Made by a program: the position numbers and the translations under genes
NCBI RefSeq assembly: GCF_038452265.1
Contig: NZ_CP151843.1
Location: forward strand, 521,221-553,220
Length of the DNA stretch: 32,000 bases
Source of the DNA: Vibrio diazotrophicus
GTDB lineage: Bacteria; Pseudomonadota; Gammaproteobacteria; Enterobacterales; Vibrionaceae
Direction of reading: 5' to 3'
Notes under the pieces: model-generated
The model's input: the letters and a program-made list of their open reading frames with translations, nothing else
Told to the model about the DNA's origin: nothing
Database searches by the model: none
Shown: positions 1 to 32,000 of the stretch, piece after piece
Numbering within the stretch: the first letter of the stretch is position 1
How the letters are laid out: each line of letters begins with the position of its first letter

Positions 1-169
1 GATATATCTGTTTGCGTATTTAGTATCACTGTGATCATAACAGCACAGTTCAAAGGCTACTTTGTGTTCTAAATCACACGTTACCGTTATATATTAGTGG
101 CCTAAGCTTGATTCTAGGCGCCTCAATCGGCATGATTTAATTAATTACAATCAGAGCGTTAATAATTCC

Positions 170-745
170 ATGAAAAAAATTTCAATAGTAGGCTTGTCAG
201 CAATTTTAGCTGCATGTTCATCAGGTTCATATACCACTGATGTCACTTCAGAAAGTCACCGCGAAGATTACAATGTCGCTACAGTTCAACAGCCTGTTGT
301 CTCTGATTCAGGCATGGCGACAGGTATTACAGAATCAAACGTAGCGCCTCAGGCCATTCAAACAGCTCCACAACCGGTGGAAAAGAAAGTGGTTAAGATG
401 AGTCCTAAAAACGCTATGGTTTCTATCACTCCACCTACGGCAAAACAAGTTGCGATGAATCCTCGCTACGGATACACAATTCAAGTTGTCGCTGTTGGCA
501 GCCAAAATAAAGTCGACCAATTTGCTAGCAAATTGCCAAAAGATGGTCAGCCAATTTGGGAAAACTACAAAGTAGTCAATGGTACTAAGTGGTACACGAT
601 TCTTTTTGGTGATTATGCAACGCGTCAAGAAGCAGTAAAGGCTATCTCTGAGCTGCCTGCAGACTTCCAATCTTTGAAGCCGTTTGCGAAAAGTATCGAC
701 TCTATCAAGAATTCAGAATTTCCAACGCTTAACAAGTTGAATTAA
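170..745 (+). CDS. SPOR-domain lipoprotein (peptidoglycan-binding family)
   Basis: 191-aa ORF. The N-terminus MKKISIVGLSAILAAC has a lipobox (LAAC). The C-terminal ~75 aa (YTIQVVAVGSQNKVDQFASKL...WYTILFGDYATRQEAVKAISELP) resembles a SPOR repeat. A terminator hairpin follows. Confidence 0.7.
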   Translation: MKKISIVGLSAILAACSSGSYTTDVTSESHREDYNVATVQQPVVSDSGMATGITESNVAPQAIQTAPQPVEKKVVKMSPKNAMVSITPPTAKQVAMNPRYGYTIQVVAVGSQNKVDQFASKLPKDGQPIWENYKVVNGTKWYTILFGDYATRQEAVKAISELPADFQSLKPFAKSIDSIKNSEFPTLNKLN

Positions 746-764
746 GCGTTGCTGATTAAATGTG

Positions 765-788
765 AAGGGGCATTTTTGCCCCTTTTGA
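765..788 (+). terminator. Rho-independent terminator after the SPOR gene
   Basis: AAGGGGCA-TTTT-TGCCCCTT hairpin followed by TTGACT, about 20 nt after the stop codon. Confidence 0.6.
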
Positions 789-895
789 CTGTTATCTAAG
801 CAGTTAATTCAAACAGTTGCTAATAACGGTGTAAGTTCCACTTGAATTTACTATGATAGACGAGCAATTTACTCAAAGATGTCACGGATATATCA

Positions 896-1900
896 ATGAC
901 AAAGACAACAATCCTTCTTTTATGCGGCGGCGGATCTTCAGAGCATGCTGTATCTCTTGTTTCTGCTAATTATCTGCAGCAGCAATTAGCATTAACTCCT
1001 GAATTCGAAGTCATTCGTGTCGAAATGAATCAAGATGGTTGGTTCGCAGAAAACAACGAGCTCGTTTATTTAGATACCAATACCGCGACACTAAATAGTG
1101 ACAGCTTCGTGAAGAAAGTGGATTTTGTCGTTCCATGTATTCATGGGTATCCGGGCGAGACGGGTGATATTCAGTCAATGCTAGAATTGGCAGGAATCCC
1201 TTATCTGGGTTGTGCTCCTGAAGCCAGCAGCAATAGCTTCAACAAAATCACTTCTAAGCTATGGTATGACGCATTAGGCATTCCAAATACGCCTTATTTA
1301 TTCTTAACTGAGAACACTCAAGAGTCCTATGATCTCGCAAAAAAAGCGTTCAATAAATGGGGTAAAGTGTTTATCAAAGCAGCCCGTCAGGGATCATCAG
1401 TCGGCTGTTACAAGGTCACAAAGACTGAAGATATAGCAGGCGCCGTAGATGCTGCATTTGGTTATTCGGAGCAGGTTCTAGTCGAAAAAGCTGTGAAACC
1501 TCGTGAGCTTGAAGTGGCGGCGTACGAGATTAATGGTGAATTGCACATTTCTCAACCAGGTGAAATCATTGCGCCAGAGGATGCTTTCTATACCTATGAA
1601 GAAAAATACAGTGTGGACAGCCACTCAACTACAGAAGTAGAAGCGAAAAATCTTACAGATGAACAGCGCCAAGTTATCCATCAAAGTGCTGTAAAAGTGT
1701 TTAAACATATGAAGTTAAGACACCTTTCACGCATCGATTTTTTCCTTACTTCAGAAGGGGATGTGTATTTAAATGAAGTCAATACATTCCCAGGAATGAC
1801 GCCAATTTCAATGTTTCCTAAAATGCTAGAGCACAACGGTCATAAGTTTTCCGACTTTTTGGCTCAGTGTGTAAAGAGTTCTCTTATTCCCAAGGCTTAA
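896..1900 (+). CDS. ddl: D-alanine--D-alanine ligase
   Basis: 334 aa. N-terminus ILLLCGGGSSEHAVSLVSA, ATP-grasp core (KAARQGSSVGCYKV, RIDFFL...YLNEVNTFPGMT) and length are typical of Ddl. Confidence 0.9.
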   Translation: MTKTTILLLCGGGSSEHAVSLVSANYLQQQLALTPEFEVIRVEMNQDGWFAENNELVYLDTNTATLNSDSFVKKVDFVVPCIHGYPGETGDIQSMLELAGIPYLGCAPEASSNSFNKITSKLWYDALGIPNTPYLFLTENTQESYDLAKKAFNKWGKVFIKAARQGSSVGCYKVTKTEDIAGAVDAAFGYSEQVLVEKAVKPRELEVAAYEINGELHISQPGEIIAPEDAFYTYEEKYSVDSHSTTEVEAKNLTDEQRQVIHQSAVKVFKHMKLRHLSRIDFFLTSEGDVYLNEVNTFPGMTPISMFPKMLEHNGHKFSDFLAQCVKSSLIPKA

Positions 1901-2843
1901 ATGAGAAAAATTTAAGCTTCTCTTGTTCAGCTGTGCCTTTATTACCTACATATTGGTATGGCATAGCTGGACTAAGCCATCTTCCAAACTCCTGAATTTC
2001 TTTGATTTTATAGCCTTGTTCAGACAATTCCTGAACAGCACCAACTCTCGCTGATTGGCCAGAGAATTTAAGTTCTGGTTTACCGAGTAAAGTACCAGCA
2101 TTTCTTAGAATTCGAAATATCGAAGAATCATTGAGAATATTGTTTGCAACGTTACCGTGTTTATCTATCGACCGAAAAACATAATTGCTATCACGAGTGA
2201 CTATTTTTAGCCATTTGTTCAAACAATTTGTTGCGTTTCGGGAGAGTTGGTAATGAGATTGTCCAAATGATAAAACCAAATATTCATTATTAGTTTCGAT
2301 CTGGCTGAACGTTAGGCTTTTCAGTTCGGAGCGCTTCAAGGCACATTCAAACATCACATGGTAAATCGCTAAATCTCTGATCTCTTTTACCGACTTAGAA
2401 GTTGAATAGCTTGAATATAACGCTTCTAAGTGAACACTGGTAAAACTCGTTGCTTGTTCTTCGTCTCCCTTTTTATTAAGCCGAAGAGCCATAAGTGATT
2501 GTCTTACCTGTGGATTATTTGTAGGGTCTTTTAGCGCCAACAAGCGATGAATTAGACCAATAGTGACACTGTAGCGTCTTATCGAGCTATATTTACGCAC
2601 TTTAGCTTCAGATTCGAGAAATAAGCGAGTAGCTGTGACTGAAGCGGGAAGTGCCATAACAGACTTACTTTGGCAGAAACTCACAAACAAATTCCAATCA
2701 TTCTTTAGCGCTAACAGAGAGTTATGTGCATAAGAATGTTGTGTTAGGTCATTCATTTGTTCTAGACTTACCGTCTTATTAAACTCGGTAAGCTTATGTT
2801 TTAGAATGTTTTGATCTGTGACGCAAGTTAGCTTTTTTTTCAT
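1884..2843 (-). CDS. Cre-like tyrosine recombinase (divergent catalytic set)
   Basis: 319 aa. The C-terminus SGQSARVGAVQELSEQGYKIKEIQEFGRWLSPAMPYQYV aligns with Cre GHSARVGAARDMARAGVSIPEIMQAGGWTNVNIVMNYI. Arg-I lies in ALKRSEL. Gln sits at the Cre His289 position, and Trp and Tyr keep the Cre spacing (W+9=Y). The 3' end overlaps the ddl 3' end by 17 nt. Confidence 0.7.
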   Translation of the reverse strand: MKKKLTCVTDQNILKHKLTEFNKTVSLEQMNDLTQHSYAHNSLLALKNDWNLFVSFCQSKSVMALPASVTATRLFLESEAKVRKYSSIRRYSVTIGLIHRLLALKDPTNNPQVRQSLMALRLNKKGDEEQATSFTSVHLEALYSSYSTSKSVKEIRDLAIYHVMFECALKRSELKSLTFSQIETNNEYLVLSFGQSHYQLSRNATNCLNKWLKIVTRDSNYVFRSIDKHGNVANNILNDSSIFRILRNAGTLLGKPELKFSGQSARVGAVQELSEQGYKIKEIQEFGRWLSPAMPYQYVGNKGTAEQEKLKFFSFKPWE

Positions 2844-2944
2844 CTTAAGGCACTATAACTTAAGCATTTGTTAAATAATATACTTGATAACCAGGCATAT
2901 ACAATTATTATTTAGTTAATACATCAATATGAGCAGATTAAAGT

Positions 2945-3319
2945 ATGGCTAATGCGAGTTATAGAGGTTTCACTCTTCAGACAGCTAAACAGTCCGCAGA
3001 TATATGGCAGGTTCGAATCAAGAACCATGTCCTGTCTGGTAACTTAGCCGCTGTAAAAAAAAGCATCGACTGGTGGTGTGATACTGCATCATTAATTGAC
3101 CCTAGTGAATTTGAGTCTGTAGGTAAAGCAAGAGAAGTCCAGGGCTCAAAAGAAGAGAACTTTAATGGGTTCACCTTAAAGAACGATACTGGGCAAGCTA
3201 ACGGTTGGTACTGCTTTTTTAATGGACGTTTAATTAAAGGCTCTAAATTGGCGTTACAAAAACATATTGAAGCACACTTATTGGCAAAACAAAGAGCAGC
3301 AGCTCAGCAGAGAAAGTAG
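2945..3319 (+). CDS. hypothetical protein (124 aa)
   Basis: Clean ORF. Its stop is 2 nt before the yciH-like ATG, so they are probably co-transcribed. I recognise no motif. Confidence 0.5.
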   Translation: MANASYRGFTLQTAKQSADIWQVRIKNHVLSGNLAAVKKSIDWWCDTASLIDPSEFESVGKAREVQGSKEENFNGFTLKNDTGQANGWYCFFNGRLIKGSKLALQKHIEAHLLAKQRAAAQQRK

Positions 3320-3320
3320 T

Positions 3321-3632
3321 ATGACTCTAGTATATTCGACCGAGACTGGTCGTATTAAGCAGGAACCTGAAAAAGTTGAACGACCTAAAGGAGATGGCAT
3401 TGTTCGAATTCACCGTGAAACAAAAGGCCGAAAAGGAAAAGGCGTAAGCATTGTTAAAGGGCTAGATCTAGATGATGCGCCACTAAAATTGTTGGCAGCA
3501 GAGCTTAAAAAAATATGTGGATGTGGCGGTTCAGTCAAAGATGGTGAAATTGAAATTCAGGGTGATATGCGCGATAAAATTAAAGCACACCTTGAGAAAA
3601 AAGGTATGAAAGTAAAACTTGCTGGTAGTTAA
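3321..3632 (+). CDS. yciH: SUI1/eIF1-family translation initiation factor-like protein YciH
   Basis: MTLVYSTETGRI...GDGIVRIHRETKGRKGKGVSIVKGL...LKKICGCGGSVKDGEIEIQGD is the YciH/SUI1 signature. I use the ATG at 3321, not the longer track ORF that starts at 3267 inside the upstream gene. Confidence 0.85.
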   Translation: MTLVYSTETGRIKQEPEKVERPKGDGIVRIHRETKGRKGKGVSIVKGLDLDDAPLKLLAAELKKICGCGGSVKDGEIEIQGDMRDKIKAHLEKKGMKVKLAGS

Positions 3633-3646
3633 TTTTTTGCCTCTTT

Positions 3647-3692
3647 AAATCTAGTAAAGAAAACTTCATGGTTAAAATTCTTTACTAGATTT
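3647..3692. terminator. 15-bp perfect inverted repeat between convergent genes (probably a bidirectional terminator)
   Basis: AAATCTAGTAAAGAA (3647-3661) pairs with TTCTTTACTAGATTT (3678-3692), with a 16-nt loop and T/A-rich flanks. Confidence 0.5.
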
Positions 3693-3821
3693 CAGTCAAT
3701 AGGTAAGTCATTTTAGCCTAATAATCTGGAGTCATCAAAAGTTATTGAGTTACTAAATTAGCAATATTCAATAACTTTCCATTTCTAAGAGAAGTAGCGG
3801 AATAGACCATATTCTTACTGC

Positions 3822-4445
3822 TTAAATTGTCGTCAATAAGCTTTTCCATTCGTTTAGGCGTCCGTAATACTGCTCATGTGGCAATTTGACAAGAGAACCT
3901 TCGTGTTCTGCAATCAGTGTTGGATATCCAGACACCGACAAAGTTTGCATTAATGAATGACAATGACTGATGTTATCTTCAAGTAATGTATGGCTAGAAT
4001 TCGCGACCATTAATTCAAGCCATACGGTAATATCAATATCGAACTGACTCATTATATTTTGTAGTTCTTCTAGCTTATAGACTTCCACTCCTTGAACATA
4101 ATGAGCGTGTTGAATCGCTTTTAGTGCTCTAAAGCTGCTTACACCAAGAGATTCCGCAATCAGAATAGCCTTGATAGGTAAGTATGAGTCAACAATAAAA
4201 TGTTCACTGTCCCTTAGGCGCGAAATGTAGCTTTCACCAAACTCAACACCAGTCAAAGCCGCAATTCTAGGGTCTGCATTCATGATGTGTTGCTTAAATT
4301 GTTCAGAAATACTTCTTTTTTCAATCATTCCACCTGGATGAAAAATTAATTTCATCGATGGATTTTCTTCTATTGCTTGAATTAAAGCTGTAGCTCCGTA
4401 ACACCAACCGCACATAGGGTCATAGAAATAGTGAATATTAGTCAT
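3822..4445 (-). CDS. DsbA-family thioredoxin-fold protein (CGWC active site)
   Basis: MTNIHYFYDPMCGWCYG carries an N-terminal CxxC motif. The start is taken at the ATG at 4445 (GGAAG about 9 nt upstream). The track ORF extends to 4472. Confidence 0.7.
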   Translation of the reverse strand: MTNIHYFYDPMCGWCYGATALIQAIEENPSMKLIFHPGGMIEKRSISEQFKQHIMNADPRIAALTGVEFGESYISRLRDSEHFIVDSYLPIKAILIAESLGVSSFRALKAIQHAHYVQGVEVYKLEELQNIMSQFDIDITVWLELMVANSSHTLLEDNISHCHSLMQTLSVSGYPTLIAEHEGSLVKLPHEQYYGRLNEWKSLLTTI

Positions 4446-4558
4446 ATTGTCGCTTCCAAATGATGTTTTCATTAATATGCTTACTAATATATTAAATTGA
4501 TAAGTTCAGAAAAATATCTAATTATAGACATCAGTGTTTCATAAAACGTACTAATCAC

Positions 4559-5452
4559 ATGGATAGATTAAAAGCCGCAAGAGTGTTCATTGATGTCGCA
4601 CAATCAGGTAGCTTTACTATGACAGCGGACAGACTGAGTATGTCACGACCCATGGTTACCCGTTATATAGAGTCGATGGAAGAGTGGCTAAACGTTCGGT
4701 TGCTACATCGCACAACGAGAAAGGTGACTTTAACGTCAGCAGGCAAAAACTGTTTAATGCAGGTGGAAAGCTGGCTTCTTGCCGGCGAAGAACTTGCAGA
4801 TATTACTCACTCTGGTTCATCAGATTCTCTAAAAGGCAGAATAAAAGTTTCAACCAGTATGTCTTTTGGATTTTCCCAGTTAGTACCAGCCACAAAGCTC
4901 TTTATGGACAATTATCCAGATATAGTTGTAGATATTAATGTCGAAGATACAGTCACTGATCTGGTTGAGCAGCAGATAGACTTAGCGATAAGAATCTCTT
5001 CAAATCCTGATCCTTCCTTGATTGGTAAACCAATTGGTGATTGCCAATCGGTTTTAGTCGCTTCACCAGAATATATCGCTGAGCATACGACAATTATTAA
5101 CCCAAGAGATTTGTTGAGTCACAAATGTCTTGGTTATAAACATTTCGAACAACATGTATGGCATTTAAGCTATGGTGAACAGCATGAGTCTATTGAAATT
5201 GAACCTTGCTTATCTGCAAATGAGGCTACAGTACTATTGCATGCTGCAAAGTGTGGGATGGGGGTGACACTTCAACCTACGTATCTAGTTTCTTCAGAGA
5301 TAGAATCGGGTTCACTGGTTCATGTTTTACCTGATTGGCAACCAAGCAAGCTCAAGATTTACGCTTTGTATTCATCGAGAAAATATTTATCTCAAGCTGT
5401 CAGGGCTTATATCGATTTTATCTCAGAGTACTTTTCAAAGCATCGATGGTAG
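4559..5452 (+). CDS. LysR-family transcriptional regulator
   Basis: 297 aa. It has an N-terminal winged HTH (FIDVAQSGSFTMTADRLSMSRPMVTRYIESMEEWLNVRLLHRTTRKVTLT) plus a LysR substrate-binding domain. It is divergent from the DsbA-like gene. Confidence 0.9.
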   Translation: MDRLKAARVFIDVAQSGSFTMTADRLSMSRPMVTRYIESMEEWLNVRLLHRTTRKVTLTSAGKNCLMQVESWLLAGEELADITHSGSSDSLKGRIKVSTSMSFGFSQLVPATKLFMDNYPDIVVDINVEDTVTDLVEQQIDLAIRISSNPDPSLIGKPIGDCQSVLVASPEYIAEHTTIINPRDLLSHKCLGYKHFEQHVWHLSYGEQHESIEIEPCLSANEATVLLHAAKCGMGVTLQPTYLVSSEIESGSLVHVLPDWQPSKLKIYALYSSRKYLSQAVRAYIDFISEYFSKHRW

Positions 5453-5536
5453 CGCAAACAATGAATGCCTAAAAGCCGGCATGAATTAAACCGATGCGTA
5501 TCAATGAAATCTCATCAGTTATAGAAAGGTTTACAT

Positions 5537-5583
5537 CCTAATAACTACATTTTTAATCACAGATGATAAATGTAGTTATTAGG
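5537..5583. terminator. 16-bp perfect inverted repeat (probably the LysR terminator)
   Basis: CCTAATAACTACATTT (5537-5552) pairs with AAATGTAGTTATTAGG (5568-5583), with a 15-nt loop followed by TATTTTAT. It lies about 85 nt after the LysR stop and about 95 bp from dif. Confidence 0.45.
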
Positions 5584-5676
5584 TATTTTATGGTAAATGC
5601 CAGTTATGTAAAATGCAGAGGGAACAGAGTAGTTATCGGTGCAATACAGGTACGCTATTCGATCCTAGAAAACCAC

Positions 5677-5704
5677 ATTTAACATAACATACATAATGCG
5701 CACT
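5677..5704 (-). other. dif: dif site (XerC/XerD chromosome dimer resolution site)
   Basis: ATTTAACATAACATACATAATGCGCACT is the reverse complement of AGTGCGCATTA-TGTATG-TTATGTTAAAT. As far as I recall this is 28/28 identical to V. cholerae dif1. It differs from E. coli dif at 3 positions by my count. Confidence 0.85.
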
Positions 5705-5729
5705 TAGGTATGAGCTATTTTAAAATGTC

Positions 5730-6041
5730 CTATGCGGATGTTTTCCTTAATCCAATGTCTAACGGCTTGTCTTCTAAGGCTTCCAGTATCATTCCAAAGC
5801 GCTTTAGCTCTAAGCCGCCAAAGTTATTCACGGCGTAACTTGAACTGTGTGGCGTGTAACTTCCTGCTGCGTATGGCTCTTGGTCTTTCTCAAGCGTCAG
5901 TTTCATTTCGACTGGGAACTTACCACCTAGATGCGCGTAAGCGATTTGTTCGTAGATGATTCGCCCTGGGCGATCTTCTTTGCTTGGTATGTTTCGAGTT
6001 TCAACGCGAACGTTTTCTGGGAAGATTTCGATTTTAAGCAT
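5730..6041 (-). CDS. Filamentous-phage gene V-type ssDNA-binding protein
   Basis: MLKIEIFPENVRVETR...IYEQIAYAHLGGKFPVEMKLTLEKDQEPYAAGSYTPHSSSYAVNNFGGLELKR aligns along its length with M13 gVp (MIKVEIKPSQ...NEQLCYVDLGNEYPVLVKITLDEGQPAYAPGLYTVHLSSFKVGQFGSLMIDR). Confidence 0.85.
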   Translation of the reverse strand: MLKIEIFPENVRVETRNIPSKEDRPGRIIYEQIAYAHLGGKFPVEMKLTLEKDQEPYAAGSYTPHSSSYAVNNFGGLELKRFGMILEALEDKPLDIGLRKTSA

Positions 6042-6133
6042 GTGTTATTCCTCGTGTCGTCATCGTTCTGCATGCGTGCCCGCGCGTCTGCGACACACAA
6101 TGCACACATTTCAGAACTTATGCTGATATTTCT

Positions 6134-7276
6134 CTATGCGATTGCTTTAAATGGTAAAACGTTAGATTTCTCTACAACCGGTAATTGATACCAGTCTGGT
6201 ATGCCCAACGCTTCAACTTCTATGACTTCTGAACGTCTGAGTGTTGGACAGATACGTGTCGCATCAAACGGTAAAGCTATATCGATACCGATGCTTTTTA
6301 GTCGTGGTCGATGCACATAATATTGGCTGTTTTTCTCGATTTTTTGTCCAAGTTGCCACATCAACGCAACGCTTTGAGTCGTATTGGCTGCCAGTCTGCT
6401 GTTTACGATTCCTTGTTCAAGTAGTTGATCTGATATCGATTTATGCGTGTCATGAGTTGCGGTCAGTGTATTCATAGTTTTCTCAAGATCTTTTATATGT
6501 TCGATGAAGTCTTCTAGCGTGGTTTTTCCGTAAAACTGTAAGTTATATCGTTTTAAATGCTTCTGGCTTAATTGGTGTTCTTCTCGAACGACACCATGCT
6601 GCTCGCAGTATGAGATGAGTTTTTCTACGTAGTTAAGCTGTTCTTCTGATACGCCGTCTTTTTTGCGTTTATCTTTTCGTAAGTGATTCTTTAGTTCGTG
6701 TGCTTTAGAGTAGATTTTCGATAGTTTCCAAGAACGTTTTCCCCAGTAGCAACTGGTAAAATCAGGATAAGGCGTTGGCATTCTACTACGACCGAGGGTT
6801 GTTGATGACATTGCCCGTATAAACGTAACTTCTCTGCCCTTGCCTACTTTATGGTTTCGAGTCCAGTCTATACGTGTAATTTCAGCACCATCCCCAATAA
6901 GACGTGGCTTTTTATCTTCTGGAGTTTGACCGAAGTAAACCTTTGTATTCGCAGTAAAAGGTGGAAGATTAAATTTAGCTAAGATGTGATTGTATATATC
7001 AATACATTCATCCAGTGACCGAAGACCAAAGAGATTATCCATACGTTGCCATCGTGACGGGTTACCTTCGATTCTAACGGTGAAGCCATCACAACGAACC
7101 TTCAATGTGGTACTAAATGAACCTTCGAGCCCTTTAGTTTTTACGAACGATGAAAGCCGTTCACCTGTTTCTGAATCGATTTCTTCCATGACACTTTTAC
7201 CCACGAGTGGCAAACCACCCTCAGGATAAAATTGTTGGACTGTTAACCAGTCGATGAAGAAATTTAGCACTCTCAA
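6134..7276 (-). CDS. Rolling-circle replication initiator (gII/RstA-like, Rep_trans type)
   Basis: 380 aa. It has the N-terminal FIDWLTV motif and sits immediately upstream of gV and divergent from a repressor gene, like rstA. The start codon is uncertain (TTG at 7276 or GTG at 7270). Confidence 0.8.
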   Translation of the reverse strand: MRVLNFFIDWLTVQQFYPEGGLPLVGKSVMEEIDSETGERLSSFVKTKGLEGSFSTTLKVRCDGFTVRIEGNPSRWQRMDNLFGLRSLDECIDIYNHILAKFNLPPFTANTKVYFGQTPEDKKPRLIGDGAEITRIDWTRNHKVGKGREVTFIRAMSSTTLGRSRMPTPYPDFTSCYWGKRSWKLSKIYSKAHELKNHLRKDKRKKDGVSEEQLNYVEKLISYCEQHGVVREEHQLSQKHLKRYNLQFYGKTTLEDFIEHIKDLEKTMNTLTATHDTHKSISDQLLEQGIVNSRLAANTTQSVALMWQLGQKIEKNSQYYVHRPRLKSIGIDIALPFDATRICPTLRRSEVIEVEALGIPDWYQLPVVEKSNVLPFKAIA

Positions 7277-7379
7277 AAACCTGTCAAGTATATAAATATA
7301 TATCTGGATGAATACTTTTATTTACCCTAACATAAGAGTGTAGAAATGTGTATGTATAATTAAATTAAGGTTTACTTTT
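7277..7379. promoter_or_regulatory. Divergent promoter/operator region between Rep and the XRE repressor
   Basis: 103-bp AT-rich spacer between divergent genes. TATAAT at 7355-7360 lies upstream of the XRE gene, and AAGG is 9 nt before its ATG. The layout is analogous to the rstR-rstA intergenic region. Confidence 0.5.
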
Positions 7380-7787
7380 ATGGTTAATATGATGATTAAA
7401 GATGTACTTAAAACGGCTAGAAATGAACTTAATCTAAGTCAGGAAGAAGTTGCAGAAGCGATAGGAATTACCAAGCAAACATACTTGAAATGGGAAAATG
7501 GAACGACTGAACCAAAAGCTACTCAAGTTGTTCAGTTAAGTAACGTTCTAAAGATTACACCTAATGAAATTTGCTCTGGCATTCGCAATAAGAGAATGAA
7601 TTTGGAAGAGTTCATTTTAAACACAGCTATGGCTAAAGTTCCAAGCGAAGTAATTACCATGTACTCATGGAAAATGCTCCCTGATCATGTGGAGTTTTTC
7701 AGTAAAATTAATGGGTTAACTGAAGAAGAGTACTACTCAAGCTATGGTGAAGTTGGTTCAATAGAAGCTAAATTTAAGGGCGCGTGA
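7380..7787 (+). CDS. XRE-family HTH repressor (RstR-like position)
   Basis: LKTARNELNLSQEEVAEAIGITKQTYLKWENGTTEPKATQVVQLSNVLKITPNEI is a classic Cro/CI HTH. The gene is divergent from Rep. Confidence 0.8.
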   Translation: MVNMMIKDVLKTARNELNLSQEEVAEAIGITKQTYLKWENGTTEPKATQVVQLSNVLKITPNEICSGIRNKRMNLEEFILNTAMAKVPSEVITMYSWKMLPDHVEFFSKINGLTEEEYYSSYGEVGSIEAKFKGA

Positions 7788-7898
7788 TTCCGGAAGTCCG
7801 GAGTTAGTTCGGGTATAACAGGAACCCGAACCGCTTCGCGCCTTCTTCCTCCTCCTCAGTCGTCGTCGTCGTCATCCTGCGCTCAGGTTTACAGGCAC

Positions 7899-7922
7899 AA
7901 AAAACGGCAGTGAAAACTGCCG
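7899..7922 (-). terminator. Rho-independent terminator of the 83-aa gene
   Basis: On the minus strand: CGGCAG-TTTTCA-CTGCCG followed by TTTTTTG. Confidence 0.6.
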
Positions 7923-8014
7923 CGCGATTGACGTCTACGTAAAGTCGAATTATGAGAGCGCTTGGCTACTCATTTTCTCTCTACACGCGAGCGTATAGCA
8001 GAGAAAATCGAGCT

Positions 8015-8263
8015 TCATAAAAGATTAGTATCAGCACATATAAATATAGTGCCTTCCTTCTCATTTTTTTGAATAGTTAGAGTAGATTTCCCTTCACAGA
8101 ATTGCTCCAAGCGAGGTTTGGCAATTTCTAGTTCGCTTAAAAATTCTTCCCAAGATTGATCATCCTTTTTATCAAAAATAGTTGGGGGAAAGGCTCCAAG
8201 TTGCACACGCTTACTATAAAGATTCTCTATTGCTTTTAAAAAACAATTATCCTGATAAGTCAT
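8015..8263 (-). CDS. hypothetical small acidic protein (82 aa; occupies the rstC-like slot)
   Basis: ATG at 8263 is preceded by AAGGA. No motif recognised. Terminator downstream. Confidence 0.55.
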   Translation of the reverse strand: MTYQDNCFLKAIENLYSKRVQLGAFPPTIFDKKDDQSWEEFLSELEIAKPRLEQFCEGKSTLTIQKNEKEGTIFICADTNLL

Positions 8264-8326
8264 CAATTTATCCTTAAGTTATGTCCTTAACCCAATATAG
8301 CAGTTTTTTTTAGAACAGAGTGCTTA

Positions 8327-8354
8327 AGTACGCATTATGCAATTTATATTACGG
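8327..8354 (+). other. Internal inverted dif-like site (attP partner arm)
   Basis: AGTACGCATTA-TGCAAT-TTATATTACGG. The XerC arm matches 10/11 and the XerD arm 7/11. It is in opposite orientation to the junction site 130 nt away. Confidence 0.6.
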
Positions 8355-8484
8355 GCTTTCATGGCAAAGAGATTCTCTCTCCTAGCATCTACGCAGCTTA
8401 GGCTGCGAGAATGAGCAAGTCTTTCGCCCACTCTTTGCTGCTTCAAGGTCGCCAGTGCTTACGCAATGGTACTGACGACAAACC

Positions 8485-8516
8485 ACTCAACATAAATCAT
8501 AACCATAATGCGCACT
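8485..8516 (-). other. Junction Xer site between satellite copies
   Basis: Reverse complement AGTGCGCATTA-TGGTTATGAT-TTATGTTGAGT. The XerC arm matches 11/11, the spacer is 10 bp, and the XerD-like arm matches 9/11. Confidence 0.7.
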
Positions 8517-8541
8517 TAGGTATGAGCTATTTTAAAATGTC

Positions 8542-8853
8542 CTATGCGGATGTTTTCCTTAATCCAATGTCTAACGGCTTGTCTTCTAAGGCTTCCAGTA
8601 TCATTCCAAAGCGCTTTAGCTCTAAGCCGCCAAAGTTATTCACGGCGTAACTTGAACTGTGTGGCGTGTAACTTCCTGCTGCGTATGGCTCTTGGTCTTT
8701 CTCAAGCGTCAGTTTCATTTCGACTGGGAACTTACCACCTAGATGCGCGTAAGCGATTTGTTCGTAGATGATTCGCCCTGGGCGATCTTCTTTGCTTGGT
8801 ATGTTTCGAGTTTCAACGCGAACGTTTTCTGGGAAGATTTCGATTTTAAGCAT
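8542..8853 (-). CDS. gene V-type ssDNA-binding protein (copy 2)
   Basis: Translation identical to 5730..6041. Confidence 0.85.
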   Translation of the reverse strand: MLKIEIFPENVRVETRNIPSKEDRPGRIIYEQIAYAHLGGKFPVEMKLTLEKDQEPYAAGSYTPHSSSYAVNNFGGLELKRFGMILEALEDKPLDIGLRKTSA

Positions 8854-8945
8854 GTGTTATTCCTCGTGTCGTCATCGTTCTGCATGCGTGCCCGCGCGTC
8901 TGCGACACACAATGCACACATTTCAGAACTTATGCTGATATTTCT

Positions 8946-10088
8946 CTATGCGATTGCTTTAAATGGTAAAACGTTAGATTTCTCTACAACCGGTAATTGA
9001 TACCAGTCTGGTATGCCCAACGCTTCAACTTCTATGACTTCTGAACGTCTGAGTGTTGGACAGATACGTGTCGCATCAAACGGTAAAGCTATATCGATAC
9101 CGATGCTTTTTAGTCGTGGTCGATGCACATAATATTGGCTGTTTTTCTCGATTTTTTGTCCAAGTTGCCACATCAACGCAACGCTTTGAGTCGTATTGGC
9201 TGCCAGTCTGCTGTTTACGATTCCTTGTTCAAGTAGTTGATCTGATATCGATTTATGCGTGTCATGAGTTGCGGTCAGTGTATTCATAGTTTTCTCAAGA
9301 TCTTTTATATGTTCGATGAAGTCTTCTAGCGTGGTTTTTCCGTAAAACTGTAAGTTATATCGTTTTAAATGCTTCTGGCTTAATTGGTGTTCTTCTCGAA
9401 CGACACCATGCTGCTCGCAGTATGAGATGAGTTTTTCTACGTAGTTAAGCTGTTCTTCTGATACGCCGTCTTTTTTGCGTTTATCTTTTCGTAAGTGATT
9501 CTTTAGTTCGTGTGCTTTAGAGTAGATTTTCGATAGTTTCCAAGAACGTTTTCCCCAGTAGCAACTGGTAAAATCAGGATAAGGCGTTGGCATTCTACTA
9601 CGACCGAGGGTTGTTGATGACATTGCCCGTATAAACGTAACTTCTCTGCCCTTGCCTACTTTATGGTTTCGAGTCCAGTCTATACGTGTAATTTCAGCAC
9701 CATCCCCAATAAGACGTGGCTTTTTATCTTCTGGAGTTTGACCGAAGTAAACCTTTGTATTCGCAGTAAAAGGTGGAAGATTAAATTTAGCTAAGATGTG
9801 ATTGTATATATCAATACATTCATCCAGTGACCGAAGACCAAAGAGATTATCCATACGTTGCCATCGTGACGGGTTACCTTCGATTCTAACGGTGAAGCCA
9901 TCACAACGAACCTTCAATGTGGTACTAAATGAACCTTCGAGCCCTTTAGTTTTTACGAACGATGAAAGCCGTTCACCTGTTTCTGAATCGATTTCTTCCA
10001 TGACACTTTTACCCACGAGTGGCAAACCACCCTCAGGATAAAATTGTTGGACTGTTAACCAGTCGATGAAGAAATTTAGCACTCTCAA
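8946..10088 (-). CDS. Rolling-circle replication initiator (copy 2)
   Basis: Translation identical to 6134..7276. Confidence 0.8.
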   Translation of the reverse strand: MRVLNFFIDWLTVQQFYPEGGLPLVGKSVMEEIDSETGERLSSFVKTKGLEGSFSTTLKVRCDGFTVRIEGNPSRWQRMDNLFGLRSLDECIDIYNHILAKFNLPPFTANTKVYFGQTPEDKKPRLIGDGAEITRIDWTRNHKVGKGREVTFIRAMSSTTLGRSRMPTPYPDFTSCYWGKRSWKLSKIYSKAHELKNHLRKDKRKKDGVSEEQLNYVEKLISYCEQHGVVREEHQLSQKHLKRYNLQFYGKTTLEDFIEHIKDLEKTMNTLTATHDTHKSISDQLLEQGIVNSRLAANTTQSVALMWQLGQKIEKNSQYYVHRPRLKSIGIDIALPFDATRICPTLRRSEVIEVEALGIPDWYQLPVVEKSNVLPFKAIA

Positions 10089-10191
10089 AAACCTGTCAAG
10101 TATATAAATATATATCTGGATGAATACTTTTATTTACCCTAACATAAGAGTGTAGAAATGTGTATGTATAATTAAATTAAGGTTTACTTTT
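10089..10191. promoter_or_regulatory. Divergent promoter/operator region (copy 2)
   Basis: Identical to 7277..7379. Confidence 0.5.
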
Positions 10192-10599
10192 ATGGTTAAT
10201 ATGATGATTAAAGATGTACTTAAAACGGCTAGAAATGAACTTAATCTAAGTCAGGAAGAAGTTGCAGAAGCGATAGGAATTACCAAGCAAACATACTTGA
10301 AATGGGAAAATGGAACGACTGAACCAAAAGCTACTCAAGTTGTTCAGTTAAGTAACGTTCTAAAGATTACACCTAATGAAATTTGCTCTGGCATTCGCAA
10401 TAAGAGAATGAATTTGGAAGAGTTCATTTTAAACACAGCTATGGCTAAAGTTCCAAGCGAAGTAATTACCATGTACTCATGGAAAATGCTCCCTGATCAT
10501 GTGGAGTTTTTCAGTAAAATTAATGGGTTAACTGAAGAAGAGTACTACTCAAGCTATGGTGAAGTTGGTTCAATAGAAGCTAAATTTAAGGGCGCGTGA
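10192..10599 (+). CDS. XRE-family HTH repressor (copy 2)
   Basis: Translation identical to 7380..7787. Confidence 0.8.
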   Translation: MVNMMIKDVLKTARNELNLSQEEVAEAIGITKQTYLKWENGTTEPKATQVVQLSNVLKITPNEICSGIRNKRMNLEEFILNTAMAKVPSEVITMYSWKMLPDHVEFFSKINGLTEEEYYSSYGEVGSIEAKFKGA

Positions 10600-10710
10600 T
10601 TCCGGAAGTCCGGAGTTAGTTCGGGTATAACAGGAACCCGAACCGCTTCGCGCCTTCTTCCTCCTCCTCAGTCGTCGTCGTCGTCATCCTGCGCTCAGGT
10701 TTACAGGCAC

Positions 10711-10734
10711 AAAAAACGGCAGTGAAAACTGCCG
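10711..10734 (-). terminator. Rho-independent terminator (copy 2)
   Basis: Identical to 7899..7922. Confidence 0.6.
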
Positions 10735-10826
10735 CGCGATTGACGTCTACGTAAAGTCGAATTATGAGAGCGCTTGGCTACTCATTTTCTCTCTACACGC
10801 GAGCGTATAGCAGAGAAAATCGAGCT

Positions 10827-11075
10827 TCATAAAAGATTAGTATCAGCACATATAAATATAGTGCCTTCCTTCTCATTTTTTTGAATAGTTAGAGTAGATT
10901 TCCCTTCACAGAATTGCTCCAAGCGAGGTTTGGCAATTTCTAGTTCGCTTAAAAATTCTTCCCAAGATTGATCATCCTTTTTATCAAAAATAGTTGGGGG
11001 AAAGGCTCCAAGTTGCACACGCTTACTATAAAGATTCTCTATTGCTTTTAAAAAACAATTATCCTGATAAGTCAT
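10827..11075 (-). CDS. hypothetical small acidic protein (copy 2)
   Basis: Translation identical to 8015..8263. Confidence 0.55.
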   Translation of the reverse strand: MTYQDNCFLKAIENLYSKRVQLGAFPPTIFDKKDDQSWEEFLSELEIAKPRLEQFCEGKSTLTIQKNEKEGTIFICADTNLL

Positions 11076-11138
11076 CAATTTATCCTTAAGTTATGTCCTT
11101 AACCCAATATAGCAGTTTTTTTTAGAACAGAGTGCTTA

Positions 11139-11166
11139 AGTACGCATTATGCAATTTATATTACGG
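11139..11166 (+). other. Internal inverted dif-like site (copy 2)
   Basis: Identical to 8327..8354. Confidence 0.6.
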
Positions 11167-11296
11167 GCTTTCATGGCAAAGAGATTCTCTCTCCTAGCAT
11201 CTACGCAGCTTAGGCTGCGAGAATGAGCAAGTCTTTCGCCCACTCTTTGCTGCTTCAAGGTCGCCAGTGCTTACGCAATGGTACTGACGACAAACC

Positions 11297-11328
11297 ACTC
11301 AACATAAATCATAACCATAATGCGCACT
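11297..11328 (-). other. Junction Xer site between satellite copy 2 and the prophage
   Basis: Same 32 bp as 8485..8516. The sequence to the right then switches to GATTAATGGATTGTT, which is prophage-specific. Confidence 0.7.
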
Positions 11329-11677
11329 GATTAATGGATTGTTGAATCATACCATATCCCATAACAATTGCTCCGTAACTCATTGAAAACCTTTGTAATC
11401 CGTACTTACTGAACTTTTTTGCCATACGCTCCCAGACCTCTTTTGAGATCACACTTTTGCTGCGGTCAACGTGACAACCAATGAGTGCCAGTTCTGGTGC
11501 TATTTTTGTTTTTTCAGCCAGAAAAATTGCTTGTTCATCAGACATATAGCGCTTTCCTTTGCGAAATTCACAGATTCTAGTCGCTGGAACCTCTAAATCC
11601 TGCGCAATTTGCTTGTCTTGTTGGTAGTTTTGCGCCGTTTTATAGGCTTCAATCAGCAAGTTTTGATACATGGACAA
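11309..11677 (-). CDS. Phage HTH transcriptional regulator (repressor-like), divergent from the Rep operon
   Basis: 122 aa. It has an HTH-like segment DKQIAQDLEVPATRICEFRKGKRYMSDEQAIFLA. The last codons and the stop cross the att junction. Confidence 0.6.
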   Translation of the reverse strand: MSMYQNLLIEAYKTAQNYQQDKQIAQDLEVPATRICEFRKGKRYMSDEQAIFLAEKTKIAPELALIGCHVDRSKSVISKEVWERMAKKFSKYGLQRFSMSYGAIVMGYGMIQQSINQCALWL

Positions 11678-11797
11678 TCCTCATTTTTTACCATTTTTGG
11701 CTAATAATCAGCACTTTGAGCGTATTGCAATTACCACTATCGGTAATCTAATCTCTAGCGAAATACAGCAATTCGATTATAGGCTGGGATTCGATAA

Positions 11798-12016
11798 ATG
11801 CTCAAGCTCACCACCAAGATTTACTATGACTTACTGCCCGATTATTCGGTATCCGTACTTGTGTACGGTTCGACCGAATGGGACGTTTTTCGCAGTATGA
11901 ATCATCTGTGTGCTTGGGCTGACGCCGAAATCCCGTATTACGAGTTGGTCGACATTACCAACACCACCGCGCAACAGCGCATGAACTTAGGGGTTTTCGA
12001 TGGCTGTCAGTATTGA
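11798..12016 (+). CDS. hypothetical small protein upstream of Rep
   Basis: 72-aa ORF that overlaps the Rep start by 17 nt. No motif recognised. Confidence 0.4.
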   Translation: MLKLTTKIYYDLLPDYSVSVLVYGSTEWDVFRSMNHLCAWADAEIPYYELVDITNTTAQQRMNLGVFDGCQY

Positions 12017-13142
12017 TTACCTCTGTTTCACCATGAAAGTAAAAGACTTGCGCCACTGTGCACGTGCTACTTACATGGACACACATCAGCATGACCCTGA
12101 CGTGAAGAAAAAGTCACGCCGTAACACTTTGATGATAAATCCCATAGCGCGCTTTTTCCCACAAGAGCCGGTGTTCAATACCGATTTTCGTGCGCACAGT
12201 GCTGACGACATCGAGGCTTACCGCAATTTCTTCCGCATTCAGTATCAAGAGTATTTAGACCGTTGTTTGAAATTGTTCGTTACTCATGTACTTGGTTTAA
12301 CCATGAACGCGCCGCGTGGGTTTGGTTTTCAGTTCTACACCGAGTCGATGAAACTCACGACCGCAGACGGTGAAGATTTTTGCGGATTTGTGGGGATTGG
12401 TGGCAACCAAGACACGGTGCATTTTCAAATCAATGGTACGGGCTGCAAGCACGTGTTTGCCAAGTTGCAAGCGTGGGAGTTGCACGGCTGGTTATCTAAT
12501 GTGTTAGGCGTTCAACAATTGGCGCGTCTCGACTTAGCGTATGACGATTATCACGGCTTGTTTGATTGTGACTATGCGTTAAAAGCCGCTTATGAGGATG
12601 CGTTTAGAACCGCTTCACGTGGCATTTCTCCAACGGTCAACGAGAACCACAAATACCGCTTTGGTGAGCATGGCGCGAAGCATTACAGCCAAGAAATGGT
12701 CTCGGTCGGCTCTCGAACCTCGCGCATTTACTGGCGCATCTACAACAAAGCGCTGGAGCAGAATCTCGCGCAGAACGGCATGGTCTGGTATCGCACCGAG
12801 TGTGAGCTGAAAAAATGGGACATCGATGCCCTATTAAATCCTGATGGCGCGTTCGCAGCTTTAAATGCCTTTAGTGCGTCTATAAGTAGCGCTCCAGCCT
12901 TTAATACCAAGCCTCGTCCTGAAAAGCGTGTCGCTTGTGATGTGTTAACCGCAGCGTATTGGATGCGCCGCCAGTACGGAAAAATTCTTAATTCGCTGAT
13001 TGAAGAGTTCGACGGCGATATTCCCAAGGTCATTGGATTACTGCAACGGGACGGGCGCAAGTTCAGCTTCCCCGATACCTATACGGCATTAATCCAGTCC
13101 ATTACAAACCGGTCAGTCGACCCATTGGAGTGTAAATCATGA
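12000..13142 (+). CDS. Rolling-circle replication initiator (gII/RstA-like), unrelated in sequence to the satellite Rep
   Basis: 380 aa. N-terminal SIDYLCFT and RLDLAYDDYHG motifs are typical of the Rep_trans family. It heads a tightly coupled operon. Confidence 0.85.
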   Translation: MAVSIDYLCFTMKVKDLRHCARATYMDTHQHDPDVKKKSRRNTLMINPIARFFPQEPVFNTDFRAHSADDIEAYRNFFRIQYQEYLDRCLKLFVTHVLGLTMNAPRGFGFQFYTESMKLTTADGEDFCGFVGIGGNQDTVHFQINGTGCKHVFAKLQAWELHGWLSNVLGVQQLARLDLAYDDYHGLFDCDYALKAAYEDAFRTASRGISPTVNENHKYRFGEHGAKHYSQEMVSVGSRTSRIYWRIYNKALEQNLAQNGMVWYRTECELKKWDIDALLNPDGAFAALNAFSASISSAPAFNTKPRPEKRVACDVLTAAYWMRRQYGKILNSLIEEFDGDIPKVIGLLQRDGRKFSFPDTYTALIQSITNRSVDPLECKS

Positions 13143-13492
13143 GTAAAGGTGTATTTGTGTTAGGCGTGGACATCATTTGGAACAGTTTCCGTGGTGATGG
13201 TGCGCAGCTCAATATCTCGCGTCCACTGCGTGAAATTAACGTGGAGAAGTTCAAACGCCGCACATTAGGCGAATCGGGCGATGTGAATCCGCAGTTTGAC
13301 CACCCTATTCAGCTTGATTACCAGTACGCGCTCAAGCTGGAGAAAACCGGCGCGTTAGTGCCTCGCCGTGAGTACGAATTGAAAATGGAAATCAACCCAA
13401 ACGACCCGTTGTCGGGCGCTATCGTGACCGAGTTGGTGCCGGTTGATGATGAAATCAAAACGCATTTCAAAGCCTCGGGCATGACCAAGTAA
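13139..13492 (+). CDS. probable ssDNA-binding/RstB-position protein
   Basis: 117 aa. Its ATGA overlaps the Rep stop. The assignment rests on position only. Confidence 0.45.
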   Translation: MSKGVFVLGVDIIWNSFRGDGAQLNISRPLREINVEKFKRRTLGESGDVNPQFDHPIQLDYQYALKLEKTGALVPRREYELKMEINPNDPLSGAIVTELVPVDDEIKTHFKASGMTK

Positions 13493-13692
13493 TGAGGCTT
13501 AATTCAGGCACTTATCTCATTACTTGTGACAATAAAGACTGTTCGACCGGCTACCAATTGGTGACGCTGGCAGAGGTGAAAACCGAGCTTGCGCCGCCTT
13601 ATATGACCCTCGACCAACTCAAACAAGTGATGCCTGAAACCGTGTTGTTTCTCGCCATTTGTTGGTGTTGGAAGAAGATTAACCACCACTAA
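13492..13692 (+). CDS. small phage protein with a hydrophobic C-terminus (candidate minor coat or assembly protein)
   Basis: 66 aa. It is coupled by a TAATG overlap and has a C-terminal VLFLAICWCW segment. Confidence 0.45.
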   Translation: MRLNSGTYLITCDNKDCSTGYQLVTLAEVKTELAPPYMTLDQLKQVMPETVLFLAICWCWKKINHH

Positions 13693-13708
13693 AAAAGGAA
13701 ATAATCCT

Positions 13709-13906
13709 ATGAAAACGATGAATGTAAAACGTGTTGTCTTGGCTTCGGCTCTTGTTATGGCTTCTGGCGCGGCGTCTGCTGCGGCTCCTGATGTGACAAG
13801 CGCAGTTGCCAGTATTGGCGAGTTTGGCGTGGTCATTGGCACGCTGGGCGGCGCTTATCTGTTGCTCACCATTGCGAAAAAAGCATGGGGCAAAATCGGC
13901 GGTTAA
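13709..13906 (+). CDS. Major coat protein (pVIII-like)
   Basis: 65 aa. A signal peptide ending ASGAASA is followed by a ~40-aa mature part with a hydrophobic core (GVVIGTLGGAYLLLTIA) and a basic tail (KKAWGKIGG). A strong terminator follows directly, as in Ff phages. Confidence 0.8.
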   Translation: MKTMNVKRVVLASALVMASGAASAAAPDVTSAVASIGEFGVVIGTLGGAYLLLTIAKKAWGKIGG

Positions 13907-13928
13907 AGTCGCCTTTGCTTGCTGACTC

Positions 13929-13955
13929 AAGGGCTGTGTATTCAGCCCTTTTTTG
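13929..13955 (+). terminator. Rho-independent terminator after the major coat gene
   Basis: AAGGGCTG-TGTATT-CAGCCCTT followed by TTTTG. Confidence 0.7.
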
Positions 13956-13976
13956 ATCGAACTTGAGGGTTTAAGG

Positions 13977-15521
13977 ATGGCACGTTATGACGTTAGAAAT
14001 GTATGTAATTACGGTGTTCTTATTGGGTTTATTTGTATTGCACTCTTAACCAGCGTGAATACTTATGCCAATCAACCGGCTAGATGGGTACTTGCCAGCA
14101 TTAAGCCTCTCGATTGCAGCTTCAAACCTTATGAAGACAAGTCCGTGTGTGTACAGCGTACTGATGAAGAAGCCGCTAAACGTATGGCAAATAATCCCGA
14201 TGAGAACTACATCCGTGTTGGTGAAATACGCAACATTGAGGAGCGCTACGGCGGCTCTCTGTTGCTGGCATCGATAGATTATGAGCGTTGGGTATTGTCC
14301 AATGCGAGTAATGCTGAAAATTGTGCTCAAGGTGAGTATCCGAAATACCCTGCGGTACGGTGTGAACCTCCGCCGCCCACCTGTGACGATCCTAAGTTCC
14401 AAAAAGAGTTTGAGCAGGCACAATACGCTTGTCAGATTGGCAACCCTAACACGCAGTTATGGACAACCGATTATCAATGGTCTTGCCAGGATGTGACCGG
14501 ACAACATCCCAACATCGTTTCAAGCTGCAACTATGTGCCCAGCGACTGCATCGTTGGCTTAACGTGTGAAAAAGCACCCAAAGATGTTGCCTATTGTGAC
14601 CCGAGCAAAGAGACGTGCGCCCTGCCACCGAAAACCGAAAAGACCAATGAACCTATCCCTGATTTGCCGCCCCTTGATGGTTCAAACAATGGTGCCGGTA
14701 ATGGCTCAACTGGCACAGGCGCAAACGTCCCCACGAATAACCCGAACTTCTGCGACTTGAATCCGCAGCTGTGTGAGAAACAACAGCCGCCAGAAGCAAT
14801 GCCTGAGCCAAATCCCACACCGACTGAAAAGCCTGAGAATACGGAACTGTCAGCCGGTGACAATGCGATAGTTGGGGAAGTGTCACTCTCTAATCAGCAT
14901 CTGGAGAACGTCAACAGCAACTTAAAAAGCCTCGGCGGTCAGCTGCTTGAACAGCTTTCGCGTGGCAATGAGTTTTCCCAGCATCAACTTGGGGTAATGC
15001 GTGAAATGCTGGAGCATCTTATCCAAGGCGATAACAGTGCGCTGATTCCCAATGACACTGGCAAAGAAGAAAAGCCCAAAGAAGAGGAGCAAGAGAAAAC
15101 CGACCCTCCGATGGCCAACGCCGATTGTGACAAATCGATATTTGAATGTCGCGGTGATGTCATTCAATGCGCCCTGCTCAAAGTTCAGTATGAGGATACC
15201 TGCACCGTTGCCGAGTTCGCGCAGTTAGAAGACGCCTTCAAGGACATTAAGTTACTCAACAATGAAGCGCTGCTGGTTCAGAAAGACAGCATCGATTACT
15301 CACGCATGAATCAGAAGTACCTCAATGGCGGTGTGTCCTTTGGTAGTGGTGCTTGTCCTGCGCCTGAACGCATTTCGTTTCGCGCCTTTGGTGACAGTAA
15401 AACTATTGAGTTTAAGTTTGATCCCGCTTGTCGCTATGCAGAGTTATTACGCCCCCTATTGATCGCCTTTGCGTGGTTAACGGGTTTGTTCATCATCGGT
15501 CGCACACAAGGAGCCGTTTAA
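13977..15521 (+). CDS. pIII-like minor coat / receptor-binding protein
   Basis: Signal/TM segment (VLIGFICIALLTSVNTYA), Cys-rich N-terminal domains, Gly/Asn- and Pro-rich linkers (NNGAGNGSTGTGAN; PPEAMPEPNPTPTEKPE) and a C-terminal membrane anchor (LLIAFAWLTGLFIIG). The ATG at 13977 follows AAGG. Confidence 0.7.
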   Translation: MARYDVRNVCNYGVLIGFICIALLTSVNTYANQPARWVLASIKPLDCSFKPYEDKSVCVQRTDEEAAKRMANNPDENYIRVGEIRNIEERYGGSLLLASIDYERWVLSNASNAENCAQGEYPKYPAVRCEPPPPTCDDPKFQKEFEQAQYACQIGNPNTQLWTTDYQWSCQDVTGQHPNIVSSCNYVPSDCIVGLTCEKAPKDVAYCDPSKETCALPPKTEKTNEPIPDLPPLDGSNNGAGNGSTGTGANVPTNNPNFCDLNPQLCEKQQPPEAMPEPNPTPTEKPENTELSAGDNAIVGEVSLSNQHLENVNSNLKSLGGQLLEQLSRGNEFSQHQLGVMREMLEHLIQGDNSALIPNDTGKEEKPKEEEQEKTDPPMANADCDKSIFECRGDVIQCALLKVQYEDTCTVAEFAQLEDAFKDIKLLNNEALLVQKDSIDYSRMNQKYLNGGVSFGSGACPAPERISFRAFGDSKTIEFKFDPACRYAELLRPLLIAFAWLTGLFIIGRTQGAV

Positions 15522-15522
15522 T

Positions 15523-15852
15523 ATGCAGTATTTCATTGGATTTTTAGCCACGGTGCTGGTTCCTCTCATTCCCAGCATTGCCAAAGGTCTGGCGACCTAT
15601 GTCGCGCTCTCGGTCGGGTTCTCCTTGGTCGCTTACACTGGAGTGTCGGTGGCTATGGATTCGATAGCCGATTACATACAGTCGAACATGAACGGCGTGA
15701 CACCGAAACTTGCCGCGCTCATGGCGATGGCTGGCGTGGATACCTATATCAACGTGGTGCTCACCTGTGTGGTGTTCTCGTTCACGTTAAACGGGCTCAT
15801 GTCTGCTACCGGCTATCGTCCTTCGTGGCGTAAACCGGTCGACCCAGCGTAA
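15523..15852 (+). CDS. pVI-like minor coat protein
   Basis: 109 aa with several hydrophobic helices, positioned between pIII and pI. Confidence 0.6.
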   Translation: MQYFIGFLATVLVPLIPSIAKGLATYVALSVGFSLVAYTGVSVAMDSIADYIQSNMNGVTPKLAALMAMAGVDTYINVVLTCVVFSFTLNGLMSATGYRPSWRKPVDPA

Positions 15853-15864
15853 GGAGTCAGCGTT

Positions 15865-17193
15865 ATGTTGCACGGTTTCAGTGGCGGTATGGGTACGGGG
15901 AAAAGTCTTAACGCCATCAAGTTTATCATCGAGAACGACAACTTCGCCGACCGTCCTGTGTTCTATCATGGTATTCGGGTGATGCTGCTCGACTACAACG
16001 TGTGTAACAGCTTTCAGGGCTGGCTCTATGGCGTGTATTTCCCAGCAAACAGTCACAACAAAGAGTTAGAAGCGAAACTGTTACGCATCGAGACAGAGCA
16101 ACGTCTGGCAACCCTAGAAGATTTGCCCTATCTGGGTTTTCATTACAAGAAGCACGAACCGTTTAAGCAGTGGCTTTACTGGTTCAAGAAACTGGCATCC
16201 CCTAAGCGCCTCGCCTCGTTTAAAGAAGCCTTAGCCGTGCTTGAACTCGATGAAGAGTCCATCACCTACCAAGACATTGAACACCTGAACCTGTCTTGGA
16301 CATCGTTTGATGATCCAACGGAGATCCACACGCTTCCTGCCGGTTCGGTGATACTGGTTGATGAAGTGCAGAACATTTGGGGCAATCGCACTGCTGGTAA
16401 AACCGTGTCGCCGGATGTGAAGTTCGTGACCACGCACCGGCACAAAGGCATTGATTTGGTCTACATCTCTCAAGACTTTAAAGACGTTGACCAAATCATT
16501 CGTCGGCGTATGCAGTATTACGTCCATTACGAATTCATCGGCGGTGACTGGCTGCATCGATACTTTCACATTGAAGGCTTTGACCCTGCCAATAAAACCG
16601 AACTAGCCAAAGCCGAGAAAGAGAAAGTGAAACGCGATAACAAATACTATGGCGTATATCTCAGCTCGATTAAGCACACGCAAAAAGTCAGGCTCGACCC
16701 GCAGTTAAAGAAAGGCATTATCGGCTTAACCGTTGGCGTGTTGGGTATCAGCGCAGCGGCGTTCTACCTCTATTCGTGGTTTCAAAAACAGGTCACACCG
16801 CCCACGGTCGAGACCGTTCACAGTGAAGCGCCAGCTCCTGAAAGTGCCGAAAATACGCAAGATTTAAAAATGCTGGATATAAACACAGTATATATAGAAG
16901 AATTCCTTCCGCGCTTAGATTCCCTGCCGTTCTCCGCGCCGGTGTATGACTCACTCACGCTCGATGCGAATCAATATCCTGAACTCACTTGTGTGATTGT
17001 GAGAAAGCAATGCAGCTGCTTCACCCAGCAAGGTTCAGCCTATGCCATTCAAGAGAGCGCCTGTTTTAACATTGCTCGCTATGGCTACTTTGACCCGTTT
17101 GAGGCATCCAGCGAGAACCATCAACGCCGAAAAACAGCCCAAAATCGCACTAATAGTGACAATGTCACACTCAACAAAGGTGGACTCTACTAA
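15865..17193 (+). CDS. Zot / pI-type assembly ATPase
   Basis: Walker A GGMGTGKS, Walker B VILVDEVQ and a central TM (IIGLTVGVLGISAAAFYLYSWF). AAGGAG lies 8 nt upstream of the ATG. Confidence 0.85.
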   Translation: MLHGFSGGMGTGKSLNAIKFIIENDNFADRPVFYHGIRVMLLDYNVCNSFQGWLYGVYFPANSHNKELEAKLLRIETEQRLATLEDLPYLGFHYKKHEPFKQWLYWFKKLASPKRLASFKEALAVLELDEESITYQDIEHLNLSWTSFDDPTEIHTLPAGSVILVDEVQNIWGNRTAGKTVSPDVKFVTTHRHKGIDLVYISQDFKDVDQIIRRRMQYYVHYEFIGGDWLHRYFHIEGFDPANKTELAKAEKEKVKRDNKYYGVYLSSIKHTQKVRLDPQLKKGIIGLTVGVLGISAAAFYLYSWFQKQVTPPTVETVHSEAPAPESAENTQDLKMLDINTVYIEEFLPRLDSLPFSAPVYDSLTLDANQYPELTCVIVRKQCSCFTQQGSAYAIQESACFNIARYGYFDPFEASSENHQRRKTAQNRTNSDNVTLNKGGLY

Positions 17194-18380
17194 TGAAACG
17201 TATTCTTGCCCTCGCCTTACTGTGCTTCGCTTCCCGAGCGTTTGCCTTTGAAGCCAACCTCGCCGGTAAGACGCTTAACGAGTTTTTTATCATCTCTAGT
17301 AAGGTGTTTGATAAGACCATCATCGTTGACCCATCTGTTAACGGTGATTTGAAGCTTTATCAAGCCTCGGGCGCGGCGAATTTCCGTGATGTGTGGTTCA
17401 GCGTCATGCGCGCTCATAACCTCACTTACATTGAATCGGGTTCAGTCATTCGCGTAGACAAGCGCAACAAGCTCACTGGCGGCAATGAAATCGTCACGCG
17501 CACGTATAAGCTGCTCTACCTCACCGCCGACGACCTACTGGAGCCGCTGAGAAAGTCTCTGGTTGTGCAATCGTCCGTGCTCGATGTGCCTGATGTGACC
17601 AACGTTGACAGTATCATTGCTGGCTCTGCGCTGATGATTACCGCGCCCAAATCGATGCACAGTGATATTGCGGAGTTTATCGATACGGTCGACAAACCAC
17701 TCAAACAAGTGAAGATACGCGCTGTGATTGTCGAAACCGTTGACGGTGATTTACGCGACTTAACCGTAAACCTCGCCGCTGGTGCCGGTGCCATTAAGAC
17801 GGCGTTTGATGGCTCTGCAATTGCGTTCTTGACCGGCTCTCCCAACTTCACCGCGACCAATGATGATTTTAATGCGTTTGTGCGTTGGGTTGAGTCCAAC
17901 GACAAAACCGAGATATTGAGCCGCCCTGAAATCAGTATCCTGCACGGTCACAGTGGATTGATTAGCGTTGGTCAGGAGCTGCCTATCATTACCGGTTCGT
18001 ACACCACGGAGACAGACGGAAGCAGCAAACCGTTTCAGACGATTGAACGCAAAGACGTAGGATTATCGCTGTGGGTTCAGCCTATGATTGGTTTGAATGG
18101 CGATATTAAACTCAGGGTAAAACAAGAGCTGAGTCGTGTTGATAAATCTGTGGAAGCCAGTGACATTGTCACTAGTAAGCGTCAAATCGACACGGTACTC
18201 TCGGTAAAATCCGGTCAAACCATCGCACTTGGCGGCATGATGGCGAGAGATTCGCAAACCGTGACCATGAAAGTGCCGGTGCTTGGTGATATTCCCTATC
18301 TAGGTGTGCTGTTTCGTTCTGAGACTGAGAAAACCAATAACAGAACGCTTGATGTAGTGCTATACGTTGAACAAACATAG
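17193..18380 (+). CDS. pIV-type secretin (phage export channel)
   Basis: Signal peptide (LLCFASRAFA), N-terminal domains, and a C-terminal secretin core (LSRPEISILHGHSGLISVGQELPIITG ... VPVLGDIPYLGVLFRSETEKTNNRTLDVVLYV). Confidence 0.8.
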   Translation: MKRILALALLCFASRAFAFEANLAGKTLNEFFIISSKVFDKTIIVDPSVNGDLKLYQASGAANFRDVWFSVMRAHNLTYIESGSVIRVDKRNKLTGGNEIVTRTYKLLYLTADDLLEPLRKSLVVQSSVLDVPDVTNVDSIIAGSALMITAPKSMHSDIAEFIDTVDKPLKQVKIRAVIVETVDGDLRDLTVNLAAGAGAIKTAFDGSAIAFLTGSPNFTATNDDFNAFVRWVESNDKTEILSRPEISILHGHSGLISVGQELPIITGSYTTETDGSSKPFQTIERKDVGLSLWVQPMIGLNGDIKLRVKQELSRVDKSVEASDIVTSKRQIDTVLSVKSGQTIALGGMMARDSQTVTMKVPVLGDIPYLGVLFRSETEKTNNRTLDVVLYVEQT

Positions 18381-18587
18381 AACAAAGATTCCTGCCCTTG
18401 ATCAACTGTAATTCGCTTATTTAGATACTTTGCATAATCTAGTCACATTATTAAAAATAACCTCTAAACAAACAATACGTTATACTGATAATCTATCACT
18501 GAATTAGTAATTATAAGAAAGCGGTCTACCGGATTGGTTCCGTATAAGAACTGTTAGGGCAATCGTAGTTTGGCGGAAGGGATAAAA

Positions 18588-19295
18588 ATGGCAAATATAG
18601 GTACAATTGATTTCTATATCGGAGTGCCAAGTTTACCTCGCGAGGACTTTGAAAAATATTCGACACAGCTTTTTGACGAATGGGAAGCATATGTTGACCA
18701 AAACTTGGAACTAAGTGACTACTCTCTTGTTCTAGAAGTTGAAGAAGGTTCAATAAAAGCCAAAGGTAAAATACTTGCTACCGCGAGTGTTTTGTATTTT
18801 GGCATTGCCCAATATGGTTCATTCATCTCCGGTCTACAAACAATAAATAATCAAGTTAAGGCTGTAGGAGATTATCTAGGCGAAAGAGCTAGTTCGCCAT
18901 TTGATCTAAGTCGAGTTCAGCCCAAGTTGCGAAAGCGAGGGGAATCTCTTGCCCGTCTAGAAAATCTTTTTGTCAAAGTTCAGCGCGGTGAATTAACTGT
19001 CGAAATGGCAATGCAAGAAACGGAAGCTATCTTCGGTGCAGAGCTAAAGGAGGCTCCAGAGTTTTATAATGACCTCAAGGAATCTTTGGAGAAAACACAA
19101 GTATTTCCACAGCAAATGGAATTGAAGCTCGTTGACGTGAATGGCGAAGAGTTAGCCATTCCTCATCTGCCTCCAAAGCAACCACGGAAGCCTCAACAAC
19201 CTAGAAATCCAGCTCCTGCTGTAGATCAGTTTAGAGTAGAGGTCTGGCGTGAAACGAAAAATAGCAAGAGGAACGTCAAAGTTACAAGCTTATAA
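18588..19295 (+). CDS. hypothetical protein (235 aa) with one hydrophobic segment and a Pro/Gln/Lys-rich tail
   Basis: The ATG at 18588 follows GGAAGGG. Hydrophobic segment ILATASVLYFGIAQYGSFISGL; tail PPKQPRKPQQPRNPAP. No family recognised. Confidence 0.55.
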   Translation: MANIGTIDFYIGVPSLPREDFEKYSTQLFDEWEAYVDQNLELSDYSLVLEVEEGSIKAKGKILATASVLYFGIAQYGSFISGLQTINNQVKAVGDYLGERASSPFDLSRVQPKLRKRGESLARLENLFVKVQRGELTVEMAMQETEAIFGAELKEAPEFYNDLKESLEKTQVFPQQMELKLVDVNGEELAIPHLPPKQPRKPQQPRNPAPAVDQFRVEVWRETKNSKRNVKVTSL

Positions 19296-19378
19296 AAATT
19301 TCACATACAAGCATTTAAGAGTGATTCCTAACGCTTGACATTTATCATTCCATCGTTGGGTTTTGTGTTTACGGTAGT

Positions 19379-20089
19379 TTGGTTAAGTTTCGTGGTAGCG
19401 TTGCTCACACCTTAATGAAGCGTAGGACTTTTGGAGGAAAATTGGAAAAAAATGATAATGTTGTGGATATCCCGCAACAAGATAAAGATGAATTAATCAA
19501 ACAGCTCAAGTTACAAATTTCTGAGTTGGAAGATGACAAAAATCGTGAGATTGAAGAACAACAGCGTCGGTATTTCATAAGACAAGCTGAACTAAAAAAT
19601 GACCGAGTTAAAGCTACAGTAATAGGCTGTATTTTCATGTTTTGCCTTACAATTTTAGTTTTCTTATCTTTTCGAAATCCAGACATATACTTAATTGATA
19701 AGGAAACTACTCGATTTGTAGCTCAAGCTGTTAATGCATTCTTTCTTCTAATGATTCCGCTGATTATTGGCTCAATTGGTGCTATTGCGAGAATAATGGT
19801 TTCGGGAATGCCGATACTAAAAAACTCAACGTTGGTACTTTCTTCAGGTTTGATGGCGATGTTTTCGTGGGTTGGAATAAAAAGTGAAATCCTAGTTTCT
19901 ATAATCGCACCGCATATAGAGAAGCAAGGTGTTAGTGTCTCCGCAGCAACTGCAAACACTTCAGCCGAATTTTATAGCATGGCTTTGGTTGCTATTGTAG
20001 TCGGTATGTTTTCGTCAAACGTTTATATATTTATAAATCAAAAAGTAGAAGCTTTGACAAACGTAAGACAGCCCATACAAACGCTTTAA
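19379..20089 (+). CDS. hypothetical multi-pass membrane protein with an N-terminal coiled coil
   Basis: ELIKQLKLQISELEDDKNREIEEQQRR is followed by about 4 TM helices. The start is uncertain (TTG at 19379 or ATG at 19415). Confidence 0.5.
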   Translation: MVKFRGSVAHTLMKRRTFGGKLEKNDNVVDIPQQDKDELIKQLKLQISELEDDKNREIEEQQRRYFIRQAELKNDRVKATVIGCIFMFCLTILVFLSFRNPDIYLIDKETTRFVAQAVNAFFLLMIPLIIGSIGAIARIMVSGMPILKNSTLVLSSGLMAMFSWVGIKSEILVSIIAPHIEKQGVSVSAATANTSAEFYSMALVAIVVGMFSSNVYIFINQKVEALTNVRQPIQTL

Positions 20090-20229
20090 GATGGACTCGC
20101 AAAGCTTGGCTAATTAAAGGGATAAAAACACGAGCCATTTTTTGGTTCGGTTTGGGATTGCGGCTAGTTGGGTATTACCATATCAGTTTTGTCGCCAAGT
20201 CGTATGTAAAAGTAAAAGGCGTAAGACCA

Positions 20230-21162
20230 ATGAATATTCTTGAGACAATACCTGCATTTCTTTCTGCAGTTGCATCTATAGGGGCAGCAATAGCTGCTTT
20301 TATCTCGTTACGTATTAGTAAGCAAGCTCAATCGATTACTGAGCTGAATGCTCTAGCGAATCATCATGCATCTGCAACTACAGTGTATGTTGAAGTGGTG
20401 AAAGAATTATATGACGCGTCAGAATCCTTCCAAGAGATTGGCTATGAAATGTGGTCTCAATGGGGGCGAAACATAGAAAATAGCTACGACAAATCTAGTC
20501 TCGGAGGCAATAACCCAAGACCATTACGCCATGTGCTGTCCAATGGTAGTGAAATGTTATCAAACTATGCCCTAAATAATGAGCGCTGGGTAAGATCAAC
20601 AAGTGATGCAATTTTCTCAATTATTCGATTTGGTATGAGCAGGTATAGTGATGCTGAGTATCAAAAGTTACTCAAAAAAGCCGATGGAGAATACTTAGAT
20701 TTTGAAGGTGTATTCGGTAAGCCCAAGTTAAGTGAGCAGATTGGTGATGCACCGGCATTTCGATGGGTATGCTATCAACTAAATAAACGTGTAACCAATG
20801 AAGAATGGATAGCTGTTTGGAACAAAGCTTGGACTAAAGGTGATTGGTTCGATAAGTATGAACAGGAATACTTGAGAATTAAGCCTATTTTTGAACATGC
20901 AAAAGAGAAGTTAGAACGTGAAAAGTCAAAATTGTCACCATCTGCTTTTCCTCTACATTGTAATTCAATCCTTGAACGTAAATATGCTCAGCTTATTAAG
21001 ATTATCAATCATATCATTGATGATGCGGACATAGAGAACTTTACTATTTACAAGAATTGGAGATTCACTGAAGAGCTTAGCCAATTGGTTCTATGCGCAA
21101 TGGCAACTGGCTTCTGTTTGCATAAACAGCTAGATGACTTATATATACTCGCCAATGAATAA
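20230..21162 (+). CDS. hypothetical single-pass membrane protein (~310 aa) with a Trp-rich soluble domain
   Basis: MNILETIPAFLSAVASIGAAIAAFISLRI forms a TM anchor. The ATG at 20230 is preferred over the TTG-extended track ORF at 20152. Confidence 0.55.
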   Translation: MNILETIPAFLSAVASIGAAIAAFISLRISKQAQSITELNALANHHASATTVYVEVVKELYDASESFQEIGYEMWSQWGRNIENSYDKSSLGGNNPRPLRHVLSNGSEMLSNYALNNERWVRSTSDAIFSIIRFGMSRYSDAEYQKLLKKADGEYLDFEGVFGKPKLSEQIGDAPAFRWVCYQLNKRVTNEEWIAVWNKAWTKGDWFDKYEQEYLRIKPIFEHAKEKLEREKSKLSPSAFPLHCNSILERKYAQLIKIINHIIDDADIENFTIYKNWRFTEELSQLVLCAMATGFCLHKQLDDLYILANE

Positions 21163-21483
21163 CTCAGGCTAAACTAAGCAACTTTAGTGCATTTCCCCAC
21201 CCCGAAGGGATAAGGGAGCGTGTACGCGACCGAGGCACCAAGCCCACACAAATGCTGAGTGTCTCGTGTCGTTAAATGGCGCGGAGCTTCCCTAGCCTTT
21301 TGTGGCAACATATCCCCCCTTCCTGCCAAGCCTAACGACCTAATAATCTACAGCGTCAAAACTTGCTCATAGCTTTGCAGCTAACGCATAGCGGCTTTCC
21401 GTCTGACTAATAAAGCGCAATTACGATTGAGTGTGTGCTCGGAACGAGCGCACGCACAAGCGTGATGCGCTTGAAGGAAAGGC

Positions 21484-21510
21484 AAAACCCCCGAATCTGT
21501 ATTACGGGGG
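21484..21510 (-). terminator. Rho-independent terminator of the 125-aa regulator gene
   Basis: On the minus strand: CCCCCG-(11-nt loop)-CGGGGG followed by TTTTGCC, about 40 nt after the stop. Confidence 0.6.
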
Positions 21511-21552
21511 TAAATTCCACCGAACTATCGGCGTTCTCTGTTTTGGGGACGT

Positions 21553-21930
21553 TTAGCGTCTCTCTAAAACTAATATCTTCGCTACAGCCCTAGCGAGTCT
21601 TAATAGTTTTGAACTCGTTTGAAAAGTTTCTTGGCTTTGCCCATACATGAGCGCTTGAGCTAGAAGTATTTGTTGTGGAGTGATAGTTTCACCTGTAGGT
21701 GTAACGATGTGGTGATGGGATATTTTGAAATCTTCCCAGTTCTTCTTGTGACTAATTTCCCTCCCCGTTTGTAACCGCATTAGTCGACGGCAACATTCTG
21801 GTATCTCACGCCCCCTATCCCAAGCCTTCACTGTACTTATGCTTTTACAGCATAAGTCTGCCGCCTGTTCAACGCTGAGGCCACATAAAAATTCCCGAAA
21901 AATTCGATTTTCATTATATTTAATGCGCAT
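21553..21930 (-). CDS. small phage-associated HTH-like regulator (resembles the family I recall as DUF3653)
   Basis: FREFLCGLSVEQAADLCCKSISTVKAWDRGREIPECCRRLMRL. It is about 50% identical by eye to the paralogue at 23469..23825. Confidence 0.6.
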   Translation of the reverse strand: MRIKYNENRIFREFLCGLSVEQAADLCCKSISTVKAWDRGREIPECCRRLMRLQTGREISHKKNWEDFKISHHHIVTPTGETITPQQILLAQALMYGQSQETFQTSSKLLRLARAVAKILVLERR

Positions 21931-21979
21931 ATTAATTGACTAATAAATAAAATTTACGCGCATACTAACCGGACATAAT

Positions 21980-22017
21980 AATCAGTCGCATAAAAGTCCT
22001 GAATTATGCGACTGATT
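21980..22017 (-). terminator. 14-bp perfect hairpin downstream of the coiled-coil gene (probable terminator)
   Basis: AATCAGTCGCATAA (21980-21993) pairs with TTATGCGACTGATT (22004-22017), with a 10-nt loop, about 20 nt after the stop at 22038. The minus-strand tail is ATTATTATG. Confidence 0.5.
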
Positions 22018-22037
22018 TCAAACTTAACTACAATAAG

Positions 22038-23048
22038 TTACTTGTTTATATGCTCTCTTATGAGTTCCATCTTCTTTTCTATACGAGCTTTTAATAAATT
22101 TTCTTGGCTTATTGATAAGTCTATTGACTGCGAGTCAATGCATTCTTTCACCAAATATGGGATTTGCTTTAAAGATGCAACCTTGTCAAAATTGGCTGTA
22201 ATTAAATTTATAGATTGATACAATAAAGTTGAAATAATTCCTAGTATTACTATATTAATTGAAATTATCGGTAATCGACTAACTAGTAACGACCACAAAT
22301 CAAAATTAAACTGATAGTTATCCACTAGACTTATTGCAGAACTATAAATGTTATTAATAACCCAAATAAGACAAATAGAAAATACGGCTAAGAAAATGAC
22401 ATATATAGTATTTTGCTTTTTCAGCTCTTCCTTGTAAGCAGAGAAATCCTCACTATAAAACTCTGATTTTTTTTGAAACTCTTCTAGTTCACGTTTAACA
22501 GATTCAAGTTTTGCGCTTTTGTCATCTATATCAGTCTCAAATTTTGTCAATTTCGTACTCAGGACTTCAATGCCTTTCTCAAAGGATCTTTCTAATTCTT
22601 TATTTTTATTAACCTCAGCTTTCGTTCTTTCTAATTCTTTTCTATCATCACTTAAGTATACTCTCGTTGATTCTAATTGTTTTTTTGAAATTTCGTTAGT
22701 TTCTTCAAGTTCAGAAATACTTAAATTTAATACATTTATAGTTTCATTTAGTTTATTTATTTCTTCCTTCTTATCGCTCAGTTCAGAATCAATTAAGTCT
22801 TTTTCATTTATATTTTCAATGTCGAAAGCCGCCCATAACCTATCAATACTCTTCATCATCTGAACAATATCTTTCATATTTTTACCAGTTATATCTATTG
22901 AATTAAGAGATATGCCTCCTGGACTAGGACCAATAGTTATATATATGGTTTTTACTTCCATTGATACGTCAAAAGTAATCGATTCACTATTATTTTCTCT
23001 GATTCTCTGTGTTGCATGTATTTGAACTTCATTATTTTCATGATCCAA
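22038..23048 (-). CDS. coiled-coil protein with C-terminal TM helices (unknown function); reading frame continues upstream across one TAA
   Basis: About 120 aa of heptad-like Glu/Lys/Leu sequence is followed by IYVIFLAVFSICLIWVINNI and LPIISINIVILGIISTLLY. The track start at 23048 is only a TTG. Confidence 0.55.
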   Translation of the reverse strand: MDHENNEVQIHATQRIRENNSESITFDVSMEVKTIYITIGPSPGGISLNSIDITGKNMKDIVQMMKSIDRLWAAFDIENINEKDLIDSELSDKKEEINKLNETINVLNLSISELEETNEISKKQLESTRVYLSDDRKELERTKAEVNKNKELERSFEKGIEVLSTKLTKFETDIDDKSAKLESVKRELEEFQKKSEFYSEDFSAYKEELKKQNTIYVIFLAVFSICLIWVINNIYSSAISLVDNYQFNFDLWSLLVSRLPIISINIVILGIISTLLYQSINLITANFDKVASLKQIPYLVKECIDSQSIDLSISQENLLKARIEKKMELIREHINK

Positions 23049-23138
23049 AGCGATTAAACTAATAGATTTTGATGAATATGCAACATTTAACTCAATTGTA
23101 TCAACCCAGTGAACTTCTTTATTGCTAAAAATATATTA

Positions 23139-23279
23139 TCTATCTGATACCGTAAAGTTTTGAAATCTAAAACAGCTTTCATTAGTTCTATTATAACTAT
23201 AGCTTAATAAGTCATTGGCAATATCTAGACTTTCAACATGACAAAAATCTTTAATATTCTTTATAAGTTCACTATCCAT
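23139..23279 (-). CDS. 47-aa 5' fragment in frame with 22038..23048
   Basis: From the ATG at 23279: MDSELIKNIKDFCHVESLDIANDLLSYSYNRTNESCFRFQNFTVSDR, then TAA at 23136-23138. The frame is the same as the downstream ORF (23279-23048 = 231 = 77 x 3). Confidence 0.4.
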
Positions 23280-23468
23280 AAAATTCCTTTAAACTCCATG
23301 ACAATTCTCATTGAATATATATTACAGAATTTTTATGGTCACAAATACGGATAGTTAAAAATTTGTCGTTGATATTTGTGTTTTAGTTCACATATATTAA
23401 ATTAATAAACATAAAGTATTATAAATTTAACTTAGCATGCTGAATGCCTAAATCAGCTTAACACCAAC

Positions 23469-23825
23469 TTAAAAATGATAAATTCTGGACAATGCTCTAG
23501 CGAATTTTAGTAATTTCGAAGTAGTTTTTAGTTCAATCTCAGACTGAATAGATACTAAAGCGATGCCTAGAATAATTTGTTGTGGTGTTACCAACTGGCC
23601 AGTAGGAATTTCTAGTCTATCGTGAACCACTTTGAACTGTTGCCAACACTCGAGATGACTCAATTGACGACATTTTGCTAAACGCATGAGCCTTTTGCAT
23701 TCTGGCGGGATCATATGCCCTCTATCCCAATCAGTGACAGTCCTCGCACTTTTAAAACACAATTCAGCGGTTTCTTCGACGCTTAACCCACATTCAAATT
23801 CTCGAAAAAGTCTATTTTTATGCAT
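23469..23825 (-). CDS. small phage-associated HTH-like regulator, paralogue of 21553..21930
   Basis: FREFECGLSVEETAELCFKSARTVTDWDRGHMIPPECKRLMRL, with a shared PTG..(V/I)TPQQI(I/L)L and TSSKLL..ARA C-terminal half. Confidence 0.6.
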   Translation of the reverse strand: MHKNRLFREFECGLSVEETAELCFKSARTVTDWDRGHMIPPECKRLMRLAKCRQLSHLECWQQFKVVHDRLEIPTGQLVTPQQIILGIALVSIQSEIELKTTSKLLKFARALSRIYHF

Positions 23826-23892
23826 TTCTAGACACTCCCATTGAGAAAGTGTATAAAAACATCATTCTATAAGTTTTTGTTAAATAAGGATA

Positions 23893-23921
23893 ATTTACCG
23901 TAACTGGACATAATGCGCACT
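23893..23921 (-). other. dif-like junction site with a 7-bp centre
   Basis: ATTTACCGTAA-CTGGACA-TAATGCGCACT. The XerD-like arm matches 9/11 and the XerC arm 11/11. Confidence 0.65.
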
Positions 23922-23946
23922 CATTGATGGATTGTTTTAGAGCGTT

Positions 23947-24252
23947 CTATGCCATTGTTTTCTTTAAACCAATGTCGATTGGCTTATCTTCTAATGGCTC
24001 GATTATCATACCAAAGCGTTTTAGCTCTAAGCCACCAAAGTTATTTACCACATAACTTGAACTGTGCGGCGTGTATGTGCCAGCTGCGTACGGCTCTTGG
24101 TCTTTCTCAAGCGTCAGCTTCATTTCCATTGGGAACTTACCGCCCAGATGTGCGTACGCGATTTGTTCGTAGATAGTTCGACCTAGTTTGTCATCTTTAC
24201 TTGGGATACTACGAGTTTCTACTCGAACGTTCTGGGAAGATCTCTTCAAAAG
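23947..24252 (-). pseudogene. Decayed gene V-type ssDNA-binding protein remnant
   Basis: About 85% identical by eye to the satellite gV over NVRVETR...DIGL. Relative to 6011-6016 it has lost 2 nt in a T-run, and the ATG region is not conserved (the frame opens only with TTG). Homology stops near 24255. Confidence 0.75.
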
Positions 24253-25000
24253 ATTTGTCTATATGAGTTACGAATCCATCTCCCACACATATTGTATATC
24301 TATAGTTGTATCCACAAAATAGCTTTTGCATAGGTGTCTTTGATTTTAGAGAAGAACTTAATGGTTAGGTCTACTGCTTGAACATTCTTTTTCTATATCA
24401 ATTAGCTTCATCGAGAAGCCAAATTCAACGACTTTATTAAGCAAAAGACGGCTATGTTATTTAGGCTAAGTAATGTTAGTTCTGAATCAACGCATTTTAA
24501 CGTACTGTACAAGCGGTAAGTGACAATGTCACTAGCTAAATGTATCAACCGTTTGCCCAGTGAATTACTCCAAACACTTGATTTCACCTCAAGCTAGGTA
24601 GCCTTTTATCTGCTCACTAAGTGCACCAACTCATAATCCTTCATAAATTAAATCCATATCGAATTTGCAACTGTATATAAGGCTCTGGAGATAAGTAAGC
24701 AATCACACCGTAACCAAACAGAATAATACACTAGCCCATTACCTCGCTCGTAAGTGATCTGTAATTTTATTACAAAACGAGAAAAGGCACTAAACTTACC
24801 AGGGAAAAACTCTGCTGCATCTTATTGAAAGTGAAAGATTTATAGTTTTATCTAACGGTTTTGTTGTGTTTTGGTATGGGGGTTTTGTGATTTACACAAT
24901 TACAGCGGTGGTTTTAATGGCTAGCAGAGAGTGCAGCAATACCTAAGGGGTAATTGCTACAAGTGTTTAGATGAGTGTGAGAAGTGAAATTGGAGGTAAT

Positions 25001-25020
25001 AAAAAAGGCACTTACGTGCC
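25001..25020 (-). terminator. Weak Rho-independent terminator after the yoaH-like gene
   Basis: On the minus strand: GGCAC-GTAA-GTGCC followed by TTTTTT. Confidence 0.45.
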
Positions 25021-25029
25021 CTATCAGTC

Positions 25030-25185
25030 TCAGTTTTGTTGCTCTTGTTGCTTAGCTTTTCGAATCTCATCAGCAACTATTTTTATTGCCTGTGCAGTGC
25101 TCATGCCTTCAGACATTAAACTTTGTATCTTTTCGACTGCTTCTTGCTGTTCTGCATGTGTTAAAGGTGGGAAATCATCAAACAT
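25030..25185 (-). CDS. yoaH: YoaH-family (UPF0181) small protein, 51 aa; absent from the ORF track
   Basis: My translation [51 protein letters not shown] aligns with E. coli YoaH ([42 protein letters not shown]...). Confidence 0.75.
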
Positions 25186-25210
25186 AAAAAAGGCTCCTAA
25201 TATAGGAGCC
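25186..25210 (-). terminator. Rho-independent terminator after the outer-membrane protein gene
   Basis: On the minus strand: GGCTCCT-ATATT-AGGAGCC followed by TTTTTT. Confidence 0.6.
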
Positions 25211-25227
25211 CTACTATAGTGAGTTGA

Positions 25228-26412
25228 TTAGTAACTCGCAAGGAAGTTAATGTATGCGCCCATAGCATTTTCATTGGTGTAGCTTGCTGCCAAATCTAGC
25301 TGGAACAAGTTCAATGGTGAAATACCAACACCCGCAGTTATCGTTCCTTCGCTATCATCATAAGCGAGATTCTTGTAATAACCTGCTCTAAGCTTTAGTT
25401 GTCGTAGGATATCTATTTCACCACCAACTCGAATCATCTGCGTGTTGTCATTAAAATCAACGTAGCGTTCTTTTTCATTGAGATCGTAATCCACACTTAG
25501 CGTAAAGTAATCAGCAACGATACCTGCACCCACTGTATATTGAGGTCGCATTTCGTATTGGTAGCTAAGTGAAGGATTACCTGACACTGCCGATGGTATT
25601 GTCAGTGTTTGTACATCACGACTAACCATGTCACTTGCAGCTAAGCCCACTCGAAATGGCCCATAGAACCAAAGTGCACCGGCATCAAGGTTAAACATAG
25701 TTTCACCATTGCCGTTGTCTGCAACATCAGCCAAATCGTAGTTTGACATGCTTGCTTCATAAACATATGTGTAGATACGTTGTAACTTTGGAGTCACGCC
25801 AAACGCTATATGTTGGCCAAGAAAGGTTTGGTATTTGGCTAATGATATCCCTACTTCTGTAACTGCTACTGATACTGCATTTACAGTACTGCGTTGTGCT
25901 CGGTCAACTGTGCACTGTTCAGTTGTAAGTGACGGAGCACAAGAACTCGCGCTCGCTATTTTCGGATTTGAGAAGGTTTCTGAATAAGCTTTGCCGTAAA
26001 CGTTGGCAGCTATGAATTGGTTTGGAATAGCGAATGCAACAACACCACCCAACTCAGCGTTAAGAATGCTGCCGTTGATATGATCTAAAGTTGTTCCTAG
26101 CTGATCTACATTGCTGTAATCACCATTATTTGCTTTATCGAGAATATCTGAAATGGTATCCAAATCATCAATCATTCCATCTTGGTCATCATAAGAAAAA
26201 CCAATACTTGGAAGGATCATACCTACATCGTCATTGCGGCGATATATTGCAACTAAAGCGGGATTATAAAACGGGCCGGTAAGAAAGCTCCCAGATACGA
26301 CACCAACTCCACCCATTGCGTCACCGCGAGCTTCAATTGCATAGTTAGCCGCAAACGCCGTAGGAGCGCTTAGCATAATAGAAAGTGTGAGAAATTTAAT
26401 TTTATTATTCAT
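25228..26412 (-). CDS. outer-membrane beta-barrel protein (vxrD position; TraF-like by recollection)
   Basis: Signal peptide MNNKIKFLTLSIMLSAPTAFA, alternating beta-strand pattern, and a C-terminal aromatic residue (…NFLASY). Confidence 0.65.
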   Translation of the reverse strand: MNNKIKFLTLSIMLSAPTAFAANYAIEARGDAMGGVGVVSGSFLTGPFYNPALVAIYRRNDDVGMILPSIGFSYDDQDGMIDDLDTISDILDKANNGDYSNVDQLGTTLDHINGSILNAELGGVVAFAIPNQFIAANVYGKAYSETFSNPKIASASSCAPSLTTEQCTVDRAQRSTVNAVSVAVTEVGISLAKYQTFLGQHIAFGVTPKLQRIYTYVYEASMSNYDLADVADNGNGETMFNLDAGALWFYGPFRVGLAASDMVSRDVQTLTIPSAVSGNPSLSYQYEMRPQYTVGAGIVADYFTLSVDYDLNEKERYVDFNDNTQMIRVGGEIDILRQLKLRAGYYKNLAYDDSEGTITAGVGISPLNLFQLDLAASYTNENAMGAYINFLASY

Positions 26413-26470
26413 GACGATATAAGCGTTAGTTCCTTTTCGTTTATAACGGCATATTGTGAACTAACTTTAG

Positions 26471-27349
26471 TTATTCCTCTACGGAAATATCATATGTCTT
26501 ACTGATAACCTGAGATTGCTCAATAGAAATCGGTCCTTGCCAACGAAGATGCGTCATCGATACCGCTAAAATGTATCTATCAGGCGAAAGATCTGTTGCT
26601 TCCAGATTTGTTGGATAATCGGACTCGTATTCTTTTGACCACACTTCTTTATATTTTCCATCAATGTAGTCATAGACATTAATATCTAGCTTGGGTAAAG
26701 GGCAAAAACGATTAAGTAATGCATTCTTATCTACTGTCCATTGATCTTTTGAAGCCCAGCGAACCGTCTGTTTTGCTCTACTTTCGGTAAAAATAACCCA
26801 AGTGCTCCATGACTCGTTGTCTGACGTAGAAATATCTAAACGATATAAACCCATATCTGGTTTATTGTTTAAGTTATAACGTTTAATAAATGACGTAGAA
26901 CCTTGAGTGACGTTGTCACGGTTAATTTTGGTAAACGTTGTATCACCAGATAAAGGTTTATCCACCCATTGTGTGAGTTCAATGGAATTGAGTTCTTTTT
27001 GACTCTTTGCATCAACCAGTACCTGATAGGCATCTCTGCCAGGGCTTCTTATATCGAGCCGACGAATATTGATTGATGAGATCCAGCTAGGTAAAGGGTT
27101 TGCATCTAATCCTTTGCCGCAATCCACGGTTAAGGCTTGGAGCAGCAAATCATTAAGGTGATTTTTGATATTTTTGTTATGTTCCAGCTGCCACACTTCT
27201 ACAAGTGAAACGAACATATTTTCGAGATCATTATTTAGAAGACGCTGATGAGCTTGCGTCAGTGGTGAATTGCTTTCAAACCACTCTACACTATTTGCGG
27301 TTAATGGCACGCAACATAGCGTGCCAACGATGAATGCTATTTTTCGCAT
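26471..27349 (-). CDS. secreted protein of unknown function (vxrC position)
   Basis: 292 aa with a signal peptide (MRKIAFIVGTLCCVPLTANS). It starts 3 nt after the response-regulator stop. Confidence 0.6.
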   Translation of the reverse strand: MRKIAFIVGTLCCVPLTANSVEWFESNSPLTQAHQRLLNNDLENMFVSLVEVWQLEHNKNIKNHLNDLLLQALTVDCGKGLDANPLPSWISSINIRRLDIRSPGRDAYQVLVDAKSQKELNSIELTQWVDKPLSGDTTFTKINRDNVTQGSTSFIKRYNLNNKPDMGLYRLDISTSDNESWSTWVIFTESRAKQTVRWASKDQWTVDKNALLNRFCPLPKLDINVYDYIDGKYKEVWSKEYESDYPTNLEATDLSPDRYILAVSMTHLRWQGPISIEQSQVISKTYDISVEE

Positions 27350-27352
27350 TGA

Positions 27353-28012
27353 TTACGCTTTCATCTTATATCCTACGCCTCGTAATGTTTCGATCTCAAG
27401 ACCTGGCAATTTCTGGCGTAGTTGAAGAACGTGCGTATCAACCGTTCGTGTTGTTGGGAAATGGTTGTAACCCCAAACATGATCCAACAGTTCATCACGC
27501 GTAAATACTCGACCCAAGTTGCTCGCTAAGAAAAGCAGCAAATCAAATTCAGTACGTGTAAGTGTCACCGATTCGCCTTTGTAAAATACATCACGAGTCG
27601 CTTTGTCTATTGTTAATTCTGGCAACACAACTTTAGTGTCGTCTTGACCATCTGATTCCGGAGAACGTAACTGAGCGCGAACGCGTGCGAACAATTCTGC
27701 TTCAGCAAAAGGTTTTGTCAGATAATCGTTAGCGCCTGCATCTAGGCCTGCTACTTTATCTTTTACTGTTACTAACGCGGTTAATAAGATGACAGGTACA
27801 TCTTTTAACTTTTTCCAATCCGGTAAATGTTGAACAGAATCACCATCTGGAAGCTGGCGATCTAGAATCACTAAATCAGCCTTTTCCCAATGCTGCTTAA
27901 CATCTGCGATTGTTTCTGCATGTAAACAGTCATATCCTGCTTGCTCTAAGCTTACTAAAAGACCATCAGCTAGGTTTTTGTCATCTTCAACAAGAAGCAA
28001 CGTCTGTTTCAC
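27353..28012 (-). CDS. vxrB: OmpR-family response regulator (VxrB/WigR-like by synteny)
   Basis: Receiver domain (LLLVEDD...LVILDRQLPDGDS...LTAL...KP) plus a winged-helix domain (LTRTEFDLLLFLA...RGVGYKM). GTG start at 28012 after GGAG. As I recall, the gene order pntAB-HK-RR-2 genes matches V. cholerae VCA0563-0568. Confidence 0.8.
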   Translation of the reverse strand: MKQTLLLVEDDKNLADGLLVSLEQAGYDCLHAETIADVKQHWEKADLVILDRQLPDGDSVQHLPDWKKLKDVPVILLTALVTVKDKVAGLDAGANDYLTKPFAEAELFARVRAQLRSPESDGQDDTKVVLPELTIDKATRDVFYKGESVTLTRTEFDLLLFLASNLGRVFTRDELLDHVWGYNHFPTTRTVDTHVLQLRQKLPGLEIETLRGVGYKMKA

Positions 28013-29441
28013 AGGGTATCTCCAATATAAAAGTAGTTGGTGGGCCAATTAGGGTCATTCTACCGCCCATTCTATCGACCATCGATTCTACTATAGTTAA
28101 GCCAAGTCCTAAGCCACTCTTACTTACAAATGGCTTACGTAGGTGACGCCAATCCTTGTTTGTTAGTGTCCCTTGATCAGTAACTTTAATCGTCACTGAA
28201 TCAGATTTTGTGATTACTTCTAACGTCACTGGTGCAACACCGTACTTCACGGCATTACGTATTAAATTGTCTATGCATGTGCCTAGCCAATATACATTTA
28301 ATTTCGCAGCAATATCATCATTAATGACGAGTTCAATATCATTATTAAACTCTTCTTCCACTTTATACTGCAGCCATTCTTGCACAGATGGAACCCAATC
28401 AGTTGCAAGTGGTTTATTGTCTGATTGCAAATAGTCTTTGCTTGCTTCAGCCAACTGTCTTAAACGTCTAGAGTCTTCGCACAACCGGCGAAACTCATCG
28501 TATAAGGAATCTGGTAAGCGTTCAAACTCTCGCCTAAAGCCTTCAACAGTAAGAGATAGACTCGCGATGGGCGTTCTTAGTTCATGTGTCAGTATTTGCA
28601 GTACCAGCATGCGACTTTTCATCTCTTGCCGCTTACTGTTCCAACGATAAATAGACCAGCCGATCACCAACAAAATGTTGGCGATAACAAGTCCGATCAT
28701 ACTTATACGCAAAAGATCGGAATGATCTTCAACATTCCAGCAAATATTTCCTCGTTGAACAAAACAAGTATTGTCTATTGAAGCAATACTGTATGTTAAT
28801 CCCGCCTGAGTTGAGTTCGCATCCCACGTATCTTTATCGAAAATGTAATACTCGTCTCCTTTTCTAAGCCAAAGCTCCTCTCCTTCTGCGAACATCATCG
28901 CTCCAGAGATCAATGCTGTTATAGACTCTTCATCCATCGCTTGTAAACGCCCTAATAAAGTATTAGGTTCAGCTTTTGCGCGTTCCTGAATATGCATATA
29001 TTGCTCTAGCTCATTAAGCTTTTCAGGATACTTTTTTACATAACGTTCAGCATATGTGCCTCCACCTGGGTGAATCAGGCCACTTCGAGCAAACCAGCGT
29101 GAAGACAACTGGGTGCCTTTACATGTTGCTCTGGTAAAAACGAGTGGTTCTGTTACCAACGGATTAAGCGGAAGGTTTCCAGCACAATTCAATGCAAGCT
29201 TGTACAACATTTGAATATCTTTTATTGGATATTGAGCTGTTTGCGGGAGCATGCTTTCAGGAGTAAGTAAACGAGTTGGGTAGTCGGTTTGTATTCCTCT
29301 GATATCGTAAAAATCGACGGCGGAATCATAATCAAATAGCGACACAAACAGATCAATACGCTCTGGGAGCGAATCTGCAAATGTGGTAGCCGAAAAAGTC
29401 GTCACAATTAGGGCAAATGTTAATTTAATCGCTTTTATCAA
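27987..29441 (-). CDS. vxrA: sensor histidine kinase with a large periplasmic domain (VxrA/WigK-like by synteny)
   Basis: Signal/TM1, a ~220-aa periplasmic domain, TM2 (MIGLVIANILLVIGWSIY), H-box LTHELRTPIASL, and N/G boxes (IRNAVKYG; GLGLGLTIV). Confidence 0.8.
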   Translation of the reverse strand: MIKAIKLTFALIVTTFSATTFADSLPERIDLFVSLFDYDSAVDFYDIRGIQTDYPTRLLTPESMLPQTAQYPIKDIQMLYKLALNCAGNLPLNPLVTEPLVFTRATCKGTQLSSRWFARSGLIHPGGGTYAERYVKKYPEKLNELEQYMHIQERAKAEPNTLLGRLQAMDEESITALISGAMMFAEGEELWLRKGDEYYIFDKDTWDANSTQAGLTYSIASIDNTCFVQRGNICWNVEDHSDLLRISMIGLVIANILLVIGWSIYRWNSKRQEMKSRMLVLQILTHELRTPIASLSLTVEGFRREFERLPDSLYDEFRRLCEDSRRLRQLAEASKDYLQSDNKPLATDWVPSVQEWLQYKVEEEFNNDIELVINDDIAAKLNVYWLGTCIDNLIRNAVKYGVAPVTLEVITKSDSVTIKVTDQGTLTNKDWRHLRKPFVSKSGLGLGLTIVESMVDRMGGRMTLIGPPTTFILEIPCETDVASC

Positions 29442-29631
29442 TTTGATTGTTCGTTAAATCATAAGTTTAAAAAACTATAACGTATTATGCTCAAAATGAA
29501 CATCTAGCATGTTATATCGATGTCAATAATACTTATTTACGGTTTTATTGATTGCAATGTGTGAATTGTCGGATTTTGCTGAACCTGTACGTTTGTACCA
29601 AGTTTGTTTGAGAATACGGCCTACTCCAAGC

Positions 29632-29660
29632 AAAAAAAAAAGAGCAACATCAGTTGCTCT
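29632..29660 (-). terminator. Strong Rho-independent terminator after pntB
   Basis: On the minus strand: AGAGCAAC-TGAT-GTTGCTCT followed by a run of nine T. Confidence 0.8.
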
Positions 29661-29686
29661 TTGTCGTTTCAATAAAGGTCAGCCCA

Positions 29687-31063
29687 TTAGATGTGGCTCA
29701 AAATATCATTACAGCTCTGTTTAGCATCGCCGAATAACATTTGCGTATTCTCTTTAAAGAACAATGGGTTCTGAACACCTGCATAGCCCGTATTCATAGA
29801 ACGTTTAAACACGATAACGTTTTGCGCATTCCAAACCTCAAGTACAGGCATACCTGCAATTGGGCTGTTTGGATCTTCAAGAGCTGCTGGGTTAACAGTA
29901 TCGTTTGCGCCGATAACTAACACAGTATCTGTGTCTGAGAAGTCATCGTTGATCTCATCCATTTCAAGAACAATATCGTACGGTACTTTAGCCTCGGCCA
30001 ATAGCACGTTCATGTGACCCGGAAGACGACCTGCGACAGGGTGAATACCAAAACGTACAGTTACACCTAATGCTCTTAGTTTCTCAGTAATCTCATAAAC
30101 AGGGTATTGAGCTTGCGCTACCGCCATACCGTATCCTGGAGTGATGATGACAGACTTAGAGTTTTTAAGCATATCTGCTACATCTTCCGCATTTGTTTCG
30201 CGGTACTCTCCCTGCTCTTCATCTTCGCTGATTACTACTTCTTGACCAAAGCCACCGGCAATAACACTGATGAAAGAGCGGTTCATCGCTTTACACATAA
30301 TGTATGAAAGGATTGCACCCGAAGAACCTACTAGTGCGCCCGTAACAATCAATAGATCGTTTGCTAACATGAAACCAGCCGCTGCTGCTGCCCAGCCAGA
30401 ATAAGAGTTCAGCATTGAAACGACTACTGGCATATCGGCACCACCGATAGATGCAACTAAGTGATAACCAAAAGCGAAAGCGATCAGTGTCATCACGATC
30501 ATTGCAAACATGCTGCCATCAACATTAATGAAATGAATCATTAGCAGTGTTGAGATAACTATTGCCGCTAAGTTTAGCTTGTGTTTGTGTGGCAAGTTTA
30601 ATGGAGAAGACTTAATGATCCCACGAAGCTTACCAAACGCGACAATAGAGCCCGTAAATGTTACCGCACCGATGAACACACCAATGAACACTTCAACCAT
30701 ATGGATAACGTGTTCAGCATGAGTCGCCACTTCTGGAGCATCTAAAAAGCTGTTGTAGCCAACCAACACGGCCGCCATACCTACGAAGCTATGAAGAATT
30801 GCCACTAGCTCTGGCATTTCTGTCATTTCAACTTTCTTAGCGAAATGGATACCAATACCGCCACCAATCACCATTGCGATGATGACCCAAGTAAATCCTT
30901 CAGCATTAGGGCTAAAAATAGTCGCAATCAGTGCGATTGCCATGCCCGTAATGCCGTAGTAATTACCTGCTCTAGCTGATTGTTGTTTCGACAATCCGGC
31001 CAAACTCATAATAAAGAATAAAGCAGCAACAATATAAGCTGCTTGTACCAATCCTGCAGACAT
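29687..31063 (-). CDS. pntB: NAD(P) transhydrogenase subunit beta
   Basis: 458 aa. It has a multi-TM N-terminal half and a C-terminal NADP(H)-binding domain ([15 protein letters not shown]...[14 protein letters not shown]...[10 protein letters not shown]). Confidence 0.92.
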
Positions 31064-31074
31064 TGCTTACTCCT

Positions 31075-32000
31075 TTAGTCTTTACGGAACATTTCAAGCA
31101 TACGTTTGGTAACGGTAAAGCCACCAAAAATGTTAATGCTTGCGATAAGAACGGCGATAAATGCCAAGAAGCTTACAAAGCCATTACCTTGCCCGATTTG
31201 TAGCAATGCGCCCACAACGATAATGCCTGAAATTGCGTTGGTTACTGACATTAGCGGAGTATGCAGAGAGTGAGTCACGTTCCATACAACGTAGTAACCC
31301 ACCACACATGCAAGTACAAACACTGTGAAGTGACCTAAGAATGCAGCAGGTGCAACACTTGCAACCCATGCAAACGCACCGACACCAACAGCCAAGCCAA
31401 TAATTTTCTTAGCTGGAGAGGTTGGTTCTTCTACTTTCGCTGCTTTAGGATCAACTTTCTGTGGTTTAGCTTGTGGCTGTGCTGAAACCTGAATTGGTGG
31501 AGCTGGCCAAGTAATTTCACCTTCTTTAACCACCGTAACGCCACGCAGTACCACATCTTCGAAATCGATGTTGATATTGCCGTCTTTCTCTTTACATAGC
31601 AGTTTTAGTAGATTTACTAGGTTGGTTGCGTAAAGTTGCGAAGACTGAGTTGGTAATCTGCCTACCATATCGGTATAACCGATAATTTTTACGCCGTTCG
31701 GAGTGGTAATCACTTGGTCTTTCACTGTGTACTCACAGTTACCGCCATTCGCTGCTGCTAAATCGACAATAACGCTACCCGCTTTCATTGAGTCAACCAT
31801 CTCTTTGGTGACTAATTTTGGTGCAGGACGTCCTGGAATAAGAGCAGTTGTGATAATGATATCTACATCTTTAGCTTGCTCTGCATAAAGTTCTGCTGCT
31901 TTTTTATTAAACTCGTCAGACATTTCTTTAGCATAGCCGTCACCTGAGCCCGAGTTTTCTTGGTAATCAACTTCCAAGAATTCTGCACCCATTGACTGAA
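31075..32000 (-). CDS. pntA: NAD(P) transhydrogenase subunit alpha (N-terminus lies beyond the window edge)
   Basis: The open frame reaches position 32000. It contains part of the NAD(H)-binding domain ([16 protein letters not shown]) and C-terminal TM helices, and lies immediately upstream of pntB. Confidence 0.9.

Follow-up and report, generated by a model that had tools for sequence, protein, structure and literature searches.

The window analysed here, 32,000 nucleotides of chromosome 1 of Vibrio diazotrophicus, carries at dif1 a perfect direct repeat (5692-11328): two units of 2,812 bp followed by a 13-bp third copy (11316-11328) of the junction sequence CATAATGCGCACT (Table 1). Self-comparison at a period of 2812 gives zero mismatches between 5692-8516 and 8504-11328, in agreement with the two identical copies reported in a preliminary description of this DNA, which closed the array where unit 2 ends (11315). 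The viral (+) strand of the element is the minus strand of the window, and its GC content is 0.40, against 0.49 in the neighbouring inovirus.

Table 1. Features of the tandem array and its surroundings (window positions; the second range is the copy in unit 2)
Feature	Position	Strand	Basis
Live chromosomal dif1: XerD arm ATTTAACATAA, 6-nt centre, XerC arm TAATGCGCACT (+ strand reading)	5677..5704	-	exact match
Mini-element unit 1, 2,812 bp	5692..8503	-	exact repeat, period 2812
Gene V-type ssDNA-binding protein (gV)	5730..6041; 8542-8853	-	PF02303 3e-20, phrog_1199 6e-33
Rep, gene II/X family	6134..7276; 8946-10088	-	PF05144 2.8e-14, PF05155 3.8e-11, phrog_702 3e-87, TIGR01629
Putative gene X-like in-frame product, 113 aa from Met268	6134..6475; 8946-9287	-	invariant Met268
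Rep/XRE divergent promoter/operator region	7277..7379; 10089-10191	.	93% identical in L009 only
XRE/RstR-like repressor, divergent from Rep	7380..7787; 10192-10599	+	PF01381 1e-17
Conserved 53-nt block, candidate Rep-specific (+)-strand origin	7788..7840; 10600-10652	-	family-wide conservation
Terminator-like hairpin and T-run, downstream of orf83	7904..7923; 10716-10735	-	
Perfect long hairpin	7959..8012; 10771-10824	-	conserved in V. cholerae units and PE002 phages
orf83/82, acidic orphan cargo gene	8015..8263; 10827-11075	-	RBS AAGGA, ATG 8263, pI 4.7
attP site B, inverted dif-like, AGTACGCATTA-TGCAAT-TTATATTACGG, 6-nt spacer	8327..8354; 11139-11166	+	motif match
attP site A/unit junction: XerC arm, 10-nt spacer, XerD-like arm	8485..8516; 11297-11328	-	curated motif match
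Mini-element unit 2, 2,812 bp, 100% identical to unit 1	8504..11315	-	repeat; contig L063 confirms junction
13-bp crossover core, third copy (XerC arm + TG), array end	11316..11328	-	exact repeat
Complete 'CTX-I'-type inovirus	11329..21931	+	gene content; classification after PMC12715192
XafT-like gene of neighbouring inovirus	21553-21930		
Remnant IMEX: low-GC 336-aa ORF and second XafT-like gene (23469-23825)	21932..23910	-	
Older mini-unit relic: XerC arm and truncated gV (23947-24249)	23911..24249	-	81% nt identity to unit

Profile matches uphold the gene content first described: a gene II-type Rep, a gV, a divergent XRE repressor and an 83-aa open reading frame. Zot/pI, coat, pIII and secretin genes were not found in the unit, nor was a convincing small hydrophobic ORF. 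Rep probably starts at a GTG at 7270, giving 378 aa. Its Met268 is unchanged in 26 homologs, and an internal gene X-like product may begin there, by parallel in position and length with pX of the Ff phages. A search for a solved structure or characterised homolog in this Rep clade found none, and we know of no nick site for it. The ssDNA-binding protein is, as had been proposed, of the true gV type: residues 1-84 match the M13/f1 gene V protein structures in the PDB (E=3e-15). The top NCBIfam model for the repressor is phage_RstR, at 52.7 bits, which lies under the model's cutoff. Rep, gV and the repressor are under strong purifying selection, with dN/dS of 0.04 (Rep, against L009), 0.08 and 0.07 respectively, the range of 0.04-0.08 being found at dS 0.85-1.3 against the V. 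cincinnatiensis relative.

The fourth frame (8015-8266, minus strand) probably has its true start at ATG 8263, which makes the product 82 aa. It is acidic, as had been noted; its assignment to the rstC slot is not supported. No match was found in Pfam, PHROG or PADLOC, there are just three remote relatives among 1.84 billion representatives, and the gene lies beyond attP and is missing from other family members, so that an antirepressor role cannot be claimed.

The array adjoins an exact dif1 site (28/28 bp, with 0 expected by chance), which fits the curated Vibrio dif motif (PMC12715192); the identical 28-bp site lies downstream of gV in relatives. Within the unit, sites A and B pair in the folded viral strand (z=-3.2; 0/200 shuffles fold equally well). 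Homologues of site B, CCGTAACATAA, are present in relatives, and the hairpin fold recurs in L021, L022 and L047, with z=-5.6 and -5.5 in Aliivibrio and V. cholerae relatives. CTX-class attP(+) is defined by spacers of 12 bp and 5-7 bp over about 150 nt (PMC4246890), a definition that the unit's inverted sites, with spacers of 10 and 6 nt, match. The 53-nt block forms two or three hairpins with an invariant TTCCTGT loop, and alignment and structure together reveal 2 compensatory pairs. Its identity is 88-98% across nearly the whole family and the PE002 phages while Rep identity is just 50-62%, it occurs with this Rep clade only, and it is absent from the neighbouring inovirus; its conservation and position make it a candidate Rep origin, so placed that a unit-length ssDNA circle would be released by a tandem pair only. 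The long hairpin, in an intergenic region with z=-4.1, has counterparts in V. cholerae units (96-98% identity) and, after zot, in PE002 phages (85-89%), and may on similar grounds be a packaging signal or minus-strand origin. The Rep/XRE intergenic region is conserved (93% identity) in L009 only, and a search of the unit, that region included, turned up neither a LexA box nor any other induction signal. The flanking dif1, the folded attP(+) hairpin and the placement of the candidate origin lend direct sequence support to the earlier suggestion that the copies follow the tandem logic of CTX-type elements.

A first question is whether the duplication is real. The Logan contig L063 (ERR14335346, four samples) is 2,842 nt long – 2,812 + 30 – self-closing and 100% identical to the unit, a form equally compatible with a tandem array or a circle; assembly GCA_965135895.1 reads through the unit 1/unit 2 junction. 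With the unit-end-to-unit-start junction thus recovered in independent read sets, we reject the assembly artefact that the preliminary description had allowed for. A contig of SRR29761181 ends at window position 5721, a point at which branching of a k=31 graph is expected. In sample SRR29761200 and in the draft GCA_000740015.1 the path is single-copy, and copy number is therefore either polymorphic or collapsed in these data.

The unit has many relatives. Its Rep has more than 400 homologs, many on contigs of 2-4.5 kb, and mini-elements of 2.5-3.7 kb form a clade in Vibrio, Aliivibrio, Photobacterium, Salinivibrio and Shewanella, situated at dif, often in tandem and under strong purifying selection; the family as a whole is distributed over at least seven genera. 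At seven further loci, from Salinivibrio, Aliivibrio, Shewanella, V. parahaemolyticus, V. cincinnatiensis and IMG/VR, the element is repeated in tandem, with 2 to at least 5 near-identical copies. More than 20 loci agree in the order of genes toward dif (repressor, Rep, ssDNA-binding protein, dif), a polarity that fits a strand-specific substrate, and att sites are precise at both element ends, again in more than 20 loci. In a simple NJ tree (two full-length outgroups, no bootstrap) the mini-unit Reps are one clade, apart from the Reps of full-length phages.

These data bear on the possibility that the units are defective remnants: the surviving replication module of a once full-length, now decayed prophage, doubled through unequal crossing-over or an assembly error. 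Degraded IMEXs are frequent at dif – the relic gV and the remnant at 21932-23910 are local examples, and degraded CTX-I elements have been reported (PMC12715192) – and the single copy in GCA_000740015.1 would suit such an origin. Against it stand the intactness of every ORF and the low dN/dS, the precise att sites, the separate Rep clade, and a tandem junction that falls exactly at the Xer crossover core and is verified in independent read sets. We regard this explanation as already largely refuted and its probability as very small.

The preliminary description called the unit RS1-like. As a statement of functional layout this stands: both are small (RS1 is about 2.7-3 kb), with a repressor divergent from a Rep/ssDNA-binding-protein operon and one small extra ORF, and both are without morphogenesis genes. 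RS1 likewise has a CTX-class folded attP, integrates irreversibly at dif1, forms tandem arrays that release ssDNA by rolling circle, and has the same gene polarity toward dif (PMC3545932, PMC4246890). As a statement of kinship it fails, for the core is not homologous. The unit's Rep is of the gene II/X type (PF05144/PF05155), whereas an RstA-type Rep_trans is carried by the neighbouring inovirus; its ssDNA-binding protein is a true gV and not of the DUF1293 type, which is annotated RstB in related V. alginolyticus phage records; and orf83, beyond attP, has no detectable relation to RstC. RS1, moreover, is a recent derivative with about 3 kb in common with its helper, while the unit, part of an old clade that spans several genera, has nothing in common with its neighbour. 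The evidence supports RS1 as an analogue, and not as a relative.

TLCphi is similar in other respects: this satellite has an autonomous rolling-circle module that includes Cri, the Rep after which PF05144 is named, and a repressor acting on Rep; it is integrated at dif1, often in tandem, and served by a heterologous helper, fs2phi (PMC3545932, PMC6744903). It differs in size (about 4.7-5.4 kb), in carrying XafT (DUF3653), a gene family absent from the unit, and in having a single double-stranded attP with a degenerate XerD arm, used in XerD-first integration and excision, where the unit has two inverted CTX-type sites; Cri was compared by family only. PE002-type ('CTX-II') inoviruses of Vibrio cyclitrophicus (PQ189297/PQ189298) share the replication module, in which an HTH repressor is transcribed away from the genes for a Cri-type Rep and an ssDNA-binding protein; the 53-nt block (92%), the intergenic hairpin (85-89%) and attP site A (95% over 38 nt) are collinear with those of the unit. 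These are nevertheless complete phages of 6.4 kb, equipped with coat, pIII, pVI and Zot genes, and their Rep, only about 50% identical to the unit's, is not part of the mini-unit clade. Ff miniphages, defective interfering particles and phagemids are also small, keeping the origin and packaging signal and depending on a helper for virion proteins. They arise de novo in culture, usually without a functional gene II, whereas the units form an integrating lineage, evolutionarily stable and under selection, with Rep, gV and repressor genes of its own.

A further comparison is with pDolos, the 2,926-nt satellite of the Shewanella inovirus Dolos, with a 359-aa Rep, a small repressor, a 109-aa ssDNA-binding protein and small ORFs: a rolling-circle replicon without phage structural genes, from a genus that also hosts the unit's family. 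Experiment has shown that this 2.9-kb plasmid is preferentially packaged by its unrelated inovirus (bioRxiv 10.1101/2023.11.28.569023). It is reported as non-integrating, and its authors state that it has no apparent homology to phage genes; the unit by contrast is dif-integrated, with a CTX-type attP and a clearly phage-type Rep and gV. Together with RS1/KSF-1phi, RS1/VGJphi and TLCphi/fs2phi (PMC3545932), pDolos/Dolos shows heterologous packaging to be established, and the earlier remark of knowing no description of such a satellite-helper pair is overstated.

The element beside the array is, as first stated, an unrelated complete inovirus with a secretin and a different Rep. It encodes a DUF3693 repressor, Rep_trans, a DUF1293 ssDNA-binding protein, coat, pIII-like and pVI proteins, Zot, secretin, cargo and an XafT-like protein, the complete-inovirus set (Rep_trans, DUF1293 protein, Zot, secretin) lying at 11309-18380. 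A weak case can be made for this phage as the specific helper, supplying coat, pI/Zot and secretin in trans to the 2.8-kb circle. It is complete and apparently intact; the exact unit is seen only beside it, in V. diazotrophicus assemblies; the closest relative, in V. cincinnatiensis (Rep 93%), adjoins a degraded element of the same type (DUF3693 repressor, secretin fragments, XafT); and heterologous helpers are the rule for RS1, TLCphi and pDolos. Adjacency itself carries little information, however, because all IMEXs gather at dif1 and co-location is expected of any two of them. The unit's intergenic, origin, hairpin and att sequences have no match in 11329-23910, and the hairpin at 7959-8012 is common to the unit and PE002-type phages, not to this neighbour. 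Among the relatives, an adjacent Zot phage is missing from nine of the ten Pfam-annotated contexts, one of which adjoins a DJR (double jelly-roll) prophage instead, and around most of them the flanking 10 kb contains no inovirus. We consider this specific partnership possible but doubtful.

The neighbour could also mobilise the units directly, its att recombining with the live dif1 to yield a hybrid circle of inovirus and two units that is packaged as one. Hybrid long genomes are described for VGJphi-CTXphi and TLCphi-CTXphi, and the geometry here – a CTX-type element between an excision-competent IMEX att and dif1 – is as described there (PMC4246890, PMC6744903). The locus has two XafT-family genes, paralogs 53% identical that match VC1465_fam; the neighbour's att site has a VGJ-like 7-nt spacer, and the att site listed for the remnant IMEX (23894-23921) has a 7-nt spacer. 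Such co-excision leaves unexplained the selected Rep, gV, origin and folded attP of the family, and the recurrence of tandem copies at loci without such a neighbour; as an explanation in its own right it is rather unlikely, but it could be an addition to the main mechanism.

A further alternative is that the unit replicates autonomously by rolling circle as an integrative, plasmid-like IMEX (of the kind first proposed for pTLC) and is never encapsidated; tandem copies would then arise incidentally as integration recurs, and transmission would be mainly vertical or by other routes. Most relative contexts show no helper, Rep II/X proteins also drive small non-phage plasmids, one family member resides on an 82-kb V. 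tapetis plasmid, and pDolos is stably kept without its phage. Yet to occupy at least seven genera while its cis-block stays nearly unchanged, the family needs efficient horizontal transfer, and the unit has no mobilisation genes. In Ff phages gV sequesters progeny ssDNA for assembly; its retention here, and that of an attP specific for ssDNA, suggest that the element is transmitted at some stage as ssDNA. We judge an encapsidation-free existence quite improbable.

The reading we favour, as reasonably probable, is that the units are tandem prophages of a 2.8-kb filamentous-phage derivative reduced to its replication module, whose ssDNA circle is re-integrated or packaged by a helper. In the circular viral ssDNA the two inverted dif-like sites would fold into the attP(+) hairpin, which XerC/XerD would recombine with dif1, crossing over directly after the XerC arm and TG. 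Integration is proposed to mask attP and so to be irreversible, and to regenerate dif1, so that a second copy can insert beside the first. Once the repressor is relieved, Rep would make its nick in the dif-distal unit, at the 53-nt origin (about 10600-10652), and rolling-circle synthesis would pass through XRE, Rep, gV, the unit junction – restoring an intact attP – orf83 and the hairpins, stopping at the dif-proximal origin (7788-7840). The resulting 2,812-nt circle, coated by gV, could re-integrate or, by analogy with the pairs above, leave the cell in the virion of a helper inovirus resident in the same host, which could be the secretin-encoding neighbour or a phage of PE002/'CTX-II' type with the common intergenic hairpin. 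The unit is, on this evidence, a member of a large, coherent and apparently undescribed lineage, one that probably spreads by borrowing the particle of another filamentous phage.

Shifted by 2,812 bases, the window matches its own sequence without a break (5692-8516 = 8504-11328), which bears out the preliminary description of two identical tandem copies. The array consists of two complete 2,812-bp units, after which their opening 13 bases, CATAATGCGCACT, appear once more; this 13-bp core – an XerC arm plus TG – lies at 5692, 8504 and 11316. The possibility that the duplication is an assembly artefact can be rejected, because three independent data sets support the end-to-start junction of adjacent units. 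A Logan contig (run ERR14335346; in four samples) measures 2,842 nt, that is 2,812 + 30, with a 30-nt terminal overlap and 100% identity to the unit. Assembly GCA_965135895.1 begins 108 nt ahead of the junction between units 1 and 2 and continues across it into unit 2 and the inovirus. Finally, a contig from SRR29761181 ends at window position 5721, precisely the position at which a k=31 graph is bound to branch, provided that the start of the unit has two upstream contexts. A single-copy path – flank, unit, inovirus – is present in one sample (SRR29761200) and in the older draft GCA_000740015.1, and thus copy number is either polymorphic among near-identical isolates or collapsed in those assemblies. 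In different V. diazotrophicus runs, four Logan contigs (L004-L008) all end at window position 5566, 125 nt before dif1.

The gene content first reported for the unit also holds: a gene II/X-type Rep, a gene V-type protein (gV), a divergent XRE repressor and a small acidic ORF (orf83), with morphogenesis genes absent. Both G2P domains and the gene V protein of an Ff-type replication module are present; the latter belongs to the OB-fold class of ssDNA-binding proteins and aligns end to end with solved structures of the M13/f1 gene V protein (E=3e-15). Met268 of Rep is invariant among homologs and, by analogy to Ff, would start a gene-X-like protein of 113 aa; a sequence search of the PDB with Rep returned nothing. 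Pfam and PHROGs reveal no Zot/pI, coat, pIII, pVI or secretin gene in the unit, nor is there a convincing hydrophobic or coat-like mini-ORF. Among NCBIfam models the repressor scores highest with phage_RstR, reaching 52.7 bits where the cutoff is 80. Pfam and PHROGs hold no family match to orf83, which has only three remote relatives; family comparison, the remote-relative search and PADLOC lend no support to its being conserved in the family or serving in defence. No LexA box was found in the unit and no known RNA family in an Rfam scan of 5-25 kb (E<=1), while a promoter scan was uninformative since it gave fewer matches than in shuffles. GC content is 0.40 for the unit and 0.49 for the neighbouring inovirus. 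Measured against V. cincinnatiensis 19-VB00020, dN/dS is 0.04 for Rep, 0.08 for gV and 0.07 for the repressor (dS 0.85-1.3).

Proteins encoded in the flanks are exact matches to V. diazotrophicus, which identifies the host, and the setting is that of dif1. Directly left of unit 1 is ATTTAACATAACATACATAATGCGCACT, an exact 28-bp Vibrio dif1-type site (0 expected by chance), and the flanks – SPOR/ddl/DUF3319/SUI1 to the left, UPF0181/TraF_2/DUF2861/two-component/PNT to the right – are syntenic with the dif1 locus of V. cholerae and V. parahaemolyticus. Att sites mapped with the curated Vibrio motif of PMC12715192, together with XafT-family paralogs, define 5.7-24.3 kb as an array of Xer-exploiting elements (IMEXs) in the order dif1, unit 1, unit 2, a 'CTX-I' inovirus with cargo, a remnant IMEX and a mini-unit relic, after which the chromosome resumes. 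The inovirus is indeed complete, and its Rep is, as claimed at the outset, a different one: it encodes a DUF3693 repressor, a Rep_trans Rep of another lineage, a DUF1293 ssDNA-binding protein, a pIII-like protein, pVI, Zot and a secretin. PADLOC gave only weak coiled-coil matches in its cargo. The presence of two XafT/VC1465-family paralogs indicates that the block after the secretin phage comprises two IMEXs. The relic, from which Rep and the remainder are deleted, shows that this dif1 site has been colonised at least twice by the mini-unit lineage; and since a new IMEX inserts at the live dif, units 1 and 2 arrived last. Three further features of the region deserve mention. At 21921-21931, an XerC-arm-like sequence, TAATGCGCATA, and the start codon of the first XafT-like gene overlap. 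The 336-aa ORF of the remnant IMEX has unusually low GC (0.28) and only weak JetC/DruC coiled-coil matches. A 319-aa tyrosine-recombinase-like gene close to dif1 overlaps the 3' end of ddl and has no counterpart at the syntenic loci of V. cholerae and V. parahaemolyticus; scoring only ~30 bits on XerC/XerD models, its product is not a canonical Xer.

Features of the mini-units and of the surrounding dif1 locus (window coordinates)
Feature	Position	Strand	Remarks
Tyrosine-recombinase-like gene	1884-2843	minus	319 aa
dif1-type site	5677-5704		28 bp
ssDNA-binding protein (gV)	5730-6041	minus	gene V family PF02303
Rep	6134-7276	minus	gene II/X domains PF05144 + PF05155
XRE-type repressor	7380-7787	plus	divergent transcription
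53-nt block	7788-7840		candidate (+)-strand origin
Perfect hairpin	7959-8012		possible packaging signal
orf83, small acidic ORF	8015-8266	minus	likely start ATG 8263, behind AAGGA ribosome-binding site
Site B	8327-8354		inverted, dif-like
Site A	8516-8485	minus	at unit end
'CTX-I'-type inovirus with cargo	11329 to ~21931		complete inovirus at 11309-18380
XafT/VC1465-family paralogs	21553-21930 and 23469-23825	minus	mutual identity 53%
Remnant IMEX, 2 kb	21932-23910		carries 336-aa ORF
VGJ-like att site	23894-23921		29 bp, 7-nt spacer; in neighbouring array
Relic of older mini-unit	23911-24249		XerC arm, 26 nt, then truncated gV; 81% nt identical to unit

The next point is how the units entered this site. 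IMEXs of the CTX class carry a pair of inverted sites, one with a 12-bp and the other with a 5-7-bp spacer, by which the (+) ssDNA folds to an attP(+) of ~150 nt; XerC acts first, the integration cannot be reversed, and thereafter phage DNA comes solely via rolling circle from tandem prophages or RS1 (PMC4246890). Judged by its att sequences, the unit is a member of this class: it is integrated at dif with duplication of the XerC arm and the bases beside it, and has two inverted sites and a predicted dif-mimicking hairpin. Site A consists of an XerC arm, AGTGCGCATTA, a 10-nt spacer, TGGTTATGAT (9-12 nt in relatives), and then TTATGTTGAGT; site B, 134 nt inside site A, reads AGTACGCATTA-TGCAAT-TTATATTACGG, with a 6-nt spacer. 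On the viral strand (the minus strand of the window, and the Rep/gV sense) the two are predicted to pair as an XerC-arm duplex, a central bulge and an XerD-arm duplex, a hairpin with z=-3.2 that 0 of 200 shuffles matched in folding. The same two-site layout and predicted fold recur in the related loci L021, L022 and L047, with z=-5.6 and -2.7 for Aliivibrio and z=-5.5 for V. cholerae. The bases adjoining the XerC arm determine specificity, and the 13-bp repeat agrees with this rule in that its TG corresponds to the two bases beside the XerC arm that are common to the phage site and dif1.

The unit is neither TLC-type nor VGJ-type, having no DUF3653/XafT gene and no single double-stranded attP. 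With TLCphi-type elements it shares a PF05144 (Phage_CRI) rolling-circle initiator and a repressor, in the unit a divergent XRE. However, TLCphi-type elements encode XafT (HTH + DUF3653), whereas the unit lacks DUF3653 – both copies in the window are in the neighbouring IMEXs – and the single double-stranded attP of TLCphi has a degenerate XerD arm, whereas the two inverted sites of the unit have recognisable XerD-like arms. VGJphi differs likewise, in its single 29-bp double-stranded attP and reversible integration. The V. cholerae Rep homolog P0042, considered as a TLC Cri, was ruled out on the same grounds: its context has no XafT and carries CTX-type sites, which makes it a mini-unit at dif1.

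The intergenic region 7788-8014 has strong predicted structure on the viral strand (z=-4.1). At one end of this region is a 53-nt block that is 88-98% identical in nearly all family members and in the nearest deposited phages, PE002A (PQ189297.1) and PE002B (PQ189298.1), complete inoviruses of V. cyclitrophicus, 6.4 kb long, whose replication module is of the same kind. The accompanying Reps are only 50-62% identical and the DNA around the block does not align. The block folds into hairpins that adjoin one another, the loop TTCCTGT being invariant and two of the pairs compensatory, and in a phage collection it was found only together with the Rep clade of the unit; we suggest that it is a candidate Rep-specific (+)-strand origin. 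Another hairpin, at 7959-8012, is perfect; it shows 96-98% identity to its counterpart in V. cholerae units and 85-89% to that in the PE002 phages, which sits just after zot. The packaging signal of Ff phages occupies the corresponding position, and by this analogy the hairpin might, more tentatively, be a packaging signal. Neither the block, the hairpin nor the att region has a match in the neighbouring 11329-23910.

The block is not a feature of CTXphi: the match in AF416590 falls outside the annotated attRS, in an uncharacterised flank with an XRE-like ORF. This flank (AF416590.1, 3731-5728; L051), beside a CTX-type prophage of V. cholerae O139 JS9803, holds the block at 90% identity, an att-region match and the XRE-like ORF, and is probably itself a mini-unit adjoining the CTX prophage. 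As to the PE002 phages, the PE002A record terminates within the block (6367-6398), PE002B holds the intergenic hairpin twice (300-353 and 6544-6598) and the stretch 6365-7239 of PE002B has the block, the hairpin and att site A in an order collinear with the unit. The ends as deposited may thus reflect origin-to-origin replication products or a composite array.

The unit is not an isolated case. More than 400 Rep homologs at >=55% identity occur in Vibrio, Aliivibrio, Photobacterium, Salinivibrio, Moritella, Shewanella and others, and for many of their clusters the longest contig is only 2-4.5 kb. Across 38 loci from species-representative genomes and further contexts, a divergent repressor, Rep and gV are followed by a dif-type site within 30-2,100 nt, and in none of these do morphogenesis genes come directly after Rep-gV. 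The elements span 2.5-3.7 kb and vary in their small cargo. Tandem arrays are frequent, which is consistent with the XerC-catalysed irreversible exchange and rolling-circle output of the CTX class: two copies in V. cincinnatiensis (on a 2.77-Mb contig), in Shewanella atlantica, in an Aliivibrio MAG (plus 15 bp; 100% identical) and in one strain of V. parahaemolyticus (four others have one), with near-identical tandem copies also in two IMG/VR prophage regions. The largest array seen is that of Salinivibrio sp. ES.052 (L012/L013, NZ_FSRI01000003.1), with at least five copies, 99.9-100% identical, of a unit of 3,649 bp on a 678-kb contig that starts and finishes inside the array. An IMG/VR scan gave seven loci, every one a prophage region from an isolate genome, and so bears on integrated copies, not on encapsidation.

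V. cincinnatiensis 19-VB00020 carries the closest relative, with a Rep identity of 93%. A neighbour-joining tree groups the mini-unit Reps into a single clade, with a lowest pairwise identity of 54.6% as against <=51.6% to the Reps of the two available full-length phages; since this tree has no bootstrap and few outgroups (those two phages), monophyly is a lead and not a result. A plasmid collection yielded no close small-plasmid relative of Rep and otherwise only distant (<40%) phage-like replicons. The 82-kb plasmid of Vibrio tapetis (NC_010614.1, 1719-2855; H52/H53) carries an integrated family Rep at 60% identity, which suggests that mini-units can insert into, or ride on, large plasmids. 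In public records several Reps of the family (P0086, P0102, P0116) are labelled 'fumarate reductase', in what looks like a propagated mis-annotation.

The relationship to RS1 requires qualification. As a functional analogy the RS1-like reading of the preliminary description stands; as kinship it does not. RS1 has an RstA-type Rep and RstB, whereas the unit combines a PF05144/PF05155 Rep with PF02303, the Rep_trans/DUF1293 pair being that of the neighbour. With Rep and ssDNA-binding protein from other families, and no relation of orf83 to RstC found by Pfam or PHROGs, the unit is a functional RS1 analogue outside the RS1 family; it shows no DNA match to CTXphi proper. Autonomous inoviruses (Tubulavirales) possess a pI/Zot ATPase and coat proteins, of which the unit has neither. 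The layout of pDolos is similar by its authors' description, but pDolos is episomal and the unit integrated.

A life cycle can be proposed from features that recur across genera: location at dif1, a two-site attP, intact replication genes under selection, absence of virion genes and a junction exactly at the Xer core. The ssDNA circle would fold attP(+) and be integrated at dif1 by XerCD; as integration regenerates dif1, a second circle could integrate beside the first. Rep would nick the origin of the dif-distal unit (~10600-10652), and synthesis would proceed leftward through XRE, Rep, gV, the junction (recreating an intact attP), orf83 and the hairpins, until termination at the dif-proximal origin (7788-7840) released one 2,812-nt circle. 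From a lone prophage synthesis would run off into the chromosome. Downstream of orf83 is a terminator-like hairpin (7923-7904): on a circle or tandem array orf83 would be the last gene of the Rep-gV transcript, before this hairpin, and in a solitary prophage it would be separated from the Rep-gV promoter. Export is assumed to use the virion of a helper inovirus. RS1 is packaged with CTXphi, KSF-1phi or VGJphi and TLCphi with fs2phi (PMC3545932), and pDolos, a 2.9-kb plasmid encoding Rep, repressor and ssDNA-binding protein, is packaged by the Shewanella phage Dolos (bioRxiv 10.1101/2023.11.28.569023). By analogy to these systems we infer that the unit is a phage satellite packaged and transferred by helper virions.

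More than one phage could serve as helper. The adjacent secretin-encoding inovirus, originally put forward as the obvious candidate, is possible but not favoured. The exact unit is found only beside this inovirus, the closest relative adjoins a degraded element of the same type, and known satellites, too, are served by unrelated helpers. Yet neighbour and unit have no cis-elements in common, their co-location follows automatically from both targeting dif1, and an adjacent Zot phage occurs in only one of ten Pfam-annotated contexts of relatives, another having a double jelly-roll prophage. The degraded IMEX in V. cincinnatiensis (L009, 5011-8631) carries a DUF3693 repressor, a ParDE toxin-antitoxin pair, two secretin fragments and a DUF3653 gene; the double jelly-roll prophage (V. 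parahaemolyticus GCA_023081915.1, L055, 1766-9110) is dif-type, with a P2_N/P2_C capsid and DUF3653, and is not an inovirus. The shared hairpin at 7959-8012 points the search for a helper instead toward phages of the PE002, or 'CTX-II', type. The neighbour could also provide a further route, co-excision, by recombining with dif1 such that the units leave as part of a hybrid: it has XafT-family genes and the VGJ-like 29-bp att site, the units lie between that site and dif1, and the geometry matches that by which VGJphi or TLCphi excises CTXphi as a hybrid (PMC4246890, PMC6744903).

Two surveys of Vibrio inoviruses (PMC11630473, PMC12715192) detected elements via Zot/pI or at least four phage markers, and would therefore systematically miss mini-elements; neither mentions elements that lack morphogenesis genes. 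No description of the mini-unit family was found in the full-text literature searched, a coverage that leaves out most subscription journals, such that a prior report is possible. Taken jointly, and held with rather more doubt than conviction, the data may reflect a large, old and unrecognised clade of mini-IMEXs in Vibrionaceae and Shewanella – 2.5-3.7 kb, with repressor, Rep II/X, gV, near-invariant origin and CTX-type folded attP – missed by marker-based finders and living as helper-promiscuous hyperparasites of resident or incoming inoviruses.

To our knowledge, experimental satellite filamentous phage systems are very few: RS1, TLCphi and pDolos. In V. cholerae such satellites influence how the cholera-toxin phage is acquired, and how it turns over, at dif1. 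If minimal dif-integrating satellites do form a conserved lineage across several genera, this lifestyle would be common and not a peculiarity of V. cholerae. Like pDolos, mini-IMEXs may then outcompete their helper for virions, and they may modulate the spread of inoviruses, including toxin-carrying phages at the same dif1. Family members are found at dif1 in both V. cholerae and V. parahaemolyticus, one of them beside a CTX prophage (the AF416590 flank), and may thus interact with medically relevant IMEXs. The family informs two questions – how tandem arrays enable output from non-excisable prophages, and what determines the choice of helper – and offers sequence handles on both in the near-invariant 53-nt candidate origin, the folded attP and natural strains with one or two copies. 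The main interest is not the proposed satellite-helper pair, but the widespread, coherent and testable lineage that a single case has opened.

Follow-up and report, generated by a model that had tools for sequence, protein, structure and literature searches.

The stretch of DNA analyzed here, referred to below as the window, covers 32,000 nucleotides of the chromosome of Vibrio diazotrophicus, the host also named by exact protein matches, and includes a canonical 28-bp dif site at the chromosome terminus (5677-5704, minus strand). This site reads AGTGCGCATTA TGTATG TTATGTTAAAT, with the XerC arm at 5694-5704, the center at 5688-5693 and the XerD arm at 5677-5687, and its center and XerD arm are the same as those of Vibrio dif1 (PMC3089051). 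It lies directly to the left of a direct repeat with a 2812-bp period, its two units at 5692-8516 and 8504-11328 matching each other at 100% identity. Two 2812-bp copies of one element, 100% identical to each other, are accordingly read on the minus strand, copy 1 nearer dif at 5694-8505 and copy 2 at 8506-11317. A draft assembly of the same sequence contains a single copy of the unit, in which the sites described below are also present, so the tandem state depends on the present assembly.

Each copy carries four genes. A rolling-circle replication initiator of the pII/Cri family (Rep) is encoded on the minus strand at 6134-7276 (copy 2: 8946-10088) and matches PF05144 (Phage_CRI, 2.8e-14), PF05155 (3.8e-11) and phrog_702 (3e-87). 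On the same strand, a G5P-type ssDNA-binding protein (SSB; PF02303, 3e-20; phrog_1199) is found at 5730-6041 (copy 2: 8542-8853). A divergent HTH_3 regulator occupies the position of rstR on the plus strand (7380-7787; copy 2: 10192-10599), and an 83-aa ORF on the minus strand (8015-8266; copy 2: 10827-11078) fills a variable slot between the attP region and the regulator. This ORF belongs to no Pfam or PHROG family and gave no tblastn match in relatives of the element; it may have a part in recombination or Xer activation. Pfam and PHROG searches of the four genes detected no recombinase, no coat gene and no assembly or virion gene, and no DUF3653 or Xaf-like gene was recognized by them either. 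Because virion, coat, assembly and recombinase genes are missing from this gene set, the element is classed, on gene content, as a satellite or mini-inovirus, a satellite of filamentous phages. Megablast against phage genomes returned no useful nucleotide match for the satellite or for the neighboring phage, and the informative searches were only those at the protein level and in "distant" nucleotide modes.

Two inverted dif-like sites had been proposed in an earlier, sequence-only reading of this DNA, and direct reading places both of them at the positions and on the strands then given. Site A (8327-8354, plus strand), which resembles attP2 of CTXphi, reads AGTACGCATTA-TGCAAT-TTATATTACGG, with its XerC arm at 8327-8337, the 6-nt center TGCAAT and the XerD arm TTATATTACGG at 8344-8354. 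Site B (8485-8516, minus strand), which resembles attP1, reads AGTGCGCATTA-TGGTTATGAT-TTATGTTGAGT, with its XerC arm at 8506-8516, the 10-nt center TGGTTATGAT at 8496-8505 and the XerD arm TTATGTTGAGT at 8485-8495. Site A is inverted with respect to site B at a spacing of 130 nt, and the copy of site B at 8485-8516 is intact and positioned at the tandem junction. The same structure had been noted again at 11139-11328, and it is present there because the 2812-bp element stands twice in exact tandem: site A of copy 2 lies at 11139-11166 (plus strand) and the site B of the upstream end of the array at 11297-11328 (minus strand). The XerC arm of the latter (11318-11328) was donated by an earlier integrated phage or by dif, and its center and XerD arm are those of the satellite itself. 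Read along the minus strand, which is the top strand of dif, the order begins with XerC arm, site-B center and site-B XerD arm (11328-11297), continues with the fork and site A, copy 2, the intact site B (8516-8485), the fork and site A, and copy 1, and ends with XerC arm, dif center and dif XerD arm (5704-5677). Allowing at most one mismatch, the XerC arm has six matches in the window, compared with approximately 0.5 expected by chance according to our own estimate, and six of six are found at element junctions.

Similarity to the attachment region of CTXphi is detectable at the nucleotide level. In CTXphi of the El Tor type, attP1 is AGTGCGTATTA TGTGGCGCGGCA TTATGTTGAGG and attP2, inverted relative to attP1 and approximately 90 bp away, is AATGCGTATTA TACGCCA TTATGTTACGG (PMC3089051). 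Site B resembles attP1 in its long center (10 nt here) and in a XerD arm of the ...GTTGAG type, and site A resembles attP2 in its short center (6 nt here) and its ...TTACGG XerD arm. A sensitive blastn search with this region of the window matched features annotated as attRS, attRS1 or attL in CTXphi and pre-CTXphi (77-79% identity over approximately 75 nt, E 2e-7), and also the attP-side region of the Vibrio inoviruses V5, vB_VpI_FR1 and VAI1/VAI2. For V. cholerae members of the family described below, the attP and the adjoining intergenic DNA are approximately 93-97% identical to pre-CTXphi (92.7% over 164 nt). The matched pre-CTXphi also shares its gene order with the satellite, with an attP1-like site on the Rep-sense strand, a divergent regulator, Rep and SSB; its matching strand encodes rstA and rstB, and rstR is divergent.

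Both strands of the attP region were folded as ssDNA, the Rep-sense strand being the minus strand of the window, and the forked hairpin drawn in the sequence-only reading was obtained. The minus strand gave -34.5 kcal/mol (z = -3.57, with 0 of 200 shuffles as good) and the plus strand a weaker fold of -28.9 kcal/mol (z = -2.45). In the predicted structure, the XerC arms and TG form a basal stem, which is followed by a 4-nt bulge on the side of site B, a stem formed by the XerD arms, and the fork. The asymmetric bubble of 3 versus 7 nt that had been proposed for the central region is better described as a center of 10 nt facing one of 6 nt, in which the pairing takes in TG next to the XerC arms and at least AT next to the XerD arms, with an excess of 4-6 nt on the site-B strand. 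The XerD-arm stem of the window includes two G.T pairs and two mismatches. The fork itself (8355-8484, minus strand) contains the helix 8364-8371/8431-8438 (GCAAAGAG/CTCTTTGC) and the apical hairpin CGCAGC-TTAG-GCTGCG at 8392-8407, both of which had been pointed out before and were found, together with a helix at 8448-8456/8471-8479. On the minus strand this last helix is GTCGTCAGT...ACTGGCGAC, near-identical to the first fork arm of pre-CTXphi (GTCGTCAGTACCATTGCGTTAGCACTGACGGC). The fold predicted for pre-CTXphi has the same succession of stem, bulge, stem and two-armed fork at -51 kcal/mol, that of the window being less stable (-34.5 kcal/mol), and similar folds are predicted in distant relatives from Aliivibrio, Shewanella and a metagenome-assembled genome. 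A scan of 5400-11500 against Rfam (E <= 1) matched no family, indicating that no known RNA family accounts for the structure.

Relatives of the element are numerous. Homologues of Rep (407 at E <= 1e-20) were found chiefly in Vibrionaceae and Shewanella, many of them in short contigs (2.5-4 kb). Approximately 95 loci were obtained by scanning genomes, viral contigs and metagenomes, and 48 distinct paired attP regions of the same layout were located beside Rep homologues. In these relatives, the site on the Rep strand has a center of 9-13 nt, its inverted partner has a center of 5-8 nt and lies 35-130 nt downstream, and the regulator and Rep follow downstream of both sites. Members of the family are often arranged in tandem (loci L011-13, L021 and L024). 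Several contigs of 3.1-4.1 kb encode only homologues of Rep, G5P and the HTH regulator and overlap at their ends by 78-127 nt, a sign of free circles. No satellite family like the element of the window was found described in the literature searched, an earlier description elsewhere being possible, and a literature search with the arm sequences TTATGTTACGG/TTATGTTGAGG led only to a review of CTXphi.

Comparison of these relatives also bears on the predicted fold. The two sites agree at the last two positions of the center, next to the XerD arm, in 41 of 48 and 44 of 48 regions, compared with approximately 21 and 18 expected. Three different bases are used at each of these positions, 0 of 10000 shuffles reached the observed value, and the positions lie outside any Xer-binding consensus. 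Among close relatives, the center pairs are TGGTTATGAT/TGCAAT, TGGATATGAG/TGCAAG and TGGTTATGAA/TGCAAA, ending in ...GAT/...AAT, ...GAG/...AAG and ...GAA/...AAA, respectively. Run without guidance on 28 sequences, RNAalifold recovered the XerC-arm, center-edge and XerD-arm stems. In pair counting over the full forked structure, 91.4% of cells were paired (32-52% in slid controls), 20 pairs had double changes (8-11 in the controls) and the covariation score was 0.200 (at most 0.076); 0 of 500 shuffles did equally well. All covariation counts are inflated by shared ancestry. Compensatory change affects seven of eight pairs of helix 4, which has no Xer motif and corresponds to GCAAAGAG/CTCTTTGC in the window. 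Moreover, differences between the two sites can be read as G.T wobbles 104 times on the Rep-sense strand versus 28 times on the other strand, a bias suggesting that it is the Rep-sense strand that folds. Altogether, covariation across relatives supports the predicted fold.

The borders of the copies give information about the point of exchange. Alignment of the two copies agrees with the earlier observation that their identity extends 2 nt, the TG of the center, beyond the XerC arm: it stops after XerC arm and TG, which is the product expected from a one-strand exchange at the XerC cleavage point of site B. Within the window, the crossover can be bounded only to XerC arm plus TG because all XerC arms of the window are identical. 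The proposal of an exchange at the boundary between XerC arm and center nevertheless gains from the relatives, where, as in the window, the junctions are found there at site B. In at least eight integrated relatives, site B lies upstream and a dif with a 6-nt center downstream, and all single-copy integrated relatives are so arranged (L008, L019, L022, L028, L030, L102 and L104). Site A was never found at a junction, either in the window or in the integrated relatives examined. In V. cholerae, site B of a free form (L105) carries AGTGCGTATTA; in the integrated form of this element (L104), site B carries the host arm ACTGCGCATTA, and AGTGCGTATTA is found on the regenerated dif. In a tandem array from Salinivibrio, the first copy has GGTGCGCATTA (GGTGCG...) and later copies have AGTGCGCATTA (AGTGCG...). 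The V. cholerae pair and the Salinivibrio arms indicate that the XerC arm was exchanged, and that the center and the XerD arm were not; relatives with such an XerC-arm swap include L104/L105 and L012. In addition, the first one or two bases of the center follow the center of the host dif, being TG in Vibrio, TA in Aliivibrio, TC in Enterovibrio and GG in relatives of the difG type.

The satellites are part of a longer array. Ahead of them is a complete inovirus (11329 to approximately 21930) that encodes a secretin of its own and carries a DUF3653 XafT-like gene (21553-21930, in this neighboring IMEX), followed by a block that carries a 53%-identical paralogue of the XafT-like gene and ends at a VGJ-like dif-like site with a 7-nt center (23893-23921), and then by the remains of an earlier satellite from this family. 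A weak XerC-arm-like sequence, TATGCGCATTA, is seen at 21921-21931, near the border of the neighboring inovirus and the 21960-23892 block. Since they adjoin the live dif, the satellites were the last elements to insert. In a 2026 preprint it is proposed that Xaf-encoding IMEXs sit ahead of IMEXs of the CTX type and boost their integration; the order of this array, with the Xaf-encoding IMEXs first and the CTX-type satellites last, fits that proposal on Xaf factors.

From the sites, fold and junctions taken together, it is very probable that the satellite integrated twice in tandem at dif1 of V. diazotrophicus by the route used by CTXphi. In the circular (+) single strand, that is the Rep-sense strand and the minus strand of the window, site B would anneal with the inverted site A. 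The stem of the resulting forked hairpin would mimic the dif duplex, with a paired XerC arm and TG, then a center in which the site-B strand has an unpaired excess of 4-6 nucleotides, followed by 2 bp and a mostly paired XerD arm, and would be bound by the host XerC and XerD. XerC would cut the site-B strand between the XerC arm and the center and exchange it with the top strand of dif, and the pseudo-Holliday junction would be turned into a prophage by replication. On one side, the product would combine the host XerC arm with the long center and XerD arm of the satellite, a combination unusable as a duplex site. On the other side, the XerC arm of the satellite would join the center and XerD arm of dif, giving a live dif that may be targeted again, which would account for the tandem array. 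Because the hairpin would be gone once the DNA is double-stranded, excision by Xer is not expected. New (+) circles would instead be made as Rep drives rolling-circle replication through the tandem junction, a process that would remake the intact attP at 8327-8516, and a helper inovirus would probably package them. This scheme builds on the observed anatomy, the homology to the CTXphi attP, the conserved and covarying fold and the positions of the junctions; catalysis by XerC alone, resolution of the junction through replication and the irreversibility of the insertion are inferred from homology with CTXphi, and packaging by a helper inovirus is inferred as well. The steps proposed agree with CTXphi integration as described in PMC4246890 (the model of Val et al. 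2005, also reviewed in PMC3089051).

Other explanations of the locus were considered. Integration frequently proceeds through a double-stranded attP of the VGJ or TLC type among Vibrio inoviruses, and the neighbors in this array look like double-stranded types, given the 7-nt-center site at 23893-23921 and the DUF3653 genes. The satellite could then have used a single duplex site, the other site being a relic or a decoy. Either site A or site B would act as the attP by itself, and site A has a canonical 6-bp spacer and TG in common with dif. In this respect, the earlier statement that neither site alone has a usable 6-bp center was too broad, as site A does have a 6-bp spacer; it holds only insofar as the center of site A departs from dif after TG and site A is never the junction. 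Site A was rejected as a duplex attP on this last ground. Site B, where the junctions do lie, has centers of 9-13 nt across the family, compared with a Xer overlap of 6-8 bp (PMC6744903). Furthermore, the satellite has no Xaf-like gene, and the inverted partner is conserved and covaries with site B, which is unlike a relic. Integration as double-stranded DNA through one site is thus considered improbable.

A further reading is that the hairpin is chiefly an origin for the complementary strand or a packaging or morphogenetic signal, with the dif-like arms being secondary. Origins and packaging signals of inoviruses are intergenic hairpins (bioRxiv 10.1101/2023.11.28.569023), and most of the compensatory change lies in the inner helices that have no Xer motif, such as helix 4. 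However, two dif-like sites at the base of the stem, the tracking of the host dif by the first bases of the center and the exact positions of the junctions would all be left unexplained, and this reading is given little credence as the main function of the hairpin. A dual role of the fork, in integration plus replication or packaging, is possible. The single copy in the draft assembly of the region could also raise the question of an assembly artifact, and the resemblance to dif that of mere chance. Yet the sites are present in the single-copy assembly too, the layout is found in approximately 48 relatives from independent genomes and metagenomes, and the z-scores of the fold and the shuffle controls argue against chance; neither artifact nor coincidence is a credible explanation.

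The mechanism of single-strand integration through a folded attP was worked out in CTXphi. The locus described here and its approximately 48 relatives place the device on a different replication module in many marine Vibrionaceae and Shewanella. Few relatives of CTXphi are listed in a review, namely RS1, Ypfphi and CUS-1phi. A tentative reading, to which we give somewhat less than even weight, is that the elements form a widespread family of inovirus satellites of approximately 3-4 kb, undescribed in the literature searched, that trades its attP module with CTXphi-like phages. As part of the same reading, and equally provisionally, the family would extend from Vibrionaceae to Shewanella and be defined by a pII/Cri Rep, G5P, an HTH regulator and a folded attP of the CTX type; that its members occur both as free circles and as tandem inserts at dif is put forward with similar reserve. 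If this were true, the "unique" single-strand integration device of CTXphi would be a mobile cassette shared among unrelated replicons, and the satellites would be either competitors or partners of CTXphi at dif1. That V. cholerae satellites and pre-CTXphi have nearly identical attP regions hints at such module exchange, which would bear on the ways in which toxigenic phages gain an integration specificity or switch to another. The natural compensatory mutations show which pairs of the hairpin matter, namely the center edges and the fork helix, and the natural variants could be used for testing the rules by which XerCD recognizes folded DNA. Current models stand, and none is overturned.

Compared with known dif-integrating elements, the satellite combines traits of several. 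Like RS1, it is small (approximately 2.7-2.8 kb), has genes for regulation and replication only and a CTX-type attP, inserts at dif, frequently as tandem copies or next to a complete phage, and would need a helper for virions. The replication genes are not homologous, RS1 having rstR/rstA/rstB/rstC and the satellite a PF05144/PF05155 Rep and a PF02303 SSB. RstA (Rep_trans) and RstB (DUF1293) are encoded only in the neighboring phage (12000-13492) and not in the satellite, in which no rstC-like antirepressor was recognized. Identity with RS1 was ruled out, as Rep and SSB come from different families. Like TLCphi, the satellite has an autonomous rolling-circle module with a PF05144 Rep (a Pfam family named after TLC Cri, the Cri placement being by Pfam family) and an HTH repressor, it integrates at dif1 through Xer, and it has no morphogenesis genes. 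TLCphi has a single double-stranded attP with a degenerate XerD arm, encodes XafT (DUF3653) next to it and uses a reversible reaction in which XerD acts first (PMC6744903). In contrast, the sites of the satellite form an inverted pair and have good XerD arms, DUF3653 is absent, and the junctions are on the XerC side. Consequently, TLCphi itself or a TLC-type IMEX, which the Cri-family Rep had suggested, was rejected, there being no XafT and an attP of another type. Elements of the VGJ type have a single, fully paired double-stranded attP with a center of approximately 7 bp and recombine reversibly through XerC; the satellite does not conform to this, its junction site being site B with a 10-nt center, and never site A. 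In these comparisons, the satellite is a TLC-like replication module joined to a CTX-like attP. The approximately 2.9-kb circle pDolos, a rolling-circle plasmid satellite of Shewanella, carries Rep, SSB and small repressors, and experiments have shown its packaging by the helper inovirus Dolos (bioRxiv 10.1101/2023.11.28.569023). Its lifestyle is the one proposed for the free circles of the family, and pDolos was not found in the plasmid collection searched. It is reported as non-integrating, with no mention of a dif-like site, whereas the satellite integrates at dif.

The closest parallel is with CTXphi. Both have inverted dif-like sites with near-identical arms, a forked hairpin on the gene-sense strand, centers of unequal length, a junction of XerC arm and center at the attP1-like site, a dif regenerated on the far side, tandem arrays and no recombinase of their own. 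They differ in the length of the centers (10 and 6 nt in the satellite, 12 and 7 in CTXphi) and of the spacer, which is 130 nt with an extra sub-hairpin in the satellite and approximately 90 nt in CTXphi. Their genes also differ, with a pII/Cri Rep and G5P in the satellite and RstA/RstB in CTXphi, the satellite being devoid of cep-orfU-ace-zot and ctxAB, and so do their hosts, that of the satellite being V. diazotrophicus. Features of CTX-type IMEXs seen here are the inverted paired sites, the predicted forked hairpin, the XerC-side junction, the center bases that match dif, the homology to attRS, and the lack of any recognized recombinase or Xer activation factor of its own. The satellite has every feature of a CTX-type IMEX that could be checked computationally, and the original suggestion of a CTXphi-style single-stranded attP is thus supported by the sites, BLAST, layout, predicted fold, covariation and junctions. 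The folded attP of this element is a new example of the mechanism known from CTXphi and not a new mechanism.

The satellites are adjoined by a complete filamentous prophage (11329-~21930), which is a candidate helper for them. Its DUF3693 repressor gene (11309-11677, minus strand) overlaps at its 3' end into the XerC arm, and its other genes encode an RstA-like Rep_trans protein (12000-13142), an RstB-like DUF1293 protein, a pIII-like protein, Zot (15865-17193) and the prophage's own secretin (17193-18380), with a run of unassigned genes between the secretin and a DUF3653 XafT-like gene (21553-21930, minus strand). A weak XerC-arm-like sequence, TATGCGCATTA, is present at 21921-21931, and the following block (21960-23921) carries a second XafT-like gene (23469-23825, minus strand), 53% identical to the first. 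This block may be either a separate IMEX (an element integrating through host XerC/XerD) or the terminal part of the neighbouring inovirus. The oldest slot in the array holds the relic of an earlier satellite (23922-~24960), from the same family as the two tandem copies and directly next to a XerC arm. Its G5P gene (23947-24249) has 85% amino acid identity to the satellite G5P and 93.6% nucleotide identity to a V. cincinnatiensis element (L008), and neither Rep nor attP remains in the relic. Each satellite copy also has a low-complexity tract, CTTCTTCCTCCTCCTCAGTCGTCGTCGTCGTC, in the non-coding stretch that separates the regulator gene from the 83-aa ORF (7842-7873 and 10654-10685). A tyrosine-recombinase-like ORF of 319 aa (1884-2843, minus strand; Phage_integrase, 3.4e-12) is also found a few kb from dif, flanked by ddl and DUF3319/SUI1 genes; it is absent at V. 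cholerae loci of matching synteny.

Tandem copies are also found among relatives of the satellite, in Salinivibrio sp. ES.052 (L011-L013, period 3649 bp), an Aliivibrio metagenome-assembled genome (L021, 3321 bp) and Shewanella atlantica (L024, 3430 bp), with two to at least three copies per array. Such arrays would be expected of elements that are unable to excise and depend on tandem copies for the regeneration of circles. Apart from the paired attP, five metagenome contigs of 3.1-4.1 kb (L062, L069, L073, L075 and L081) carry nothing but Rep, G5P and HTH. Their ends overlap by 78-127 nt, which indicates complete circular genomes; these would represent satellites of this family in their free, replicating form. 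Three isolate assemblies (L016, L027 and L029) end exactly at the XerC arm plus TG.

The integrated (L104, 3810-5212) and free (L105) forms of the V. cholerae Cri-type satellites were compared with pre-CTXphi (L106, KP972568). The satellites and El Tor CTXphi have the same attP2 sequence, and the identity of the satellites to pre-CTXphi reaches 92.7% across the 164-nt attP and 97% across 373 nt of adjoining intergenic DNA. The replication genes of the V. cholerae Cri-type satellites and pre-CTXphi are nevertheless unrelated, a pattern that indicates a recent exchange of modules.

Follow-up and report, generated by a model that had tools for sequence, protein, structure and literature searches.

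Inovirus morons, among them the classical one, ctxAB of CTXphi, and the Doc toxin of a related phage (L055) described below, are dispensable genes that lie after the assembly genes and are carried into lysogens. Vibrio superintegrons hold promoterless, co-oriented cassettes together with IntIA and attIA. Clusters of attC sites and single attC sites without an integron integrase are termed CALIN and SALIN, respectively; insertion by the integrase at genomic GWT sites, with later domestication via attC loss, has been proposed (Loot et al., bioRxiv 10.1101/2022.09.11.507474). As for the f237-like inoviruses, the functions of their variable regions were called 'not discernable', and integrons were not mentioned (Foxall et al. 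mBio 2023, PMC10790759).

Here, we analyzed a 32,000-nucleotide stretch of Vibrio diazotrophicus DNA (GCF_038452265.1 NZ_CP151843.1:521221-553220, hereafter the window) and found that its block 18381-21199 is very probably an integrase-less mini-array of three cassettes from the Vibrio chromosomal-integron pool, riding as a passenger in the post-gene-IV slot of an inovirus. As in CALIN and SALIN, where one to three cassettes are typical, the attC cassettes of the block form a small array outside an integron with no intI near; unlike in these elements, the host replicon is an inovirus genome rather than a chromosome or plasmid backbone, the AAC/GTT triplets are missing from the block's two recognizable attCs, the last attC is cut short, and cassettes 2 and 3 have GTA at their junctions, a misfit to GWT. 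With the Vibrio superintegron the block shares promoterless, co-oriented cassettes and an attC (attC1) that aligns over its full length to the VCR-type family, but it has neither IntIA nor attIA, comprises three cassettes only, carries non-canonical R boxes and lies inside a prophage next to dif. It resembles morons in position and dispensability, yet its cargo consists of units of a second mobile-gene system that keep their recombination sites.

The element that holds this cargo is a dif-integrated inovirus prophage (11316..23908, + strand), bounded by dif-like hybrid sites (CATAATGCGCACT..., at 11316 and 23909; repeat family D2, extracted sites). The true dif1 lies at ~5677-5704 on the - strand, and the dif region as a whole is a complex array in which the large prophage is accompanied by two satellite copies and a remnant. 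The prophage encodes a DUF3693 repressor, Rep_trans, DUF1293, coat, pIII, DUF2523/pVI, Zot/pI, secretin/pIV and DUF3653 proteins; the rolling-circle Rep, ssDNA-binding protein, coat, pIII, pVI, Zot-like pI and pIV of a dif-integrated inovirus are thus all present between the dif-like flanks. The last core phage gene 5' of the cargo is gene IV (17193..18380, +), which matches Pfam Secretin (2.5e-38) and the PHROG 'protein IV of M13' (phrog_1012, 6e-81). To the right of the block lies a conserved phage intergenic region (21200..21552, +, GC 0.52). At 21485-21521 it contains a 37-nt hairpin, of which several Vibrio inoviruses, among them vB_Vipa71, vB_Vipa36 and VfO3K6, have a 100% identical copy; Vf33 and Vf12 match it over 34-36 nt. 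The DUF3653 protein (21553..21930, -; Pfam DUF3653 1.5e-6, phrog_1668 5.5e-42) ends the backbone common to L055, to whose counterpart it is 84% identical, and resembles the VC1465/XafT Xer recombination activation factors (NCBIfam NF040522, 64.8 bits, below the cut-off of 70). Profile searches that included TIGR02249 gave no integron integrase match anywhere in the 32-kb window, whose sole tyrosine recombinase (1884-2843) has weak XerC/XerD-like scores and does not match TIGR02249; an intI with attI beside the array was not found.

Comparison with related phages delimited the cargo slot, which has gene IV on its left and the conserved intergenic region on its right and is occupied by 2.8 kb in the window. 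L055 (pIV 97% identical) is collinear with the window over 11301-14048, 14747-18369 and 21200-21911, at 83-84% nucleotide identity, so that homology stops within gene IV, at 18369, and restarts at 21200, right of the block. Its slot holds 1.37 kb of other cargo, namely a 101-aa ORF and a Doc-family toxin, whereas in two more distant relatives (L056 and L057, pIV 69% identical) the slot is empty between the pIV stop and a conserved CCCCG(A/C)AGGGATAAG element. These observations support the view that the block can be dispensed with and fills, as cargo, a variable slot immediately 3' of gene IV, the position in which a sequence-only reading of this DNA had placed it; since the L055 slot holds non-cassette cargo, the slot also takes DNA by other routes. 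The arrangement is not an assembly artefact, because the six contigs that we fetched, of the 23 with the exact ORF1 protein, were all 100% identical to the window over it (6/6); every contig with this arrangement represents one and the same V. diazotrophicus sequence. The genome of V. diazotrophicus NBRC 103148 (GCA_000740015.1) agrees with the window at 100% identity across 8588-29295, the part that we fetched. The abrupt drop in composition that the same reading had noticed after the secretin stop was confirmed, with a GC content of 0.384 in 18381-21199 vs 0.491 in the phage core (12000-18380). The host flanks, at 0.39-0.42, are close to the block, so that it is the phage core that is the compositional outlier.

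The three same-strand ORFs that had been noted 3' of the secretin gene proved to be arranged as cassettes. Cassette 1 (18554..19422, +) begins TTAGGG, with the core-site boundary G|TTRRRY present at its 5' end, and continues with ORF1 (18588-19295, +) and attC1. A V. nigripulchritudo cassette (L002) is homologous from precisely G|TTAGGG (18553/18554) onwards, across the ORF and the attC as far as the attC end. ORF1 has the expected 235 aa; the hydrophobic segment that had been ascribed to it is not TM-like (best 19-residue Kyte-Doolittle mean, 1.43), and AlphaFold2 confidently predicts a soluble alpha/beta protein (pLDDT 85.2, pTM 0.74). Its homologues form 321 clusters at 90% identity; homologues 85-90% identical were found as cassettes in Vibrio arrays where we examined the context (L002). 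attC1 (19305..19425, +) is a full-length Vibrio VCR-type site, found both by nhmmer (E=6.4e-22) and by a covariance model, R1 (91 bits, E=9e-19), which was built on 37 sites, all TAAC...GTTA, with compensatory changes at 11 of the 22 pairs. Cassette 1 thus reads ORF then attC over the full attC length.

Cassette 2 (19423..20221, +) begins TAGGAC, followed by the ribosome binding site GGAGG, ORF2 and a decayed attC2. The junction between cassettes 1 and 2 reads GCG|TAGGAC, in which the TT is not intact. ORF2 (19442-20089, +) has a charged N-terminal helix and the four TM-like segments attributed to it before, but its length is most likely 215 rather than ~236 aa, with translation starting at a TTG (19442) behind the GGAGG; the homologues are 211-216 aa long, the V. 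parahaemolyticus cassette aligned to it has the same start, and the public annotation, which is of a sequence identical to the window, also gives 215 aa. Over 19317-20110, the window is 81% identical in nucleotides to that V. parahaemolyticus superintegron cassette (L064), and ORF2 homologues 81-91% identical occur as cassettes in Vibrio arrays where we examined the context (L064-L066). Of attC2 (20075..20224, +), the 5' arm, ATACAAACGCTTTAAGATGGACTCGCAAAGCTTGGC, is recognizable (nhmmer match at 20077-20110, E=0.0018) and the 3' end reads GGCGTAAGAC; its L' side is eroded, and the covariance model gave no significant full-length match. Compared to L064 and a further array cassette (L069), the change of TAAC to ATAC in attC2 abolished ORF2's ancestral stop and added four codons.

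Cassette 3 (20222..21199, +) begins TAAGAC, at a junction that reads GCG|TAAGAC, again without an intact TT, and retains at most 37 bp of an attC (21163-21199). This remnant resembles the 5' arm of an attC3 by eye, a likeness that nhmmer did not back statistically. ORF3 (20230-21162, +) matched its earlier description, with 310 aa, a single N-terminal anchor and nine Trp; AlphaFold2 predicts an all-alpha domain behind the TM anchor (pLDDT 90.0, pTM 0.83). Its homologues form 95 clusters at 90% identity, and homologues 65-81% identical occur as cassettes in Vibrio arrays where we examined the context. In V. parahaemolyticus (L074-L077) they are flanked by an attC on both sides (107-124 bits), and in Moritella marina (L078) there is one attC 3' of the homologue.

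Both recognizable attCs of the window deviate from the canonical form. attC1 has ATAC at 19305-19308 and GCGTA at 19420-19424, and both sites read ATAC...GTA instead of TAAC...GTTA, thereby lacking the AAC in R'' and the GTT in R' that are needed for integrase cleavage. Such a state is rare: among the distinct full-length Vibrio attCs in the fetched loci, 194/219 were canonical on both arms and 3/219 non-canonical on both. Because of this replacement, the window attCs are probably fossilized, that is, derived from cassettes but no longer part of mobile ones. The strong and the decayed attC are separated by 650 bp, and the 32-kb window gave no intI match. As attC1 alone of the three attCs is intact enough to pass a covariance model, the block might score as a single attC site under strict IntegronFinder-like criteria.

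These sites account for the spacers between the ORFs, which had been given as 85-140 bp: the upper value stood, but moving the ORF2 start to 19442 changed the lengths to 146 and 140 bp. The suggestion that each gene may have its own promoter found no support, as the spacers carry no promoter-like matches on the + strand. The only + strand match in the block lies 5' of ORF1, at 18465-18492, and promoter-like matches in the region are fewer than in shuffled sequences (4 vs 8.6). Judged by sequence, the spacers are attC recombination sites and not promoter regions. The 173-bp leader of the block (18381..18553, +) ends at the G of GTTAGGG (18553-18559). Its ends, TCTAAAC...GTTAGGG, look like those of an attC by eye, but it folds no better than shuffles (z=0.18), and neither the covariance model nor nhmmer found an attC in it.

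We then asked how the three genes are distributed elsewhere. Within 10 kb of the ORF1 homologue, not one of 54 genome loci carried inovirus genes or a homologue of ORF2 or ORF3. At 42 ORF1 loci, core motifs were enriched, with GTTRRRY upstream in 20 (vs 6% at random positions), RYYYAAC downstream in 19 (vs 5%) and both in 12 (vs 0.4%); this enrichment was used in place of a home-made hairpin test for an attC 3' of ORF1 homologues, which missed known attCs. ORF2 and ORF3 homologues occupy Vibrio superintegron arrays, where their neighbours vary from strain to strain in every array examined. For ORF2, such array cassettes were seen in eight loci (L064-L066 and L069-L073); in V. parahaemolyticus arrays the homologue sits between two attCs, and in V. 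vulnificus its neighbours differ. Each of the three genes therefore recurs as an array cassette with varying neighbours, and the conserved co-occurrence and synteny of a multi-gene module were not found. A tblastn search with the concatenated trio gave no match in 50,697 phage records and 72,556 plasmids. Since attC sites separate the genes, each is its own mobile unit, and on the sequence evidence the trio is three unrelated cassettes, not one three-gene system.

This distribution bears directly on the sequence-only reading, which had tentatively taken the genes for a co-functioning, membrane-targeted moron module serving superinfection exclusion, abortive infection or another anti-phage role, and had itself named independent occurrence as grounds for abandoning that idea. 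The shared strand, tight spacing and cargo position, the two membrane proteins among the three products and the absence of housekeeping or structural family matches all suit such a module; however, the trio is not syntenic elsewhere (none of the 54 ORF1 loci holds a partner gene, and array neighbours always differ), attC sites lie between the genes, and ORF1 is not a membrane protein. As had been anticipated, none of the three proteins could be assigned to a known family: searches against Pfam, PHROGs, PADLOC and NCBIfam and a PDB profile search returned nothing significant, and no known fold was matched when the AlphaFold2 models of ORF1 and ORF3 were compared to PDB with Foldseek, and that of ORF3 also to BFVD (best TM-scores <=0.28). 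No evidence for an anti-phage or exclusion role of the trio emerged, PADLOC (PADLOC-DB v2) being negative for the three proteins and for 37 family members barring two with a weak PD-T4-6 match (best E=9.1e-05), and we regard the one-module explanation as highly improbable. A milder proposal, compatible with a cassette origin, is that at least one cassette alone is a small anti-phage or exclusion determinant that helps the lysogen. Three reports describe phage-resistance genes among integron cassettes of unknown function (bioRxiv 10.1101/2024.07.02.601719; PMC12614218; bioRxiv 10.64898/2026.03.17.712381), ORF2 and ORF3 are membrane proteins, and ORF1 and ORF3 represent well-conserved, confidently folded families with no known fold. 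Nonetheless, no similarity to PADLOC, Pfam, PHROG or NCBIfam entries or to solved structures emerged, no defence genes lie nearby, and the prior for any one cassette is low because most cassettes have no assigned function; we thus deem this proposal unlikely.

Vibrio-type attC cassettes are not confined to the window: 13 or more further inovirus genomes from Vibrio have them, among them that of the published vB_Vipa36, in which an ORF is followed by a full-length attC (record 7462-7580). In the literature that we searched, we found no description of integron cassettes in Vibrio inoviruses. The conserved backbone of nine f237-type inoviruses stops precisely at ...CATAACAAGCG|TTA, and an ORF and an attC come next. 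Like the window, f237-like V. parahaemolyticus inoviruses carry their cargo 3' of the assembly genes and 5' of the DUF3653 gene. Their cassettes, however, lie downstream of the 37-nt hairpin, behind a conserved ~180-nt module with the ending just given, whereas those of the window lie upstream of the hairpin, directly after the secretin gene, and the module is absent; moreover, the f237-type contigs examined gave no gene IV match, while the window has gene IV. VfO3K6 and Vf33 were checked for an attC and the acceptor module, and neither was found. An alignment (MAFFT) of the window's leader with this f237-type acceptor was suggestive, but an HMM of eight modules matched nothing in the window, and homology between the two was rejected. 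Of note, partial acceptor-module copies head arrays in two further loci (L100 and L159); they were considered as candidate marks of attI, but judged by the NCBIfam cut-off the recombinases beside them do not qualify as integron integrases.

How the cassettes reached the phage can be approached through the junctions. Integron-integrase recombination at a G|TT site may have brought them in, or they may have arrived as part of a cassette array; they would then have been fixed in the phage, both attCs having lost the integrase-cleaved AAC/GTT triplets. A clean integrase insertion is a candidate route only, because the right junction falls within attC3 or takes its place and no source matches the 173-bp leader; array-fragment capture by illegitimate recombination fits the junctions equally well. 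In its general form, namely that a random array fragment was acquired by illegitimate or homology-driven recombination during prophage residence, we give this route somewhat under an even chance: the truncated right end, the unexplained left 173 bp, the junctions of cassettes 2 and 3, which have no GTT triplet and start with TA rather than TT, and the non-cassette Doc cargo of L055 speak for it, while the left boundary of cassette 1, exactly at the G|TTAGGG core site, and the nine f237-type backbones with their common exact end, a signature of integrase-mediated insertion, speak against it. It is very improbable, by comparison, that the block is not cargo at all but host DNA trapped between two separate filamentous elements of the dif array. 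The complexity of that array and a block GC equal to that of the host would suit such trapping, but no dif-like site occurs between 11316 and 23909, and in L055-L057 pIV and the 21200-type element are contiguous within one phage genome.

Under the preferred reading of a cassette mini-array carried as a phage passenger, the cassettes, being promoterless and co-oriented with the phage genes, would be expressed by read-through from the assembly operon, or possibly from the weak promoter-like site at 18465-18492, a pattern-based candidate. The attC top strand would lie on the strand that inoviruses package, so that the recombinogenic bottom strand would rarely be single-stranded, a further circumstance in favour of stable carriage. 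A bias of attC orientation relative to the packaged strand was seen in 13 of 14 cases; if strong and general, such a bias would speak for selection against exposure of the recombinogenic strand. The three products, a predicted soluble alpha/beta protein (ORF1), a putative four-TM membrane protein (ORF2) and a predicted membrane-anchored all-alpha protein (ORF3), would act independently of one another and of virion production. The net effect would be lysogenic conversion, in which the phage can bring cassette genes to new hosts.

These findings suggest that inoviruses of this kind can move integron cassettes between bacteria. Cassette movement among Vibrio chromosomal integrons is usually put down to transformation or plasmid-borne mobile integrons, and a cassette-carrying filamentous phage would be an additional route between Vibrio species. 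A bolder hypothesis, which we hold tentatively and consider rather doubtful, is that Vibrio filamentous phages are integrase-less mobile integron platforms whose cassettes are loaded by the host's chromosomal-integron integrase and carried to new hosts, there to be exchanged again or fixed by R-box mutations as in the window. The candidate loading site would be the conserved module ending CATAACAAGCG|TTA in f237-type phages and the G|TT after gene IV in the window lineage. Single-stranded DNA that enters a cell triggers the SOS response, and this switches on the integron integrase. If true, the platform hypothesis would join Vibrio's two single-strand-DNA recombination systems, XerCD/dif phage integration and IntI/attC, and offer cassettes a means of spreading from species to species.

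Part of the 'variable regions' that serve as lineage markers in V. parahaemolyticus inoviruses would be explained by a cassette origin. The ORF1 and ORF3 families, which travel as cassettes and are confidently folded without a known fold, are reasonable targets for functional screens. Close same-strand ORFs in Vibrio with spacers of ~120-150 bp should be checked for attC before an operon or a defence system is called. The attC hairpin was not recovered when the bottom strands of the window's spacers were folded by simple MFE, whereas alignment-based structure did recover it.

The cargo block (18381-21199) lies directly after the pIV secretin gene of a 12.6-kb inovirus prophage (11316-23908), whose gene content comprises a DUF3693 repressor, Rep_trans initiator, DUF1293, coat, pIII, pVI, Zot-like pI and pIV secretin. 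We conclude that this block represents a mini-array of integron cassettes that has become fossilised. The sequence-only reading had taken its three ORFs, ORF1 (18588-19295, 235 aa), ORF2 (19442-20089) and ORF3 (20230-21162, 310 aa), for one three-gene membrane system, probably anti-phage; this did not hold, as the genes are not a unit and are separated by attC sites. While the three ORFs following the secretin and the accompanying GC drop (0.491 to 0.384) are both real, details of ORF1 and ORF2 had to be corrected: ORF2 encodes 215 aa rather than ~236, from a TTG at 19442 downstream of GGAGG, and ORF1, said to carry a hydrophobic segment, has no TM-like segment and is confidently predicted to be a soluble alpha/beta protein (pLDDT 85.2, pTM 0.74). 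Four TM-like segments were indeed found in ORF2, as was the single N-terminal TM anchor of ORF3, on an all-alpha domain (pLDDT 90.0, pTM 0.83). All three families are conserved, ORF1 with 321 clusters at 90% identity, ORF2 with 63 and ORF3 with 95; they carry hypothetical annotation only and lack Pfam domains. As first stated, they matched no known family, and likewise no defence model, nor did any sequence relative of solved structure turn up; the fold search with the ORF1 and ORF3 models gave no match (TM-scores at or below 0.28).

Co-occurrence and synteny of the trio, proposed as a check, were not observed: none of the 54 genome loci encoding an ORF1 relative held an ORF2 or ORF3 relative, or inovirus genes, in flanking sequence of up to 10 kb per side. 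Instead, a V. parahaemolyticus ORF2 relative (91% identical) resides inside a superintegron array of the typical kind, whose small genes share one orientation and are set apart by ~120-bp repeats, and the V. vulnificus copy has other neighbours. ORF3 relatives in V. parahaemolyticus have attC sites on both sides and neighbours that vary by strain, that of Moritella marina is followed 3' by one attC, and the V. nigripulchritudo ORF1 relative sits on a 9-kb contig with ten repeats of superintegron type. At 42 ORF1 loci, drawn from many genera, the strict core-site motifs GTTRRRY and RYYYAAC were present upstream in 20 and downstream in 19, respectively, compared with 6% and 5% of random positions; both motifs were found at 12 of the 42, versus 0.4% at random.

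By sequence, the spacers between the ORFs are attC sites. A covariance model built on 37 canonical Vibrio attC sites (all starting with TAAC and ending with GTTA), with compensatory changes in 11 of 22 predicted pairs, matched the window at one place, the ORF1/ORF2 spacer (attC1, 19305-19425; 91 bits, E=9e-19). In the ORF2/ORF3 spacer (attC2, 20075-20224), a sequence HMM matched the 5' arm (20077-20110, E=0.0018), and the 3' end (GGCGTAAGAC) mirrors that of attC1 (AGCGTAGGAC). At the position expected for a third site, attC3, just 37 bp separate ORF3 from resumed phage sequence. When the block was aligned with the V. nigripulchritudo cassette, homology started exactly at GTTAGGG (18553-18559), spanned ORF1 and the whole spacer, and stopped at the attC end.

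The R boxes of attC1 and attC2 read ATAC for TAAC and GCGTA for GCGTTA. In V. parahaemolyticus and V. vulnificus the ancestral ORF2 stop is the TAA of TAAC; the R-box change in attC2 removed this stop and added four codons. Among 219 distinct full-length Vibrio attCs from the fetched loci, 194 were canonical in both arms and 3 non-canonical in both. Integron integrases cleave at the AAC/GTT triplet, and because this triplet is altered, attC1 and attC2 are probably inactive.

The proposal that the cargo occupies a hotspot was borne out by IMG/VR relatives, in which the slot is empty or otherwise filled. In two of these (L056 and L057, pIV 69% identical), the pIV stop runs directly into a conserved element, CCCCG(A/C)AGGGATAAG..., which begins at 21200 in the window. 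In another, L055, the closest relative of the window phage (pIV 97%; backbone 83-84% nucleotide identity), the slot holds 1.37 kb of other cargo, probably toxin-antitoxin-like; at L055:7256-8388 it encodes an ORF of 101 aa and a Doc-family toxin of 249 aa (TIGR01550, 1.9e-13). Of 23 contigs carrying the exact ORF1 protein, six were fetched and all match the window arrangement identically; thus, the arrangement is not an assembly chimera, and it is known from just a single strain lineage. NCBI assigns the exact ORF1 and ORF3 proteins to Vibrio diazotrophicus, and a 20.7-kb stretch of GCA_000740015.1, which as fetched begins within the satellite array described below, is 100% identical to window 8588-29295.

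The cassettes may have entered by integrase-mediated insertion, which is expected to leave a G|TT core site such as that at the left junction; integrases have been shown to place cassettes at GWT sites in genomes, and later domestication via attC loss has been suggested (Loot et al., bioRxiv 10.1101/2022.09.11.507474). Capture of the block as an array fragment, a non-integrase route, fits the cut-down attC3 and the unexplained 173-bp leader (18381-18553) equally well and is quite possible, though we lean away from it, the left junction being a mark of integrase-mediated insertion. A phage-resistance role for a single cassette gene appears unlikely: three reports place phage-resistance genes among integron cassettes without assigned function (bioRxiv 10.1101/2024.07.02.601719; PMC12614218; bioRxiv 10.64898/2026.03.17.712381), but no result of this analysis points to such a role.

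In the simplest model, the cassettes would be expressed in the lysogen by read-through. They point the same way as the phage genes and have a ribosome-binding site apiece, and no terminator-like site was found between gene IV and ORF1; the suggestion that each ORF may have its own promoter was not supported, with zero promoter-like matches in the two spacers and one upstream of ORF1. The attC top strand is the coding strand, the strand packaged by inoviruses, as established for Ff phages; for this reason the recombinogenic bottom strand would seldom be single-stranded.

Scanning IMG/VR with the canonical Vibrio attC 5' arm yielded 63 stretches, 16 with inovirus markers (Rep_trans, Zot, DUF3653, DUF3693). 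The attC is co-oriented with the phage genes in 13 of 14 phage genomes bearing one downstream of zot or gene IV, a count that takes in the published vB_Vipa36 (MT188663), where a hypothetical CDS (7144-7455) precedes an attC (7462-7580). Nine f237-type genomes (L101, L106, L111, L123, L137, L146, L148 and L155 from IMG/VR, and L162, which is vB_Vipa36) share a conserved ~180-nt module (e.g., L137:7661-7837) 3' of a 37-nt hairpin common to the window (21485-21521). This module terminates exactly at ...CATAACAAGCG|TTA, past which the sequences diverge, and an ORF with a Vibrio-type attC follows 0.3-1.5 kb downstream; its appearance is that of a dedicated acceptor site for cassettes, attI-like or collapsed-attC. 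The module is absent from VfO3K6 and Vf33, and also from the window phage, whose cassettes, unlike those of f237-type inoviruses, occupy another slot, on the upstream side of the hairpin; cassette capture therefore occurred more than once. The Vipa-phage paper describes the regions as variable and of undiscernible function, with integrons unmentioned (PMC10790759), and full-text literature searches that paired attC or cassette with filamentous phage or inovirus turned up no account of the arrangement. The window cassettes are CALIN-like, the carrier type (inovirus) being new, and the wider pattern is of moderate interest since it lends itself to direct tests.

Some attCs are cut down, with no more than a perfect hairpin (AACGCGTGGCATTTGACCACGCGTT) left of the centre and a T-run after it (L146:9370-9418, L148:3886-3934, L155:1498-1545, L106:3529-3576), which looks like an attC-derived intrinsic terminator. 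In L067 (V. fluvialis, 4166-6930), and likewise in L100 and L159, cassette-like genes lie beside a tyrosine recombinase; among them are a homologue of ORF3 and a 5' attC arm starting ATAC, as in the window, and these recombinases were rejected as integron integrases (50-70 bits against an NCBIfam cut-off of 265).

The prophage itself belongs to a dif array. A dif1 site that matches the V. cholerae type exactly (AGTGCGCATTATGTATGTTATGTTAAAT) is found at ~5677-5704 (minus strand), and hybrid dif-like sites repeat at 8504, 11316 and 23909, with none within 11316-23908. Adjoining dif1, in tandem and opposite in orientation to the large prophage, are two identical 2812-bp satellite-like filamentous elements (5692-8503 and 8504-11315), each encoding a Phage_CRI/G2P Rep (380 aa), a Phage_DNA_bind protein (103 aa) and an HTH_3 protein (135 aa); on the other side, an 81% identical remnant element (23909 to ~24300) has a 100-aa DNA-binding gene. 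The DUF3693 repressor gene terminates within a dif-like hybrid site (11309-11343; …QCALWL* encoded by AGTGCGCATTATGG), so integration sets the repressor C-terminus. A 319-aa Phage_integrase-family protein (1884-2843, minus strand), 3 kb from dif1, has weak XerC/XerD-like scores only and is not an integron integrase, of which none was found in the window.

Two DUF3653 paralogues lie on the minus strand (21553-21930 and 23469-23825). The former scores 64.8 bits (cut-off 70) on NCBIfam NF040522, 'VC1465 family Xer recombination activation factor', which suggests an XafT-like activator of XerCD-mediated integration at dif. Between them sits a 28% GC island (21931-23468), whose composition is more typical of a moron or exclusion candidate than that of the ORF1-ORF3 trio; the product of its minus-strand ORF (22038-23048) is 336 aa in length, combines a long coiled coil with a C-terminal part that is hydrophobic, and had coiled-coil-type matches only (SMC, JetC, tape measure).
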